Origin: a bacterium
GTDB lineage: Bacteria > Planctomycetota > UBA11346
Direction of reading: 5' to 3'
Assembly: GCA_020047915.1 (NCBI GenBank)
Contig: JAIFND010000020.1
Span: 467 to 64,466 of the forward strand
DNA length: 64,000 nt
The notes under the pieces are model-generated. The model ran no database searches. It saw nothing but the letters and a program-made list of their open reading frames with translations, and was not told the DNA's origin. Both the position numbers and the translations under genes were made by a program. Positions within the stretch are counted from its first letter, which is position 1. Every line of letters begins with the position of its first letter. Of this stretch, positions 1 through 64,000 are shown in pieces.

Positions 1-14
1 GGGGCGAAGCCCCC
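1..14 (-). terminator. Candidate terminator hairpin downstream of the kinase gene (cut by window edge)
   Basis: ggggcgaagcccc at 1-13 reads GGGGC-TTC-GCCCC on the minus strand, about 28 nt after the stop at 42-44. The same 13-mer follows the peroxiredoxin stop at 42991-43005. No U-tract. Confidence 0.3.
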
Positions 15-41
15 TGGGCAAAAGCATTCCAGCATTCGGCA

Positions 42-1637
42 TTACTTCCCAGCCATCTCCCACCAGCCCCGTGCCTGCAGATCGTCCCAGCCCTGGGCCA
101 GGCCGAGCTGGCGCAGGCGGTCGCGCAGGACCATCGCGCTGGATGGCCGGTCCTGGGGCCGCTTGGCGAGGCAGGACAGCACCAACGCCTCGAGCCGCGC
201 GTCGATCGGCCGACCGAGACGCTGGCTCGGGCTCTGCGGCGCGTCCATGCTGTGGGCGACGAGATCCTCGTTGCCGTCAGCCCCGGGGAACACGGTGGTG
301 CCAGTCAGCAGCCAATAGGCCACCGCACCGACGCCGTAGAGGTCGCTGGCCGGGGCGGCTGTCGCCTTGCCGAAGATCAGTTCGGGGGCGATGTAGCCCG
401 GGGTGCCGGCGAAGCCGGTGGCGCCATGCGCCGACCCCAGGACCGGGGCCGCGGCGTGCGCCGCGCCGACCAGGCCGAAGTCCAGCACCTTGACCACATC
501 CGGTTCCTCACCGAGGTGGCACAGCATGATGTTGCCTGGTTTGACATCGCGATGCACCAGGCCGGCGCGATGCGCCTCGCCGAGGCTCAGACACACCTGT
601 TCGAGGATCCGGCACACGCGCGCCTCCGGCAGGGGGCCGAAGCGGGTGATCAGCGTCTCGAGGTCGTAGCCGTCGAGCAGTTCCATGGCGTAGAACAGGT
701 CGCCATCCGGCGAGAGTCCGAAATCGTAGAGTTGGATCGTGTTCGGACTGCGCAGCATCGCGATCGCCTTGGCTTCGCGCTCGAAACGCCTGGCGAGATC
801 CTGGACCATGGCGGGATCGCTGCGCTGGTCCTCGCTCGGGCGCACGAACTTCAGCGCCGCCTGGCGCGGCAACAGCCGGTGATGGGCGAGCCACACCTCG
901 CCCATGCCGCCCTGCCCGAGCCGCTCGATCAGGCGATAGGCACCCAGTTCGCGCACCTCGCGCCGGCTGCGCGCGACGTCACCAGCCAGCCGTCCGAAGA
1001 CCCAGGCCGCGGCCCAGGCGACGCCGGCACAGAAGAAGCCTGGGGCGAACCAGCGGATCAGCGAGGCGGTGTCGCTGGGCTCGCGGCCCAGCCAGACGAA
1101 GACCTGGTACGAGATCGGCAGCATCGCGGCACACAGCAGGGCTGCGACCAGGGCCTGTCCGGGCAGGCAGGGGATGATCAGCGGGAACAGCACGATCCAG
1201 ATGCACAGGCCAGGTACGCCATCGTAGTCGGCCGCCGCCCGCGGCCCGATCGCGACCTCGGTCAGGGCCATGGCCAGGGCGGCGATGACGACATAGGCAA
1301 GACCGACGGTGATGATGGTGGTGGCCGCCGGCCTGGCGCGCTTTGCGAACATCCAGGTCGCCAGCGACACCAGCGAGAGGAAGGCGCACATCCCCGCCAT
1401 CACGGCCTGCTCCCACGGCGGCCGACCGAGGAGGGCCGGCAGGGTCAGCGCCAGCAGAGAACCGCTGGCGAAGGTGACCAGGCCGATCAGGGCGAGGGCG
1501 CGCAGCCGTGCATGGGCGGTGGTGGCGAGGACATCGAGGAGTTCGAGCCGCGTCTCGACCGCCGGCTGGGCCGACGGGTTCGCCAGCAGCACGGTCGGTG
1601 CCTGCGGGGGCTCAATCACAGCCTCTGGGTCAGCCAC
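42..1637 (-). CDS. Membrane-anchored Hanks-type Ser/Thr protein kinase (polytopic N-terminal region, C-terminal kinase domain)
   Basis: 531-aa ORF. Motifs: LGQGGMGEVW Gly-loop, AALKFV Lys, HRDVKPGNIM catalytic loop, DFG, GTPGYIAPE. About six hydrophobic segments in the first ~220 aa. Confidence 0.85.
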   Translation of the reverse strand: MADPEAVIEPPQAPTVLLANPSAQPAVETRLELLDVLATTAHARLRALALIGLVTFASGSLLALTLPALLGRPPWEQAVMAGMCAFLSLVSLATWMFAKRARPAATTIITVGLAYVVIAALAMALTEVAIGPRAAADYDGVPGLCIWIVLFPLIIPCLPGQALVAALLCAAMLPISYQVFVWLGREPSDTASLIRWFAPGFFCAGVAWAAAWVFGRLAGDVARSRREVRELGAYRLIERLGQGGMGEVWLAHHRLLPRQAALKFVRPSEDQRSDPAMVQDLARRFEREAKAIAMLRSPNTIQLYDFGLSPDGDLFYAMELLDGYDLETLITRFGPLPEARVCRILEQVCLSLGEAHRAGLVHRDVKPGNIMLCHLGEEPDVVKVLDFGLVGAAHAAAPVLGSAHGATGFAGTPGYIAPELIFGKATAAPASDLYGVGAVAYWLLTGTTVFPGADGNEDLVAHSMDAPQSPSQRLGRPIDARLEALVLSCLAKRPQDRPSSAMVLRDRLRQLGLAQGWDDLQARGWWEMAGK

Positions 1638-1957
1638 TCACGCAGATTACGAGCCCTGGGCAGCCGCGCGAGCAGGAAGGCGCAGGTGGCGATGTTGCCC
1701 AGCACCATCAACGCGGGGATCCACAGCAGCAGCCGCCACCGTCGGCCTTCCACCAGCCCCATCCACACCACGACACCGGCCAACCCGACCGCGAGGTCGG
1801 CAAGGGTGGCCAGACCCCACGGATCGGCGGCCATCTGCCGCAGGGCGGAGGTGATCGGTCCGAGCGAGGCAGCGCGGACGCACAGGGCGATCAGCCCCCC
1901 GAGCACGGCGAGGGTCGCCAGGGCGGCGCACCAGCGGAAGCGCGTGGTCGAGTCCAT
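1616..1957 (-). CDS. Small polytopic membrane protein (DUF1475-like)
   Basis: Start taken at MDSTTRFRW inside ORF 1616..2029. Four hydrophobic helices. The DPWGLATLADL...LGNIATCAFLL pattern is recalled from DUF1475 (unverified). 22-nt overlap with the downstream kinase start. Confidence 0.55.
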   Translation of the reverse strand: MDSTTRFRWCAALATLAVLGGLIALCVRAASLGPITSALRQMAADPWGLATLADLAVGLAGVVVWMGLVEGRRWRLLLWIPALMVLGNIATCAFLLARLPRARNLREWLTQRL

Positions 1958-1994
1958 GGAAGCATGAGAGCCGCCAGGGTCGAGGGCTGCAAGG

Positions 1995-2393
1995 TCAGCC
2001 CGTCGGACCCTCGTCAGGCAGCGGGGCATCCTCGGCCCACGGCACGAACTGGATCTCGGTGCGCTCCTGGTCCTTGGGCACGATCGACTGGTAGTAGTCG
2101 CAGTGGAACCAGCGTGGGCTGTCGTCCTTGAGGTAGCCGAGGCGGATCAGGCAGTCCGGGATCGGCTTGGCGCCGCCGACCAGGTTGGCGTAATCGACCA
2201 GGCGTGTGCGCAAGCTGCGCAGGATCATGCGGACGGGCTGATCGGGCGGGGTGCGTGGCGGCAACTGGGCGCGCAGCAGGATGAACCAGGTGTCACGCTC
2301 GGTGGTGTAGGCCCGCCAATGCCGGTACATGGAGGCGTTCTGGCTGGGCACCCGGCGTCGGATGACGACCAGCCGGCCGATCAGATCACCCAT
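1995..2393 (-). CDS. Hypothetical protein with weak RusA-like pattern
   Basis: Only the last 132 aa (from MGDLIGRLVV) of ORF 1995..3011 look protein-like; the upstream part is Arg/Pro/Ser/Cys junk. SQNASMYRHWR...W, then VDYANL and LKDD, resembles the SxN..HWR / DxDN / DD layout of RusA-family proteins (from memory, unverified). Confidence 0.5.
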   Translation of the reverse strand: MGDLIGRLVVIRRRVPSQNASMYRHWRAYTTERDTWFILLRAQLPPRTPPDQPVRMILRSLRTRLVDYANLVGGAKPIPDCLIRLGYLKDDSPRWFHCDYYQSIVPKDQERTEIQFVPWAEDAPLPDEGPTG

Positions 2394-3102
2394 GGCAGGC
2401 GTCCTTGCGCGGCGCCACGAAGCGCGGCTGGGTCCAGCAGGAACGCCCACCGGCGTGCAGCACGGCACGGACCACGCCCTCGTTGCCGCGATCATCGTAG
2501 CGTCCGACCGGGCCATCCGCCTCTGCCAGGGTGAAGCCGCGCTTGCCGAGCACTTCGGCATGTACTGTTTCGGCGCAGGTCCAGGCGAGATGCTTCGGAC
2601 TTTCCTCCAGGCTGAGCGGTTCGAGGCCATCGTGGGCGTAGAACACCCCGAACGAGAGGGCGGACAGCAGGTTCGCCGGGCGCGGGCGCAGCACCTCGAC
2701 GGCGAGGCGGTCGCGGACGCCGTAGCACGGCTGGCCGAGGGCGAGCAGGGCGTCCCAGCAGGCTGTGTCCGCCTCGCTGGCGATGGCGAACAGACGCACG
2801 CCTTCCGCCAGCGCGATGCGCTCGACGCCCAGGGCTTCGGCGGGATTGGCGAGCAACAGCAGCGCTCCTTGGCCGGCGCAGGCGCGTACGCAGCGGGCGA
2901 TCGCTCCCGGGACCGGCTCGGTCGGTTCGGCCGCCGGCAGCGCGAGCGGTTCAGGAGCCAGCACGCGCAGGTCGAGCCGGGTGCCTTGGCAGGTCCACAC
3001 GAGCCGGGCATGCCACAGGTGGAGCCCCTCCGGTCCGCCCGTGATCGGGCAGACTTCGCCGAGGGCGGCGAGCGGGCTGAGTTCCAGGCGCATGGCCGGC
3101 AT
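2386..3102 (-). CDS. Hypothetical protein (~238 aa)
   Basis: Start taken at MPAMRLELSPL inside ORF 2386..3264, 24 nt after the upstream kinase stop. Balanced composition. Overlaps the next gene start by 8 nt. No motif recognised. Confidence 0.55.
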   Translation of the reverse strand: MPAMRLELSPLAALGEVCPITGGPEGLHLWHARLVWTCQGTRLDLRVLAPEPLALPAAEPTEPVPGAIARCVRACAGQGALLLLANPAEALGVERIALAEGVRLFAIASEADTACWDALLALGQPCYGVRDRLAVEVLRPRPANLLSALSFGVFYAHDGLEPLSLEESPKHLAWTCAETVHAEVLGKRGFTLAEADGPVGRYDDRGNEGVVRAVLHAGGRSCWTQPRFVAPRKDACHG

Positions 3103-3125
3103 GCTGCCGGCTGCCTGGCGGTGCG

Positions 3126-4229
3126 CTACTGCGCCGGTGCTGCGCCCTGGGTTGGCGCTGGTGTCGGAGGTGTAGGCATCCGGCTGACCGCCGTCGGGGC
3201 GGACGCGCCATAGTAGATCAGACCCGCCACCGCCACGGCCACCAGGCCAAGCAGGATCAGCCATACCAGTCGTCGTTCGGTCTTGGTGGTATGGACGATG
3301 GTACGGCCATCGACCTCGCTCGACGACGAGGCGAGGAACTTCGCCAGATTGGCCAGATCGCTGGAACTGCCGGCGGTGGATTTTCCGATCCGGGTGGTGT
3401 CGCCACCCTGCAGTAGCGTGCGCATGTCGCCTGCCGCCTCGCCGGCACTCTGATGGCGTGCGTGGCGATCAACCGCCATCAAGCGCCGGATCAGGGAGAC
3501 GGTGCGTGGAGCGCAGCGGGTCGGTAGGGTGAAATCGGCCGAACCCGAAAGATGACCGCGCATCACGTCCTGCAGCGAGCCGTCATAAGGCAGCCTGCCG
3601 AAGGCCAGGTAATAGCCGATGACCCCGAGGCTGTAGAGATCAGACACAGCATCCGCCGTGTGGCCTTCCTGGAAGCACTCAGGCGCCATGTAGGCAGGCG
3701 AACCGACGGCGACCCTCTCCTGGGTGAGGGAGACGCCACCTTCGATACGCGCCAGGCCTAGATCGGCGATCTTCAGGATGCCCTTCGCGGACAGCAGCAG
3801 ATTGGCCGGTTTCAGGTCGCGGTGGATGATCCCTTGGGCATGGGCGCTGGCCAGGGCCTGAGCGACCGACAACAGGATGCGCAGAACGGTGTGGTCGGTG
3901 AAGGGTTCCTTGCGTTTGCGCAGGTGCCGGTCGAGCGAGGAACCGTCCACATACTCCATCACCATGTAGGGCATGCCCTCCTCGTCCCCGAAGTCGAGGA
4001 CGCGGACGATACCCGGATGATCAAGGGTGGCAGCGAGGCGGGCTTCGCGCTTGAACCGCTCGCGGTAGCGCCCGTCATGGCGCAGCTTGTCTTCGCGCAG
4101 CACCTTGACCGCCACGGGGATGTCGAGCGAACGGTGGCGGGCAAGCCAGACCGTGCCGACCATGCCTTCGCCAAGGAATCGTTCGAGGACGGCAGGCCCG
4201 ATCACCCGTCCAGAGGCCAATCCGCTCAT
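3126..4229 (-). CDS. Hanks-type Ser/Thr protein kinase with C-terminal transmembrane anchor
   Basis: Motifs: LGEGMVGTVW, VAVKVL, HRDLKPANLL, DLGLA, SPAYMAPE. C-terminal helix LVWLILLGLVAVAVAGLIYY. ATGA overlap with the amt stop. Confidence 0.88.
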   Translation of the reverse strand: MSGLASGRVIGPAVLERFLGEGMVGTVWLARHRSLDIPVAVKVLREDKLRHDGRYRERFKREARLAATLDHPGIVRVLDFGDEEGMPYMVMEYVDGSSLDRHLRKRKEPFTDHTVLRILLSVAQALASAHAQGIIHRDLKPANLLLSAKGILKIADLGLARIEGGVSLTQERVAVGSPAYMAPECFQEGHTADAVSDLYSLGVIGYYLAFGRLPYDGSLQDVMRGHLSGSADFTLPTRCAPRTVSLIRRLMAVDRHARHQSAGEAAGDMRTLLQGGDTTRIGKSTAGSSSDLANLAKFLASSSSEVDGRTIVHTTKTERRLVWLILLGLVAVAVAGLIYYGASAPTAVSRMPTPPTPAPTQGAAPAQ

Positions 4230-5965
4230 GCCCGCCCCCGCATCGCCCCAGCCAGGTCTTCGAGTCGCCCGGCCCCTGCCGCGACCCGTTCGAAGCTGCG
4301 GTCGATGCGCGGTAGGGTGGCGATGGCGGAGTCGAGTCGTCGTTCCAACATGCGTACGAGGTCGAGCAGCACGGCTGCGGTCGGATCCTCGAGCCGTCGT
4401 CGCTCAAGCAGCTTGCCGACATCGGCGATGGCTTCGCGTGCCTCGGCGACCTCTTCGCCGCTTTGTCGTGCCGCAGAACCCCCGGCATGCTGTTCTTCGG
4501 CGATGAGGGAGCGGACTTCGGTCAGGGTTTCGGCCCAGTTGCGCGCTTCGCGCCGCTGTTCCGCCTGTTTGCGGACCAGACCCTGGATGGCGCGGGCGAG
4601 CGGGGCCAGTTCCCCGTCCCGGACATGATCGAGGACCTGGGGGTCACGGCGCCCGGCAGCGGAATCGATCACGGCTGCAGTCAGCTGCGCGATCGGTTCC
4701 TCGACCTTGTGTTCCGAGTAGTTCATGCCCACCGCTTCCTCATCCGGTCCGATGCGCAACGAGGTGCCACGACCGACGATCTTCCACAGCACCCAGCCGG
4801 AGCCGAAGCCCCAGGCGAGGCAGGCGATGGCGCCGATGCACTGTACGGTGGTGAAGTGAGCCCGGCTCATCTGCTTGGTCTCGGCCAGCCAGGTCGCATC
4901 GGCGAAGAGGCCGGTGCAGAGGATGCCAACCAGGCCGGCGAAACCGTGCACCGGGATTGCGCCGACCGCATCATCGAGTCGCCAGCGCTCCAGCAGACGG
5001 GTACCGATCACGACGGCTGCTCCACCCAGCAGTCCGATCACGCAGGAGGCTGGGATGGAGACGACGTTGGCACAGGCGGTGATGGCGACCAGGCCACCCA
5101 GCACGCCATTGAGAATCAGGTCGGCCGAGGGCACGCCACGCAGCGCCCACACCAGCATCATGACCCCCATCGCGCCGAAGGCCCCGGCATTGAGGGTGTT
5201 CACGATGATCGTGGCGGTCTGTGCGCCGAGCGGTGCTGAGCCTCCATTGAAGCCGATCCAACCGAAGGCGAGGAACATGATGCCGAGGGCGACCAGCGGC
5301 ATCGATGAGGCAGGGATGTCGCGGATCTTGCCATCGGGACCAAAGCGACCCGCACGCGCCCCCAGCACGATCACCCCGGCCAGGGTGATGCCCGCACCAA
5401 GCAGATGCACCACGCTCGAGCCGGCGAAGTCATGAAAACCGAGATCCATCAACCAGCCCCCGCCCCAGGCCCAGTGGCCGTAGATCGGATAGATCAGCAG
5501 GCCGATGCCGATCGACACCAGGACATAGGCCATGAAACGGCAGCGCTCGGCCACGCCGCCGGAGACGATGGTCGCTGCGGTGTTGCAGAAGGTCGCCTGG
5601 AACAGGAAGAAGGCGAAGGGGAACAGGGTGAACACATCGGTGCCGGCCGTGTTGACCAGGGACAGGTCCGAGAGGAAGGGCACCGGCATGCCGATCAAAC
5701 CGATCGGATCGAGACTGGGCGAGAACATCAGGGAATAGCCAAGGATCAGGAAGGCGGCGAACGAGGTGCAGAAATCGACCACGTTCTTCAACGCCACATT
5801 GATCGAATTCTTGTAGCGGACCATGCCGCTTTCGACGGCGCAGAAGCCGGCCTGCATGAAGAAGACAAGTCCTGAGCACACCAGCAGCCAGGCGAGGGCT
5901 GGGAGGTGGGCGGCGATGGTTGCATCCATGGACATCAGTTGATCGGAATCACGGAGCAACGGCAA
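4226..5965 (-). CDS. amt: Ammonium transporter (Amt/MEP family) with ~170-aa helical C-terminal extension
   Basis: Multiple hydrophobic helices. Amt-like signatures DFAGSSVVHLLGAGITLAG and GAIPVHGFAGLVG. The tail from about aa 410 is Ala/Arg/Glu-rich. The true start may be the MSMDATI Met ~30 nt downstream. Confidence 0.88.
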   Translation of the reverse strand: MPLLRDSDQLMSMDATIAAHLPALAWLLVCSGLVFFMQAGFCAVESGMVRYKNSINVALKNVVDFCTSFAAFLILGYSLMFSPSLDPIGLIGMPVPFLSDLSLVNTAGTDVFTLFPFAFFLFQATFCNTAATIVSGGVAERCRFMAYVLVSIGIGLLIYPIYGHWAWGGGWLMDLGFHDFAGSSVVHLLGAGITLAGVIVLGARAGRFGPDGKIRDIPASSMPLVALGIMFLAFGWIGFNGGSAPLGAQTATIIVNTLNAGAFGAMGVMMLVWALRGVPSADLILNGVLGGLVAITACANVVSIPASCVIGLLGGAAVVIGTRLLERWRLDDAVGAIPVHGFAGLVGILCTGLFADATWLAETKQMSRAHFTTVQCIGAIACLAWGFGSGWVLWKIVGRGTSLRIGPDEEAVGMNYSEHKVEEPIAQLTAAVIDSAAGRRDPQVLDHVRDGELAPLARAIQGLVRKQAEQRREARNWAETLTEVRSLIAEEQHAGGSAARQSGEEVAEAREAIADVGKLLERRRLEDPTAAVLLDLVRMLERRLDSAIATLPRIDRSFERVAAGAGRLEDLAGAMRGRA

Positions 5966-6015
5966 CCGGCGCCGAGTGTCGCATCGTGCAGCATGTCGGC
6001 TGCCGTGGGGATGCG

Positions 6016-8718
6016 TCAGCGCGTCCGACGGATCAGCGATTCCGCCGCCGTGGTGCGTGAATCAGGGACCAGCACGCAGGCGCCGCTGATGCGCTGGCGC
6101 CAATGCGCGAGGAAACGCGCGGCGCCGTGCACGTCGCTGGCCGGATCGGCGGCCAGGCGCTGCTTCAAAGCCTCGGGCACCGCCAAGCCGGGTTGCTCGT
6201 TGTCGAGTTCTTCTGCGGTGGCGAGATCGGGCAGCAGCAGCAGGTCGGTGAACAGCGGCAGAGCGGCGTCGTAGGTCTCGAGGAAGGCGCGGAAGCGCGC
6301 CGGCTCATAGACCGGTTGCAGGCAGATGAACGCGGCCCCGGCCGCGGCATACGCGGCGAGACGCTGGTCGTCGGCGCGCACCCGCACGCCGACCTGGAAG
6401 GCGGTGGGGTTGGCGATGCGGCCACCAGCCAGGTCGCGCCCGGCGTTGAGCCGGCGCGCCAGATCAAGCAGGGCGACGGTATCGCATCCGCCGCTGTGCT
6501 CGGCGGCGCTGCTGCTCGCGAACACCCCGGCGTCGATCATCACCAGATGGATGCCGAGCAGGTGCGCCGACAGCAGCAGCTCCTGCGTCTGCGGCAGGGT
6601 CTGGTCGCCGGCGATCACCTCGAGCAGGCCGGGCCGCCCGGCCGCGTCGGCGGCATGGCGCAGCTTGGCGGCCAGGCGGGTGCCGCGCGTCGCTCCGGGC
6701 CAGCCGGCGAGGTAGGCGACGGCGTCGGCGCCCGCCGCTGCCAGGCGAGAGAGGGCAGCGGCGCCTTCCTCGGGTGCCAGGCGGGCCGGTATCTCGGCGA
6801 TGATCGGGCAGCGTCCGGCCTTGGCTGCGACGAGCAGCGGGTGGACGGGAGGTGTGGACAACGTGGCGGCCGGGGGCGGCGGCTCGCTCGTCGGCACGAC
6901 CGGCTTGGCTTCGCCGAGCGCCGCGACCAGGGCCTGGATGTGGGTCGGACCAACGCCACAGCAGCCGCCGATCAAGCGGGCGCCAGCGGCGATGTAGTCC
7001 CGCGACTGCTCGACCAGATAGGCGGGTTTCAGATGGTACACGGCCCGGCCATCGACGCGCACCGGGAAGCCGGCATTCGGCCGCACCAGCACCGGCAGAC
7101 GGGTGAGCCTGGCCAGGCGGGCGGCGGGGGCGGCGAGGGCGCGCGGACCGGCGGCGCAGTTGAGCCCGATGGCGGTGGCGCCGCCGGACTCGCAGGCGCG
7201 GGCGAATTCGGCGAGTTCGCTCGCGTCATCGCGGTCGAAGGCGCGTGAGACCAGCACCGGCAGCCGGCAGGTGGCGCGGATCGCGCCCAGGGCGCAGGCC
7301 GCCTCCACCGTGCTGGGCATGGTCTCCAGGGCGATGCCATCGGCCCCGGCATCAGCCGCCGCCTGCGCGATCTCGGCGAAGGCGTCGGCTGCGGCCTGCA
7401 GCGCCAGGTCGGCGCCGACCGTGGGTCCGAGCGGCCCGACCGAGGCCAGCACGGGCAAACCGCCCGCCGCCTGGCGGGCCAGACGCACGCCGGTCGTCAT
7501 CAGCCGGCAGGCCAGTTCGCGATCGCCATGCAGGCGATGCCGGTTGGCCAGGAAGGTGTTGGCGGTCAACGCCCGGGCGCCGGCCTCGCGGTAGGCGCGA
7601 TGCACCGCCAGCACGATGTCGGGATGGTCGAGATTGGCCTGCGCGGTGGCGCCGGGGGCGACTCCACGGGCGATCAGTTCGGATCCCATCGCCCCGTCGA
7701 GGATGACGACGCCGCGCGCCAGGAGGCGCTCGATCGGGCCCTGGGCCGGGGCTTCGCCGCCGGTGCGTCCGATGAGCAGGGCGATGCGTTCGGCGATGGC
7801 CGGAGGCAGGTCGATGCCAAGCAACCGGGCGACTGCGGCGCTATCGACCGCCGGCCGGGTGGCGGCGAGGCGTTCGGCGGCGGTGACGGTGCTTTCCAGC
7901 AGGATGGTCGTGGTCAGAGCCCCGACCCCGCCCGGCACCGGGGTGATCGCGCCGGCATGCGCGGCGGCGGCCGGATCGACATCGCCGACCACGATGGCCT
8001 TGCCATCCGGACCGGGCATGCGGTTGATCCCGATATCGACCACGGCGGCACCAGCTTTGACCCAGTCCGGCTTGACCAGGCCGGCCTTGCCGACCGCGAC
8101 GCACAGCAGATCGGCGCGCCGGCAGTGGGTCGGCGTGTCGCGCGTGGTGATCTGGCACAGCGTGACTGTCGCCCCGGCGTTGGTCAGCAGTTGGGCGAGG
8201 GGCTTGCCGACAATGGTGCTGGCGCCGACCACCGTGGTCTCGACGCCTTTGAGATCGGGAAAAGCCTCCTGGGCGAGGGCGAAGGCTGCCAGGGCGGTGC
8301 AAGGGGCCAGCGCGGGCCGGCCAGCCATGACCAGGCCGAGATTGGCCGGGCCGACGCCCTCGACATCCTTGTCCGGACTGATCAGGGCCTGGACCGCGGC
8401 CTGGTCGAAGCCTGCGGGCAGTGGGCTCTGGACGATGATGCCGTGCACCGTGGCGTCGAGGTTGAGTGCTTCGACCGCCTCAATGAGCGCCGCCTGATCG
8501 GCATCCGATGACAGCGGGATGACGCGGTGCCGGATCCCGACTGCGGCACAGGCCGTAGCCTGACCTTTCAGATACGTGGTCCACCCGCCATCGCTCCGCA
8601 CCGTCACCGCCGCGAGACAGGGCTGCACGCCCTGGGCAGTCAACGTGCGCACCCGCTCACCGAGGATCGAGCGGCGTCGTTCAGCCAAGGCTTTGCCATC
8701 GAGGATGCGGGCGCTCAT
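6016..8718 (-). CDS. Triple fusion: FolD (methylene-THF dehydrogenase/cyclohydrolase) + homocysteine S-methyltransferase domain + MTHFR-like domain
   Basis: 900 aa. N-terminus MSARILDGKALA...PVPGGVGALTTTIL (FolD). Middle VILDGAMGSELIARG...GLNCA...GGCCGVGP (Hcy-binding domain). The C-terminal ~260 aa resemble the MTHFR half of YitJ-type proteins. Confidence 0.85.
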   Translation of the reverse strand: MSARILDGKALAERRRSILGERVRTLTAQGVQPCLAAVTVRSDGGWTTYLKGQATACAAVGIRHRVIPLSSDADQAALIEAVEALNLDATVHGIIVQSPLPAGFDQAAVQALISPDKDVEGVGPANLGLVMAGRPALAPCTALAAFALAQEAFPDLKGVETTVVGASTIVGKPLAQLLTNAGATVTLCQITTRDTPTHCRRADLLCVAVGKAGLVKPDWVKAGAAVVDIGINRMPGPDGKAIVVGDVDPAAAAHAGAITPVPGGVGALTTTILLESTVTAAERLAATRPAVDSAAVARLLGIDLPPAIAERIALLIGRTGGEAPAQGPIERLLARGVVILDGAMGSELIARGVAPGATAQANLDHPDIVLAVHRAYREAGARALTANTFLANRHRLHGDRELACRLMTTGVRLARQAAGGLPVLASVGPLGPTVGADLALQAAADAFAEIAQAAADAGADGIALETMPSTVEAACALGAIRATCRLPVLVSRAFDRDDASELAEFARACESGGATAIGLNCAAGPRALAAPAARLARLTRLPVLVRPNAGFPVRVDGRAVYHLKPAYLVEQSRDYIAAGARLIGGCCGVGPTHIQALVAALGEAKPVVPTSEPPPPAATLSTPPVHPLLVAAKAGRCPIIAEIPARLAPEEGAAALSRLAAAGADAVAYLAGWPGATRGTRLAAKLRHAADAAGRPGLLEVIAGDQTLPQTQELLLSAHLLGIHLVMIDAGVFASSSAAEHSGGCDTVALLDLARRLNAGRDLAGGRIANPTAFQVGVRVRADDQRLAAYAAAGAAFICLQPVYEPARFRAFLETYDAALPLFTDLLLLPDLATAEELDNEQPGLAVPEALKQRLAADPASDVHGAARFLAHWRQRISGACVLVPDSRTTAAESLIRRTR

Positions 8719-8831
8719 GGGACGGGGAGGCTACGCAGCCTCCGGCGCTGGGGAACCCCTCGGTTCTGGCATGATGCGCGATTGCCCCGTCACATGAGTC
8801 CGCACATCGCATTCTGTATGGCATACCCGAC

Positions 8832-10364
8832 ATGCGCATAAAGCTTTCTCCTACGATGATCTTCCTGACCGGGGCGCTGTTGGTCGGATGCAGCAATGCC
8901 TCCGACCTGCGCCGCTCTGCCGAGCAGCGGATGCCGGTTGATGGTCCGCTGGCCGCCGCTGGTACCGCCGAACGTCTCGCTGCCCGCGCCGAGGCCGCGC
9001 CGATCACCGCCGAACGCCCGCTCCCCGAACCCCTGTCGATCCAGGCCTGCATCGCCTGGGCCCTCGAACACAATCGTGATCTGCGGGGTCAGATCAGTGT
9101 CGCCGAGCGTTCGCGCTTGGACGTGACGACCGCACGCAGCGCGACCTACGCTCCGCGCCTGACCGCCAGTGCCGGCCGGACGCTGACCAGCGATGCCGCC
9201 GGGACCGAGCGCTCCGATGAGGCCGAGGCGCGCATCGCACTGAACACCAACCTGCTCGGCTTCACCTTGTCACCCTATGCCAGCAGCTCCTGGAGCGACC
9301 CCGACAGCACGGGCGATGCGACGCCCTATGCCGGGGCGGTCGGCATCTCGATCGGTCGCCGCCTCTTTGCACTGCATGAGGACGCCCGGTTGTCGGCGCA
9401 GCTCAGCCAGGCCGACCGTTCTTTCACCAAATCGGTCAACAGCCTCGCCCTGCGCTCCCGGCGCATGGCCCTGGATGCGGCGCGGGCCTTCTACGACCTG
9501 CAGAAGGCGGAAACGCGCATCCGGCTGCGCGAGAGCCGGCTCGAGCAGGCCAAGGTGTTCCTCGCCAGTGTCCGTGAATCGGTGGCGGCTGGGCTCAAGG
9601 CCCCGGTCGAGGAGACCAACGCCCTGATCGACTTCAACCAGGCCGAGGCCAACCTGCTCAGCGACCGCCAATCGGTGGCCAACGCCAGGGATCGCCTGCT
9701 GTCGCTCCTCGACCGTCCACTCGGCGGATCCATCGCCATCCTGCCCTCGGACGTGACCGGGGTCAGGCCGGTCCTGCCTGAACTCGCCAGCGACATCACC
9801 CAGGTCCTCGTCCAGCACGAGGATCTCCTCAATCTGCGCATCGAACTTGAGCAGAGTCGCGAGGACACCGCCATCGCGCTCGACCGGCTGGCGCCCCAGG
9901 TGACCGCCACCGCCTCGGCAGCGCGGCACTGGGAGGGCGATCAGCCTTCAGGTTTCGGTCAGACCGAGGATGTCGTCGCGCTGAAGCTCGAACTCGACAT
10001 GCCACTCGACGCCTGGTCGGGCGAGCGGGCCGGCCTGCGCAAGCAGGAACGCCAGCAGCGTGAGTTGCGCCTGCGCCTGCGCTCGTCCGAGATGGACCTT
10101 GAACGCCAGGTCCGCGAACTGCGCCGCCGCATCGAGGTGCAGTTGCGCACGGTGCAGTTGTCGATCCAGCGGCTTGAGGCCGAACGTGCCAAGTTTGCCG
10201 CCACCGAGGCCAGCTACCGTACTGGTCGGGTGGACAACCTCGAACTGACCCGTGCCCGCGAGACGGTCGATCGTGCCGAGGTCGATCTGCTGGAAGCCCG
10301 CATCGATCTGGTGCTGGCCCTGGCCGAACGCGAGGCCCTGGTGCCTGCGGAGGCGGTGCGGTGA
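8832..10364 (+). CDS. TolC-family outer-membrane efflux protein (lipoprotein signal)
   Basis: 510 aa. Lipobox LLVGC. Two-repeat helical OEP-like sequence (LSIQACIAWALEHNRDL..., ...ARIDLVLALAEREAL). GTGA overlap with the next gene. Confidence 0.85.
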   Translation: MRIKLSPTMIFLTGALLVGCSNASDLRRSAEQRMPVDGPLAAAGTAERLAARAEAAPITAERPLPEPLSIQACIAWALEHNRDLRGQISVAERSRLDVTTARSATYAPRLTASAGRTLTSDAAGTERSDEAEARIALNTNLLGFTLSPYASSSWSDPDSTGDATPYAGAVGISIGRRLFALHEDARLSAQLSQADRSFTKSVNSLALRSRRMALDAARAFYDLQKAETRIRLRESRLEQAKVFLASVRESVAAGLKAPVEETNALIDFNQAEANLLSDRQSVANARDRLLSLLDRPLGGSIAILPSDVTGVRPVLPELASDITQVLVQHEDLLNLRIELEQSREDTAIALDRLAPQVTATASAARHWEGDQPSGFGQTEDVVALKLELDMPLDAWSGERAGLRKQERQQRELRLRLRSSEMDLERQVRELRRRIEVQLRTVQLSIQRLEAERAKFAATEASYRTGRVDNLELTRARETVDRAEVDLLEARIDLVLALAEREALVPAEAVR

Positions 10365-12862
10365 GACGTCGGCTGCTCGCCGGGGTCCTGCTGCTGGGCG
10401 CCTGCACCACCGGACAATCTCCAGTGGCGGCGGGGCTTCCCGACGTGGCTGCCGTCAGCGTACCGGCCGAGGGTTTGTGGATCGGCCTTGATGCCGACAC
10501 GGAACATCTCTCCCCGATCGGCTTCGGCCCCAGTGTGTCCTGGGTGCCGTTCTCCCGGGTGGTCGCGGATGGAGCTGCGGTGGTGCCCGGAGATGAACTG
10601 GTCGCCTTCTCCGAAGACGTCCTGCGCATGTGGAACGAACGTGACTCCTTCTCCATCGCGCGCGACGAGCAGGAACGCCGGCTCAGCCTTCTGCGCGGCG
10701 AAGGGGACATCGAGGGATTGGTCAGCCGGATCCGCCAGCTTCAGGCCCGCCGCGAGGTGATCGCCGCCCAGCTCAAGGCAGCCGACCACATCGATGCCGA
10801 GCAGGTACGCATCGCCGAACTCGGCCTGGCCGACGCCCAGACCCAGTTCGCCGCCGCCCGCTTGCGCAGCGACCGTCTCGAACGCCTCGCCGCTTCCGGA
10901 TCGCCGGTCAGTGGTTCCGAGCTGGCGCGGGCACGCGAGGAGGTGGTGCGGACCCGTTCCGGTCTGGCCGCGCCAACCGTGGCCCTTGAACTGGCCCGCT
11001 TGCCGGCCGCCGGTTCGACGGTGCGCCGCCTGCAGTTGGCGCTGGCCGATCTCGACGCCCAGCTGGGATCCAGCGAGACCGAGGGTCTGGCGGCCGAGCT
11101 GCGCACGGCCGAGGAGCGTCGCCGCCGCCGGCTCAGCGATGACGGTAGCAACGATCACCGGCGGCGTGACTTCATCAAACGCAAGGCCTTGCTGTCCGAT
11201 CCGACCCTACGCGCGACGGTCGCTGGCACGGTTCTCCTGCGCGATGAATGGACCCGGGTTGGCAATCGCACGGCCAGCGGCGTCGCCTGCGTCTTCGTGC
11301 TCAGCCGGGACGGCCTGGCCGCCCAGGTCCGGGTGCCGGAACGACTGCGCGCGCTGGTGACGCCATCCGCCCGGGTCACGCTGTTCCCGCCGATCGCCGA
11401 GGCCAGCCCGATCACCGGCCAGGTGGAGACGATCTCGGCTTCTCCGGACGAGGACCGCGAAGCGCGGCGTGTCTTCGTCGCCACCGTTCGCCTCGATAGC
11501 GTGCCGCCGGACCTGCGCCCCGGCATGTCGATGGCCTGCCGGTTGGCGGTCGAGCTTTCCGGCCGTCCGACGCTTGTCCCATCCTATTGCGTGCCTGATC
11601 CCGATCAGCCAGAGGTCGCCCTCGCGGACGGTGCCCGGCGCCGGCTGGACGGCTTCCAGGTCGGGGACTGGTTCGTCGCGCTGTCCGGGCTTGCCGCCGG
11701 TGAGCGGGTGCGCATCCCCGAGGGGGCTCCCGCTCCGGGCCGGGTGCGCGCCTCGGCCCTGGTCGAACCGGACGTCTTCGTGCCGGTCCTGCTCCGCTCG
11801 TGGAGCTGGGAAGTGGTCGATGTGCTGCCCGAAGGAACCCTCGTCCGGGCCGGCGAGCGCATCGCCGGCCTGTCGAAGACCGAGTTCTGGCGTCCGGTTG
11901 ACCAGTTGCGCAGCAATGCCGAACTCAGCCTGGTGCAGGGCCGGCTCGATCTGCAGATCGCCCAGCTCAGTGCTGCCGACCAGCGCGCGGCGGCGCAGGC
12001 CGCCTGGATACGTTCGGGGATCGAACGCGAGCGAGCCAAGCTGGAGTCGTGGGTGGTGCGGCGGTCCTACGATGCCGTGGCCGAGGCGCGGGTCGCTGCG
12101 ACGCTGGAGACGGCCGTGGTGACCCGCGAACGGGCCGTGCGTGAATTGGCGGCAGCCGAGGAGGAGCGCCGGGCAGGCGGTATCTCCGATGTGCAGTTGC
12201 GCGAGCGCCAGATCGCCGTGGAGAAGGCCGGATTAGCGCTCGATGATGCGCGTCTCGCCGCCGCCTCCAGCGAACTCGCCCGCGACTGGCTCGAACTCCG
12301 CCGCCTCGATGACTGGATGCAATGGACGGCCGACGATGAGGCGGCCAAGGGGGCCCAGGTGGCGATCGCTGGCGAGGCCTACCGGGCGGCGTTGGCCTCG
12401 GCGGCAGCCCGTTTCGAGGGCACCCGCCGCTGGGTCGAGGGTGACCTGGCCTCGATCGCCGATGAGGTCGTGCTGGCCCCGGCCGACGGCATGCTGGTCT
12501 ATACCCGGGGTTCCGGTGCGACTCCGCGGGCCGGGGTCCGGTTGCAGACCCAGGAACCCTTCCGCATCGCCACCGGTGCCGGCCGTCGCGCGACTTTCGA
12601 ACTGCCGGCGCGCTATTTCTCCCGGGTCGCGGTCGGTGACGCCATCCGCCTGCGCAGTCCCGGCCTGTCCGAGGAGATTCCCGGCCGCGTGACGCTGGTG
12701 GCCAACGCCTTCCTGCCGCCCCGCGGTTTCGCCGACGAGATCACCCTGGGACGCACCGTCGGCCCCGAAGAACGGATCTTCCGCATCACCGTCACCTTCA
12801 CGCCGCCAGGTGGGGACCCGGCCAAACTTCCACCTGGATCGACCGTACATGTCGATTTCTAG
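10361..12862 (+). CDS. Giant periplasmic adaptor-like lipoprotein with two tandem HlyD-like modules
   Basis: 833 aa. Lipobox LLGAC. Module 1 ends ...PITGQVETISASPD...FVATVRLDSVPPDLRPGMSMACRLAV. Module 2 ends ...VVLAPADGMLVY...VGDAIRLRSPGL...FRITVTFTPP...PPGSTVHVDF. Each module has a long Ala/Arg/Glu coiled coil. Confidence 0.78.
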   Translation: MRRRLLAGVLLLGACTTGQSPVAAGLPDVAAVSVPAEGLWIGLDADTEHLSPIGFGPSVSWVPFSRVVADGAAVVPGDELVAFSEDVLRMWNERDSFSIARDEQERRLSLLRGEGDIEGLVSRIRQLQARREVIAAQLKAADHIDAEQVRIAELGLADAQTQFAAARLRSDRLERLAASGSPVSGSELARAREEVVRTRSGLAAPTVALELARLPAAGSTVRRLQLALADLDAQLGSSETEGLAAELRTAEERRRRRLSDDGSNDHRRRDFIKRKALLSDPTLRATVAGTVLLRDEWTRVGNRTASGVACVFVLSRDGLAAQVRVPERLRALVTPSARVTLFPPIAEASPITGQVETISASPDEDREARRVFVATVRLDSVPPDLRPGMSMACRLAVELSGRPTLVPSYCVPDPDQPEVALADGARRRLDGFQVGDWFVALSGLAAGERVRIPEGAPAPGRVRASALVEPDVFVPVLLRSWSWEVVDVLPEGTLVRAGERIAGLSKTEFWRPVDQLRSNAELSLVQGRLDLQIAQLSAADQRAAAQAAWIRSGIERERAKLESWVVRRSYDAVAEARVAATLETAVVTRERAVRELAAAEEERRAGGISDVQLRERQIAVEKAGLALDDARLAAASSELARDWLELRRLDDWMQWTADDEAAKGAQVAIAGEAYRAALASAAARFEGTRRWVEGDLASIADEVVLAPADGMLVYTRGSGATPRAGVRLQTQEPFRIATGAGRRATFELPARYFSRVAVGDAIRLRSPGLSEEIPGRVTLVANAFLPPRGFADEITLGRTVGPEERIFRITVTFTPPGGDPAKLPPGSTVHVDF

Positions 12863-15800
12863 GCTCGTCCCTTCCCTGTTCCTGGCCTGTACCCTGGGCG
12901 CTGCCGAGATCGAGGTGCACAGCGTAGCCGATACCGTGACCGACAGCGGAGCGACCACCCAGCTCAATGCTCCGGGCAAGGATCTGATCCTGTCCTGGGC
13001 TGCGCCCGACGGGCAACTGGTGGGGACTGGCGAGGTGGTTTTCCGCTTCGACACCACCCTGATCGAGCGCCGTCTGGCTGATCTGCAGCGGGCAGCGGGG
13101 ATCGCCCGGCTGGAATTCGACCGTTCCATGGCCCAGCGCCGCTCCAGCCTGCAGGGCCTGGAGGGCGAGAGGCGGAAGCTACGCGCCGATCACGCCGCGC
13201 TGGCCGCCGCCATCCAGGTGGCTCAGCAGCGCGACCCCGACCAGATCGAACTGCTGCTGGCCCAGAAACGCCAGGCGGAACTCGCAGCAGCCATCGCCGA
13301 GCGCGAGGCTACGCGCATCACCGACGAGCATCAACGCGGGACGGCCAGCGTCGAGGCGCTGGAATCCGCCGTGCGTGCGGCCGCGCTCGCCCGGGCGGCA
13401 GTGGCCGGTCCTGAACTCGCTTGGCGCCTGGCCGTCGAGCCCGACGGCGAACCGACCAGTCTGCAGGTGCAGCGCATCCGCCTGCAGGGCCTGGCCGTCA
13501 AGCTGGGGCTAGGCAATGATGGGGCGGAGATGCCCATGCTCGGCATCGGTGCCCAGATCAGCAACCTGGTGCGGCAGATCGAGAGTGATGAGACGTCCTG
13601 GCGTACCAATCTCGAACGCAGCGAGGGCGAATTGCGCGAGGCCGAGCGCGACGTCCAGGATCGTACGCCGCTGATCTGGATCGAGGTGCGGCCGGCTGCC
13701 GGCGGCGACCCGCTGCTGCGCGTCCGCTTCGCCCCACCCGACCGGAAGCTGCCGGAGGGCTTCGTCCAGGCTGGAACCTGGGACCGGGATCTGGGTGCTG
13801 ACGAATTGATCTGGCGTGACGAACTGCCAGCGTCGAAGGCGTCCAAGCCGAATACAGGTGGCCAGGGTGGCGGCCGTATGGGAGGTCGGGGCGGTCCAAC
13901 ACCGGGGGCCGCTCCTGGCGGTGGTGGCGGCGGTGGTGGAGGAGGCGGGCGTAGTCGGCGTGGCGGAGTTGCCGCGCTCGGCGGTTTCTCCGGCGGTCTG
14001 GTGTTGCTCGCCAAGCCTGCCACCTGGTCGCATGCCTTGCCTGCCGGTCGTTACGCAGTGCGGCTTGGCCTGGGCGATCTGCGTGATTGGGATGGGGCCG
14101 CCATCCGCATCGAGGGCCGGCCCCTGGCCTTGCCGCCCCGCCTCGGCCCCGGCGAGAAGACCTTCACCCAGGAGGTCGAGGTGGCTGATGGCAACCTCGA
14201 CATCACGGTGGCCGACAACGAGATCAAGGCCGTCCGCGCCCAGGGTCCGGGCGTCGTCTCGCACCAGGGCCATGCCTACGTCGGATTCCGGATCCAGGAT
14301 CCCGCCCGGACCCTGTCCTTCCAGTCCGACCCCACGACCTTCGTCCTCGACACGCTGGTGGCGCAGGAACTGGCCCCGTTGCTTGCCGCGAACAGGCCCG
14401 AGGCGCCATCGACCGCGCCGCTGGCCGACCGCGTCCGGGTCGTCGGCCTGGAGGCGCTGCGCAGCGGAGGGCAGCGCCTGCCACTGACCGTCGTATCGAT
14501 CGGAGCGCAGAATGTGCGCTACACCCGGGGCGAGCGCGAGTGGTCAACCGGCAATCCGGCCGACAACACCGCGCGCGAGGTGCGCCTGCGCCCGCAAGCC
14601 GGACATCATGGCCAGCTCGCTCCTGGCGAGCAGGTCGGTCTGGTGCTCCGGTTCCAGGTGCCCGACGGGGCGACCGCCCTGCCACCGCATCTGGTGCGCA
14701 TCGATCGCCTGGGTGCGGTGGTGCGCGAACGTGGCGCCACCGCTGACCGGCCGGTCGAGGCGATACGCATCGGCGACAACGTGCTGGTCGCGGCCCAGGT
14801 CGAGGCCGACCGGCTGATCCCGCCACCCCCGCGAGCGGCGGGGCCGCGGCTGGATGCCCAGGGCCGGTTCGGCGGCGAGGTGATCCCCGGCCAGCGCACC
14901 CGGGTCGCCCTGCCGTGGTTGTGGGGCCGGGTGGAAAGCCTGGTCGCCGACGGCAGTCAGGTCGAGCTGGGCCAGGTCGTGCTGACCGTGTACAACCCGC
15001 AGATGGATAGCGACCGCGAGCGCCAAGAGCGCGAGCGCAAGGCGGCGGTCCAGAACATCATCGCCGCGGCCGAGGCCAGGCGCCAGAACCAGGCGCGGGC
15101 CAAGGACGACCACGCAGCCCGCCTCTCGGCCGAGCAGGAGGCGCGCATCCGCCTGCGCCGTTTCCTGGAACCCGACCCCAAGGGTGATCTGGATCGACGC
15201 GAGGCGGGACGACGGATGGTCGAGCAGGCCACAGCGGCGCGGCTGCGCAGCGAACGTCTTGCCGGACTCAGCGACGCCGATCGCGAGGATCTTGCCGATG
15301 CCGAAGTCGCGGTGCAGCGGGCGCAGCTGTCCGCCGCCCGCAACTCCCTCGACGAGGCCGCCTGGCTGGTGCGGCACGACTGGTTCGCCGCCCATGATCT
15401 GGCCGCGGCCTGGATCGACAAGGTGCAGGCCCTGGCTCGGCGCGAGTCCGAGTTGGCGGAAAGCGCCCAGCAGGAGCGGATCAGCACCCTGGCCGACCGC
15501 ATCGCCATGGACAGGGCAGTCGAAGGCAATCGCTGGGAACGCTACTTTGCCTCCAACCGCATGATCAAGGCCCCGGCTGCTGGGCGGATACTCTTCCAGA
15601 CCGGCTGGAACGACCAGGCCCAGCGTTCGGAGAAGATCGGCGAGGAGTTCCCGGTGTGGAGCGGCATGTCGGTGGCTGAGATCGTGGATGAGCGGACCCT
15701 GTCCTTCACCGCCGAACTGCCCGACGAGGTGTTCCCCCGGCTGAGCTCCGGAACCGCCTGCGAGATCGAATTCGATGCCGCCCCCGGCCGGCCGGTCGCG

Positions 15801-15980
15801 GCCGTGCTCAGCGAGGTTGGCCGGGCCTTCGTCATCCCGCGGGACCGGCTGCTGGGCGACGGCGAAGGTCAGCCGGTGACCAGTCGTCGCGCCTTCACCG
15901 CCATCGTCTCCTTCACCCCGCCCGAGGAACTCCGGGCACGCCTCGCCACCGGCGCCAAAGGCTGGCTGAGGGTCCCCTGA
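12849..15980 (+). CDS. Giant adaptor-like protein: two HlyD-like modules plus Gly-run and beta-rich insert
   Basis: Start taken at the ATG of MSISRLVPSLFLACTLG (possible lipobox) inside ORF 12810..15980. The C-terminal module reads MIKAPAAGRILFQ...SGTACEIEFDAAPGRPVAAVLSEVGRAF...FTAIVSFTPP...GAKGWLRVP. The central insert is described in the findings. Confidence 0.75.
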   Translation: MSISRLVPSLFLACTLGAAEIEVHSVADTVTDSGATTQLNAPGKDLILSWAAPDGQLVGTGEVVFRFDTTLIERRLADLQRAAGIARLEFDRSMAQRRSSLQGLEGERRKLRADHAALAAAIQVAQQRDPDQIELLLAQKRQAELAAAIAEREATRITDEHQRGTASVEALESAVRAAALARAAVAGPELAWRLAVEPDGEPTSLQVQRIRLQGLAVKLGLGNDGAEMPMLGIGAQISNLVRQIESDETSWRTNLERSEGELREAERDVQDRTPLIWIEVRPAAGGDPLLRVRFAPPDRKLPEGFVQAGTWDRDLGADELIWRDELPASKASKPNTGGQGGGRMGGRGGPTPGAAPGGGGGGGGGGGRSRRGGVAALGGFSGGLVLLAKPATWSHALPAGRYAVRLGLGDLRDWDGAAIRIEGRPLALPPRLGPGEKTFTQEVEVADGNLDITVADNEIKAVRAQGPGVVSHQGHAYVGFRIQDPARTLSFQSDPTTFVLDTLVAQELAPLLAANRPEAPSTAPLADRVRVVGLEALRSGGQRLPLTVVSIGAQNVRYTRGEREWSTGNPADNTAREVRLRPQAGHHGQLAPGEQVGLVLRFQVPDGATALPPHLVRIDRLGAVVRERGATADRPVEAIRIGDNVLVAAQVEADRLIPPPPRAAGPRLDAQGRFGGEVIPGQRTRVALPWLWGRVESLVADGSQVELGQVVLTVYNPQMDSDRERQERERKAAVQNIIAAAEARRQNQARAKDDHAARLSAEQEARIRLRRFLEPDPKGDLDRREAGRRMVEQATAARLRSERLAGLSDADREDLADAEVAVQRAQLSAARNSLDEAAWLVRHDWFAAHDLAAAWIDKVQALARRESELAESAQQERISTLADRIAMDRAVEGNRWERYFASNRMIKAPAAGRILFQTGWNDQAQRSEKIGEEFPVWSGMSVAEIVDERTLSFTAELPDEVFPRLSSGTACEIEFDAAPGRPVAAVLSEVGRAFVIPRDRLLGDGEGQPVTSRRAFTAIVSFTPPEELRARLATGAKGWLRVP

Positions 15981-17997
15981 TGCCACGTTCCTCCAAGGCG
16001 TCCCTGTGGTGGTGGGCTGGCGGCACCGCGTTGGTCGCTGGGACGACGCTTCTGCTGCTTACCCCGCGTGGCGAGGCCCCGCGTTCCTGGACCGAGCAGG
16101 TGTCGGCCGGAACCGGGGATATCGAACTGGTCCAGCGCGAACTCGGCGTGCTGGCGCCACGCGACCCCGTCGTCGCCAAGGTGCCGTTCACCGCCAAGCT
16201 CCAGTGGATCATCGAGGACGGCAGCTGGGTCGAGGCGGGCGACGACCTGTTCACCCTCAGCGACGAGGACGAGATCAGGCGGGTCGCCGAGTTGCGTTCG
16301 CAGCTGGTCCAGAACCGGGCCGAACTCCGGCTGGCACAGCTCAAACGTGCGCATGGTGAAGGCGTCGAAAAGCCCAAGCTGAATTGGGCGGAACGTTCGC
16401 TCGCCCTGGCCGAGCTGCGCCGCAAGCTGGTCTCGACGCAAGCGGTCGGTGGCCTGGAACTGGTCGCCATCGCCGAGGCGCTGCGGCCACTGGCCAAGGT
16501 GACCCTGGAGGCGCGCAGCCGGGCCGAGCAGGCCCAGGACACCTACCAGGAGGCTCTTGATGGCTATCTGGTTGCGCTAGAAGGCTGGCAGGGCAATCGC
16601 GACCGCATCCTGCGCCAGCAGGCCCTCATCGACGAGATCGAGGCTTCGACCGACACCAAGGATGGCAAGGCCGAGGAGCGGGCGGACCGCCTGGAGAAGG
16701 CCAAGGCCGACAGCGAAGCGGCGCGGGCAGCCTCGGCCGGCTTCGCCGAACGCCTGGCCGAGGCGCGACGACTGCGCGACGAACGCCAGGGCCCGCGTGA
16801 TGTGGCGGCGGCGGCGCTTGCCACCGCCGAGCAGGCCGAGAGCGACCTGCGCTTCAGGGCCGAGGTCGAGAAGCGGGCCCTGTCCATGTCCCGGCTCCAG
16901 CTTGATGAGCGGGACGCCCTCGTCGGACTCGCCGAAACGCGTCGGCGCGTCGAGGCGACCCGGGTCGCGGTCGAAGCGGGATCCCTCGCCCGCTCCGAGC
17001 TGGAACGGCTGCTCGACCAGTCGTCCCGCCAGGAGAACGAGCTGGCGGTGATCCGCGCCCGCCTGGCCATCGCCAGCCGTCCGCCGGATGCCGCCCAGCT
17101 CGCCGAGGCCGATGCCCAGCTCACCCAGGCGCGTACCGTGACCGAGGATGCGCGTTCGGCCTACACCCGGGCGCTCGCCCTGCTCGAGCAGGAAGTGGCG
17201 CTGAAAGAGGCCCAGGTCCGGCGCATCGAGGCCCAGATCCAGGAGCGCTCGGCCGGCTTCCCGGCCGTCCTCGAGGCCGGAGTGCGTTTCGCCGAGCGTG
17301 AACTGGCCCTGCTTGGCCCGGACGAAGCCGAAGAGCGCACCGCCGCCGAGCAGCGCCTGGCCCAGCTGCGCGACCAGCACGAGAAGTCACAGCATTCCCC
17401 GCCCAACCGGGTCAAGGCGCAGGCCGCCGGTCTGGTGCGCGTCATGCGCAATGGCGACCGGCAGCGCCAGGCTGGCGACCAGAGCTGGGAACTGGACAAT
17501 CTGGTCGAGATATTCCCGCCCGAGAACATGGATGTGCTGCTGCGCGTGAACCAGGCCGATGTCGGCCGGCTGCGCCTCGGCCAGGCGGCCTCGGTCACCG
17601 TCCCAGCCCTGCATGACCGGCAGCTGCGCGGGGAGGTGGTCCAGATCTCCGGGGCAGGCCGGGACAAGTTCAGCCGTCCCGAGTTCGCCGGCAAGGCGGG
17701 CTTCGCCGATGTGGTCGATTTCGAGGTCCGGGTCCGGCTGCTGGCCACCGAGGGGATCGAGTTGCGCCAAGGCATGGCGGCGCGCGTCGAGATCGTGCTG
17801 GAGAAGCGCAGTGGCGTGCTGCGCGTCCCCCTGGCGGCCGTGCAGCGGACCGCCGAGGGGGCCTGGACGGTCCTGCGCCGCGCTGGCGAGCCGCCCGTGC
17901 AGGTGCAGGGCCAGCCCTGCGGAGCGGAATGGTTCGTGGTCGAATCCGGGCTGCAGGCAGGTGATGCACTGGTGATCGAACGTACGAGGAACCGCTG

Positions 17998-17998
<1 letters not shown>
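15980..17998 (+). CDS. MacA-type periplasmic adaptor with strongly extended coiled-coil hairpin
   Basis: 672 aa. N-terminal TM WWWAGGTALVAGTTLLLL. ~330-aa coiled coil. C-terminus GQAASVTVPALHDRQLRGEVVQISGAG...GMAARVEIVLEKRSGVLRVPLAAV...WFVVESGLQAGDALV. TGATG junctions on both sides. Confidence 0.85.
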
Positions 17999-20010
<2,012 letters not shown>

Positions 20011-20025
20011 CGCCCAGGACGGGCC

Positions 20026-21669
20026 TCACTGGGCGAAGCTGGCCGCCGTGAACCCGTTACGCAAATCGTTGTCGAGCAGTTCGGCGCGCAGGCCGAGGAA
20101 GGCGCCGGGTTCGTCGCCGCCGAGATCATCGCCACCCGCGATCAGCGACCAGCGGTCGAGGAAGCGCCAGGACATGGTGGCACGCAGCATCACATCGCCG
20201 CTCTCGTAGCGCCGCTCGTTGGGCAGGCGGTCCTTGTCCTTCAACCGGGCCATCAGCCGCAGATCGAGGCTCCGGGTCAGGGCGAAATCGGTCTGCAGCC
20301 CGACCTTGGATTCGATGATGCCGCCCGCCAGGCTGAAGCGGTAGCGCTCGATGCTGTCGTCCGGCGCGAAGCGCCAACCGAACAGGGCGTTGATGTCGAT
20401 CGGGAACTTGTCCGGATCGTCAGGCTCAACCACGCGATCGCTGGGGGCGGTGCGGTAGCTGAGGCCGACGTGGTAGAACTTCCACGCCTGCGGTTCGATG
20501 CGCAGGTAGGCCTCGCCACGCCCGGCCCCGGTCTGCATGTTCCCGCCCGCTTCGAGGCCGGCGAAGAACTTCAATTGCGACACGCCCTGGGTGAACGGCT
20601 TGATCTCCTCCAGACGCTCCTGGGCGCTGGTCAGCACCGCCGTCGTCTGGTCATGGACGGTATCCTCCATGACCAGCTTGCCGAGGGTGCCCTTGCCGGC
20701 GGCGATCTGGGCGGTGACCTTCTCGAGATTGTCACCGATGCGGTCGAGCTTGGGCGCGAAGGCGGCGACACCCAGCATGGTGGTGCGCAGATCCTCGCGG
20801 TTCTCCGCCACCGCATCGCGGATCTGGCCGGCGGCAGCGGCGAGGTTGTCCACCGCCCCGGGCAGCTTGCCGGTGGCGGCAAGGATGTTGGCACGGTTCT
20901 CGGCGACCAGTTCCTTGATCTGCGCACTGGCCTGCTCCATGCGTTCCAGGGCGGCCTTGACGGTGGCACGGTTCTCGGCGACCAGATCGACGATCTCGCG
21001 GGTCAGGCGTTCGGCGTTGGCGATCGACGCCTTGACGGTGGCGCGGTTCTCGGCGACGAGATCGCCGATCTCCTTGGTCATGCGCTCGGCATTGACGACC
21101 GTGGCCTTGATGCCGGAGCGGTTCTCGGCCACCGTGTCGCCGATCTGCTTCGAGGCGGTCCCGAAACCATCGAGGGCCTTCTGCGCCGAGGCGATGGTGC
21201 CACGTACGCCCTCGCGGTTCTCGTCGAGGATGTCCTGCAGCGAACGGATCACCTCGTCGAAGGAGGCGGGATCGTTGGCCGGCACATCGGCGATGTTCTC
21301 GATCGTGATCGGAACGCCGCCGTCCGACATGATCTCCATGCTGGCGCCGCCAAGCAGGCCCTGGTTGATGCGAATCACGCTCTCTTTGCCGATGAGCACC
21401 GCCGGGCGGGCCTGCTTGTCCACCGAGAACGCGACCTGGATGCGCGGTTCTCCGTTCTCCAGCACTGGCAGGACCGAGGCGATCTTGCCCACGCGCACAC
21501 CGTTGTAGAGCACCGGATCGCCAGGCGCGAGACGCGCGACGCGGCGGAAATCCACCTTCAGCTCGCCGACGCCGTTGCTGCCCTTCGAAGTCTGGAAGGT
21601 GAACCACACCGACAGGCCGAGGCCGACGAAGAACAGCGCGCCCACCTTGAGTTCGGTCGAGATCGCCAT
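20026..21669 (-). CDS. mlaD: MCE/MlaD-domain protein with helical-repeat stalk and beta-rich C-terminal domain
   Basis: 547 aa. N-terminal TM LKVGALFFVGLGLSVWFTF. MCE-like domain to about aa 130. Then ~25-aa repeats containing VAENR. Then ~180 aa with an alternating beta-strand-like pattern. Confidence 0.85.
   Translation of the reverse strand: MAISTELKVGALFFVGLGLSVWFTFQTSKGSNGVGELKVDFRRVARLAPGDPVLYNGVRVGKIASVLPVLENGEPRIQVAFSVDKQARPAVLIGKESVIRINQGLLGGASMEIMSDGGVPITIENIADVPANDPASFDEVIRSLQDILDENREGVRGTIASAQKALDGFGTASKQIGDTVAENRSGIKATVVNAERMTKEIGDLVAENRATVKASIANAERLTREIVDLVAENRATVKAALERMEQASAQIKELVAENRANILAATGKLPGAVDNLAAAAGQIRDAVAENREDLRTTMLGVAAFAPKLDRIGDNLEKVTAQIAAGKGTLGKLVMEDTVHDQTTAVLTSAQERLEEIKPFTQGVSQLKFFAGLEAGGNMQTGAGRGEAYLRIEPQAWKFYHVGLSYRTAPSDRVVEPDDPDKFPIDINALFGWRFAPDDSIERYRFSLAGGIIESKVGLQTDFALTRSLDLRLMARLKDKDRLPNERRYESGDVMLRATMSWRFLDRWSLIAGGDDLGGDEPGAFLGLRAELLDNDLRNGFTAASFAQ
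20664..21234 (-). repeat. In-frame ~25-aa (75-nt) repeats inside the MCE gene
   Basis: IGDTVAENRSGIKATVVNAERMTKE / IGDLVAENRATVKASIANAERLTRE / IVDLVAENRATVKAALERMEQASAQ / IKELVAENRAN... / IRDAVAENREDL.... The DNA shows recurring ggttctcggcgac(c/g)ag. Confidence 0.8.
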
Positions 21670-22541
21670 TACGAGCCGTAGCCTTCCGTGAGCGGTCCGG
21701 TGGTGCTGCCGGTCAGCATCTGCTGCAGCACCGGGTGGGGATTGAGGCGGGTCTCGTCCTTGGTGCCGCAGGCGACGATGCGGCCTTTGTAGAGCAGGGC
21801 GATGCGATCGGCGATCATGAAGGCGGCGTTCATGTCATGGGTGATGACGATCGAGGTGACGCCGAGCCGCTTCTGCAGGTCGAGGGTCAGTTCGTTGACG
21901 CCGTTCACCGTCACCGGGTCGAGGCCGGTGGTCGGCTCGTCGTAGAGGATGATGCGCGGTCGCTGGATGATGGCGCGGGCGATGCCCACACGCTTGCGCA
22001 TGCCGCCCGACAGAGCCGCCGGCTTGAGATTGAGGATCTCCTCGGCCGGCAGATAGACGCGACGCAGGGACTCGACCACGCGTTCGCGTACCTGCTCGGG
22101 CGGCAGCCGGTCCACCTCGACCAGCGGCAGGCCGACGTTCTCGAGCACGGTCAGCGAGTTGAGCAGCGCGGCCATCTGGAAGACCACGCCCAGGTTGCGG
22201 CGATAAGACTCGATGTCCTCGTCGCTGGCCGAAGCCATGTCGAGATCGCGCCCGCCAGCAGCGACTCCCTTGATGGTGATGCGCCCATCCTCCGGTCGCA
22301 GCATGGCCATGAGGTGGCGCAGCAGGGTGGTCTTGCCTGATCCCGAACCGCCGAGGATGACCAGGGTCTCGCCCTGGTACACGTCAAGCGAGACGCCGCG
22401 CAGGATGTGGCGTGGACCGAAGTGGCGATTGAGGTCGCGGATGCGGATCAGCGGTTCGCGGCCCTCGGGCGGGGCGGCAGGCATCACCGGCAGCTCGAGT
22501 TCGGTCTGGCCCCAGCGCGGACGGGAGGTGGTGTCGCTCAT
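21669..22541 (-). CDS. mlaF: MlaF-type ABC ATPase
   Basis: 290 aa. Walker A GGSGSGKTT, signature LSGGMRKRVGIARA, Walker B ILYDEPTTGLD. Confidence 0.9.
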   Translation of the reverse strand: MSDTTSRPRWGQTELELPVMPAAPPEGREPLIRIRDLNRHFGPRHILRGVSLDVYQGETLVILGGSGSGKTTLLRHLMAMLRPEDGRITIKGVAAGGRDLDMASASDEDIESYRRNLGVVFQMAALLNSLTVLENVGLPLVEVDRLPPEQVRERVVESLRRVYLPAEEILNLKPAALSGGMRKRVGIARAIIQRPRIILYDEPTTGLDPVTVNGVNELTLDLQKRLGVTSIVITHDMNAAFMIADRIALLYKGRIVACGTKDETRLNPHPVLQQMLTGSTTGPLTEGYGS

Positions 22542-22545
22542 GGCA

Positions 22546-23397
22546 TCACCCGAAGATCGGCCGCATGACGGCCTGGATGAAGGCGTTGAGGATGAAGTCG
22601 GAGACCAGCACGAACACCACGCTCAACACCACGGTACTGGTGGTGGCGCGACCGACGCCCTCGGCGCCATCGGTGGTGTTCAGGCCGCGATCGCAGGCGA
22701 TCGTGCCGATGATGCAGGCGAAGACGCCGCTCTTGAACACCCCGTACCAGAAGTCCGGGCCGTTGAGCAGCAGGATCGCACTCTCCTTGAATTTGGCGAT
22801 GGTCACATCGAACATCGCCTCGGAGACCAGGGCTCCGCCCGCCAAGCCGACGAAGTCGGCGATGGCGGTCAGCAGCGGCATCGAGATGACCAGCGCCAGG
22901 ACGCGCGGTAGGACCAGATAGCGCACCGGATTGATCGACATCACGCGCAGTGCGTCGACCTCCTCGTTCACCACCATGGTGCCGATTTCAGCCGCCATCG
23001 CCGCGCCGACCCGTGCCAGGATGATGATGGCGCACCAGATCGGCCCCATCTCGCGCAAGAAGGTGGCGCCGATGATCGCCCCCAGGTTCTCCTGCAGGCC
23101 CATCTTCTGCAGTTCGAAGCCGGTCTGCATGGCCATGATCATGCCGGTGAGGCCGGCGATCAGGGCGAGCACGACGATCGAGCCGAAGCCGGCCATCTCG
23201 ACCTGGCGCATCAATTGTGGCAGAACGCTGCCGACATTGCGTACCTGGGCACAGGTATCGACAAACAGCAGCACACCGCGACCGGCGTGACGGGCCTGTT
23301 TCATCAGCACGCCGCCGGTGCGTTCGGCCGCCCGCCCGGCATGGCTGCGGGTGACGACCTCGGCGGCGGTGTCTTTGGTGCGGGATCGGGCGTTCAC
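22546..23397 (-). CDS. mlaE: MlaE-type ABC permease
   Basis: Polytopic membrane protein, MlaE-like (…LTGMIMAMQTGFELQKMG…). Start placed at the GTG that forms a GTGA overlap with the NUDIX stop. Met 23304 is an alternative start. Confidence 0.82.
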   Translation of the reverse strand: MNARSRTKDTAAEVVTRSHAGRAAERTGGVLMKQARHAGRGVLLFVDTCAQVRNVGSVLPQLMRQVEMAGFGSIVVLALIAGLTGMIMAMQTGFELQKMGLQENLGAIIGATFLREMGPIWCAIIILARVGAAMAAEIGTMVVNEEVDALRVMSINPVRYLVLPRVLALVISMPLLTAIADFVGLAGGALVSEAMFDVTIAKFKESAILLLNGPDFWYGVFKSGVFACIIGTIACDRGLNTTDGAEGVGRATTSTVVLSVVFVLVSDFILNAFIQAVMRPIFG

Positions 23398-23930
23398 GAC
23401 GATCCCTCCAGTTGAACCCCGAGCCACGCCAAGGCCAGCAGCGTCTTGCCGTCGCACAGCAGCCCCTGCGCGGCCAGGGCGGGCAGTTCGGCGAGCCGCA
23501 CGACCTCGGGACTGACCAGTTCCCCGTGGTCGCGCTGCCCGGCCTGCGGGTGCAGACCCTCGGCGCGATAGACGATCATCTCTTCGTCGGAGACGCCGAG
23601 TGCCTGGAAGAATCGACGCATCTCGACCAGCCGGTCGGCGCCATAGCCGGCCTCCTCGGCCAATTCACGGGCCGCAGTGCGCTCGGGGGCCTCGCCGGCG
23701 ACCCGGGTGCCGGCTGGCACTTCCAGGGTCCAGCGCCGGACCGGGTAGCGCCATTGACGCACCAGCAGCAGGCTGTCGGGGGTCGGCTGGGCGATCACCA
23801 CCACCGCGCCGGGGTGGTGGATGACCGGGCGGACGACCCGGCCATCCGGGGTATCCCACGCTTCTTCAAGCATGTCGAAGCGCGGGGATCGCCAGATCGG
23901 GCAGGCGGAGACCAGGGTCGGGTCAGGCAC
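23394..23930 (-). CDS. NUDIX hydrolase (ADP-ribose pyrophosphatase-like)
   Basis: Nudix box GTRVAGEAPERTAARELAEEAGY in the C-terminal part of ORF 23394..25412. GTG start at about 23930 gives ~178 aa; ATG 23873 is a shorter alternative. Confidence 0.78.
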   Translation of the reverse strand: MPDPTLVSACPIWRSPRFDMLEEAWDTPDGRVVRPVIHHPGAVVVIAQPTPDSLLLVRQWRYPVRRWTLEVPAGTRVAGEAPERTAARELAEEAGYGADRLVEMRRFFQALGVSDEEMIVYRAEGLHPQAGQRDHGELVSPEVVRLAELPALAAQGLLCDGKTLLALAWLGVQLEGSS

Positions 23931-23991
23931 GGGGCGGGTTGTAGCGGCCCAGGCAGGGGGGTGCAACGCTTGGGCGGCGGGCGGGGGCAAT

Positions 23992-24151
23992 GCATACGCA
24001 GATCGAAAGGCGGAAATAGGAAGGCGGAAGGCGGAAGAGATGCTTGGTGCGAGCGACCGGCGTCTGTCCGGTTCACGGCCCATGCTGCGCACGGCCGTTG
24101 GCGACGATTGCGCAACCTGGCAATTCTTCAGCCTTCCGCCTTGGCGTATGC
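23992..24151. repeat. Long-range inverted repeat with tandem GGCGGAA units in the nudix/pheT divergent intergenic region
   Basis: gcatacgc (23992-23999) pairs with gcgtatgc (24144-24151). aaggcggaagg (24021-24031) pairs with ccttccgcctt (24032... read 24132-24142). The left arm carries three ggcggaa copies. Confidence 0.55.
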
Positions 24152-24200
24152 GTCCTGTCTGTTGATTCCCCTCGCTTTCAGCCGAAGGTTCCGCCCTCCT

Positions 24201-26591
24201 ATGCGTGTCAGCCTGTCCTGGATCCGTCGTCTCCTGCCACACGCTCCCGCGATCAGCGATCAGGACCTGTCCGATCGCCTGTCGGTGCATACCTGCGAGA
24301 TCGAAGCGGTGCACCGCACCGGCCCCAACCTCGACGGTGTGGTGGTCGGCAAGGTGCTGACCTGCGACAAGCACCCCGGTGCCGACCGCCTGCGTTGCAC
24401 CACGGTCGATGCCGGTGGGCCGAGTCCGCTCAAGATCGTGTGCGGGGCGCCGAATGTCGCGGTCGGCCAGACCGTCGCCGTCGCCACCGTCGGCACCACC
24501 CTGACCATGCCAGGCAAGGACGGCAAGCCGGCGACGATCACGATCAAGGAGGCCAAGCTGCGCGGCGAGCTGTCGCAGGGCATGATCTGCGCCGAGGACG
24601 AACTCGGCCTGGGCGCCTCGCACGATGGCGTCATGATCCTGGCTGACGCGCTGGTTGCCGGCACGCCGCTGGCAGTCGCCCTCGGTGTCGGCGATGCCGT
24701 GCTGGAGGTGTCGAACACGGCGATCACCCATCGCGCCGACCTGTGGGGCCACCTCGGCTGGGCGCGCGAGGTAGCCGCGGTGCTGGAGACGGCCGCGCCG
24801 GCCGAACCCGACCTGGCATGGAACGACGCCCCGGCCGGCTGGTCGGCCCGCCGCGCCGATCCCGGCTGCTGGACCTACTGCGGCGCCGTGGTCGAGGGTG
24901 TGTCCAATGGCGAAAGTCCGCGCTGGATGCGCGACTTGCTTGAGGCGGCTGGTGTGCGGCCCCTCGGCCTGCTCATCGATGTCACCAACTTCGTGATGCT
25001 CGAACTCGGCGAACCGATGCACGCCTTCGACCTGCGCGCCTTCCGCGGCCGCGAGGTCCTGGTGCGCGCCGCGCGTCCGGGCGAGAAGCTGGCCACGCTC
25101 GACAACCGCGAGCATGAACTCGGCCCCGATGATGTGGTGATCGCCGATGGCGAGCATGCCCTGGCGGTAGCCGGCGTGATCGGCGGCGCCGCCTCGGCGG
25201 TCGCGGCTGATACGACGGCGATCCTGCTGGAGGCCGCCAGCTTCGTGCCCGAGCGCATCCGGCGCAGCCGGCTGCGCCATGGCTTCAGCACCGATAGCGC
25301 CGCGCGTTTCGAGAAGACCATCCAGCCCGAACTGTGTCCGGCCGCGATCAACCGTGCCGTGGCGCTGCTCGCCGAGCTGTGCCCCGGTTGCCGCGTCACC
25401 GCCCGCTTCCACGACGGTCTCCTGGCGGGCGAGGCGCGCAGCGTCGCCTTCGATCTCGGCCAGGCCGATGCGCTCACCGGCTTCCGCGATGGCCCGGCTG
25501 CGGCCCGCGCTCGTCTGTCACGCCTCGGTTTCCATGTCGCCGGCTCTGATGAGGCCTGCACCGTCGCCGTGCCGTGGTGGCGCCGGAAGGATGTCTCCGC
25601 CGCTGCGGATCTGGTCGAGGAAGCCGGCCGCCTCGCCGGCTGGTCGCGCCTCGCTCCCGAGGTGCCGCGCCTGCCCGCTGCCACCCCGCGCGCCAATCCG
25701 CTACGTAGTTCTGAACACCGCCTGCGCGATGCGCTGTCGGCGCAGGGCCTCGACGAGGTGTGCACCTACGTGTTCGCTTCGCCGGCCTGGTGCGACGCCC
25801 TGGCCGTGCCCGAAGAGCGCCGGCTGCGCCTGGAACACCCGCCGCAGCCCGAGTGGACCTACCTGCGGCCCAGCCTGCTGCCCGGCCTGCTGCGCGCAGT
25901 GGCCGAGAACCGCAAGCATATGCCCGCCCTCGCCTGCTACGAGATCGGCAAGTGCTACGGTCCCGGTCTGGGATCAGCCTGCGATGAGGTGCTGGTCGCC
26001 ACCGGCGTGGTCGCTGCCGCCGACGATGCCGCGCCCTTCTTTGCCGCGCGTGATGCCGCCCTCGCCGGTCTGGCCGGACTCGGCCACCAGGCCTCGTTCC
26101 GCCCCGCTGAACCCGGTGTCGATGGCGTCCTCGGCCGCACCGTCGAGCTGCTGGTTGCTGGCAAGCCGGTGGGCCTGGCCAGCGAGATCCCGCGTCGTCT
26201 GCGCGAAATGGCCGGCTGTCCCGAGCGCGTCGGCTGGTTCCGCCTCGACCTCGAACGCCTGCTGGCGGTGGCTGGCGAACCGGCTCCGGTCCGCTTGGTG
26301 ATGCCCAGCCGCTTCCAGAGCGTGGCCAACGACTTCACCTGGGAATGCGACGAGGCCCTGCCCTTCGCCAGCATCGCCGGGGCGGTCCGCCAGGCGGGCA
26401 GCACGCTGCTCACCGATCTCGTCCTGGTCGGCATCTACCGTGGCGCACCCTACGCCGCCGGCCGCAAGGCGGTGACCATCACCGCCACGCTGCAGAGCCA
26501 GGACAAGACCCTGGACGAGGCCGACATCGCCGGCGCCCGTGAGCGCATCCTCGCAGCGGTGGTGCGCACCGGCGCCGTCCTGCGCGGCTGA
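24201..26591 (+). CDS. pheT: Phenylalanine--tRNA ligase beta subunit
   Basis: 796 aa from the ATG at 24201 (MRVSLSWIRRLLP...). N-terminal tRNA-binding domain GKVLTCDKHPGADRLRCTTVDAG, followed by B3/4, B5 and C-terminal domain order. Confidence 0.9.
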   Translation: MRVSLSWIRRLLPHAPAISDQDLSDRLSVHTCEIEAVHRTGPNLDGVVVGKVLTCDKHPGADRLRCTTVDAGGPSPLKIVCGAPNVAVGQTVAVATVGTTLTMPGKDGKPATITIKEAKLRGELSQGMICAEDELGLGASHDGVMILADALVAGTPLAVALGVGDAVLEVSNTAITHRADLWGHLGWAREVAAVLETAAPAEPDLAWNDAPAGWSARRADPGCWTYCGAVVEGVSNGESPRWMRDLLEAAGVRPLGLLIDVTNFVMLELGEPMHAFDLRAFRGREVLVRAARPGEKLATLDNREHELGPDDVVIADGEHALAVAGVIGGAASAVAADTTAILLEAASFVPERIRRSRLRHGFSTDSAARFEKTIQPELCPAAINRAVALLAELCPGCRVTARFHDGLLAGEARSVAFDLGQADALTGFRDGPAAARARLSRLGFHVAGSDEACTVAVPWWRRKDVSAAADLVEEAGRLAGWSRLAPEVPRLPAATPRANPLRSSEHRLRDALSAQGLDEVCTYVFASPAWCDALAVPEERRLRLEHPPQPEWTYLRPSLLPGLLRAVAENRKHMPALACYEIGKCYGPGLGSACDEVLVATGVVAAADDAAPFFAARDAALAGLAGLGHQASFRPAEPGVDGVLGRTVELLVAGKPVGLASEIPRRLREMAGCPERVGWFRLDLERLLAVAGEPAPVRLVMPSRFQSVANDFTWECDEALPFASIAGAVRQAGSTLLTDLVLVGIYRGAPYAAGRKAVTITATLQSQDKTLDEADIAGARERILAAVVRTGAVLRG

Positions 26592-26594
26592 TCC

Positions 26595-27650
26595 TCAGCC
26601 GCGCAAGGCGCGTGGAGCCAGTCCGGTCAGCCGCCGCAGCGCCCGCGCCATGGTCCCGGGACTGGCATAGCCGGCCAGTTCGGCGGTATGCGCCACGCTG
26701 ACGCCTTCGGCCAGCAGCCGTCGGGCCGAGGCGGCGCGCACCAGTTGGATCTCGGCCAGCGGCGAGCGGCCCAGGGCGGCGCGGAAACGCCGTTCCAGGC
26801 GCGATCGGCTGACGCCCAGGCTGGCGGCAAGCTCACCGGCATTGCATCCCGGGGAACGGCGCAGCAGCACACAGGCCTGCGCCACCAGGGTGTCCTCGGG
26901 CAGGCGTTCCGCGGTGCTGCCGCGCACCACCACCGCTCCGGGCGGGATCGCCACCGGTGGCCCGGGGCGGCGCAGCTGCCGAACCGCGGCAGTAGCCACC
27001 GCCGCCCACGGCAGGCCGACGCTGCTGAGCGCCGGCCTGCAGCCATGGCAGGCCAGCACGTCGTCATCGATGCCGATGACCTGGATGGCTTCCGGGACCG
27101 GCAGGCCGGCGTCCATGCAGCGCTGCACCAGGCGGGCGCCGAAGATGTCATTGTAGGCCACCACCCCGACCGGCCCGGGCAGGCGCTGCAGCGGAGCCAG
27201 CGAGGCCTCGCTGTCGGGCAGGATGGTGACGCCGATCTGGTGGCGGGTGGCGATCTCGACCACGCCGGCATGGCGCTGCTGGGTGATCTCGCCTGCCGCA
27301 GCCCCCAGCCAGACCAGCGAACGGCAGCCGCCCGTGAGCAGTTGCCGGGCGGCCGCACGTCCCAGGCTGCGGTTGTCGAACAGGACGGCAGGCAGGCCCG
27401 GTGCCGTGCCGAACAGGGCCACCGCCGGCCGTCCGGCGACGGCGCGATGCATTTCCCCGGGTTGCGGACAGCAGATCACGGCGTCGGCGCAACCGAGCCG
27501 GCTGCGCAGCTCGCGCACGTCACTGCCCGCCCCGCGCACCAGGAACGGTTGCCAACCCGGCACGGCGGCGACCGCCCGCACCAGCGCCAGGGCGAGGTCG
27601 GGACCGGCCACGAAGTAGTTCTCGACCGCGATGCCGACCGTCCAGGACAT
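26595..27650 (-). CDS. XylR-type regulator (periplasmic-binding-protein-like sugar-binding domain + AraC HTH)
   Basis: 351 aa. The C-terminus ...LAASLGVSRSRLERRFRAALGRSPLAEIQLVRAASARRLL...AELAGYASPGTMARALRR is an AraC-type HTH. The N-terminal ~250 aa are LacI/PBP-like. Confidence 0.8.
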   Translation of the reverse strand: MSWTVGIAVENYFVAGPDLALALVRAVAAVPGWQPFLVRGAGSDVRELRSRLGCADAVICCPQPGEMHRAVAGRPAVALFGTAPGLPAVLFDNRSLGRAAARQLLTGGCRSLVWLGAAAGEITQQRHAGVVEIATRHQIGVTILPDSEASLAPLQRLPGPVGVVAYNDIFGARLVQRCMDAGLPVPEAIQVIGIDDDVLACHGCRPALSSVGLPWAAVATAAVRQLRRPGPPVAIPPGAVVVRGSTAERLPEDTLVAQACVLLRRSPGCNAGELAASLGVSRSRLERRFRAALGRSPLAEIQLVRAASARRLLAEGVSVAHTAELAGYASPGTMARALRRLTGLAPRALRG

Positions 27651-27746
27651 GCCGTATGCTAGTCAAAAAGCGGCGCCGCAAAATGCCGGATCGCTGACGG
27701 GGCATGCCGCTTGTCGTCCCCGGGGGCTTGGCGCTACGATGGGTCC

Positions 27747-30700
27747 ATGACCAGCATCCTCGACACGCACCGCACCTGCCTCAATGGGTGGTGGGACTTC
27801 CAGCCCGTCTTCGGCGATCCGCCCCAGCCGGAACCGTGTAGTGTGCCGCAGGGGGGCTGGGCGCCGCGCGCCTACCTGGTCCCATCCTGGTGGACCAAGC
27901 CCAAGGATGCGGTGCGCCTGCCGGGCGAGCTGCGCTTCAAGCCATTGCCGACCTGGGACGAGCTGCGCGATGACCATGAAGTCCTGTTCGACGCCTACGC
28001 CTATCCGATGGCCTGGGCGCGCACCCGCGCCGGCTGGGCGAGGCGCGTCTTCGTGGCTGCGGCAGCGGTTCCCGGGCGGCGTCGCCATCTGGTGCTCGAG
28101 GGGCTGATGCCGCGTGGCTGGGTATTCGTCAACGGCGTCCGGGTCGCCTACCACGTCCATCCGACCCTGCCGCTGCGCGTGGACATCGAAGACCACCTGC
28201 GTCCTGGCGAGAACGAACTGGCGGTGCGCATCGCCGACTATGAACGCGATGGCCAGATCAACCATCACAGCAAGGCGGGGCGGATGCTGACCCCGACCGG
28301 CAACTGGATCCCCTGCGATCACAGCGGCCTGTGGCAGGACGCCTGGCTCGAGGAGCGCGGCGAGGTGCGTGTAGTGGGCTGCACCATCGATACCAGCGTC
28401 CGCCGTTCGCAGTTGCGCGTACGCTGGGAGGTGGCCAACGACGGCCCCATCCAGCGCCGGGTGCGGCTTATGGCCGAGGTCGCGCCGTGGGTGCGGTCCG
28501 GACGGGCCGAAGCCCTGTTCCATCTGCCCGGCTGTGATCTGGACCTGGCTCCGGGTGAGATGCGCACGGTGGTCAGCGAGGTGCCGTGGCCGAACCCCCG
28601 CCTCTGGTCGACTGAGGATCCCGCCCTGCACGAACTGCGCACCAGCCTGGCGGGCGAGGGCGGCGAGATGCACCGTGAACGCTTCGGCTTCCGTGAGGTA
28701 TGGATCGATGGCCCTGACCTCATGCTCAATGGCCACCCGATCCACCTGTTCAGCGACTGGGGCCACAAGACGACGCCGTACTACCTGACCGAGTCATGGA
28801 CGCGGCAGTGGTTCGCCATGATGCGTGACGCCAATCTCAACCACACCCGGCTGCATACCCATCCGCATCCACGCCTGATCCTCGATCTCGCCGACGAGGC
28901 GGGGATCCTGGTCACTGGCGAATGCGGCATCCATGGCTCAGGGGGCGAGCAGGGCGCCGATGATCCGCTGTACTGGGAACGTGCCGAGGATCACGTCCGG
29001 CGCTTCGTCGAACGGGATCGCAACCATCCGGCCGTGATCCTCTGGTCGGTCGAGAACGAGATGCGCTGGAACCGCGACACCTCGACCTTGACCCGTGAAC
29101 GCCTGCCCCGGCTGAGGCAGCTGTTCCATGAACTGGATCCATCGCGTCCGGCCTACCACGAGGGTGACAGTTCGCTGTGGCCGGAGGGCGATCAGGCGAT
29201 CCTGTCGCGGCATTATGGCGATGAATGCAGTGGACTGGGATGGTGGGACCAGCGCCAACCACTGCACAGCGGCGAGATGTCGCTCTATCACTACAGCGGC
29301 CCCAACAACACCTTCCACCTGGCCGGCGATCGTGCCTGGAGCGCATGGAGCGCGGTCGAGGTGGCGGCGGCGACCGACACCGCCTGGGTGGTCGAGGGCG
29401 GTCGCACCCAGGGGGTCTGCTGCTTCGGGCCATGGAACCTGTCGTGCCTGCAGAACCTGCGTCCGCACCCGGCGGTGCGCCTGGACTACGCCGACTGGTC
29501 CGCTCCGGGCGCCAAGCCGCTGCAGGTGCCTGCCTGCAGCAGCGAGTTCCGTTTCTGGGAAGGCGGCAGCGGTTACACCCCCGATGTCGGGTTCGCAATC
29601 CAGGCGCAATCCTTCAGGCCGCTGGCCGTGATCGATCTGAATCTGCGTTCCGGCCAGGTGCCGGGTGGCCGCTTCACCCGCACCGTGCATGTCGTGAACG
29701 ACAGCACTGGGCCGGTGGAAGGCGAACTGCTGCTGCGCCTCAGCCGCTCCGGATCCGCACCGCTGATCCAGGTGCGCCATGCCGTGCGCCTCGGGCGCGG
29801 CCGGCGTTGCGCCCTGCCAGTCGATGCCGTGCTCGCCTGCGATGCGCCGACCGGCCTCTACGACTGGGAGGCCTCCTTCATCGACCGGTCGGGTGATCGG
29901 CGCGACGGCTGGACCCGCCAGGTGCTGATCGACGCTCCGCGCGCTGCTGCCATCGACGGGCTGGCGGTGCATGGCGATGGCAGCAGCGACCAGCTTTGGC
30001 CCCTTGTCGGTCTGTGCCCGCGCCGCCTGGCCACGCTCGAAGACCTGTCCAGCGTGCGCGTGCTGGTGATCGAACGCGGCTTGGTGCGGTCCGGATCTGC
30101 GATCAACCAGATCCTGGCGCGCTTCTGCGCCGCCGGTGGACGTGTCCTGCTGCTTGAGCAGGAGACTAGCGTCTTCCCAGGCCTGCGGCTTGAAGCCAAG
30201 AGCGTACGGACCGCCTTCGTCCGCGCACCGCATCATCGCTCCATGGCCGGGATCGGAGATGTCGATCTCCGGTTCTGGGGTGACGCTGGCTATGCCCATG
30301 CCGGCGGTGATACGGCTGTGGCGGACCGTTGTTATCGTAAGGGTGACGGTTCCGCTCTGGCCCTGTGCGATACGGGCGTGGGCAGCTTTGGTCACGGGTC
30401 CTGCGATTTTGCGCCGCTCATCGAGGTGCGTCATGGAGCTGGCGTGCTGATCGGCTGCCAGTTCCTCGTTACCGGCAAGGCGGCAGCCCATCCCGCCGCC
30501 CGCCGTCTGCTGTGCAATCTTCTTGGACACCTCGCTGCATGGCAGGCCCCGGCCGTGCAGCGCATCATCACGGCGACGGCTGAGGCCGTGCCAGCTGGCC
30601 TGGTCGAAGAGGCGCGACGGGGAGCCGTCGTTTGCGTCGGCCCGCTTGATGCCGCAGGTCTCGCCACCTGGGCCACCGCCACCGGAGTCGCATTGCGGCC

Positions 30701-31664
30701 GGTCGAGCTGCCGGATACTTGGCAGATTGTCCGCTCGGGCTGTGACCAGCTGCTCGATGGCCTGAGCCATGAGGACGGCTGCGGGGTCGAGCGGTGGACC
30801 TACTGCGGCGCAGAAGCGGCCGACCACCGCGTGGGCAGCACCTTCATCGCCCCGGCCGATGGGCTCGAATCGTGGTGGGAGACCCCCACGGCCAGCTGTC
30901 TCGCCGAGATGTTCCCACATGGTGGTCGAACCGAACCGTTGCGTGCGCACACCCGTACCCGCTTCCTCGGGGCCGAGCGGCCGCAGCATGCGGTTGCCGT
31001 AGGCCGCATCCGCATCGGCGCCGGCCAGATCATCCTCTCGCAGTTCGCCCCGCCGCAGGCCACCGATGGCGCATTGTTGCGCGAACGCCATGCCCGGCTG
31101 CGCCTGCGCCTGCGCGCCAACCTGGGCGAGGCACCGCGCGACCTCCTGGCCGGGGCCATCGCCGGCGCTGCCGCCCGGTCGGCCGGCCACCCCACCACGG
31201 TGCAGATATTCGACGGCCCCTGCGATGACGGGCTGGCAGAGCGGCTGCGCCAGGCCACGCGGCCCGGACTCGAACGGCTGCTCAACCGCCCCATCCTACT
31301 GCTTGCCGCCTGGCGTGGCCTTGAAGGCCGGGATGGCCGCTGGACCTTCCCGGCCACCGCCGCCGATCGCTGGATCTACCTGGTTGTCGACACGCCGGTG
31401 GCACGTCGAAACGACGTGACCAATCTGGGCGTGCCAAATCCCGAAGCGCTGACCTTCCTCGACCTGGGCGGTGCTGGCCGCGTCGAACTGGTGATCAACG
31501 GTGTCCGACGCCCCGATGTCACCCTGCCCGGGACGGCGACCGACATCGCCCTCGAACGGGGATGGAACCATCTGCTGCTGCGATGGCGCGGCGGCGGCGA
31601 CGATCTCGAGCTGCGCTTCCGCACCATCATGCGCAAACCAGAGCAGGAGTTCGCCTTCGCCTGA
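27747..31664 (+). CDS. Large glycoside hydrolase, family 2-like
   Basis: ATG at 27747 (the track start 27711 is TTG). GH2 sugar-binding pattern WVFVNGVRVAYH...DIEDHLRPGENELAVRI...GLWQDAWLE. TIM-barrel motifs NHTRLHTHP and NHPAVILWSVENEM. ~800 aa of unassigned C-terminal domains. Confidence 0.75.
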   Translation: MTSILDTHRTCLNGWWDFQPVFGDPPQPEPCSVPQGGWAPRAYLVPSWWTKPKDAVRLPGELRFKPLPTWDELRDDHEVLFDAYAYPMAWARTRAGWARRVFVAAAAVPGRRRHLVLEGLMPRGWVFVNGVRVAYHVHPTLPLRVDIEDHLRPGENELAVRIADYERDGQINHHSKAGRMLTPTGNWIPCDHSGLWQDAWLEERGEVRVVGCTIDTSVRRSQLRVRWEVANDGPIQRRVRLMAEVAPWVRSGRAEALFHLPGCDLDLAPGEMRTVVSEVPWPNPRLWSTEDPALHELRTSLAGEGGEMHRERFGFREVWIDGPDLMLNGHPIHLFSDWGHKTTPYYLTESWTRQWFAMMRDANLNHTRLHTHPHPRLILDLADEAGILVTGECGIHGSGGEQGADDPLYWERAEDHVRRFVERDRNHPAVILWSVENEMRWNRDTSTLTRERLPRLRQLFHELDPSRPAYHEGDSSLWPEGDQAILSRHYGDECSGLGWWDQRQPLHSGEMSLYHYSGPNNTFHLAGDRAWSAWSAVEVAAATDTAWVVEGGRTQGVCCFGPWNLSCLQNLRPHPAVRLDYADWSAPGAKPLQVPACSSEFRFWEGGSGYTPDVGFAIQAQSFRPLAVIDLNLRSGQVPGGRFTRTVHVVNDSTGPVEGELLLRLSRSGSAPLIQVRHAVRLGRGRRCALPVDAVLACDAPTGLYDWEASFIDRSGDRRDGWTRQVLIDAPRAAAIDGLAVHGDGSSDQLWPLVGLCPRRLATLEDLSSVRVLVIERGLVRSGSAINQILARFCAAGGRVLLLEQETSVFPGLRLEAKSVRTAFVRAPHHRSMAGIGDVDLRFWGDAGYAHAGGDTAVADRCYRKGDGSALALCDTGVGSFGHGSCDFAPLIEVRHGAGVLIGCQFLVTGKAAAHPAARRLLCNLLGHLAAWQAPAVQRIITATAEAVPAGLVEEARRGAVVCVGPLDAAGLATWATATGVALRPVELPDTWQIVRSGCDQLLDGLSHEDGCGVERWTYCGAEAADHRVGSTFIAPADGLESWWETPTASCLAEMFPHGGRTEPLRAHTRTRFLGAERPQHAVAVGRIRIGAGQIILSQFAPPQATDGALLRERHARLRLRLRANLGEAPRDLLAGAIAGAAARSAGHPTTVQIFDGPCDDGLAERLRQATRPGLERLLNRPILLLAAWRGLEGRDGRWTFPATAADRWIYLVVDTPVARRNDVTNLGVPNPEALTFLDLGGAGRVELVINGVRRPDVTLPGTATDIALERGWNHLLLRWRGGGDDLELRFRTIMRKPEQEFAFA

Positions 31665-31706
31665 ACCCGCGCGGTCGCGCATGGACAACGGCGGGCGCTG
31701 CATCAA

Positions 31707-32594
31707 ATGCGACCGCCCATGCTGATCCCCGACCGCCTCCGCTCCATGATCGATGACGGCTTCGTCCGCCGCATCATCCGGCCGTTGAAGAGCGGCAAGG
31801 AGGCCGAGGTATTCGTGGTCGAGACCGAGGACGGCATCTGCGCCGCCAAGGTCTATAAGGAGGCGCATCGGCGGAACTTCCGTCAGCGCCAGGACTACGT
31901 AGAAGGCCGGCGCAGCGGCGACACGCGTCGCGACCGGGCGATAGACAGCGGCAGCCGTTTCGGCCAAGCCCAGCGCGAGGCCGCCTGGCAGACTGCCGAG
32001 TCCGACACAATGCGCCGGCTCAATGCCGCTGGCATACGCATCCCCCGCCTGCGCCAGCTTGGTGACGGCGTCCTGCTGATGGATCTGGTCACCGGCGCCG
32101 ATGGCGACCCGGCACCGCAACTGGCGACCCAGCACTACCAGCGTGACGAGGCGAAGCATTGGCACTATCAACTGGTGCACGAGGTGTCGCGCATGCTCTG
32201 CGCGGGCGTGGTGCATGGCGATCTCTCCGAATACAACATCCTGCACGCCACCAACGGACCGGTGATCATCGACTTCCCGCAGGCCACCGACGCGGCGCGC
32301 AATTCCAACGCCAAGCGGCTGCTGCTGCGCGATGTAAACAACCTGACCCGGTTCTTCTCCCGTTTCGCACCCGAACTGCGGCGCAGCGAGTACGGCCAGG
32401 AGATGTGGTTGCTGCACGAGCAGACCGCGCTGAAGCCCGACACCAGGCTGACCGGGCGCTACACCGCCGCGCGCGGAGCGGTCGATGCCCAGATCGTCCT
32501 GCGCGAGATCGAGGCGGCCAAGCGTGATGCTGCCAAGCGGGCCGAGATCCGTGCCGCGCGCGGTCTGCCGCCGCTGCCGGTCAGGCGGCCCTGA
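31707..32594 (+). CDS. RIO-family atypical protein kinase
   Basis: 295 aa. Motifs: SGKEAEVFVV, AAKVYK, VHGDLSEYNIL, IIDFPQA. Confidence 0.8.
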   Translation: MRPPMLIPDRLRSMIDDGFVRRIIRPLKSGKEAEVFVVETEDGICAAKVYKEAHRRNFRQRQDYVEGRRSGDTRRDRAIDSGSRFGQAQREAAWQTAESDTMRRLNAAGIRIPRLRQLGDGVLLMDLVTGADGDPAPQLATQHYQRDEAKHWHYQLVHEVSRMLCAGVVHGDLSEYNILHATNGPVIIDFPQATDAARNSNAKRLLLRDVNNLTRFFSRFAPELRRSEYGQEMWLLHEQTALKPDTRLTGRYTAARGAVDAQIVLREIEAAKRDAAKRAEIRAARGLPPLPVRRP

Positions 32595-33639
32595 CGTCCA
32601 GGCGGCTGCGCGCTTCGCGCCAGCTCAGCATGCGCTGCAGCTCGGGGTCCCACGCGCACAGGTCGAGGCAGGCGCGGATGTCGCGGATATGCCACGAGGT
32701 GCGTCCTGGCTGCTGCAATTCCGGGATCGCCTCCATCGCCTCGCGCAGACGGTAGAAGGGGATGCGGTGGTTCAGGTGGTGGACGTGGTGGTAGCCGATG
32801 TCGCCGGTGAACCAGCGCATCAGCGGGCTCATCTCGAACATGCTGGACGCCTGCATCGCCGCGGCGGCAAAGGTCCACTCGGTGCGCGAGGTGAGCTTCA
32901 TCGCCGGAAAGTTGTGCTGGGCGTAGAACAGGTAGGTGCCGATCGCCATCGACACCAGGCAGGGGACGGTCAACAGGCACAGCGCATTGATCCATCCCGC
33001 ATACCAGCCGACGGCGATGAACACCAGGATATGCAGGGCCACGGCCAGCGGCCCGCCCCAGTGCCGCCGTGGCTGACGCATGAGCGGGGCCCACACCATG
33101 CCACCAAGCATCATGGTCAGGCTGCCGGCGAGCATGGTGAGGCCATGCCGCGCGATGCGGTAGCGCAGCCGATCCCAGCGTGAGAGCCGCTGCAGCATGG
33201 CGATGGTCAGCACCGGGAAGGTACCGATAGACGAACCGAGCTGGCGGGCGTTGTTCTGATGATGGTGGTCGTGCGTCTCCTTCCAGACACCGTGCAGGAT
33301 CATCAGGTACACGCCGACCAGGCGCATGAAGAGGCGTGCCACCGGGTCATGGCTGAATATCGCGCCATGCAGTGCATCGTGGTAGAAGATGAACAGCCGT
33401 ACCTGGACCAGGCCGACCAGCGCCCCGGCCAGGATCTTGATCGGCCACGGCTCGATCCACAGCACCAGACACAGTCCGGCGACCAGTGCGGCGACGGTCG
33501 TCAGCAGGAGCTTCCAGCTCGTCCAACGATTTTCGGCCTGGAAGGCTTGCGATGCCTTGATCAGTTCCGGACCGCTGCGGTCCTGTGGTGCATCGGTTGA
33601 TGCCGGTTCTGGGGCGTCCAATGCGGCGTGGCTGGTCAT
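32581..33639 (-). CDS. Membrane fatty-acid desaturase
   Basis: 352 aa. Three His boxes: HDALHG, HDHHHQNN, HHVHHL. Hydrophobic helices between the boxes. Confidence 0.85.
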   Translation of the reverse strand: MTSHAALDAPEPASTDAPQDRSGPELIKASQAFQAENRWTSWKLLLTTVAALVAGLCLVLWIEPWPIKILAGALVGLVQVRLFIFYHDALHGAIFSHDPVARLFMRLVGVYLMILHGVWKETHDHHHQNNARQLGSSIGTFPVLTIAMLQRLSRWDRLRYRIARHGLTMLAGSLTMMLGGMVWAPLMRQPRRHWGGPLAVALHILVFIAVGWYAGWINALCLLTVPCLVSMAIGTYLFYAQHNFPAMKLTSRTEWTFAAAAMQASSMFEMSPLMRWFTGDIGYHHVHHLNHRIPFYRLREAMEAIPELQQPGRTSWHIRDIRACLDLCAWDPELQRMLSWREARSRLDVRAA

Positions 33640-33785
33640 GAGAAGCTTCTACGAGGAAGGTTTGCGGTCGTGGATGCTGCCAGTCAGTGCGCGGCGGACT
33701 TATGGTGAACCTGTGATCCAGCGCAAGATCATATGCTGCAACGCATGGCAGCCCATTCACGCAAGGAAGGTCAGACATTCCTTTC

Positions 33786-33803
33786 TTGATACTGAACTAT
33801 CAA
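33786..33803. promoter_or_regulatory. AT-rich palindrome TTGATA-N6-TATCAA just upstream of znuA (candidate Zur/Fur-family operator)
   Basis: ttgatactgaactatcaa ends 8 nt before the znuA ATG, inside an unusually AT-rich patch of a GC-rich genome. Confidence 0.4.
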
Positions 33804-33810
33804 TACCAGC

Positions 33811-34719
33811 ATGCGGATCATGCTTCGCATTCTCGCCATCCTCGCGCTGATCATGACCCTACCCGGAGTCGAGCCCATCCCGGTCATCACCGGCAGTACT
33901 GTCGTGCATGACTTGGCCGTGCGGATCGGCGGCGAGCGCTTCAGCATATCCTGCCTGCTGCGGCCAGGCGTGGACCCGCATGCCTACCAGCCGGTCCCAG
34001 ACGATATCCGCCGCCTGACCGCCGCCCGCATGGTCATCCTCAACGGTATGGGTTTCGAGGGCTGGTTCGATGGTCTGGCCAAGGAAGCCGCCTTCGCTGG
34101 CACGGTTGTGCAGGCGAGCGCGGGCATCGAACCGGTGATGACCGCAGGCTGCACGGATCACAGCCATGATCACACCCACGATCACCAGGCGTCGGTCCCC
34201 GATCCGCATCCCTACAACTCGATGCGGCAGGGGGTGCGCTATGCCGAGAACATCCGCGATGCCCTCATCGCTGCCGCCCCGGATGCGGCTGAGGCCGTGC
34301 GTACCCGGGCCGAGGCGCTGATCGCCGAGCTGCGTCGAACCGACGCCTGGGCCACCGCCGAACTCGCGTCGATCCCCAAGGCGCGACGGGTGATCATCGC
34401 CAATCACGGTGCATTGGCCTATTTCGCCCGTGACTACGGCTTCCAGGTGCTGGCCCCCAACGGCGCTTTCGAGGACAGCGAACCGAGCGCGAAGCAGTTG
34501 GCCGAACTGATCGCCTTGATCCGCAACCAGGGCGTGCGCGGCGTGTTCCTGGAGTACGCCAAGAATCCGCGCCTGGTCGAGCAGCTCGCCGCCGAGGCCG
34601 GGGTCAAGGTCGCCGCGACGCTGTACCTTGATGGCCTGGGGCCGGCTGGTTCCCCAGCCGAGAGCTACCAGGGGATGTTCCGCAGCAACGTCGCTGCGAT
34701 CCTCGCCGCCCTGAGATGA
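33811..34719 (+). CDS. znuA: Metal (probably zinc) ABC transporter substrate-binding protein, cluster A-I/TroA-like
   Basis: 302 aa. Signal peptide. His-rich loop CTDHSHDHTHDHQ typical of ZnuA. Also DPHAYQP and DPHPY motifs. Confidence 0.85.
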   Translation: MRIMLRILAILALIMTLPGVEPIPVITGSTVVHDLAVRIGGERFSISCLLRPGVDPHAYQPVPDDIRRLTAARMVILNGMGFEGWFDGLAKEAAFAGTVVQASAGIEPVMTAGCTDHSHDHTHDHQASVPDPHPYNSMRQGVRYAENIRDALIAAAPDAAEAVRTRAEALIAELRRTDAWATAELASIPKARRVIIANHGALAYFARDYGFQVLAPNGAFEDSEPSAKQLAELIALIRNQGVRGVFLEYAKNPRLVEQLAAEAGVKVAATLYLDGLGPAGSPAESYQGMFRSNVAAILAALR

Positions 34720-35129
34720 TCGGCCTGGCCGCATCCGCGCTCACCCGGCTTGCCGCTGGCGGCGTATTCTGTCTCCTGGCCATAGCGCTGGTGTGGTGGA
34801 TCGAGCGCGAAGTGCCGGTTTCAATTGAGGTTTCGACTCCCAAGACCATCACTGAGGTGCGCCGTATGCGGATAGCGGCGGAAAGCACCTATCCGGTCGT
34901 CCGGTGGCAGGTACTGGTGCTTGGTCAGGCTCAGTCCGCAAGTTCAAGCGACCAGTGGTCATGGCATGGGACTGTCGAAGCACCTGGTGGCGAGGAGATC
35001 GTCGTCATCGCCCAGGCCGATCCGGCCGCCGCCCAGCCGCACCGTGGACTGCGCCTGCGTCTGGGCGACCTGCCCGAACGCCTGGTCTGGGGCTCGGGTG
35101 ATCTCGTGGTCACAGGCACGATTCCGTGA
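34716..35129 (+). CDS. Hypothetical single-pass membrane protein embedded in the znu operon
   Basis: 137 aa. ATGA overlap with the znuA stop and GTGA overlap with the znuC start. One TM (GGVFCLLAIALVWWI), then a beta-rich domain. No motif recognised. Confidence 0.5.
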   Translation: MIGLAASALTRLAAGGVFCLLAIALVWWIEREVPVSIEVSTPKTITEVRRMRIAAESTYPVVRWQVLVLGQAQSASSSDQWSWHGTVEAPGGEEIVVIAQADPAAAQPHRGLRLRLGDLPERLVWGSGDLVVTGTIP

Positions 35130-35860
35130 GCCATTCGCATCACCACCACAACCATCTCGTCCTCGAGAATCTGACGATCAGCTATCGCCAGCGCCCGGCG
35201 GTGCATCACGTGTCTTGCGCGCTGCCATGCGGCGGACTGGTCGGCGTCGTCGGCCCCAATGGCGCAGGCAAAAGCACCCTGCTGCATGGCATCCTCGGCT
35301 GGCTGCCCCTCGACACCGGTCGTGTGGTGTGGAATGGCCACGATGTATCCGGGCGTCCGGGCGTGATCAGTTGGCTGGGTCAGCGCCGCACCCAGGTCGC
35401 CGGGTTCCCGGCCGATGTCGGGACGGTGGTGGCGACCGGGCGCTATGCGCAACGCGGCATGTTCGGCGGCTATGGCCAGGCTGACCATGTGGCGATCAAC
35501 CAGGCGATGCAGGCGATGGGCATCACCGCCCTGGCCAGCCGGCCCTTCGCCGAGTTGTCGGGCGGCCAGCAGCAGCGTGCCCTGGTCGCACGTGCCCTGG
35601 CCAGTGGCGCCGAGGTGCTGCTGCTCGACGAACCGCTCACCGGCCTGGACGAGCCGAGCGGGCGCGACCTGCTCGGCCGGCTGCGCACCTGGGCCTCGGG
35701 AGGGAGGCTGGCGGTGGCGGTGATCCACGATCTCGCGGCGGTGCGGGCGTGGTGCGATCACGTGCTGCTCATCAACCGCGAACTGGTCGCGGTCGGGCCG
35801 ACCGCCGAGGTGCTGAGCGAAGCGAATATCGCCCGCTGTTACGGGGTGGCGCATGGTTGA
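35126..35860 (+). CDS. znuC: Metal ABC transporter ATPase with His-rich N-terminus
   Basis: 244 aa. Starts MSHSHHHHNH. Walker A GPNGAGKST, signature LSGGQQQRALVARA, Walker B LLLDEPLTGLD. Confidence 0.9.
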   Translation: MSHSHHHHNHLVLENLTISYRQRPAVHHVSCALPCGGLVGVVGPNGAGKSTLLHGILGWLPLDTGRVVWNGHDVSGRPGVISWLGQRRTQVAGFPADVGTVVATGRYAQRGMFGGYGQADHVAINQAMQAMGITALASRPFAELSGGQQQRALVARALASGAEVLLLDEPLTGLDEPSGRDLLGRLRTWASGGRLAVAVIHDLAAVRAWCDHVLLINRELVAVGPTAEVLSEANIARCYGVAHG

Positions 35861-36782
35861 TCCGTTCGCCTTCCTCGCCGAACCCTTTACCCACCGCTTT
35901 GTGGTGCGCGGCCTGGCGATGGCTCTGCTGCTGGGCATCGCCGGTGGCCTGGTCGGCTGCGTCCTGCTGCTGCGCCGCATCGTGCTCATCGCCGACTCGT
36001 TCGGTCATGCCCTGCTGCCTGGCATCGGCCTGGCGTATATGTGGTTCGGCCCCGGCCATACCGGACTCTATGCCGGAGCGGCAGTGGCCGGTCTCGGCAC
36101 CGCCGTGATGAGCGGCCTGGTCAACCATCTCACGCGGTTGCCCGAGGACGCTGCCTTCGGCAGCCTCTTCGTGCTGTGCTTCGCGGTCGGCATCATGCTG
36201 ATGAGCCAGGTCGCCGCCCCGGTCGATCTGCTGCATTATCTCTTCGGCAACATCCTCGGCGTCACCGGCGATGATCTGTGGCGCGTCTGCTTCACCACCT
36301 GCGCCACCGTGCTGGCCATCTGCCTGTCCTATCGCGCCGTGCTCATGGAGGCCTTCGATCCGCAGTTCCTGCGTGTCAGCGGTGGGCGCAGCCTGCTCAT
36401 CCACCTCGGTGTGCTCGTCGCGGTGGTGATCAACATCGTCGCCGCGCTCAATGCCGTCGGCCTGGTCCTCTCGCTGGGCCTGTTCATCCTGCCGGCCGCC
36501 ACCGCGTATCTGTGGTGCGAACGATTCGGCAGCATGCTGCTGGTCTCGGCGATCTACGGCGGCCTCGCCTCGTGCGCCGGATTGCTGGTCAGCTGGCATC
36601 TCGATCTGCCGAGCGGTGCGTGCATGGTCGCGGCGCTGGGGGCCGGTTTCGTGCTGTCGCTGCTGCTGAGCCCGCGTCATGGCCTGCTCGGCCGGCTGCT
36701 GCCGCGGCGGCACTTCACCCATGACGAAGGGGCTGAAGTGTGTGCAGCTCAGGGCCCGGACGGCAAGGTGCTGGGCAAGTAG
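35853..36782 (+). CDS. znuB: Metal ABC transporter permease (ABC-3 family)
   Basis: 309 aa polytopic protein, ZnuB/TroC-like (…LIADSFGHALLPGIGLAY…). 8-nt overlap with znuC. Confidence 0.85.
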   Translation: MVDPFAFLAEPFTHRFVVRGLAMALLLGIAGGLVGCVLLLRRIVLIADSFGHALLPGIGLAYMWFGPGHTGLYAGAAVAGLGTAVMSGLVNHLTRLPEDAAFGSLFVLCFAVGIMLMSQVAAPVDLLHYLFGNILGVTGDDLWRVCFTTCATVLAICLSYRAVLMEAFDPQFLRVSGGRSLLIHLGVLVAVVINIVAALNAVGLVLSLGLFILPAATAYLWCERFGSMLLVSAIYGGLASCAGLLVSWHLDLPSGACMVAALGAGFVLSLLLSPRHGLLGRLLPRRHFTHDEGAEVCAAQGPDGKVLGK

Positions 36783-37447
36783 GGATTATCCGGGCGTTCG
36801 ATGCGCTGCCAGGACGAGGCATCGATCACGACGCCGCCGTCCATCGCCCGCACCGTGCCCGCGACCTCGACCCACATGCCGTCTTCGACCTCTGCGGCGG
36901 GGATGCCAAGCACTGCGACGGCCACCGGGTTGGCATCCGCGACACAGCAGATGATGCGGAAGCGCAGCAGCGCGACCGGATCAGGTGGGCGGGGACCGGT
37001 GATCGGCAGCAGGTAGTTCAGCCGGCCGACGGGTCGCACCAGCATGGCCTGCACTCTCACAACGCGCACGGCATCCGGGGTCAAGCGGTCAAGGCGCGGT
37101 CGGGAGGGGTCGGCGGCGGGCGCAGCGGTTGCCGGCGGCACGAGATTCTGCACCGCAGTCCGCCCAACGGCAGCGGTGTGATCCAATCCAGGAATCCCTG
37201 CTCGCCACAGCAGGAAAATCGGGGCGGCGGCGATCACGAAGCCCCAACCGGTCGGCCAGGGCGGACGCTTCCAGTCGATGCCACCACGGGCCGCGAGGAG
37301 GGCGAGGATGCCGACCGCGACCCCGCTGAGCACCGCCAGGTTACGGACCGTGGGGGTGACGACATCACCCCAGGAATCACCCAGGCTGAGCTCAAGAAGG
37401 TAGGCAGCCCACAGGCAGGCCGCCAGCAGGCGGGTCCAGCTCACCAT
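36749..37447 (-). CDS. TIGR03943-family membrane protein (partner of two-component permease)
   Basis: 232 aa. N-terminal TM helices. C-terminal RFRIICCVADANPVAV motif recalled from TIGR03943. 7-nt overlap with the upstream permease gene. Confidence 0.7.
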   Translation of the reverse strand: MVSWTRLLAACLWAAYLLELSLGDSWGDVVTPTVRNLAVLSGVAVGILALLAARGGIDWKRPPWPTGWGFVIAAAPIFLLWRAGIPGLDHTAAVGRTAVQNLVPPATAAPAADPSRPRLDRLTPDAVRVVRVQAMLVRPVGRLNYLLPITGPRPPDPVALLRFRIICCVADANPVAVAVLGIPAAEVEDGMWVEVAGTVRAMDGGVVIDASSWQRIERPDNPYLPSTLPSGP

Positions 37448-38457
37448 GCCAGTCCTGCCACCAGAGCGAGAAACCAGGCGGTCAGCGGGATGCCGAAGGC
37501 GAGGGCGAGGATCGCACGCCGCCGCAGCACGCCCTGATACATCATCAGCAGCTTGAGATCGAGGAGGGGGCCGACGACCAGGAAGCAGAGGATGGCATGC
37601 GGAGCCATGCCGGCAAAGGTCGCGGCGAGAAAGGCGTCCGTCTCGGCGCAGATCGACAGGGCGATGGCCAGGATGCCACCCATGGCGGGGCCAGCGACGT
37701 AATGCCCCCCGGTGCTGGCGATAACCTCAGGCGGAATGCTGGTTTTGGCCAGGGCCGCGAGCAGGGCGCCGAGGATGAACACCGCAGCTATATCAAGGGT
37801 ATGTCCAAGCGTGCGCCGGGCGATCGAGCCGATGCGGTCGGGCCGTTCCGCTGGCAGCGCCGTGCGCACGGCGTGGGTCGCGATGCCGGGAAGTTGCTGA
37901 GAGAGCGGACGGGCCTGCGCCAGCGAGATGCGCACACCAGCCAGACCGAAGGCAGGCGGGTTGGCGAGCACCGCCCCGGTTCCACACCGCGCAGCGATCA
38001 TGCCTGCCAGGCAGGCGATGGTGAAACCACAGGCGGCGCGCAGCGCGACCATGCGCCAGTCCTGGAAGGCCATCCAGGTGGTCGCGAGGACGATCGGATT
38101 GAGGATCGGCGCCGCGAGCAGGAAGGTGATGCACAGGTGGGCAGGAAGCCCTTTGGCGATGAATCCACGCACCACCGCGACGATGCCGCATTCGCACATC
38201 GGCAGCAGTGGCGAGGCCAGGGCGGTGCCGGGGATGGCGGCGCGGCCCAGGCGACGCGCCAGGTTGGGCAGCAGGGCGTCGGGCAGGAATTCCTCGGTCA
38301 GCGCCGCCAGCAACGCCCCAAGCAGCAGCCAGGGGAAGGCCTCCAGCAGCAGACCGTGCAGGTAGGTGACGACCCGCTCGTGCCACGGCCCGAGTTCCAG
38401 CCCCGGCGCGAACAACGCCAGGATCAGGGCTGCGCAGACGAGCAGCGCGCGGTTCAT
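37441..38457 (-). CDS. Permease of UPF0718/ArsP-like family
   Basis: 338 aa polytopic protein. LPMCECGIVAVV and LLAAPILNPIV motifs typical of this permease family. Confidence 0.78.
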   Translation of the reverse strand: MNRALLVCAALILALFAPGLELGPWHERVVTYLHGLLLEAFPWLLLGALLAALTEEFLPDALLPNLARRLGRAAIPGTALASPLLPMCECGIVAVVRGFIAKGLPAHLCITFLLAAPILNPIVLATTWMAFQDWRMVALRAACGFTIACLAGMIAARCGTGAVLANPPAFGLAGVRISLAQARPLSQQLPGIATHAVRTALPAERPDRIGSIARRTLGHTLDIAAVFILGALLAALAKTSIPPEVIASTGGHYVAGPAMGGILAIALSICAETDAFLAATFAGMAPHAILCFLVVGPLLDLKLLMMYQGVLRRRAILALAFGIPLTAWFLALVAGLAW

Positions 38458-38478
38458 GGGTTTCCGCGCCTTGGCCGG

Positions 38479-40740
<2,262 letters not shown>

Positions 40741-40869
40741 TCATCCAGCCGGGGAGGCAAATCATGGCACCCCAGGGACGCTGGCAAGATCAACCGTGAC
40801 CACTCTCGCAGCCATGTCGCTCGCCTAGACCTTGCCAGATGCTGTGGTGGCGGCCATACTGGCAGAAGC

Positions 40870-42273
40870 ATGTGGCTTTCGAAGAAACCTGCCGGCCCAA
40901 CCCCCGAAGAGCTTGCCGCCCAGCAGGAGCGCGAGCGCATCGAGGCCGCCGATGCCGAGTTGCGTCGCAAAATCACGCTGGCGCTTCAGCAGGATCCCGC
41001 CTTCCAGGTGATGACGGTCGATGGGGTGGCGTGGATCTGCCCATACACCCTGAGCGTCGTGCCCGCAGCCTTCGGCCATGTCGATCCGGCCCGCGACTAC
41101 CTCTTCGAGCACCGCCCCTTCCGCAATGCGAAGCCCAGGCCGGTCGAGGAGATCCGCCGTCAGCGCTGGAAGCTCCATCTCAAAGCCAACATCGAGTTCG
41201 AATCCCGCTTCCGCATCTCGGGGCCCGACCAGCGTTGGCTCAACCCCTTCACCGGTGCCTGGGCGAAGCTCGCGGTCAGGCCCGGAGCACCCGCCAGCGA
41301 GGTGCTGGATGCGGTCGCCGTCGTGCTGGCTGCCTGCCCCGAAGCCCAGGATGGGCGCGGGATGCTCGACCTGATCAAGCTGCGCGAGATCGAATCCAAG
41401 ATGCTGCGCGAGCAGTCCTCGCAGGTCGGCGATGCCCAGGCGGTCGGGGCTACCAAGCGGGTATCCGGCCGGGGGGACTCGGATCGGTTGCAGGCCAGCG
41501 CCGGCGACGACATGGGCCGCGCCAAGGGCATCCTCGAACGCATGCTCGCCGAGATGCCCGAGATCCCCGGCTTCGGGGTCGCGGTGCATTACGAACCGCA
41601 CAACGAGGTCGGGGGCGATTTCTTCTCTTGCGAACGCCTGGCGAACGGGAAGTGGCTGCTGGCGGTGGCCGATGTCGCGGGACACGGGGTGCAGGGGGCC
41701 TTCGTTGTCGTCGCGGCGCTTAAGGCCATGCGCTTCATCCTCAAGGAGACCCAGGACCTGTCCGAGATCCTGGTGCGGCTCAACGACAGCCTCAAAGCAG
41801 ACCTGCTGGGTGGACAGTTCGTCACCTGCTGGATGGGCATCCTCGACCACACCACGCGTCGGTTGGAGATGGTCTGCGCCGGTCATCACGCGGTCATTAT
41901 CGCCAATCCGCGCCAGGAACCGTTGGCGCGGCGGGTGATCGCCAAGGGGCCGGCCCTGGGACTGCTGCCCGGTTCGGCCTTCCGTCAGGCCCTGTGTCCG
42001 ATCACCGTCGAACTGCAGCCGGGTGATCTACTGATGCAGTGCACCGACGGCTTGCTTGAAGCCAGCAATCCGCATCGCGACGAGTTTGGTGACCTGCGCT
42101 CGGCCGGGGCTCTGCTGACGCATTGCGAAGCCGGCTTTGCCGATGCCGTGGATCGCATCGTCGGCGAAGGGCGACGCTTCGCCGCCGGCACCTTCCAGGA
42201 CGACGTCACCGTGATGGTCCTGCAGTGCGACCCACCGACTGCCCCGGAATCGGGCCCCGGTGACCCCGTCTGA
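40870..42273 (+). CDS. PP2C/SpoIIE-family protein phosphatase with unassigned ~220-aa N-terminal domain
   Basis: 467 aa. Motifs: EVGGDFF, ADVAGHGVQGA, TDGLLEA, DDVTVMVL. Confidence 0.85.
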   Translation: MWLSKKPAGPTPEELAAQQERERIEAADAELRRKITLALQQDPAFQVMTVDGVAWICPYTLSVVPAAFGHVDPARDYLFEHRPFRNAKPRPVEEIRRQRWKLHLKANIEFESRFRISGPDQRWLNPFTGAWAKLAVRPGAPASEVLDAVAVVLAACPEAQDGRGMLDLIKLREIESKMLREQSSQVGDAQAVGATKRVSGRGDSDRLQASAGDDMGRAKGILERMLAEMPEIPGFGVAVHYEPHNEVGGDFFSCERLANGKWLLAVADVAGHGVQGAFVVVAALKAMRFILKETQDLSEILVRLNDSLKADLLGGQFVTCWMGILDHTTRRLEMVCAGHHAVIIANPRQEPLARRVIAKGPALGLLPGSAFRQALCPITVELQPGDLLMQCTDGLLEASNPHRDEFGDLRSAGALLTHCEAGFADAVDRIVGEGRRFAAGTFQDDVTVMVLQCDPPTAPESGPGDPV

Positions 42274-42397
42274 TACCTCGCATCACCCTGGTAGCCGCGT
42301 GCATCCTCTGCCGTCCTGGCCTTGACCGGCCCATCTCCCAGGTCATGAGGTGTCCCCACCGGGGCACACCCCGAACCACAACCATAGGAAGATCACC

Positions 42398-42988
42398 ATG
42401 TCCCTCATCCAGAAGCAGGCTCCCGACTTCAAGGCCCAGGCCGTCCTCGCCGACGGTTCGTTCAAGGAGATCAAGCTCTCCGACTACAAGGGCAAGTGGG
42501 TCGTCCTGTTCTTCTACCCCCTCGACTTCACCTTCGTCTGCCCGACCGAGATCGTCGCCTTCAGCGACAAGATCAAGGAGTTCCAGGCGATCGGCGCCGA
42601 AGTCCTCGGCGTGTCGGTGGACAGCCAGTTCACCCACCTGGCCTGGCGCCAGGTCGCGCGCAAAGACGGCGGCCTCGGCGACCTGCAGTACCCGCTGGTG
42701 GCTGACCTCAACAAGTCGATCGCCCGCGACTACGGCGTGCTGATCGAAGAGGCCGGCATCGCCCTGCGCGGCACCTTCATCATCGACCCCAAGGGTGTCG
42801 TCCGCGCCGCCCACATCCACGACCTGCCGGTCGGCCGCAACATCGATGAAGCCGTGCGCGTCATCAAGGCCTTCCAGTTCGTCGAGAAGCACGGCGAGGT
42901 CTGCCCCGCCGGCTGGAGTGAAGGCAAGGCCACGATGAAGGCTGATCCGAAGGGCTCGAAGGAGTACTTCGCCAAGGCCTCTAAGTAA
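42398..42988 (+). CDS. ahpC: Typical 2-Cys peroxiredoxin (AhpC/Prx1 type)
   Basis: 196 aa from the ATG at 42398, with AGGAAG 7 nt upstream. Motifs [14 protein letters not shown] and HGEVCPAGW. Confidence 0.93.
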
Positions 42989-42990
42989 TC

Positions 42991-43005
42991 AGGGGCTTCG
43001 CCCCT
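42991..43005 (+). terminator. Hairpin AGGGGC-TTC-GCCCCT 2 nt after the ahpC stop
   Basis: 6-bp GC stem with a 3-nt loop and no U-tract. The same core occurs after the kinase gene at the left window edge. Confidence 0.4.
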
Positions 43006-43179
43006 ACGGCCTTGCAGGCCTACCCCCCGAGCTTTGTCGCAACTCGGTTCCGTCGGCAAGCCTCCGGAACCGTGGCGGCATCGGCTGCGCCGATTGTATG
43101 CCGCCACCGTTGCTCGGCGCTCGCCCCATCGCTTGCGATGGGGCCCCCTGAATAGGCCTGATCATCTGCAAAGAAAAGT

Positions 43180-43210
43180 CAGCAACCCCCGGCCCTGCCG
43201 GGGGTTGCTG
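43180..43210 (+). terminator. Perfect 14-bp GC-rich hairpin (cagcaacccccggc / gccgggggttgctg)
   Basis: Read directly: 3-nt loop, followed by cgttct. It closes a ~220-nt run of hairpins downstream of ahpC and lies 100 nt upstream of the coiled-coil gene. Confidence 0.45.
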
Positions 43211-43309
43211 CGTTCTAGTGGATCACTCACGGCGTGACGCCGGGAGCCGGCTACCGCTGCCGCTCCGGTCCGGTTGGCGAGGCTTCCTGATACCTTTTGG
43301 AGACCCGTC

Positions 43310-46300
43310 ATGTCCGATCAGCAGGAGCAGAAGAATATCGCGCAGGGGCTGTCCCAGCTCGGTGAGACGACGACGGCGGCCGAACTGCTGCGGCAGAAGG
43401 GTCAGACCAAGAAGCTGCGCGTCATCAGCGAGAAGCAGCTGATGGAGTGGATCCTCAAGCTGATCAGCCAGCATATGGCCAGCAAGGCCGACGCCTTCAG
43501 TGATCTGGAGAAGGCCGAGCTGCTCAAGAAGACCCAGGAGGAGCTGAACCGGCGCATCAAGCGCGAGCAGGAGGCGCAGGCCGACCGCGACCGCATGAAG
43601 GCCGAGCTCGACCAGGCGATGGCCGCGGTCAGCCAGGTGCAGAGCGGCGCCGCCAGCCAGGCCGATGTCGAGATGGCCCTCGCTGCGCTCAAGGAGAAGC
43701 TCGAACAGGCCGAGCAGATCAACCTCGATTTGCAGCAGGACAACTACGACCTGCAGGATCAGCTCAACGAGAAGATGGCGCTGCTGTCCACCACCATCGC
43801 CGAGAAGGACAAGCTGCGCGAGACCGTGCGCCACCAGATGATGCGCATGACCACCCTGTGCGAAGGGGTGCTGGGCATCGACAACGACTACTACGGCAGC
43901 CGCCATCAGGAAGAGAACCCGGTCTCCGACGAGGCGGGCCAGGATGAGGCGTTCTATCACGACTTCGACGTCGGCGCCAAGGTCATCACCACCCTGCAGG
44001 CCGACCTCACCCGTCTGCGCGGCATCGCCCAGCACCAGCAGGAGGAGGCCGACCAGAAGGCTGGCCTGCTCGAAGCCGATCTCGCCCTGCTCGAACAGCT
44101 CAAGGCAGGCAATCTGCACGCCGTCGATGTCGCCGCGCCGGTCGCCGGACTGGTCGAAGCGATGGAAGGCGCGCGTTGCGAGGCCGAAGCCTTCGAGCAG
44201 CAGGTCGCCGAGGCGACTGGTTCGAACCAGCAGCAGACCTTCACCGAACTGCCCGACGCCACCGGCGATGCCGCCGAAGTCCTCGCCGGTGCCACGTCAG
44301 TGGTGCGCGAACTCGCTGCCAGCCTGGCGCGCAACCGCAACCGTATCGCCGCGCTGAAGTCCATCGCCGATGAAAGCGACGAGGCCCGCCACAGCGTCGA
44401 AGAGGAACTGGAGGCCGAGAAGGCCGCCCTCGAACGCGTGTGCACCGCCCTGCGCCAGCGCGCCGAAGTCGATCGCCTCATCGTGCCTGGCGTCCTGGCC
44501 AACCGTGAGGCCCCCGCCGACCAGCGCGCCGCCGCGTGCAGCGAGATCGTCGATCAGCTCCAGGTTGCCAGCCCGGTCGAAGCCGCCGCGATGGAGCAGC
44601 TCGCCCTGACCGATCGTCTGGTCAAGCCTGGCTCGGCCGCACCTGTGGAAAGCGAGGTCACCGACAAGCAGCTGGTCGCCGAACGCCTGCGCAAGGCCGG
44701 CGCCGAGCTGGAACGCTACACCGTCGATCTGCAGAAGCAGCTCGAGTATGCGGCTGTGCGCGAGCGCGCCCTGGCCGAGGCGGTGCGTACCCTGGCTGCG
44801 CGCGATGCCGGACCGGATGCTCCGGCGGTGCGCGAGCTGGAACGCTCGCTGGAGCTCAAGACCGATCCGCAGCTGCTCAACGCGGCCACGGCGAAGGCCC
44901 TCGACGTGATCAGCGCGCAGGGCGGGCAGAAGGCTGCCCAGGCCGCAGCCCTCGCCGAGGATCGCGCCATCGCGCAGGAGGTCATCAAGGCGAGCCAGGG
45001 CGACACCACCTTGGCAGACAGCGCTGCTGATCTGTCCATTGCGGCAGACAATGACGCCCCTCAGCAGGCGCTGGGCGACCAGGTCCGGGAGGCCATCGCC
45101 GCCCTTGGTAAGCGTCGTGCCAATCTCGAAGAAATGCTAGCCGCTGCCCAGCAGCAGCTGGTGACCGTGCGCAGCGATCAGGACCGCGAGTCGGCGGAAA
45201 CCCTGCGCCTCCAGGCCGAGATCGACAAGGCCCGGGCCGAGGCCCAGAAATCAGCAAACGAGATCCTGCGCCAGCGTTCAGGTCGTGAGGCGGCGCTCGC
45301 CGCCCTGGACAGCATCGCCCTTGAGCTGCAGTCCCGCGTCCCCGAGGCGCACCGTGACCTGACCGACCGGCACAGCGAACCGCAGGCCCGGGCTGCTGCT
45401 GCGCTGGCCGCCTTGGCCAAGATGACCGAGGCCCGCCCGATCGAAGCCGCCGCCATCGAAGCCACCGCCGCAATCGACCGCACCCTCGGCCGCACGGGCG
45501 CCACCTCGGCGCTGGCCAGCGATCTGCGCCTGGGCGACGAGCAGCAGACCGCGACCCGCCTGCGCGAGGCGAGCCTCGCCCTCGAATCACGCATCACCAC
45601 GACCAGCGCCGAACTTGAGGCCTCGCGTGCCCGCGAGCGCGATCTGGCCAAGCAGGTGCGCGAACTGGCCGCCGCCCAGGTGGTCAATTCCGCATCAACG
45701 GTCTCGCGTGAAGGGCTGACACGTCTGGAGAAGGCGATTGTCGATGGTGGCGACATGTCCGAGGCTGCGCGCAGCGTGGTCGCCGACCTGCGCGCCAATG
45801 TCGGCAAGTCCGAAGATCAGGCCCGCTTCGAGGCTGCACGTGCGGTTGCCGCTGAACTGGTGCGCACCGCCGAGAACGACCCCGTCATGGCTGAAGCAGT
45901 CGCCGACCTCGCGGTGTCGATCGATGGCGATGCCGCCTCGTCGCCGACCCTGGTCGAAGAGGTCCGCGACGCCGTGACCAAGCTGTCGGCGCGCAAGCGT
46001 ACCCTCGAAGCCGAGAAGTCCCGACTCGCTGCCGATCTGGAGAGCGCACGCACCGACCGGACGACGACTCTGGCCAAGGCTGAAGCCGATGGCGCTTCCC
46101 GGCAGGCCGAACTTGCCCGGCTGCAGGCCGAGTTGGCGCACCTCACGGAACAACTTGAGGAGGCGCAAGCCGAGGCGAGCGAGTTTAAGGCCCGCTGCGA
46201 AGCGACCGGAACCCAGTTCAGTGGCGACATGGTCGCCCTGCGCCAGGAAAACACCACGCTCCGTCAGCGCCAGATCGAGACGGCCGCTACCGTCACCTCG

Positions 46301-46843
46301 CTGCGCCAGGCAATTGAAGCCAATGATGTCCGACTCAAGCGGCAGCGTGAAGAACTGTCCCGTGGCTTGGCCGAGCGCGACCAGTTGATCGCCGACAAGG
46401 ATCGCACCATCGATCAGCTGTCGAACCAGCGCATCGACGGCAAGGCCCTGGAAGCCAAGGTCCAGGCCCTGACCGCCGATCTTGATTCGGCCAATGATCG
46501 CATCCGCCAGCTTGAAGGCCGCTTCGGTGATCAGGCTGGGCAGATCGTCAAGACCGGTGATCTCGCCGAACTGCACAAGCGCACGATGACCGAACGTGAT
46601 CAATTGCGCGAGCAGAAGCGCTCGATCGAAGGGGATCTGGCCGATTCCAAGGCGCGCATCGATGAGCTCGCCACCGAACTGGCCGAGCTGCGCAAAGAGC
46701 ATAAGGGGCTCGTCGAAAGCCACGCCCTGGAACTGACCACCGAACGCGAGAAGGCTGTCGCGCTTCAGGAGTCCCTGCGTAAGTTCAAGGAAGAGATCAT
46801 CGGCCTGCGTGCCCGTCAGCGCAAGGTGACGGAGCCCAAGTGA
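43310..46843 (+). CDS. Giant coiled-coil-rich protein (1177 aa), function unknown
   Basis: ATG at 43310 with GGAG 7 nt upstream. Almost entirely Ala/Glu/Arg/Leu/Gln heptad-like sequence after a ~70-aa N-terminal domain (…VISEKQLMEWILKLISQHM…). Contains an internal duplicated segment. Confidence 0.8.
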   Translation: MSDQQEQKNIAQGLSQLGETTTAAELLRQKGQTKKLRVISEKQLMEWILKLISQHMASKADAFSDLEKAELLKKTQEELNRRIKREQEAQADRDRMKAELDQAMAAVSQVQSGAASQADVEMALAALKEKLEQAEQINLDLQQDNYDLQDQLNEKMALLSTTIAEKDKLRETVRHQMMRMTTLCEGVLGIDNDYYGSRHQEENPVSDEAGQDEAFYHDFDVGAKVITTLQADLTRLRGIAQHQQEEADQKAGLLEADLALLEQLKAGNLHAVDVAAPVAGLVEAMEGARCEAEAFEQQVAEATGSNQQQTFTELPDATGDAAEVLAGATSVVRELAASLARNRNRIAALKSIADESDEARHSVEEELEAEKAALERVCTALRQRAEVDRLIVPGVLANREAPADQRAAACSEIVDQLQVASPVEAAAMEQLALTDRLVKPGSAAPVESEVTDKQLVAERLRKAGAELERYTVDLQKQLEYAAVRERALAEAVRTLAARDAGPDAPAVRELERSLELKTDPQLLNAATAKALDVISAQGGQKAAQAAALAEDRAIAQEVIKASQGDTTLADSAADLSIAADNDAPQQALGDQVREAIAALGKRRANLEEMLAAAQQQLVTVRSDQDRESAETLRLQAEIDKARAEAQKSANEILRQRSGREAALAALDSIALELQSRVPEAHRDLTDRHSEPQARAAAALAALAKMTEARPIEAAAIEATAAIDRTLGRTGATSALASDLRLGDEQQTATRLREASLALESRITTTSAELEASRARERDLAKQVRELAAAQVVNSASTVSREGLTRLEKAIVDGGDMSEAARSVVADLRANVGKSEDQARFEAARAVAAELVRTAENDPVMAEAVADLAVSIDGDAASSPTLVEEVRDAVTKLSARKRTLEAEKSRLAADLESARTDRTTTLAKAEADGASRQAELARLQAELAHLTEQLEEAQAEASEFKARCEATGTQFSGDMVALRQENTTLRQRQIETAATVTSLRQAIEANDVRLKRQREELSRGLAERDQLIADKDRTIDQLSNQRIDGKALEAKVQALTADLDSANDRIRQLEGRFGDQAGQIVKTGDLAELHKRTMTERDQLREQKRSIEGDLADSKARIDELATELAELRKEHKGLVESHALELTTEREKAVALQESLRKFKEEIIGLRARQRKVTEPK

Positions 46844-47550
46844 TGGATGAACTGGAGCTGCGCCGGCGGGTGCTGGCCGCGAATCTGGATCTCGTCCGCC
46901 TCGGCTTGGTCATCTTCACCTGGGGCAACGCCTCGGCGGTGGACCGCGAGCGGGGGCTTATGTTCATCAAGCCGAGCGGCGTCGATTACGCCCGGATGAC
47001 GCCCGAAGACATTGTGCCCGTCAGGCTTGATGACGGCACGGTCGCTGGTGGCAGCCTGCGTCCCTCCTCCGACACCCCGACCCACCTCGCCCTGTACCGG
47101 GCTTGGTCCCGGGTTGGCGGCATCGTGCATACGCATGCTGAATACTCGACCGCCATCGCCCAGGCAGGTGTCCCCATTCCGGCGCTTGGCAGCACCCACG
47201 CTGATTATTTCCATGGCGACGTACCGGTCACGCGCTCGCTGAACAAGTCTGAAGTCGAAGGTGATTACGAGGCCAATACCGGCTCAGTGATCCTCGAACG
47301 CTTCGCCAAGAGCCAACTGGATCCCATTGCCGTCCCAGGAGTCCTGGTCGATCAGCATGGCCCTTTCGCCTGGGGAGTGACGGTCGAGCAGGCGGTCATG
47401 CACGCCGGGACGATGGAGCATCTCGCCAAGATGTTCGTCCACACCGCTGCCGTCGCCCCGAGCCTGCGCCGGGTGCCTCGCTTCCTGCAGGACAAGCACT
47501 ACCACCGCAAGCATGGCCCGAAGGCGTATTACGGGCAGAAAGGCCACTGA
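46840..47550 (+). CDS. araD: L-ribulose-5-phosphate 4-epimerase (class II aldolase fold)
   Basis: 236 aa. It aligns by eye along its full length with E. coli AraD (FTWGNASAVDRERGLMFIKPSGVDY, PSSDTPTHLALY, GGIVHTHAEY, THADYFHG, KHGPKAYYGQ). The start overlaps the upstream stop (GTGATG). Confidence 0.92.
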   Translation: MMDELELRRRVLAANLDLVRLGLVIFTWGNASAVDRERGLMFIKPSGVDYARMTPEDIVPVRLDDGTVAGGSLRPSSDTPTHLALYRAWSRVGGIVHTHAEYSTAIAQAGVPIPALGSTHADYFHGDVPVTRSLNKSEVEGDYEANTGSVILERFAKSQLDPIAVPGVLVDQHGPFAWGVTVEQAVMHAGTMEHLAKMFVHTAAVAPSLRRVPRFLQDKHYHRKHGPKAYYGQKGH

Positions 47551-47551
47551 T

Positions 47552-47573
47552 CCGTCAGACCACTGGTCTGCGG
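47552..47573. terminator. Weak bidirectional hairpin between convergent araD and the HEAT-repeat gene
   Basis: cagacc-act-ggtctg (47556-47570) with 3 extra flanking pairs; 36-nt intergenic gap. Confidence 0.3.
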
Positions 47574-47586
47574 TTACCCAGTGAGC

Positions 47587-48528
47587 CTATTTCTTCCGCT
47601 TGATGGTACTCGTCATCGAGCGGGTGAAGCGCTGGGTACCGCGCCTGAAGCGCTGCGTGCCTTCCTTCGCCTTCTCCTTGAGGAGCAGCCAGTTGCGACC
47701 CGCCACCCAGCCACCGTAGAGCAGGGCCGCGGCGCCGATCATGATGAAGCCGACGGAAAACATCTTGGAGAAGAAGCTGCGCTCCTCGGGCGGTGGTGCT
47801 CCGCGGCGGATCGCGCCAGGACGGGACGGTTGACCGCCGACCTGATCGACCACGGCGGCAGCGGCATCCGCCGCGCTCAGCACACCTTCCGGCAGGGTGC
47901 GGTTGATATTTGCCAAGGCCACGCGCGCATAGGCCGTGTCGATGGCTGCCAGTCCTTCGCGGGCGAGGGCGACCAGGCGAGGGTCATCGCCATTGCCAAG
48001 CTCTTCCAGCAAATCGACAATCTTATCCCGGCCCGAGCGTTGCATGAGCAACGGATGCAGTGCTGAACGGGCGGCATCGAAGTTCTTGTCGAGGACGGCG
48101 ATCCGCACCTTGGAGCAGCTTCCCATCGTGGAGGTGATGATGTTGTCATGCCAGGCCGACCAGGCTTCGGGAGAATCGCCACCGCGATCGCCTCCGGCAA
48201 TGGTCGCCAGGGCAGCCCGGAAGGCATCGGAACCCTGGCCTGAGGACTCACGCATGGCGTTGATCAACTGCGGCACGGCACCGTCATCATGCAGGCTTGC
48301 CGCCGCGCTGGCGGCCGCCACACGGATGTTCGGCTCGGGATCGGCTAGGCGCATGCGGACGATCTCAATCTCACGGTTCGAGCTGGGAGGCCCGCGCCGG
48401 GCGAGTTCGAACAACGCCGGCATGGCGACAGTCTTGTCCGTCGAGGACAAACGGTCTCCGAGCTCCTGCTGCTCTCCGCCAGAAAGAATGGTGACCAGCA
48501 GTACGAGGATGGCGAGACGGATGGTCAT
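47587..48528 (-). CDS. Secreted HEAT/PBS-lyase-repeat protein with C-terminal TM and basic tail
   Basis: 313 aa. Signal peptide MTIRLAILVLLVTILSG. HEAT-like repeats (DPEPNIRVAAASAAASL..., GDDPRLVALAREGLAAI). TM helix VGFIMIGAAALLYGGWV. ATGA overlap with the upstream gene. Confidence 0.7.
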   Translation of the reverse strand: MTIRLAILVLLVTILSGGEQQELGDRLSSTDKTVAMPALFELARRGPPSSNREIEIVRMRLADPEPNIRVAAASAAASLHDDGAVPQLINAMRESSGQGSDAFRAALATIAGGDRGGDSPEAWSAWHDNIITSTMGSCSKVRIAVLDKNFDAARSALHPLLMQRSGRDKIVDLLEELGNGDDPRLVALAREGLAAIDTAYARVALANINRTLPEGVLSAADAAAAVVDQVGGQPSRPGAIRRGAPPPEERSFFSKMFSVGFIMIGAAALLYGGWVAGRNWLLLKEKAKEGTQRFRRGTQRFTRSMTSTIKRKK

Positions 48529-49979
48529 GGATCATCGTACCTTACGCGCAGGGCCGGGTTTGGTTCATTCGGGTTGGTGAATTCGGCAAATCCGAGATCA
48601 TAGCTCCTCCAACCTACCACGACCAGGGAGGGCGGAAAGGGGAGTTCCAAGTCGCTCAGTGATTCGTCGTAATGGAATTTGAAGTTGCCGTTGACCTTGC
48701 CCATTTCGGTACTTTCGCGGAAACTGTCGGCGATCATCGAACCGAACATATCGAAGGTACCGTTGAGCTTGAAGGAGGCGTAGGGACAGAACAGCACTCC
48801 ACCGAGTTGCGCCGTTCCATTCATCTTGATGTCCCAGGGGACCGGGTCTTCACCCTCCGCATCCATGCCGTCGTAGAGTGAATAGAGCTGGAATGACTTG
48901 GGATTTTGCGGGCAACCTATGGTGATGTTGCCATTGATGGTGGTCTGGCCGAGATCCGCATCATAGTCGTTCTGAAAGATGCGGACGGTCGAGGTGACGG
49001 GAATGACCCAGTCCTTGGTCAGGATGATCGGTCCGTCCACGTAAATATCCACGGCCGCACCGGCTGCGATTGTGATGCCGTTGTTGACGGCGATGTCGAT
49101 CGACGTGCAGACATAGGAGCCAGAAGCCAGCTCGGCGGTCGTCTTGGTGAGCGTCCCTTTGCTTGGACCGGGCAGTTTAATGGCCGTGGCCGGTGGACTG
49201 TAGGTCAAAGGGGGTATGGGCATGGATATATTCGGATTGACGTCGCCTTTGACGTTCTCCTCCTTCTGGACCACAATACTTCCCTCAGAGGCGAGATCTC
49301 CGTTAGCCCCCGAGGCCACGGTCCCGTAGGCCGACGCGCCATGCTTCGAATCCCAACTGTCGGTGGTCGCGGAGCCCATGAATTCGTAACCCTTGCGGGC
49401 GAACATCGCTTGGCGGTAGATCGACTGTGGAAATTTGATGAACAGCGCCTCGACTCGACGGCGACGGTAGCGGTTCACATCCTCAATCGGATTCTGCGAT
49501 CCATCGGCATTGTAGAGTCGCGCCGGTCCACCGGCCGCGGCTGTCGCCGTGATCACATACATGTCCTGCACTTCGCGGGTTCCCATGATCGGTACCGTCA
49601 TCGTTCCGATCCACTTCCAGGTCGCGCGCGGCTCCAGGCCGTTGAGGCGCGATCTGCCATCGACGATCGCCGCCGTCTCGACCTCATCAGTCAGGATGGC
49701 TGCATCATCCGTGGCCGCACGATTCTTTGCGAGATTCAGTTCTGTTGACAGATTACTCAGGTTTTGCAGATGATTGAACGCCAAGTTGGCGATCGACTCC
49801 GCGCTCAAGGTTAGGGAGGTGTCGGTGACCCGGGCGTGGGATTGGCGCAGGGAACCGACCGTGGTGTCGGACAGCGCCACCGCGAGTGCCATGAGGGCCA
49901 CCAGCACCACCGTCGCAGTGACGATGGCGAAACCGCCCTTGGAGCGGTGGCTTGATGACCTGACCGGAGCGTATGTCAT
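48525..49979 (-). CDS. PilX/GspK/TadG-like minor-pilin-type protein
   Basis: 484 aa. The N-terminus KGGFAIVTATVVLVALMALAVALSD resembles PilX_N/TadG-type anchors. The C-terminal half is Gly/Asn/Thr-rich and beta-helix-like. Confidence 0.7.
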   Translation of the reverse strand: MTYAPVRSSSHRSKGGFAIVTATVVLVALMALAVALSDTTVGSLRQSHARVTDTSLTLSAESIANLAFNHLQNLSNLSTELNLAKNRAATDDAAILTDEVETAAIVDGRSRLNGLEPRATWKWIGTMTVPIMGTREVQDMYVITATAAAGGPARLYNADGSQNPIEDVNRYRRRRVEALFIKFPQSIYRQAMFARKGYEFMGSATTDSWDSKHGASAYGTVASGANGDLASEGSIVVQKEENVKGDVNPNISMPIPPLTYSPPATAIKLPGPSKGTLTKTTAELASGSYVCTSIDIAVNNGITIAAGAAVDIYVDGPIILTKDWVIPVTSTVRIFQNDYDADLGQTTINGNITIGCPQNPKSFQLYSLYDGMDAEGEDPVPWDIKMNGTAQLGGVLFCPYASFKLNGTFDMFGSMIADSFRESTEMGKVNGNFKFHYDESLSDLELPFPPSLVVVGWRSYDLGFAEFTNPNEPNPALRVRYDDP

Positions 49980-49985
49980 AAAGCC

Positions 49986-52289
49986 TCAGTAGTTCCGGGT
50001 GTAGGTGCCGACATTGCCAGCCGAATCGGTGATCGAGACGGTGATGGTCACGGTGCCGGACGTTTTGGTGGCCGAGAGCAGGAACTCGTTCGATGCCAGC
50101 GCCTTGGCCTGGCCGGTTCCGGAGGCTTCCTTGGCAACCCAGCCACGTCGTAAGGTCAGACCACCCTGGTTGTCCTGTGCGGTGAAGGTACTGTAGTTCA
50201 GCGCACTGCCTGAGGAGTTCGGAGAGACTGTGCCGGTCACCTGGAACTTCTGCGACGCATCCTCGTCGGCGTTGAGCGTCAGGGTCGGCAGATTGGGGTT
50301 GGCGGCGACAATCATTGCAACGGTCGTGCTGCCGCTGCCCGAATCGTTATACGCGGTCGCGACAACCTCATAAGTGCCCTCCTTGGCCGGCTTGCCACTC
50401 AGGGTGCCGGTGGTGGTGCTCAACGTCACGCCGTCTGGCAGCCCGCTCACGCTGTAATACTTCACCTGCGGGGAGCCGCTGATGGTCTGCGAGAAGAGCA
50501 CGCCAACCGTCCCGCGTAACGGGTTGGGCAGATAGACCGTTGGGGTACGCAGAGGGGCGACGGTGATCACAAGCGGGGACGAGCCGGTCCCCACCTTGTT
50601 GGTGGCGTAGAGGACGAGGTCAAGGGAGCCCTGGGTGGTTGGCGTCCCGACCAGACGTCCGAGGCTGGTGTCGAGGCTCAACCAGCTCGGCAGACTACCC
50701 GAGCTGCTGTTGATTTTGTAGGACGTGGGTGAGTTGCTGGCGACGATCTGATAGGAGAACTCAACCCCCACCTCCGCCGTCGCCGTGGTGGCGCTGGTGA
50801 TGATGGGGAGCGGTTCCTGTACCTGTACCGAGACCGCCGCTTCGGGGCCGGTGCCGACCTCATTGGTCGCCAAGACCGTGAAGCTGAACAAGCCGGTGTC
50901 CGGCGGTGTGCCGCTGAGCTGGCCGGAAGCCTTGTTCATGTTCAGCCACGAGGGCAGGCCAACGCCTTCCCATGCCGTGGGATTATCGGTGGCGCTCAGC
51001 TTGAAGGTGAAGGGCAGGCCGACGGTGCATACGATCGTGGCGGTGGTGGTCACGATCGGTTTTTCCGGATCCTTGGGTGTGACCAGCAGGGCGAACGGAA
51101 CTGATTCCGTGCCATTGATGTTGGTAGCCGAGATGGTCGCCGCATAGGTCGTTTCGCTGGTGATGCCGGTCGGCACATTGCCGGTGATCAAACCGGATGT
51201 CGTCGAGACGCTTAACCAACTGGGCAGACCAGACGCGCCAAAGGCGTTCGGTGATCCCGATGCCGTGATCTGGTAGCTGCAGGTGGCGCCTGATTTGAGG
51301 GTCATCGCCAGGGCGCTGGTGATCTCGGGCAAGGCTCCCTTGATGACCATGGAGACCTCCATCGCATCAGAACCGGCTTCGTTGAAGGCTGAGACGACAG
51401 CGGTGAAGGTGCCTTGACTGGTCGGGGTACCCGAGATCCGGCCACTGTAGGTGTCGTAGATCAGGCCGGCGGGCAGGCTTGAGCCGGCGTAGCGGGTGGG
51501 ATCGTTGGTCGCCACGATATCGTAGATGAACGGGCTGCCGACATTGCCGCTGCAGGTGTTCGCGCTGGTGATCTCGGGCGCGGTCAGGCCGGTCGAGTCG
51601 AACATCGAACTGCGCAGGTAGACGGCAGTTTCGACGGCGCGCCACGGACGCTGATCGTCATCCAGGTTTCTGGTTTCGGTGTTGGAGATGAAGGCAGCGG
51701 CGTGGACCGAGAGGCGATTGCCCACGACGGCCGCCTGGCTGGGGTCGAGCTGTACGATCTGGAAACCACGTCGAGGCGCCTCTCCAGGTGCCGGGGTGTA
51801 TTCCCAGGCAAGGCCGCTCGACAGGGCGCGTTCCGCTTCGATGGTCCCGGTGGGTACCCCGTTGGTGCCCAGGCTGACGACCGTGCGGTAGAGCGTACCA
51901 GTGCCATCGCCATTCTCCGTGAAGCGCAGGACCACGCCGCGTTCGAACTTGATCATCCGGTCGAGGGATGGCGCTTCGCCTCCATTCACCACATTGAAGC
52001 CGGTCGAGACCTTGAAGCTGTAGTAATCCGAACCGCTCTGCACCGAGGTCCAGGCCGTGCCATCCAGGTAGATGCGGTTGACGTCGGCGTAGCGCAGTTC
52101 GCTGGCCACATCGCGGATCGCACGCGCTGCCTTGTCTCCGGCGTCATCGGTCGTGGTGATGGTGGTCTGCATCTGGGTGCCGGACTGCATGGCGCCGAGG
52201 ATGGCGGCCATCACGCTGGCGAAGATCGCCATGGCGATGATCGCTTCGATCATGGTGAGGGCGGCGCGACCGAGGATCGATGTGCTCAT
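49986..52289 (-). CDS. Giant pseudopilin-like adhesin: prepilin-like N-terminus + five He_PIG/Ig-like repeats
   Basis: 767 aa. N-terminus GRAALTMIEAIIAMAIFASVMAAIL. Five ~85-aa repeats with the pattern LP.(G/W)L......G.(I/L)SGTP...G...F.V.A.N..G. Confidence 0.8.
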   Translation of the reverse strand: MSTSILGRAALTMIEAIIAMAIFASVMAAILGAMQSGTQMQTTITTTDDAGDKAARAIRDVASELRYADVNRIYLDGTAWTSVQSGSDYYSFKVSTGFNVVNGGEAPSLDRMIKFERGVVLRFTENGDGTGTLYRTVVSLGTNGVPTGTIEAERALSSGLAWEYTPAPGEAPRRGFQIVQLDPSQAAVVGNRLSVHAAAFISNTETRNLDDDQRPWRAVETAVYLRSSMFDSTGLTAPEITSANTCSGNVGSPFIYDIVATNDPTRYAGSSLPAGLIYDTYSGRISGTPTSQGTFTAVVSAFNEAGSDAMEVSMVIKGALPEITSALAMTLKSGATCSYQITASGSPNAFGASGLPSWLSVSTTSGLITGNVPTGITSETTYAATISATNINGTESVPFALLVTPKDPEKPIVTTTATIVCTVGLPFTFKLSATDNPTAWEGVGLPSWLNMNKASGQLSGTPPDTGLFSFTVLATNEVGTGPEAAVSVQVQEPLPIITSATTATAEVGVEFSYQIVASNSPTSYKINSSSGSLPSWLSLDTSLGRLVGTPTTQGSLDLVLYATNKVGTGSSPLVITVAPLRTPTVYLPNPLRGTVGVLFSQTISGSPQVKYYSVSGLPDGVTLSTTTGTLSGKPAKEGTYEVVATAYNDSGSGSTTVAMIVAANPNLPTLTLNADEDASQKFQVTGTVSPNSSGSALNYSTFTAQDNQGGLTLRRGWVAKEASGTGQAKALASNEFLLSATKTSGTVTITVSITDSAGNVGTYTRNY
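50294..51584 (-). repeat. Five tandem ~255-nt Ig-like (He_PIG-type) coding repeats
   Basis: The repeat units begin APEITSANT..., ALPEITSALA..., EKPIVTTTAT..., PLPIITSATT..., LRTPTVYLPN... in the 767-aa translation. Confidence 0.7.
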
Positions 52290-52296
52290 GGGTACC

Positions 52297-52770
52297 TCAA
52301 CGGCGATCGGTGAAGAAGAAGTGCTGCTCGATCATGGCCTGGCCGTTCTGGTCGTTCCAGATCGCGCCGATGCGCAGGCAGGTGCGTCGCAGCGAGCCTG
52401 GCACCACCTGGACCCGCTCGATCACCCCGGCCTCGGGGAGTGGCAGCGGGCTGATCTCGGTGTCGATGCCGGGTGACAGGCGCGGGATGGCGAAGTAGAT
52501 CCTGTCGCTGCCGGCGAAGCGGGCCTGCAGGGCCTGGTCGTCGAGCGCCTGCAGCACCTCGATCTGATTCTGGATCTCGGCGATGGCAGCGTTGGTGTTC
52601 ATGCTGCGCTGGCTGGTCAGGTGGGCGTTGGCGATCGCGCCGATGCCGGCGAACAACCCGGTCGCCAGCAGGGCGCTGGCGACCATGATCTCGACCAGGG
52701 TCATGCCCTGGCGGGCAGGCCCGGATGGGTGGGCGGGTGGGCAGGGGCTGCAGGTCGACATGGGGTTCAC
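52297..52770 (-). CDS. Prepilin-type N-terminal cleavage/methylation domain protein (pseudopilin)
   Basis: Canonical ARQG|MTLVEIMVASALLATG with Glu at +5. The ORF starts at GTG 52770, with an ATG alternative at 52761. Confidence 0.82.
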   Translation of the reverse strand: MNPMSTCSPCPPAHPSGPARQGMTLVEIMVASALLATGLFAGIGAIANAHLTSQRSMNTNAAIAEIQNQIEVLQALDDQALQARFAGSDRIYFAIPRLSPGIDTEISPLPLPEAGVIERVQVVPGSLRRTCLRIGAIWNDQNGQAMIEQHFFFTDRR

Positions 52771-52794
52771 CCTTGGTTATCCTACCCGTCATGT

Positions 52795-52809
52795 GCAAGC
52801 GTCGTGCCA
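52795..52809 (-). promoter_or_regulatory. Sigma-54 promoter TGGCAC-N5-TTGCA driving the pseudopilin operon
   Basis: The minus strand reads cTTGGCACgacgcTTGCAca. The GC of the -12 element lies ~25-35 nt upstream of the GTG/ATG start. Confidence 0.78.
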
Positions 52810-52814
52810 AGTCA

Positions 52815-52826
52815 GAAACGCGTTTC
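52815..52826. promoter_or_regulatory. Perfect 12-nt palindrome GAAACGCGTTTC next to the -24 element
   Basis: Read directly in the 136-nt divergent intergenic region. Confidence 0.35.
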
Positions 52827-52843
52827 CTAGGCCGCGAAGCCGC

Positions 52844-52856
52844 TCTGCCGGGCAGA
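52844..52856. promoter_or_regulatory. Inverted repeat TCTGCC-G-GGCAGA (candidate enhancer/UAS site 1)
   Basis: It uses the same hexamer as the 20-nt palindrome 11 nt away, and lies ~40 nt upstream of the -24 element. Confidence 0.45.
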
Positions 52857-52866
52857 ACCGCCCATG

Positions 52867-52886
52867 CCGGGGCAGATCTGCCCCGG
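52867..52886. promoter_or_regulatory. Perfect 20-nt palindrome CCGGGGCAGA|TCTGCCCCGG (candidate enhancer/UAS site 2)
   Basis: Read directly. It lies ~60-80 nt upstream of the -24 element and 21 nt before the activator ATG. Confidence 0.5.
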
Positions 52887-52906
52887 TGTCTGGGCAGGGG
52901 GCTCTG

Positions 52907-54319
52907 ATGCAGGTTCTGCTGGTTGACGACCATCTGGATGCGCTGGACGCGCTGGCCGGCTTCGTCGAGCAGCTCGGCCATCAGGTACGGCGGGCCGGGG
53001 ATGGCCGGCGGGCCCTCGACGCGGTGCGTTCGCAGCGACCCCACCTGGTGCTCAGTGACTTGCGCATGCCAGTTCTGGATGGCCTGGGTCTGCTTGCAGC
53101 CTTGGAGGAGTTCGACGACCCCCCGCCGTTCGCGCTGATGACCGCCTTCTCCGACGCCCAGACCGCGGTCGATGCGATGCGTCTCGGTGCCATCGACTAC
53201 CTGCGCAAGCCGGTGGACGTGCGCGAGCTGCACCGGTTGCTTGATCGCGTCGAACTCGCTTCTGGACCACCCCCAGCGCCCGACCCCATCAAGGATCTGA
53301 CTCCTGGCGTGGATGGTCTGGTGGTCGCCGGACCGGCAACCGCTGGAGTGGTGGCCCTCGCTGACCGCCTGCACCAGGCTTCCCAGTTGTCCTGCCTGAT
53401 CGAGGCGGAGACCGGCTGCGGCAAGGAACTGATCGCCAAGCGCATCCATCATGGCGGCCGAGAGGGCAACCACTCGCCCTTCATCGCGGTCAACTGCGCC
53501 GCCATACCTGCAGGACTCTTCGAGGCCGAGCTGTTCGGCTATGTCCCTGGTGCCTTCACCGGCGCCGCGACGGGCGGTTCGACCGGCCGACTCGCCCAGG
53601 CGGGTGATGGCACGGTATTCCTCGACGAGATTGGAGAGCTGCCCCTGGACCAGCAGGCCAAGCTGCTGCGTGTGCTCGAAGACCGTAGCTGGTATCCGGT
53701 CGGTGGCAGCAAGCTCATGCAGTTGCGCGCACGCATCGTCTGCGCCAGCAACCGCAGCCTGTTCCAGGCGGCGCGGGAGGGGCGATTCCGCGAGGACCTG
53801 CTCTACCGGCTCAAAGTCGGTTTCATCCGCATTCCACCGCTGCGCGAACGTCGCGAGGAGATCGCGCCGCTGGCACGCTCCATCCTCACCTCGATCCGGG
53901 CGACGCAGGTGGCCGGCTTCCGCGATCTCGCCGATGGCTGTGCCGCGATCCTGCGCCAGGCCTCCTGGCCGGGCAACATCCGGCAACTGCGTCATGTCCT
54001 GGAACGCTTGTCGGTCATGTCCGGTGACGGTGGACTGCTGACCGCGACCCTGCTGACCCAGGCGATGAGTGAGGAAGAGGGCAGCGGCCAACGACCGGCA
54101 GTGGGTCATCGTCTGACCCTGGGCTGCACGCCACCTGTCGAATTGCGCTTGCCTGCCGAGTCCTTCGACCTCGAAGCCTGGAATCGCGCTCTGATTGCGG
54201 CCGCCCTGCGTCTGTGCGATGGATCGCCGGTGCGTACCGCGCAATATCTCGGCATCTCGCGCAAGGTCCTGTACACCCTGCGTAAACATTACGGACTGAT
54301 GCAGGCGGCCGATGAGTGA
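52907..54319 (+). CDS. Sigma-54-dependent response regulator (NtrC family: REC + AAA+ + HTH)
   Basis: 470 aa from the ATG at 52907. REC domain: MQVLLVDD...LVLSDLRMPVLDG...K. AAA+ domain: ETGCGKELIA, GAFTGA motif (GYVPGAFTGA), VFLDEIGEL. C-terminal Fis-type HTH: RTAQYLGISRKVLYTLRK. Confidence 0.92.
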   Translation: MQVLLVDDHLDALDALAGFVEQLGHQVRRAGDGRRALDAVRSQRPHLVLSDLRMPVLDGLGLLAALEEFDDPPPFALMTAFSDAQTAVDAMRLGAIDYLRKPVDVRELHRLLDRVELASGPPPAPDPIKDLTPGVDGLVVAGPATAGVVALADRLHQASQLSCLIEAETGCGKELIAKRIHHGGREGNHSPFIAVNCAAIPAGLFEAELFGYVPGAFTGAATGGSTGRLAQAGDGTVFLDEIGELPLDQQAKLLRVLEDRSWYPVGGSKLMQLRARIVCASNRSLFQAAREGRFREDLLYRLKVGFIRIPPLRERREEIAPLARSILTSIRATQVAGFRDLADGCAAILRQASWPGNIRQLRHVLERLSVMSGDGGLLTATLLTQAMSEEEGSGQRPAVGHRLTLGCTPPVELRLPAESFDLEAWNRALIAAALRLCDGSPVRTAQYLGISRKVLYTLRKHYGLMQAADE

Positions 54320-55136
54320 CGCCTTCGTCATCCTGCTGGTGTCCCTGACGACGGGCGGACTCGGACTGCTGCTCGGAATCATGGTCGGACGTCGCACCAC
54401 GTCGGCAGCGAGCGGATCACCCGAGACGGGTCCGGTTCCGCCGGTCGCCGTGGCGCGCAACGACGCTCTGCCTGCCCTGGCGGCAGGCATCGTACATGAA
54501 GTGGCGCAACCATTGTCCGCTGCCCGGGTATCCATCGAAGGCCTGCACTACCTGCGCCAGCTCGGGCGTCAGCCGACGCCAGAGCAGGTAGCCCGGACCC
54601 TTGATCGGGTCGGCATGAGCCTGGTGGCGATGACCCAGATCCTCGACCATCTGCGCAGCCTTGCGGGTGTCGGCTCCCGCTCGCTGCTGCCGGTACGCAT
54701 CGAGGAGGTCGTCGCCAACCTGATCGCCGATCGGGCGAACTGGCTGCGTTTCAGTGATGTCGAGATGCGCCTCGAAGTGGCCGGCTCTCTTCCGGTGCGG
54801 GCAGACCCCTCCGGATTACGGCTGGTTCTCGCCAATCTGGCACGCAATGCCGCCGAGGCGGTCAACGACCTGCCGGCTGAGCGGCACTGGGTGCGCTTCG
54901 TCGTAGGTCCCGGTCATGTCCTGACGATCGAGGATCCTGGCCCGGGCATCCCACCAGCGCTCGCCGCCCGGCTCTTCGAGCCGTTCATCTCCAGCCGCGG
55001 TGAGGCGCGCGGCGTCGGTCTTAGCCTGGCCAAGGCCGCGGTCGAGCGCATGGATGGAACCCTCGCCTTCGCCCCGCGTCCGGGTGGAGGCACGATCTTC
55101 ACCGTGCAGTTGAAGCCTGCGGAAGCCCAGCCATGA
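54312..55136 (+). CDS. Sensor histidine kinase (single TM, HisKA-like + HATPase_c)
   Basis: 274 aa. H-box AAGIVHEVAQPLSA. N-box LANLARNAAEA. G-boxes DPGPGI and GVGLSLA. 8-nt overlap with the activator gene. Confidence 0.8.
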   Translation: MSDAFVILLVSLTTGGLGLLLGIMVGRRTTSAASGSPETGPVPPVAVARNDALPALAAGIVHEVAQPLSAARVSIEGLHYLRQLGRQPTPEQVARTLDRVGMSLVAMTQILDHLRSLAGVGSRSLLPVRIEEVVANLIADRANWLRFSDVEMRLEVAGSLPVRADPSGLRLVLANLARNAAEAVNDLPAERHWVRFVVGPGHVLTIEDPGPGIPPALAARLFEPFISSRGEARGVGLSLAKAAVERMDGTLAFAPRPGGGTIFTVQLKPAEAQP

Positions 55137-56791
55137 GCCTATTCCTGCGTCTGATCATGCTGTGCGCCCTGGTGGCCATACTCGCCGTCTCGGTCAGCGC
55201 CCTGGCGGCGATGCGTGCTGTATCCACGGCGCTCGATGCCCAGGAAGAGATCATCGGCGAGCGCGCTGCTGCCCAATTCCTCCGCAACATGGATGCTCAG
55301 CTGGCGATGCTGGCCTTTGAGGTCAAGGACTACGCCGCCTGGGATGAGATGTACGTCAACAGCCCACGGCCGCCTGTACCCTGGGCGCGCATCAACTTGA
55401 TCCCCGGCGCTGAATCGGGACGTCTGACGCAGGTCCTCTGCATCGTGGACCAGGGCAAGGTCACAGGCCGCTATACCTATCGTGGGCAGCGGGGTGATGT
55501 GCCGAGCGCTGATGACCGGGCCGCCCCCAGTGAGCTGATCGGCCTTGCCGGCCGCAGCGAGACGAACGGGATCGCCTGGCTGGCCGGGGCTCCGGCGCTG
55601 TGGGCGCGTGCCGACATCCTCCACTCCGATGGTTCGGGTCCACCCAGAGGCCAATTGATCGCGCTGGCCTATCTCAACACCCGTGTCGTTGAACGTCTGG
55701 CCATCCACGGCTGGTCCTGGCGTCTGCTCGGCCCTCAGGGCAGCGAAGGCGAAACGCGCTCTGGCGAAGCTGTCCAACGCGTTGCTCTGCCGCCGGCTGC
55801 CGAGGGTCTGGCGGCCCTGCTGAGCCGCCCACGCGAGGTCGAAGCTCAGTTGCGCAGCCGGACGCTGACCGCCCTCTCTGTTGCTGGCGGGATCGTCGCG
55901 GCCATTGCATTGCTCATCGGTGTGCTGCTCGGCTGGCACTGGCTGCGTCCGTTGCACGACCTTGCGTCCGCCTGTCGTCAGCGAACTCAGGGCATCGATG
56001 TCGCGATCCCTGATGGCGGGGATCTGCCGGAAACCCGCGTGCTGGCCGCCGATCTGCGCCGGCTGATCGAGATCGAACGTGCCGACCGCCGTCGTCTGGC
56101 TGCTGAGTTGGCCGAGGCGGAAAGCGCCAACACCCAGCAACGCCGTTGGCTGGTCCGCCTCGCCCACGATGTCGGTTCGCCGGTGCAGGTCATCGCCGCG
56201 GCGGTACGGCAACTTGAAGAACGCGGTGGTCTCCTGCCTCCGGAAGAACTTTCCAGACTCGGTACTGCGACAGCCCAGTTGATGGGCCGCGTCGAAGAGG
56301 CGAGCGGTCTGGCCGAGGGGCTGGGTGGTGACCGGCCATCCTCGGGCACCACGACCTTGTCCACCTATACCCTGGCCATCATCGACCTGCTGCGCGCGCG
56401 TGCCGCTGAACGGCAGGTACGCATCGACTCCGAGGTGTCGGGCGAGGCGGACATCGACGCCAGCCTGATCACCCCCGTGCTGGTCAATCTGCTTGCCAAC
56501 GCGATCACCGCGAGCCCGATGGGCAGCACGGTCACGCTGCGTGGCGGGACGACGGACTCGACTGTCTGGTTTGAGGTGGGTGATTCCGGGTCAGGCATGG
56601 ACGCCTCCCAGCGACTGCGCATCAGCCATGCCTGCAATCGAGGCGAGGTGATCCCCGGTGAAGCCGGTTTCGGTCTCGGCCTGACGCTGGCCATCGCCAA
56701 TGCGGCCCGGGCCGGGGGTCGGCTGCGTCTGGGCGATGGACCGGCTACGCTGTTCCGCCTCGAACTGCCGGTGCATCAGCGACCAAACTGA
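55133..56791 (+). CDS. Sensor histidine kinase with CHASE4-like periplasmic domain
   Basis: 552 aa. The N-terminal TM plus DYAAWDEMY pattern is recalled from CHASE4. Second TM. H-box LVRLAHDVGSPVQ. NLLANAI and GDSGSGM motifs. ATGA overlap with the upstream kinase. Confidence 0.78.
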   Translation: MSLFLRLIMLCALVAILAVSVSALAAMRAVSTALDAQEEIIGERAAAQFLRNMDAQLAMLAFEVKDYAAWDEMYVNSPRPPVPWARINLIPGAESGRLTQVLCIVDQGKVTGRYTYRGQRGDVPSADDRAAPSELIGLAGRSETNGIAWLAGAPALWARADILHSDGSGPPRGQLIALAYLNTRVVERLAIHGWSWRLLGPQGSEGETRSGEAVQRVALPPAAEGLAALLSRPREVEAQLRSRTLTALSVAGGIVAAIALLIGVLLGWHWLRPLHDLASACRQRTQGIDVAIPDGGDLPETRVLAADLRRLIEIERADRRRLAAELAEAESANTQQRRWLVRLAHDVGSPVQVIAAAVRQLEERGGLLPPEELSRLGTATAQLMGRVEEASGLAEGLGGDRPSSGTTTLSTYTLAIIDLLRARAAERQVRIDSEVSGEADIDASLITPVLVNLLANAITASPMGSTVTLRGGTTDSTVWFEVGDSGSGMDASQRLRISHACNRGEVIPGEAGFGLGLTLAIANAARAGGRLRLGDGPATLFRLELPVHQRPN

Positions 56792-56832
56792 TCAGGTCAG
56801 GTTGCTGATGGCCGCGCGTCTAGGCTGGTGCC

Positions 56833-58185
56833 ATGCACCGACTCCTCGCCCTTCCCGTGTTCTGCCTCCTCCTCGTCGCCGCTGCGCGTGCTGGTGACGC
56901 CCCATCCCCGGCCTCCTACGCCAGCATGATTGAGGCGGTCGCTCCAGGTGTGGTCACCGTCTATACGACCAAGCAGGCACAGGGGTCGCGGCGCATGATT
57001 ATGCCCTTCCTGGAGGAGAACACCCCTGGGATGCGCCGACGCCCCGAATCCGGCCAGGGTTCCGGGGTCGTGGTCGGTGCCGATGGCGTCATTCTCACCA
57101 ACAACCATGTCATCGACGGCGCAGATCGCATCGAAGTGCAGTTGCATGGCGCCCGCGGCCGGGTCGTGGCCACCCTGGTCGGCGCCGATCCCAAGACCGA
57201 CCTGGCAGTCCTGCGCATCGACGCCAAGGGCCTCCCGGTCATCGCCTTCGCCGACAGCGACCGGGTGCGGGTCGGCGACCTCGCCTTCGCCATCGGCAAT
57301 CCCTTCGGCGTCGGCCATTCGGTCAGCATGGGCATCGTCAGCGCCACCGGCCGTGGAGGCGTCGGCATCGTTGATTACGAGGACTTCATCCAGACGGATG
57401 CTTCGATCAACCCTGGCAACAGCGGTGGGGCGCTGGTCGACAGCCTGGGTCGTCTGGTCGGCATCAACACGGCGATCTACTCGCGTGGCGGCGGCAACAT
57501 CGGCATCGGCTTCGCCGTGCCGGCCAATCTCGCCAAGCGGGTGAAGGACCAGTTGCTGGATGGTGGCAAGGTCGTGCGCGGCTACCTGGGCGTGCAGATC
57601 GGCGAGTTGACCCCCGAACTGGCGCGCAAGTTCGGCGGCGAGGCCGGCACCGGCGCTCTGGTCGGCGAAGTCCTCGACGACGGCCCGGCAGCCAAGGCCG
57701 GCTTGGTCGCCGGGGATGTCATCGTGCGTGCCGATGGTCGGCCGGTTGCCGATCCGCGCCAATTACGCTTGCAGATCGCCGGCGTGGCGCCGGGCAGCGA
57801 AATCACCCTGACTGTGCTACGCGACGGACGCGAACAGGATCTGCGGGTCACCATCGGCGAGCTGCCGGGAGATCCGGTCGTTGCTGGTGGCGGTCAGCCG
57901 GGGGAGCCGGGGCGTCTCGGCGTGACGCTGCAGGATCTGACGCCGCAGATCCGCCAGCAGGCCCAAGTGCCGGCACGGATCCAGGGTGCCCTGGTCACCC
58001 AGGTCGAGGACGGTTCGCGCGCCGAGCGCGCCGGCCTGCGCCCCGGCATGATCATCACTGAGGTCGAACGCCGAGCCGTCGCCGACGCCAGCGCCACTGT
58101 TCAGCAGTTGCGCTTGGCGAGCGGCGATGTCCTGTTGCGCGTGTGGTTCGAGGGTGCCAACCGGTGGATCGTGGTGGGGGAATGA
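56833..58185 (+). CDS. htrA: HtrA/DegP-family periplasmic serine protease with two PDZ domains
   Basis: 450 aa. Signal peptide. Catalytic triad context: TNNHVI, DLAVLRI, GNSGGALV. Two PDZ-like segments. Confidence 0.92.
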   Translation: MHRLLALPVFCLLLVAAARAGDAPSPASYASMIEAVAPGVVTVYTTKQAQGSRRMIMPFLEENTPGMRRRPESGQGSGVVVGADGVILTNNHVIDGADRIEVQLHGARGRVVATLVGADPKTDLAVLRIDAKGLPVIAFADSDRVRVGDLAFAIGNPFGVGHSVSMGIVSATGRGGVGIVDYEDFIQTDASINPGNSGGALVDSLGRLVGINTAIYSRGGGNIGIGFAVPANLAKRVKDQLLDGGKVVRGYLGVQIGELTPELARKFGGEAGTGALVGEVLDDGPAAKAGLVAGDVIVRADGRPVADPRQLRLQIAGVAPGSEITLTVLRDGREQDLRVTIGELPGDPVVAGGGQPGEPGRLGVTLQDLTPQIRQQAQVPARIQGALVTQVEDGSRAERAGLRPGMIITEVERRAVADASATVQQLRLASGDVLLRVWFEGANRWIVVGE

Positions 58186-58205
58186 CCACTGAAACCGCAT
58201 TGGAT

Positions 58206-58304
58206 TCACACAGAGGACCAGAGGACCAGAGACTTAATTGGGTCATCTGACTGGTGGGCGAACTCCCTTGTCTGGAACTCTGGTACCTCTGGTGCTCTGT
58301 GTGA
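58206..58304. repeat. ~99-nt imperfect hairpin with tandem GACCAGAG arms between convergent htrA and batE
   Basis: tcacacagag-gaccagag-gaccagag pairs with ctctggta-cctctggtg-ctctgtgtga (one mismatch, one bulge). The ~46-nt loop is AT-richer. It may act as a bidirectional terminator. Confidence 0.6.
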
Positions 58305-58323
58305 AGACCTGCCTGTGGGGCGT

Positions 58324-58980
58324 TCAGGGCATCAGATCGCTGATCGGCAGCCAGCAGGCCTGACCGTCCGGCAGGGTGACGCCGCTGCGCTGATCCCAGG
58401 TGCGCCCGCTGCGCTGCAGCAGCGTGCCGGCGGGGACGGCGCGGATCGGCGCCCCGGTGCTGTCCAGGGCCTGGGTGTCGCGCACCGTCGCTGCCCAGTG
58501 TGGCGAGCGGTCGAGATGCACGGCCATCAGGCCGGGGGCGGCGAGTACCAACAGGACCCCCGAACTGGTCAGCAGAGCAGGTCGCCAGCGCGAGCGGCCG
58601 AAGCCCAGACCCAGACCAAGGCCAGCCAGGCTCAGGACGGCGACGGCCGCCCAGCCTGTGCCGGGCAGGGCGATGGGGCCGGCGCGCTCGCACCACGTGG
58701 TCGGCAGCGCAACGCCCAGGGCGCGCAGTGCATTGCGCGGGGCGGGTTGCTCGGGGGCGAGGTTGTGGGCCTGCACCAGACTGGCCACGGCGGGACCGTG
58801 CTGGCCGGCGGCGGCAGCAGCGAGACCTGCGTCAAGCCAGGCATCCCAGCGTCCGTTGTCCCGGGCCGTGGCGATCAACGGTGCAACCGCCTCATCCGGC
58901 CGACCCTGCGACCAGGCGGCGTAGGGATCGGCGGCGCTCAGCAGACCTGAGACGGCGAACAAGAGCAGGCCACGCTTCAT
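58324..58980 (-). CDS. batE: BatE-like protein (signal peptide, TPR-like region, TM, SH3-like C-terminus)
   Basis: 218 aa. The domain order and operon position after batD match Bat operons. ATGA-type overlap with batD. Confidence 0.62.
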   Translation of the reverse strand: MKRGLLLFAVSGLLSAADPYAAWSQGRPDEAVAPLIATARDNGRWDAWLDAGLAAAAAGQHGPAVASLVQAHNLAPEQPAPRNALRALGVALPTTWCERAGPIALPGTGWAAVAVLSLAGLGLGLGFGRSRWRPALLTSSGVLLVLAAPGLMAVHLDRSPHWAATVRDTQALDSTGAPIRAVPAGTLLQRSGRTWDQRSGVTLPDGQACWLPISDLMP

Positions 58981-60485
58981 GGCACGTGCTCCAGAACCCG
59001 GATCTGCGCCTCCAGATCCGGCAGAGCTTCACCGCCGAAGCGATGCCGTTCGACGGCCTGCTGCAACGCCTGCTGGGTCTGACGCTGTTCGGCGCTGAGT
59101 TCGGCACCGGCCAGGGCGCGCAAGGCCTGTTCCAGCGCGAGGGGATCGCGCCCGGCCTTGCGCAGGCTGTGCCCGCGGTGTGTTCCGCGCCGGTTGCGCC
59201 GCAGATGGCCTACCAGAGTCCAGGCTCCGCCCAGACCGAGGCCACCGATCAAGCCCAACCACGCCAGAGTGTCGGCAGGTCTGGTTCCAGCGCTGCCACG
59301 CAGCGGTTCGGGCAGGCTGGGGCTGACAACGGCCAGAGGTGTGGTCGGCTGTGCTGGGCTGGCGGTCTGACCGACGATGCCGAGATCGCGCTGGCGGCCC
59401 GGGATGACAGTCAGCACCAGGCTGTCGGACTGCGCGGCGCGGTAGGTCTGCGATCCGGGATCGAAGAAGGGGAAGGCGAAGGCGGGGATGGTGATGCGGC
59501 CGGGCGCCGAAGGGACCAGATCCCAGGTGAATGTACGCGTGCCGTTCTCGCTCTGGTCGGTCTTCGGGTAGGCCTGGACGCCGGGGATGGCGAAGTCCGG
59601 GCGCTTGACCAGATCGGTCTGCCGACTGGTGACCGACAGGCTGAGCAGAGCGCCTTCGCCGGCCGAGACGCGTTCGCGGTCGAGGCTGGCCCGGGCGCTC
59701 AGCGGGCCGATCAGACCGGTGAAGCCCTCTGGTCGGCCGGTCGTGGGCAGTTCGCTGACCGTCAGCGTGGCGGGAGCGACCGCCACCTGAGCGCGCTTGG
59801 CGCGCTGGTTGAAGAAATTGTCGCCGACCACGACCTGATATTCCTGCTGGCCGCGCACCGTGTAGGTCCCAGGCGTGGCCAGGGTCAACGGCCAGGTGGT
59901 GGTGACCAGTGTCCAGGCGCGCCCCTGGGCATCGACCGTCGAGCTTTCCGCCATCGTCCGCTCACCCAAGGTGATGCAGCCTTCAGGCGGAGCGATGCCC
60001 AGCTTGCTGACCTCGCCCCGCCGCAGGTAGAGCCGGTACACCAGGCTGGTGGGCTGGCCGGGGACGATGCGGTCTGGTTCGAAGACCACCTCGGCAAGGG
60101 CCTCGCCAGTCAGACGGGCATCGCCGTCCGCCGCGCGCAGGCGGGTTTCGCCACTCTGCATCCGGCTGCCATCGTTCAGTACCACGGTTATGGGGGGGAC
60201 GGTGAAGGCGCCGCGCTGGCTGGCTAACACGCTCAAGCCGACGCTGATCGTCGTCGTGCGCTGCCCATTACTGATCGTGGTGTTCTGGCTGGTCTGCCCG
60301 GCCAGGGCCAGGGTGACCCCGGCGACGGTGGGGAATTCGACCGAGGTCGGGTTGGCAGGGGGATCGACGATGCGCAGGGTGGCAGCCATCGTCGCCCCCG
60401 GGATCACCGGGTCAGGCAGATCGAGATGGACCTCGCCGGCCCACCCGCAGACCGCCAGGAAAAGGAGAATGAGAGTCTTCACCAC
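58977..60485 (-). CDS. batD: BatD-like (oxygen-tolerance family) protein
   Basis: 502 aa. Signal peptide and beta-rich repeats. LPTTGRPEGFTGLIGPL motif. C-terminal TM LAWLGLIGGLGLGGAW followed by a helical tail. Confidence 0.75.
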   Translation of the reverse strand: MVKTLILLFLAVCGWAGEVHLDLPDPVIPGATMAATLRIVDPPANPTSVEFPTVAGVTLALAGQTSQNTTISNGQRTTTISVGLSVLASQRGAFTVPPITVVLNDGSRMQSGETRLRAADGDARLTGEALAEVVFEPDRIVPGQPTSLVYRLYLRRGEVSKLGIAPPEGCITLGERTMAESSTVDAQGRAWTLVTTTWPLTLATPGTYTVRGQQEYQVVVGDNFFNQRAKRAQVAVAPATLTVSELPTTGRPEGFTGLIGPLSARASLDRERVSAGEGALLSLSVTSRQTDLVKRPDFAIPGVQAYPKTDQSENGTRTFTWDLVPSAPGRITIPAFAFPFFDPGSQTYRAAQSDSLVLTVIPGRQRDLGIVGQTASPAQPTTPLAVVSPSLPEPLRGSAGTRPADTLAWLGLIGGLGLGGAWTLVGHLRRNRRGTHRGHSLRKAGRDPLALEQALRALAGAELSAEQRQTQQALQQAVERHRFGGEALPDLEAQIRVLEHVP

Positions 60486-62197
60486 GATCTGCCGCGTTGT
60501 GTAGGCGCCTTGTCGCCACCGTCGAGCAGTTGGTAGCGCAAGGTGTCCCTGCGTTCCTCAGGCAACTGATCGAGCCAGCGGTCGGCGGCGGTCTGGTTGA
60601 GCGCAGCCGCCTGGGCGGCCTGCTCCTTGGCGGCCTGCTGCTGCGACTGGCCATCCTGCTTCTGCTCACCTGGCTTGGCGTCCTCCTGTTGGGCCTGCTG
60701 CTGGCCGTCCTGCTTCTGCTGATCGTCGGACTTCTGCTCGCCGTCCTGCTTCTGCTCGCCGTCCTGTTCTTCATCCTTCGCCTGGTCATCCTTCTTGGGC
60801 GGTTCCTCGCTCGGCGGCTCGACCTTGAGTTCGATCTCAGCCTGGGTGCTCGCCTTCCAGCGATCGGTGAGGGCGACGGTGACCGTGGTCGTTCCCGGAT
60901 CCTTGGCCACCCCGCGCAACCGGCCATCGGGGTCGAGGCGCACGCCAGCCGGCAGCACGCCACCCTGGATCGACCAGGCGTAGGGCGGTGTCCCACCAGT
61001 GACCTTCAGCGCCTGATCGGCCGGCGATCCAGCCCGCAACTGGACTGGATCACTGGCAATGAGCGGCAACGGATTGACCGGCAGACGCAGGGTCACTTCG
61101 CGGCGGCGGCCATCGGCGGCGGCGATCACGGCGGCGAGGGAATTCTCGCCGGCCTGCTCGGGAGAGCCGGCCAGCAGACCTTCGGGAGTCACGCGCAGAC
61201 CCGGGGCCGAGGGCATGCTCCAGCGGTACTCCTGGGTCGGGCCGCGTACGGTCAGACGATGCTGGTAGGGGGTCGAGACGGTGGCGGCGGGCAACGGCTG
61301 TCGCTGACCAGCAGGTCGATCAGGCGGTTGGCGCTGACCGTGCCATCGCTCACCTGGGCATTGACCGTGAAGGTGCCGGTCGCGGTCGGGGTGCCGCTGA
61401 TCACGCCGTCGGCGCTGCCGCCCAGCCCGGCGGGCAGGGTGGCGATCTGCCAGCGCAACGGGCCGGTGAAGCCGACCGCAGCCAATTGGGCACGGTAGGT
61501 CTGGCCGAGGATCGCCTCGGGCAACGAGGCGGTGGTGATCTCGGGCCGTGGCAGGATGCGCAGTTCCGTCGCGGCGTTGACCTTGGCGCCAGCCGCGTCG
61601 CTGAGTTCGACCTCCAGCTTGGTCGTGCCCGCTGCGCGTGGGGTGCCGGACAGCGTGCCGTCGGCAGCGAGGCTGATGCCGTCGGGCAGCTTGGTTGCAC
61701 CGGCTACGACCGCGCGAGTGGGCGGCGTGCCGCCGGCGATCGGTAGTTTAGCTTTGTAGGCTTCGCCGACCCGGCCGAGCGGCAGCGGCACGGGATCGAG
61801 ATGCAGCTTGCGCGCCTCCTCCTCGGCTTTGCGCCGGGCTTCATCCTGACGCGCCAGCACGACGCGACGGATCTCATCGCGCAGCGGGGCGGCCTGCTGA
61901 TCGAGGGACACGGCGCGCTCGGCCGCTACCAGGGCTTCCTCCAGCCGGCCCTGCTTGAAGCGGGCGATGGCGAGGTTGTAGGCGGCATGGGTGTTCGGCC
62001 GCCTTCGACGGATCGGTCTCCAGCAGCAGCGTGCCGAGGTTGAAACGCGCGGCGGCGAAGCCGGGCTCGTCGCCAAGCAGCTTCTCGAGTTCGACGCGCG
62101 CCTGCTCGGCCGGTTTGCGGCTGATCTCGGCCAGGCGGTCCCAGGTATCGGCGGCGCCCGCGCAGGCGGCGAGCAGGATGAGGCTGGCGATGCGCAA
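60479..62197 (-). pseudogene. BatC-like lipoprotein (TPR + four Ig-like repeats + acidic/Gln-rich tail) interrupted by two frameshifts
   Basis: A sensible protein is obtained only by joining three track ORFs. Part 1: 61874..62491 (from the TTG of LRIASLILLAAC to ...DPSKAAEH). Part 2: 61252..62076 (HAAYNLAIARFKQGRLEEA... to ...LLVSDSR). Part 3: 60479..61294 (LPAATVSTPYQ... to the end). The first and third parts share a frame. Confidence 0.6.
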
Positions 62198-62213
62198 ATG
62201 ACGAGATGGTGCA

Positions 62214-62362
62214 GTTCGGCGTTCGGCGTTCGGCGTTCGGCGTTCGGCGGCTAGTCCGTGTATATGACCCTGGTCGCTGCCCTGCGGATAAACTGTACCA
62301 TAGTCCGTAGTTCCATCAAAAATCATTCGGAACGGCGCACGTCGAACGCCGAACGCCGAACC
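62214..62362. repeat. Inverted heptanucleotide arrays (TTCGGCG)x5 / (CGCCGAA)x~2.5 flanking a ~90-nt AT-richer core
   Basis: 62214-62250 reads ttcggcg g ttcggcg ttcggcg ttcggcg ttcggcg. 62343-62362 reads cgaacgccgaacgccgaacc. The core is 46/90 G+C by hand count and contains tagtccgt twice. Confidence 0.65.
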
Positions 62363-62379
62363 AATAGCTGTTGGCATAA

Positions 62380-63354
62380 TCACGCCTTCCTCCTCGTGCC
62401 CAACAGCGCCCCTGCGGTCAGCAGCAGGATGGCCGGGATCAGGAACCAACGGAAGCGTTCGCTGGCCACCACGCGCTGGCGTTCGATCCACGGGCGCTGG
62501 GCGATGCTGCTGGAGATGTGAGCGGTCAAGGCCTGCACATCATCGTCGGTGGTGGTGGCATTGACGCTGATCGCCCCGGTCGCGGTCGCCAGGCTGTCGA
62601 GGGTGCTGCGGTCGGCGTCCATCGCCTGCTGCTTGCCGTCGATGACCAGCGTCACCTTGCGTTCGGTGTCACCCAGGAACAGGCCATAGACCGGGATGCC
62701 GGCCTTCTTCGCCGCCTCGGCCGCCTGTTTCACCGCCTCGGTGTCCTCGTCCGAGCCATCGCTCATCACCAGGATGGCCTGGCCGCGCTCGACCTCGCGC
62801 CCGAGCACGCCGAGACCCTCGCGCACCGCCGCGCCGATCGCCGTGCCCTGGTAGCCGTGCTCGGCCGGGAACAGCTCCGGCGAGCAGTCCTGCAGCATCT
62901 CACCGATCGCCTGGTGGTCGCCGGTCAGCGGGCAGCGCAGCACCGGCAGGGCGGCGAAGGGCATCAGCGCCAGACGCAGTTCGGGAGCGACGCGCAGCAG
63001 ATCCATCGCCTTGCGTCGCGCCGCCTCCATGCGGTTCGGGTGCAGGTCGTCGGCCAGCATCGAGCGGCTGCAGTCGATGGCGATCAGCACATCGGCGCCC
63101 GAGGCGCTGCGCGTGCTTTCAGCCGCGCCCCAGCGTGGTGCGGCGAGGGCGATGCAGGCGCTGCCCAGGCCAGCCCACAGCAGCAGCGCACGCAGGCGCT
63201 CGCGGCGACGGCCGACGCTGGCGGTCAGATGTGCCGCGCCGGCGCCGATCCCGGCCTGGGTCCGGCGCACACGCGCACCCCACCACCAGCGCAGCGCCGC
63301 GCAGGCGGCCAGCACGGCAAGCAGCAGGAAGGCGGCAGGCAGGCCCCAGCTCAT
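62380..63354 (-). CDS. batB: BatB-like von Willebrand factor A domain membrane protein
   Basis: Start at MSWGLPAAFLLLAV (ATGA overlap with the batA stop). vWA MIDAS DVLIAIDCSRSM. ...ILVMSDGSDED. C-terminal TM. Confidence 0.8.
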   Translation of the reverse strand: MSWGLPAAFLLLAVLAACAALRWWWGARVRRTQAGIGAGAAHLTASVGRRRERLRALLLWAGLGSACIALAAPRWGAAESTRSASGADVLIAIDCSRSMLADDLHPNRMEAARRKAMDLLRVAPELRLALMPFAALPVLRCPLTGDHQAIGEMLQDCSPELFPAEHGYQGTAIGAAVREGLGVLGREVERGQAILVMSDGSDEDTEAVKQAAEAAKKAGIPVYGLFLGDTERKVTLVIDGKQQAMDADRSTLDSLATATGAISVNATTTDDDVQALTAHISSSIAQRPWIERQRVVASERFRWFLIPAILLLTAGALLGTRRKA

Positions 63355-64000
63355 GCCGTACCCCGCAGGCGCGGCTCGAAGACCAGGGCAAGGGCGGCGA
63401 GCGCAAGACCGAGCGCCAGCGGCCACAGCCAGCGGTCGGCAAAGTCGTCGCGTTGGCGCAGGGTGCGCGGCGTCGGTTGCAGGGTGCTGATGCGGGTGAA
63501 CACCTCGTCGAGTCCCTTGGCGTCATCGGCGGCATAGGCCATGCCGTTGGCGCGGCCGGCGATGCTCTGCAGGCGTCCCATGTCAGGCAGCATGTCGCCG
63601 CGCAGGCGTTGGGTCACGACCCGGCCGAAGGGGTCGCGTCGCGTCATGGTGCCGTGCGGATTGCCCACGCCGATGCCATAGACGGTCACGCCCAGGCGCT
63701 CGGCCTGGCCGGCGGCGACCAGCGGATCGATCCAGTTGCGCAACTGCCGGCTGTCCACGCCATCGGTGACCAGGATCACCGCCCGGCCCTTGACCTCGGG
63801 GTTGCGCAGCGCCTTCAGCGCGGTGCCCAGGCCGAGGCCGAGGTTGGTGTTGCCGCCGAGCAGGCCGTCGGCACCGCGCGCCCACAGCGCGCGCTGCTGT
63901 TGCTCGGTACGGTCGATGAACTGCTCGACGGTGTCGTGATCGTAGGTCAGTGGGCACGAGGTCAGCGCCCCATCGGCGAAGAACACCAGTCCGATGCGGT
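63351..64000 (-). CDS. batA: BatA-like vWA domain protein, 5' end outside window
   Basis: The reading frame is open to the window edge (...RIGLVFFADGALTSCPLTYD...AVILVTDGVDS...). C-terminal TM WLWPLALGLALAALALVF. Confidence 0.8.
   Translation of the reverse strand, partial: RIGLVFFADGALTSCPLTYDHDTVEQFIDRTEQQQRALWARGADGLLGGNTNLGLGLGTALKALRNPEVKGRAVILVTDGVDSRQLRNWIDPLVAAGQAERLGVTVYGIGVGNPHGTMTRRDPFGRVVTQRLRGDMLPDMGRLQSIAGRANGMAYAADDAKGLDEVFTRISTLQPTPRTLRQRDDFADRWLWPLALGLALAALALVFEPRLRGTA

What the first reader, a model, noticed from the sequence alone, without database searches (positions are those of the whole stretch)
47587..52770. Stand-alone minor-pilin/adhesin module: prepilin, 767-aa Ig-repeat pseudopilin, PilX/GspK-like protein and a HEAT-repeat protein
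Four co-directional genes are separated by 6 nt, 6 nt and a 4-nt overlap. They are a canonical prepilin (G|MTLVE), a giant protein with a degenerate prepilin-like N-terminus (LTMIEAIIAMAIF) followed by five He_PIG/Ig-like repeats, a PilX/GspK-like protein, and a secreted HEAT-repeat protein with a C-terminal anchor. The window contains no secretin, assembly ATPase, platform protein, prepilin peptidase or major pilin. The layout suggests a tip or priming complex that displays a large Ig-repeat adhesin on a pilus or pseudopilus built elsewhere. The HEAT-repeat partner has no counterpart in standard T2SS or T4P operons that I know.
Basis: partly seen in the sequence, partly recalled or inferred. 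Interest (0 to 1): 0.65.

Follow-up and report, generated by a model that had tools for sequence, protein, structure and literature searches.

The report
Sigma-54-switched pilus-tip gene cassette
A Planctomycetota genome carries a self-contained, signal-switched set of genes that probably builds a specialised tip for a type IV pilus-like filament whose assembly machine lies elsewhere; it is a new variant of a known design in a phylum whose fibre components are unknown.

Summary
Four tightly packed minus-strand genes encode:
- g1, a prepilin;
- g2, a 767-aa pilin-like protein with five He_PIG repeats;
- g3, a 484-aa pilin-like protein without Glu5;
- g4, a signal-peptide, HEAT-repeat protein with a C-terminal membrane anchor.

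No other pilin and no filament machinery lies in the 64 kb.

1. The g3 model best matches Thermus ComZ and ice-binding proteins, so it is a capping pilin with a beta-solenoid.
2. The He_PIG block is a lineage-specific insertion between g2's pilin domain and a conserved C-terminal domain. Distant homologues have a short low-complexity linker there.
3. g4 follows g3 in 18 of 18 Planctomycetota loci and in 0 of 26 loci from other phyla.
4. The unit is larger than reported. A divergent sigma-54 activator response regulator and two histidine kinases travel with the operon. An exact sigma-54 promoter and two GGGC-N6-GCCC palindromes sit upstream of g1, and both elements recur across loci.

Best reading: an inducible minor-pilin tip or priming cassette. 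Function and cognate machine are untested. It is a new variant of a known kind.

The parts
55133..56791 (+). HK2: histidine kinase with a periplasmic CHASE4 sensor between two transmembrane segments
   Evidence: Pfam CHASE4 E 1.5e-13 and HATPase_c. Transmembrane segments at 1-32 and 243-272. Conserved next to the module in related loci.
54312..55136 (+). HK1: short histidine kinase with one N-terminal transmembrane segment and no sensor domain
   Evidence: Pfam HATPase_c and HisKA. Transmembrane segment at 3-26. 8-nt overlap with the RR gene (54312-54319) and 4-nt overlap with HK2 (55133-55136). Conserved in related loci.
52907..54319 (+). RR: NtrC/PilR-type response regulator that activates sigma-54 (REC + sigma-54 AAA+ + HTH_8), divergent from g1
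   Evidence: Pfam Sigma54_activat E 2e-52, Response_reg, AAA_lid_14 and HTH_8. Called as 470 aa in public assemblies. 47-57% identical copies sit next to the module in L006, L015, L018-L021, L024 and L025.
52870..52883 (.). Upstream activator site 1: palindrome GGGCAGATCTGCCC, 75 nt upstream of the -24 element
   Evidence: GGGC-N6-GCCC occurs 18 times in nine 200-nt upstream zones against 7 times in about 189 kb elsewhere (Poisson P about 1e-37).
52850..52863 (.). Upstream activator site 2: GGGCGGTTCTGCCC (read on the minus strand), 20 nt from site 1
   Evidence: The same 20-nt spacing occurs in L053 and about 22 nt in L006 and L018; other loci differ.
52815..52826 (.). Perfect 12-nt palindrome GAAACGCGTTTC just upstream of the promoter; role unknown
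   Evidence: Sequence; palindrome list.
52794..52809 (-). Sigma-54 promoter TGGCAC-N5-TTGCA, about 33 nt upstream of the g1 ATG
   Evidence: The only exact match in 64 kb on both strands; 0.03 expected by chance. The GGCAC-N6-TGC core lies upstream of g1 in 6 of 12 loci against a background of 0.038 per kb; L053 also has it.
52297..52761 (-). g1: small prepilin (154 aa), GspI/PilV-like minor pilin; leader ends ...ARQG|MTLVE
   Evidence: N_methyl above the Pfam cut-off. Across 13 orthologues, 10 hit gspI (best 2.9e-7) and 9 hit PilV, all below the curated cut-offs. Glu5 is invariant.
51585..52289 (-). g2 N-domain (aa 1-235): pilin-like module with class III signal RAA|LTMIE
   Evidence: Alignment A1: Glu invariant, G or A at -1. 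AF2 model pLDDT 78, helix 4-65 followed by beta strands. Foldseek found no significant match.
50370..51584 (-). g2 stalk (aa about 236-640): five He_PIG Ig-like repeats, a lineage-specific insertion
   Evidence: Pfam He_PIG in 5 stretches, E 6.7e-43. Replaced by a 20-40 aa T/E/P-rich linker in 330-350 aa homologues (L008, L011-L013, L015, L052).
49986..50369 (-). g2 C-terminal domain (aa about 641-767): conserved beta-rich head ending ...TR(N/D/T)Y
   Evidence: Alignment A3 of 16 sequences, including short-form homologues. An HMM of A3 finds it in most Planctomycetota loci and in no locus from other phyla. No family assigned; the best PDB profile hit is an FN3 domain at E 0.023.
48525..49979 (-). 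g3: capping pilin without Glu5 (KGG|FAIVT) with a beta-solenoid inserted before the last strand (ComZ-like); contains Pfam DUF7305
   Evidence: Alignment A2: G16 and A18 invariant, no Glu at +5. AF2 pLDDT 82. Foldseek top hit ComZ 6qvi, E 3.3e-5, followed by ice-binding proteins.
47587..48528 (-). g4: signal peptide, PBS-lyase-type HEAT repeats, C-terminal transmembrane anchor and basic tail
   Evidence: Found directly after g3 in 18 of 18 Planctomycetota loci and in 0 of 26 loci from other phyla.

Best explanation
This is a seven-gene, self-contained cassette that builds, on demand, a specialised tip or priming complex for a type IV filament.

Shown by the data:
- Two membrane histidine kinases, one with a periplasmic CHASE4 sensor and one with only a membrane anchor, and an NtrC/PilR-type response regulator sit divergent from the four-gene operon.
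- Two GGGC-N6-GCCC palindromes and an exact sigma-54 promoter lie between them.
- The three pilin-like proteins carry class III signals.

Inferred:
- A signal makes the regulator bind the palindromes and open the sigma-54 promoter, so g1-g4 are made together.
- A prepilin peptidase encoded elsewhere processes g1, g2 and g3 in the inner membrane.
- They assemble like GspI-GspJ-GspK or PilV-PilW-PilX. g3 has no Glu5 and a bulky beta-solenoid, so it sits at the very top as cap and plug, with g1 and g2 beneath it.
- A pilus or pseudopilus machine and a major pilin encoded elsewhere polymerise under this primer and push it outward.
- g2 holds a conserved C-terminal domain at the end of a five-Ig stalk. 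I estimate the stalk at about 20 nm from typical Ig-domain size; this was not measured. That domain and the solenoid are the likely ligand-binding surfaces.
- g4, a periplasmic HEAT-repeat protein tethered to the inner membrane, is a Planctomycetota-specific assembly or docking factor for this complex. This is the weakest step.
For: Genes and domains.

Class III signals:
- Glu5 is conserved in g1 (A5) and g2 (A1).
- g3 keeps an invariant Gly at -1 but has no Glu5 (A2). The literature states this as the hallmark of the capping subunit PilX (10.64898/2026.02.12.705559); that GspK also lacks Glu5 is my own knowledge.

g3 structure:
- The model has pLDDT 82, with helix 15-72, a pilin sheet at 116-182, a solenoid at about 190-440 and a last strand at 452-462.
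- Foldseek ranks ComZ first and ice-binding proteins next. These correspond to the beta-solenoid relatives reported for ComZ, where the solenoid is likewise inserted before the last strand and forces a tip position (PMC6561018).

Gene order and context:
- The small, medium, large order parallels I-J-K. g1 orthologues weakly hit GspI, PilV and XpsI.
- The four-gene core recurs with different flanks and no machinery within 10 kb.
- The two-component system is linked in most Planctomycetota loci, down to 24% g3 identity.

Cis elements:
- Sigma-54 promoter, with 0.03 expected by chance in the window, and recurrent across loci.
- GGGC-N6-GCCC palindromes enriched about 270-fold, P about 1e-37.

Precedents:
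- Separate minor-pilin sets priming specialised filaments on a shared machine, in cyanobacteria (10.64898/2026.02.12.705559).
- Pilin modules carrying grafted domains including PF05345 (PMC8179133).
Against: - No machinery, major pilin or prepilin peptidase could be located; the rest of the genome was out of reach.
- No GspH/FimU-type adaptor pilin is in the operon.
- g2's pilin fold rests on the signal motif and secondary-structure topology only. Foldseek gave no significant hit.
- The ComZ match has low TM-scores (0.15-0.24) and there is no detectable sequence similarity (profile search against PDB).
- g1's GspI/PilV hits and g3's GspK/PilX_N hits are all below curated cut-offs and cover mainly the N-terminal helix.
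- Nothing here shows interaction among the proteins, surface exposure, or what g4 does.
- rpoN was not seen in the window.
Confidence: 0.6

Rival explanations
1. The triad caps a periplasmic type II secretion pseudopilus, acting as a GspI-J-K analogue. It serves secretion of a particular cargo and does not form a surface pilus.
For: - The gene order and sizes parallel gspI-J-K.
- g1 orthologues hit gspI and XpsI models as well as PilV.
- ComZ's pilin domain is itself closest to GspK (PMC6561018).
- In L053 a GspG/DUF1559-like prepilin follows g4.
Against: - A five-Ig stalk carrying a distal domain is hard to reconcile with a short periplasmic piston.
- g3 has a beta-solenoid, not the GspK alpha-domain, and misses the GspK model (E 0.11).
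- No gsp genes lie nearby in any locus.
Confidence: 0.15
2. It is the DNA-receptor tip of a competence pilus, working like ComZ-PilA2 in Thermus.
For: The best structural match of g3 is ComZ, a DNA-binding tip pilin encoded next to small GspI/J-like pilins (PMC6561018). Cyanobacteria have a dedicated competence minor-pilin set with a solenoid PilX (10.64898/2026.02.12.705559).
Against: - No sequence similarity to ComZ.
- No competence genes in the window.
- The Ig stalk, the conserved C-domain and the HEAT partner have no ComZ-locus counterpart.
- The ComZ authors note that the solenoid fold itself is not diagnostic of DNA binding.
Confidence: 0.1
3. The proteins never enter a filament. Their pilin-like helices simply anchor a periplasmic or envelope complex (solenoid, Ig stalk and HEAT scaffold) in the inner membrane. 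The short kinase HK1 might monitor that complex.
For: - No machinery or major pilin is linked in any locus.
- g4 is membrane-anchored and strictly co-inherited.
- HK1 has only a membrane anchor, which fits intramembrane sensing.
Against: - Conservation of the cleavage-site Gly/Ala and of Glu5 in g1 and g2, and its specific absence in g3, is the signature of ordered filament assembly.
- The ComZ-like insertion topology is known only from tip pilins (PMC6561018; 10.64898/2026.02.12.705559).
Confidence: 0.1

Closest known systems
ComZ-PilA2 competence-pilus tip of Thermus thermophilus (PDB 6QVI; PMC6561018)
   Same: - A large pilin-like protein whose pilin fold is interrupted, before the last strand, by a triangular beta-solenoid resembling ice-binding proteins.
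- It is encoded directly after small GspI/J-like pilins and is argued to sit at the tip.
- The g3 model retrieves ComZ first and ice-binding proteins next.
   Different: - No detectable sequence similarity.
- The Thermus locus also holds pilA1 (PMC6561018); I recall it as GspH-like and next to the major pilin gene.
- It has no He_PIG pilin, and I know of no HEAT partner or dedicated sigma-54 two-component system there.
- DNA binding is shown for ComZ and untested here.
Cyanobacterial core minor-pilin sets with beta-solenoid PilX (bioRxiv 10.64898/2026.02.12.705559)
   Same: - Several minor-pilin sets prime different filaments.
- PilX carries an ice-binding-like solenoid, proposed to plug the tip where PilY1 is absent.
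- PilX lacks Glu5.
   Different: A different phylum. I found no mention of a HEAT-repeat partner, a He_PIG stalk or sigma-54 control in the passages I read, and membership was not tested by sequence.
T2SS GspI-GspJ-GspK, and the T4aP FimU-PilVWX-PilY1 priming complexes
   Same: - A small, medium, large gene order.
- A cap subunit without Glu5.
- Weak profile hits of g1 to GspI, PilV and XpsI.
- These operons can lie apart from the machinery and be under two-component control (own knowledge: Pseudomonas fimU-pilVWXY1E, Myxococcus clusters).
   Different: - GspK has an alpha-domain, not a solenoid.
- There is no GspH/FimU adaptor and no PilY1.
- All hits are below curated cut-offs.
Modular type IV pilins (S. 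sanguinis PilB; the N_methyl + PF05345 architecture; PMC8179133)
   Same: A pilin module with a grafted non-pilin module. N_methyl + PF05345 is listed among the 15 commonest architectures; one of the 15 examples is from a Planctomycetes bacterium, but the text does not say which architecture it represents.
   Different: Here the He_PIG repeats look like a spacer inserted between the pilin module and a conserved terminal domain. The pilin is also part of a fixed four-gene set.
PilS-PilR / sigma-54 control of pilin genes
   Same: An NtrC-type response regulator with REC, sigma-54 AAA+ and Fis-type HTH domains. A sigma-54 promoter in front of a pilin gene.
   Different: - The target is a minor-pilin operon, not the major pilin.
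- There are two kinases, one CHASE4 and one anchor-only, not a six-transmembrane PilS (PilS topology from own knowledge).
- The binding motif GGGC-N6-GCCC is defined here only by conservation.
Verru_Chthon cassette proteins B and C (TIGR02598, TIGR02599)
   Same: A bioinformatically defined multi-gene cassette of prepilin-like proteins in Verrucomicrobia. Profile lengths of 151 and 361 aa parallel g1 and the short-form g2. There are weak N-terminal hits.
   Different: Scores are far below the cut-offs (for example 24 against 256.5 bits). The window proteins do not hit these models at all. No literature was found.

Membership tests
Type IV pilin-like proteins (class III signal peptide) | Short basic leader ending in Gly (rarely Ala) at -1, then about 20 hydrophobic residues | tested here: met
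   - g1: ARQG|MTLVEIMVASALL..., N_methyl 22.8 bits against a cut-off of 21.2.
- g2: RAA|LTMIE, with G or A at -1 in 13 orthologues.
- g3: KGG|FAIVT, with Gly invariant.
- Hydrophobic stretches confirmed.
Type IV pilin-like proteins (class III signal peptide) | Glu at position +5 of the mature protein in all subunits except the cap | tested here: met
   Invariant in g1 (E24 of A5) and g2 (E15 of A1). Absent in all 22 g3 homologues.
Type IV pilin-like proteins (class III signal peptide) | Alpha-beta pilin fold: a long N-terminal helix packed on an antiparallel sheet | tested here: inconclusive
   The g2 N-domain model has a helix at 4-65 plus 7-8 strands, pLDDT 78, but Foldseek found no significant PDB match. 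The g3 model has a helix and sheet and matches ComZ. g1 was not modelled.
Type IV pilin-like proteins (class III signal peptide) | Cleavage and N-methylation by a prepilin peptidase, and assembly by a type IV filament machine | not testable with these tools
   There is no peptidase or machinery in the window. The rest of the genome was not available.
GspK / PilX capping minor pilin | Match to the curated family models (NCBIfam T2SS_GspK, Pfam PilX_N, T2SSK) | tested here: not met
   GspK E 0.11, 12.1 bits against a cut-off of 130. PilX_N E 0.39, 11.2 against 25.5. g3 works like a cap subunit but is not a member of these sequence families.
ComZ-type beta-solenoid tip pilin | Pilin domain with an ice-binding-protein-like beta-solenoid inserted between the penultimate and last strands | tested here: met
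   Model topology. Foldseek: ComZ 6qvi E 3.3e-5 to 7.5e-5, probability 0.80-0.98; ice-binding proteins with TM (target) 0.45-0.52. Caveat: TM-scores to ComZ are low, at 0.15-0.24.
ComZ-type beta-solenoid tip pilin | Binds a partner GspI-like pilin and DNA | not testable with these tools
   This needs biochemistry or a multimer prediction; neither was available.
Modular pilins (PMC8179133) | N-terminal pilin motif plus one or more domains not specific to pilus biology | tested here: met
   g2 has a class III signal plus five PF05345 stretches. This architecture is listed in the paper.
Sigma-54-dependent two-component regulation (NtrC/PilR type) | Regulator with REC, sigma-54 interaction AAA+ and HTH_8 domains | tested here: met
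   Response_reg 1.5e-24, Sigma54_activat 2e-52, HTH_8 1e-4.
Sigma-54-dependent two-component regulation (NtrC/PilR type) | A -24/-12 promoter (GG-N10-GC) with upstream activator sites in front of the target operon | tested here: met
   Exact TGGCAC-N5-TTGCA, 0.03 expected by chance. Conserved across loci. Paired palindromes enriched, P about 1e-37. Actual RpoN dependence was not tested.
Canonical T2SS or T4P gene cluster | Secretin, assembly ATPase, platform protein, prepilin peptidase or major pilin encoded with the minor pilins | tested here: not met
   None in the 64-kb window, and none within 10 kb in the related loci with gene tables or in L033.
Verru_Chthon cassette (TIGR02598/TIGR02599) | Score above the curated cut-off of the cassette models | tested here: not met
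   The window proteins give no hit at E up to 1. Relatives reach only 20-32 bits against cut-offs of 51 and 256.

The most novel reading that the evidence does not exclude
The cassette may be a portable, signal-inducible 'tip cartridge' that re-targets a housekeeping type IV filament machine in Planctomycetota. Its strictly co-inherited HEAT-repeat membrane protein would be a previously unknown class of tip-assembly factor, taking over jobs done elsewhere by FimU or PilY1. The solenoid plus the stalk-borne C-domain would be the ligand-binding head, possibly glycan-binding, of the fibres reported to bind dextran in Planctomycetes. The molecular players of those fibres are still unknown (PMC5394234, PMC12673574).
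Probability: 0.25. Interest if true: 0.7.

Novelty: new variant of a known kind. Interest (0 to 1): 0.5.

Why it matters
Type IV filaments gain new functions mainly through their tip subunits. Nothing is known about the components of planctomycetal fibres, even though fibres of cultured species bind polysaccharide and have been proposed to feed an unusual uptake route.

This cassette offers a concrete, testable candidate:
- three pilin-like proteins with a clear predicted assembly order;
- a strictly linked new partner, the HEAT-repeat membrane protein;
- a complete predicted on-switch: sensor kinases, a sigma-54 activator, its binding palindromes and the promoter.

The comparison also shows how such tips evolve. 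The same conserved head domain sits on a short linker in some lineages and on a five-Ig stalk in this one. Finally, it extends the ComZ/PilX solenoid-cap design from Thermus and cyanobacteria to Planctomycetota and Verrucomicrobiota. In these phyla the family is large (2977 cluster representatives at E up to 0.001), and the public sources hold no functional names for its members.

Tried and rejected
- A homologue search with only the first 240 aa of g2 returned nothing, not even the protein itself. The full-length query worked. I treat the first result as an index artefact, not as evidence.
- Foldseek of the g2 N-domain model against the PDB gave no significant match. Most solved pilins lack the long N-terminal helix that dominates this model.
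- Profile searches of g1, the g2 N-domain and g3 against PDB sequences found only N-terminal-helix matches to pilins at E 0.1-2, or nothing. The g2 C-domain gave only a marginal FN3 hit.
- A strict sigma-54 regular expression matched only the window. Related loci needed a relaxed -24/-12 core.
- The sigma-70 promoter and intrinsic terminator scans gave nothing useful in this region.
- Literature searches for DUF7305, Verru_Chthon, and HEAT repeats together with minor pilins returned no papers.
- I considered the neighbouring 1189-aa coiled-coil protein and the class II aldolase as module members. I rejected both because they are absent next to the module in other genomes.
- I considered membership in the GspK/PilX_N and Verru_Chthon families and rejected it on score.
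- I could not search the source genome for its pilus machinery.

Full report
**Observation**

The four minus-strand ORFs are present as described. They are g1 at 52297-52770, g2 at 49986-52289 (767 aa), g3 at 48525-49979 (484 aa) and g4 at 47587-48528 (313 aa). The better start for g1 is ATG 52761, which has an AAGG 8 nt upstream and gives the 154 aa called in public assemblies. The gaps are 7 nt and 6 nt, followed by a 4-nt overlap. Third-position GC of 0.72-0.92 marks these as the coding frames in a 68% GC genome.

Pfam confirms the domain content:
- g1 carries a prepilin motif above the cut-off.
- g2 carries five He_PIG stretches (E 6.7e-43) and a sub-threshold prepilin motif.
- g3 carries DUF7305 (E 1.8e-12).
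- g4 has a near-threshold HEAT_2 hit.

The g4 hit becomes solid at family level. Seven of 8 orthologues hit HEAT_2, the best at 5e-15, and the family profile matches designed PBS-lyase-type HEAT proteins.

Pfam scans of about 45 likely genes across the window found no secretin, ATPase, platform protein or peptidase. A six-frame motif scan found the class III signal motif only in g1 and g2, plus one irrelevant match inside a kinase gene.

The DNA comes from a Planctomycetota metagenome-assembled genome. NCBI names three of the proteins 'hypothetical' and g1 at best 'prepilin-type N-terminal cleavage/methylation domain-containing protein'.

**The unit is larger than the finding**

A response regulator with receiver, sigma-54-interaction and Fis-type HTH domains lies divergent from g1 at 52907-54319. 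Two histidine kinases follow it at 54312-55136 and 55133-56791. One kinase has a periplasmic CHASE4 domain between two membrane segments. The other has only an N-terminal membrane anchor.

The 145-nt intergenic region holds an exact sigma-54 promoter, TGGCAC-N5-TTGCA, at 52794-52809 on the operon strand. It is the only exact match in 64 kb, where 0.03 are expected. Upstream of it are two 14-nt palindromes of the form GGGC-N6-GCCC, 20 nt apart.

Both elements recur in related loci:
- The -24/-12 core lies upstream of g1 in 6 of 12 loci, against a background of 0.038 per kb.
- The palindrome occurs 18 times in nine 200-nt upstream zones, against 7 times in about 189 kb elsewhere (P about 1e-37).

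**Conservation**

I looked up g3 homologues in public assemblies and in species-representative genomes. The set g1-g2-g3-g4 recurs in many Planctomycetota genomes, with flanking genes that differ from case to case and no filament machinery within 10 kb.

The regulator and kinases are adjacent in most of these loci, even where g3 is only 24-25% identical.

An HMM of g4 finds a homologue immediately after g3 in all 18 Planctomycetota loci that extend far enough. It finds none in the 26 loci from Verrucomicrobiota and Gemmatimonadota that share only the solenoid part of g3.

In Verrucomicrobiota the solenoid protein is again preceded by two small prepilins. In one locus, two such triads flank a sigma-54 activator.

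A profile of the g3 family retrieves 2977 cluster representatives at E up to 0.001 and 61 at E up to 1e-30. The broad family is therefore common, and the sources give it no functional name.

**What the proteins are**

*g1.* It has a canonical class III signal with invariant Glu5. Its orthologues give weak, sub-threshold hits to GspI, PilV and XpsI, which mainly cover the N-terminal helix.

*g2.* The N-terminus is a real class III signal. The position before the cut is Ala here and Gly in several orthologues. The motif (F/M/L)(T/S/N)xxE follows, and Glu5 is invariant. Its N-domain model (pLDDT 78) is a 62-residue helix followed by beta strands. Foldseek found no significant PDB match, so the pilin fold is supported by motif and topology only.

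Comparison with distant homologues changes the picture of the 'giant Ig adhesin'. Proteins of 330-350 aa in other loci consist of the same N-domain, a 20-40 residue low-complexity linker, and the same C-terminal domain ending in ...TR(N/D/T)Y. The five He_PIG repeats are therefore a lineage-specific insertion that replaces the linker. What is conserved, and so probably functional, is the distal domain.

*g3.* It keeps the invariant Gly and hydrophobic helix but never has Glu at +5. Its model (pLDDT 82) shows a helix, a small sheet, a long beta-solenoid and a final conserved strand. Foldseek ranks ComZ of Thermus thermophilus first and ice-binding proteins next. The ComZ paper describes this combination: a GspK-like pilin domain with an ice-binding-like solenoid inserted before the last strand, too bulky to sit anywhere but the tip, and binding the neighbouring GspI-like pilin PilA2 (PMC6561018). 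A 2026 preprint reports the same architecture for all cyanobacterial PilX proteins and proposes that the solenoid plugs the tip where PilY1 is missing. There is no detectable sequence similarity between g3 and ComZ, and TM-scores are low. The claim is therefore one of architecture, not family membership.

*g4.* It has a Sec-type signal peptide, HEAT repeats, a conserved W-x-x-W motif, a C-terminal membrane segment and a strongly basic tail. This predicts a periplasmic domain tethered to the inner membrane.

**Mechanism**

Taken together, the evidence points to an inducible tip or priming cassette.

Shown:
- the gene set;
- the class III signals, with Glu5 present in g1 and g2 and absent in g3;
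- the ComZ-like model of g3;
- strict co-inheritance of the four genes;
- linkage to a sigma-54 activator;
- conserved promoter and activator-site motifs.

Inferred:
- A signal sensed by the kinases activates the regulator, which binds the palindromes and fires the sigma-54 promoter.
- g1-g3 are processed and assemble in the I-J-K manner, with g3 as the cap.
- A machine and a major pilin encoded elsewhere extend the filament beneath them.
- The solenoid and the stalk-borne C-domain bind a ligand.
- g4 chaperones or docks the complex.

The role of g4 is the least supported step. I put the overall reading at 0.6.

The rivals cannot be excluded without the rest of the genome and experiments. They are a periplasmic type II secretion pseudopilus tip, a ComZ-like DNA receptor, and a non-filament membrane-anchored complex.

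**Comparison with known systems, and novelty**

Each element has a precedent:
- the I-J-K order and Glu5-less cap;
- the ComZ/PilX solenoid pilin;
- modular pilins carrying PF05345, listed among the commonest architectures, with a Planctomycetes protein among the 15 illustrated examples (PMC8179133);
- sigma-54 and two-component control of pilin genes;
- minor-pilin sets encoded away from the machine.

What is not described, as far as the searchable literature shows, is the following:
- this fixed combination in Planctomycetota;
- the strictly linked HEAT-repeat membrane protein;
- the stalk-plus-head design of g2;
- the dedicated regulatory circuit with its binding motif.

I therefore file it as a new variant of a known kind, not as a new kind. 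It fails the curated models for GspK, PilX_N and the Verru_Chthon cassette, so it should not be named as any of those.

**Why it could matter**

Fibres of cultured Planctomycetes bind dextran and have been proposed to feed an uptake route whose players are unknown (PMC5394234; PMC12673574). A signal-switched tip cassette with candidate ligand-binding surfaces, possibly for glycans, is a reasonable candidate for that role. I give the link only about one chance in four.

Noticed in passing
window 8832-20010 (+): An outer-membrane efflux protein gene is followed by three unusually long HlyD-type membrane-fusion genes (833, 1056 and 672 aa) and a MacB-type ABC/FtsX transporter. This is an efflux or secretion operon with three adaptor proteins.
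   Followed up: no
window 6016-8718 (-): A 900-aa fusion of FolD (methylene-THF dehydrogenase/cyclohydrolase) with a homocysteine S-methyltransferase domain.
   Followed up: no
window 43274-46843 (+): A 1189-aa Glu/Ala/Leu/Gln-rich, coiled-coil-like protein with no Pfam hit. It overlaps the start of a class II aldolase gene by 4 nt. It is not conserved next to the module in other genomes.
   Followed up: partly
window 58977-63986 (-): A Bat-like operon: BatD, two He_PIG proteins (one with TPR repeats) and two VWA proteins. He_PIG domains therefore also occur outside the pilin gene in this window.
   Followed up: no
window 31707-32594 (+); L053 13485-14225: A bacterial RIO1-type kinase gene lies in the window. 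Another RIO1 gene lies about 1 kb from the cassette in L053. This may be coincidence.
   Followed up: no
window 52815-52826: A perfect 12-nt palindrome GAAACGCGTTTC sits 5 nt upstream of the -24 promoter element. It is not the conserved GGGC-N6-GCCC motif, and its role is unknown.
   Followed up: partly
L033 8352-14372: In a Verrucomicrobiota genome, two convergent triads (139-aa prepilin, 167-aa prepilin, 425-aa DUF7305 protein) flank a sigma-54 activator that lacks a receiver domain. There is no HEAT protein.
   Followed up: partly
L053 12645-13364: An extra 239-aa GspG/DUF1559-like prepilin follows the HEAT gene in one related cassette. It could be a cognate adaptor or major subunit there.
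   Followed up: no
L008 6765-7878 versus L009 4573-5670: The HEAT gene is split into two ORFs in one assembly and intact (365 aa) in a near-identical contig. This is a frameshift or an assembly error.
   Followed up: no
window 54312-55136 (+): The short kinase HK1 has only an N-terminal membrane anchor and no sensor domain. This layout would fit sensing within the membrane, as reported for PilS and pilins (own knowledge). It was not tested.
   Followed up: no
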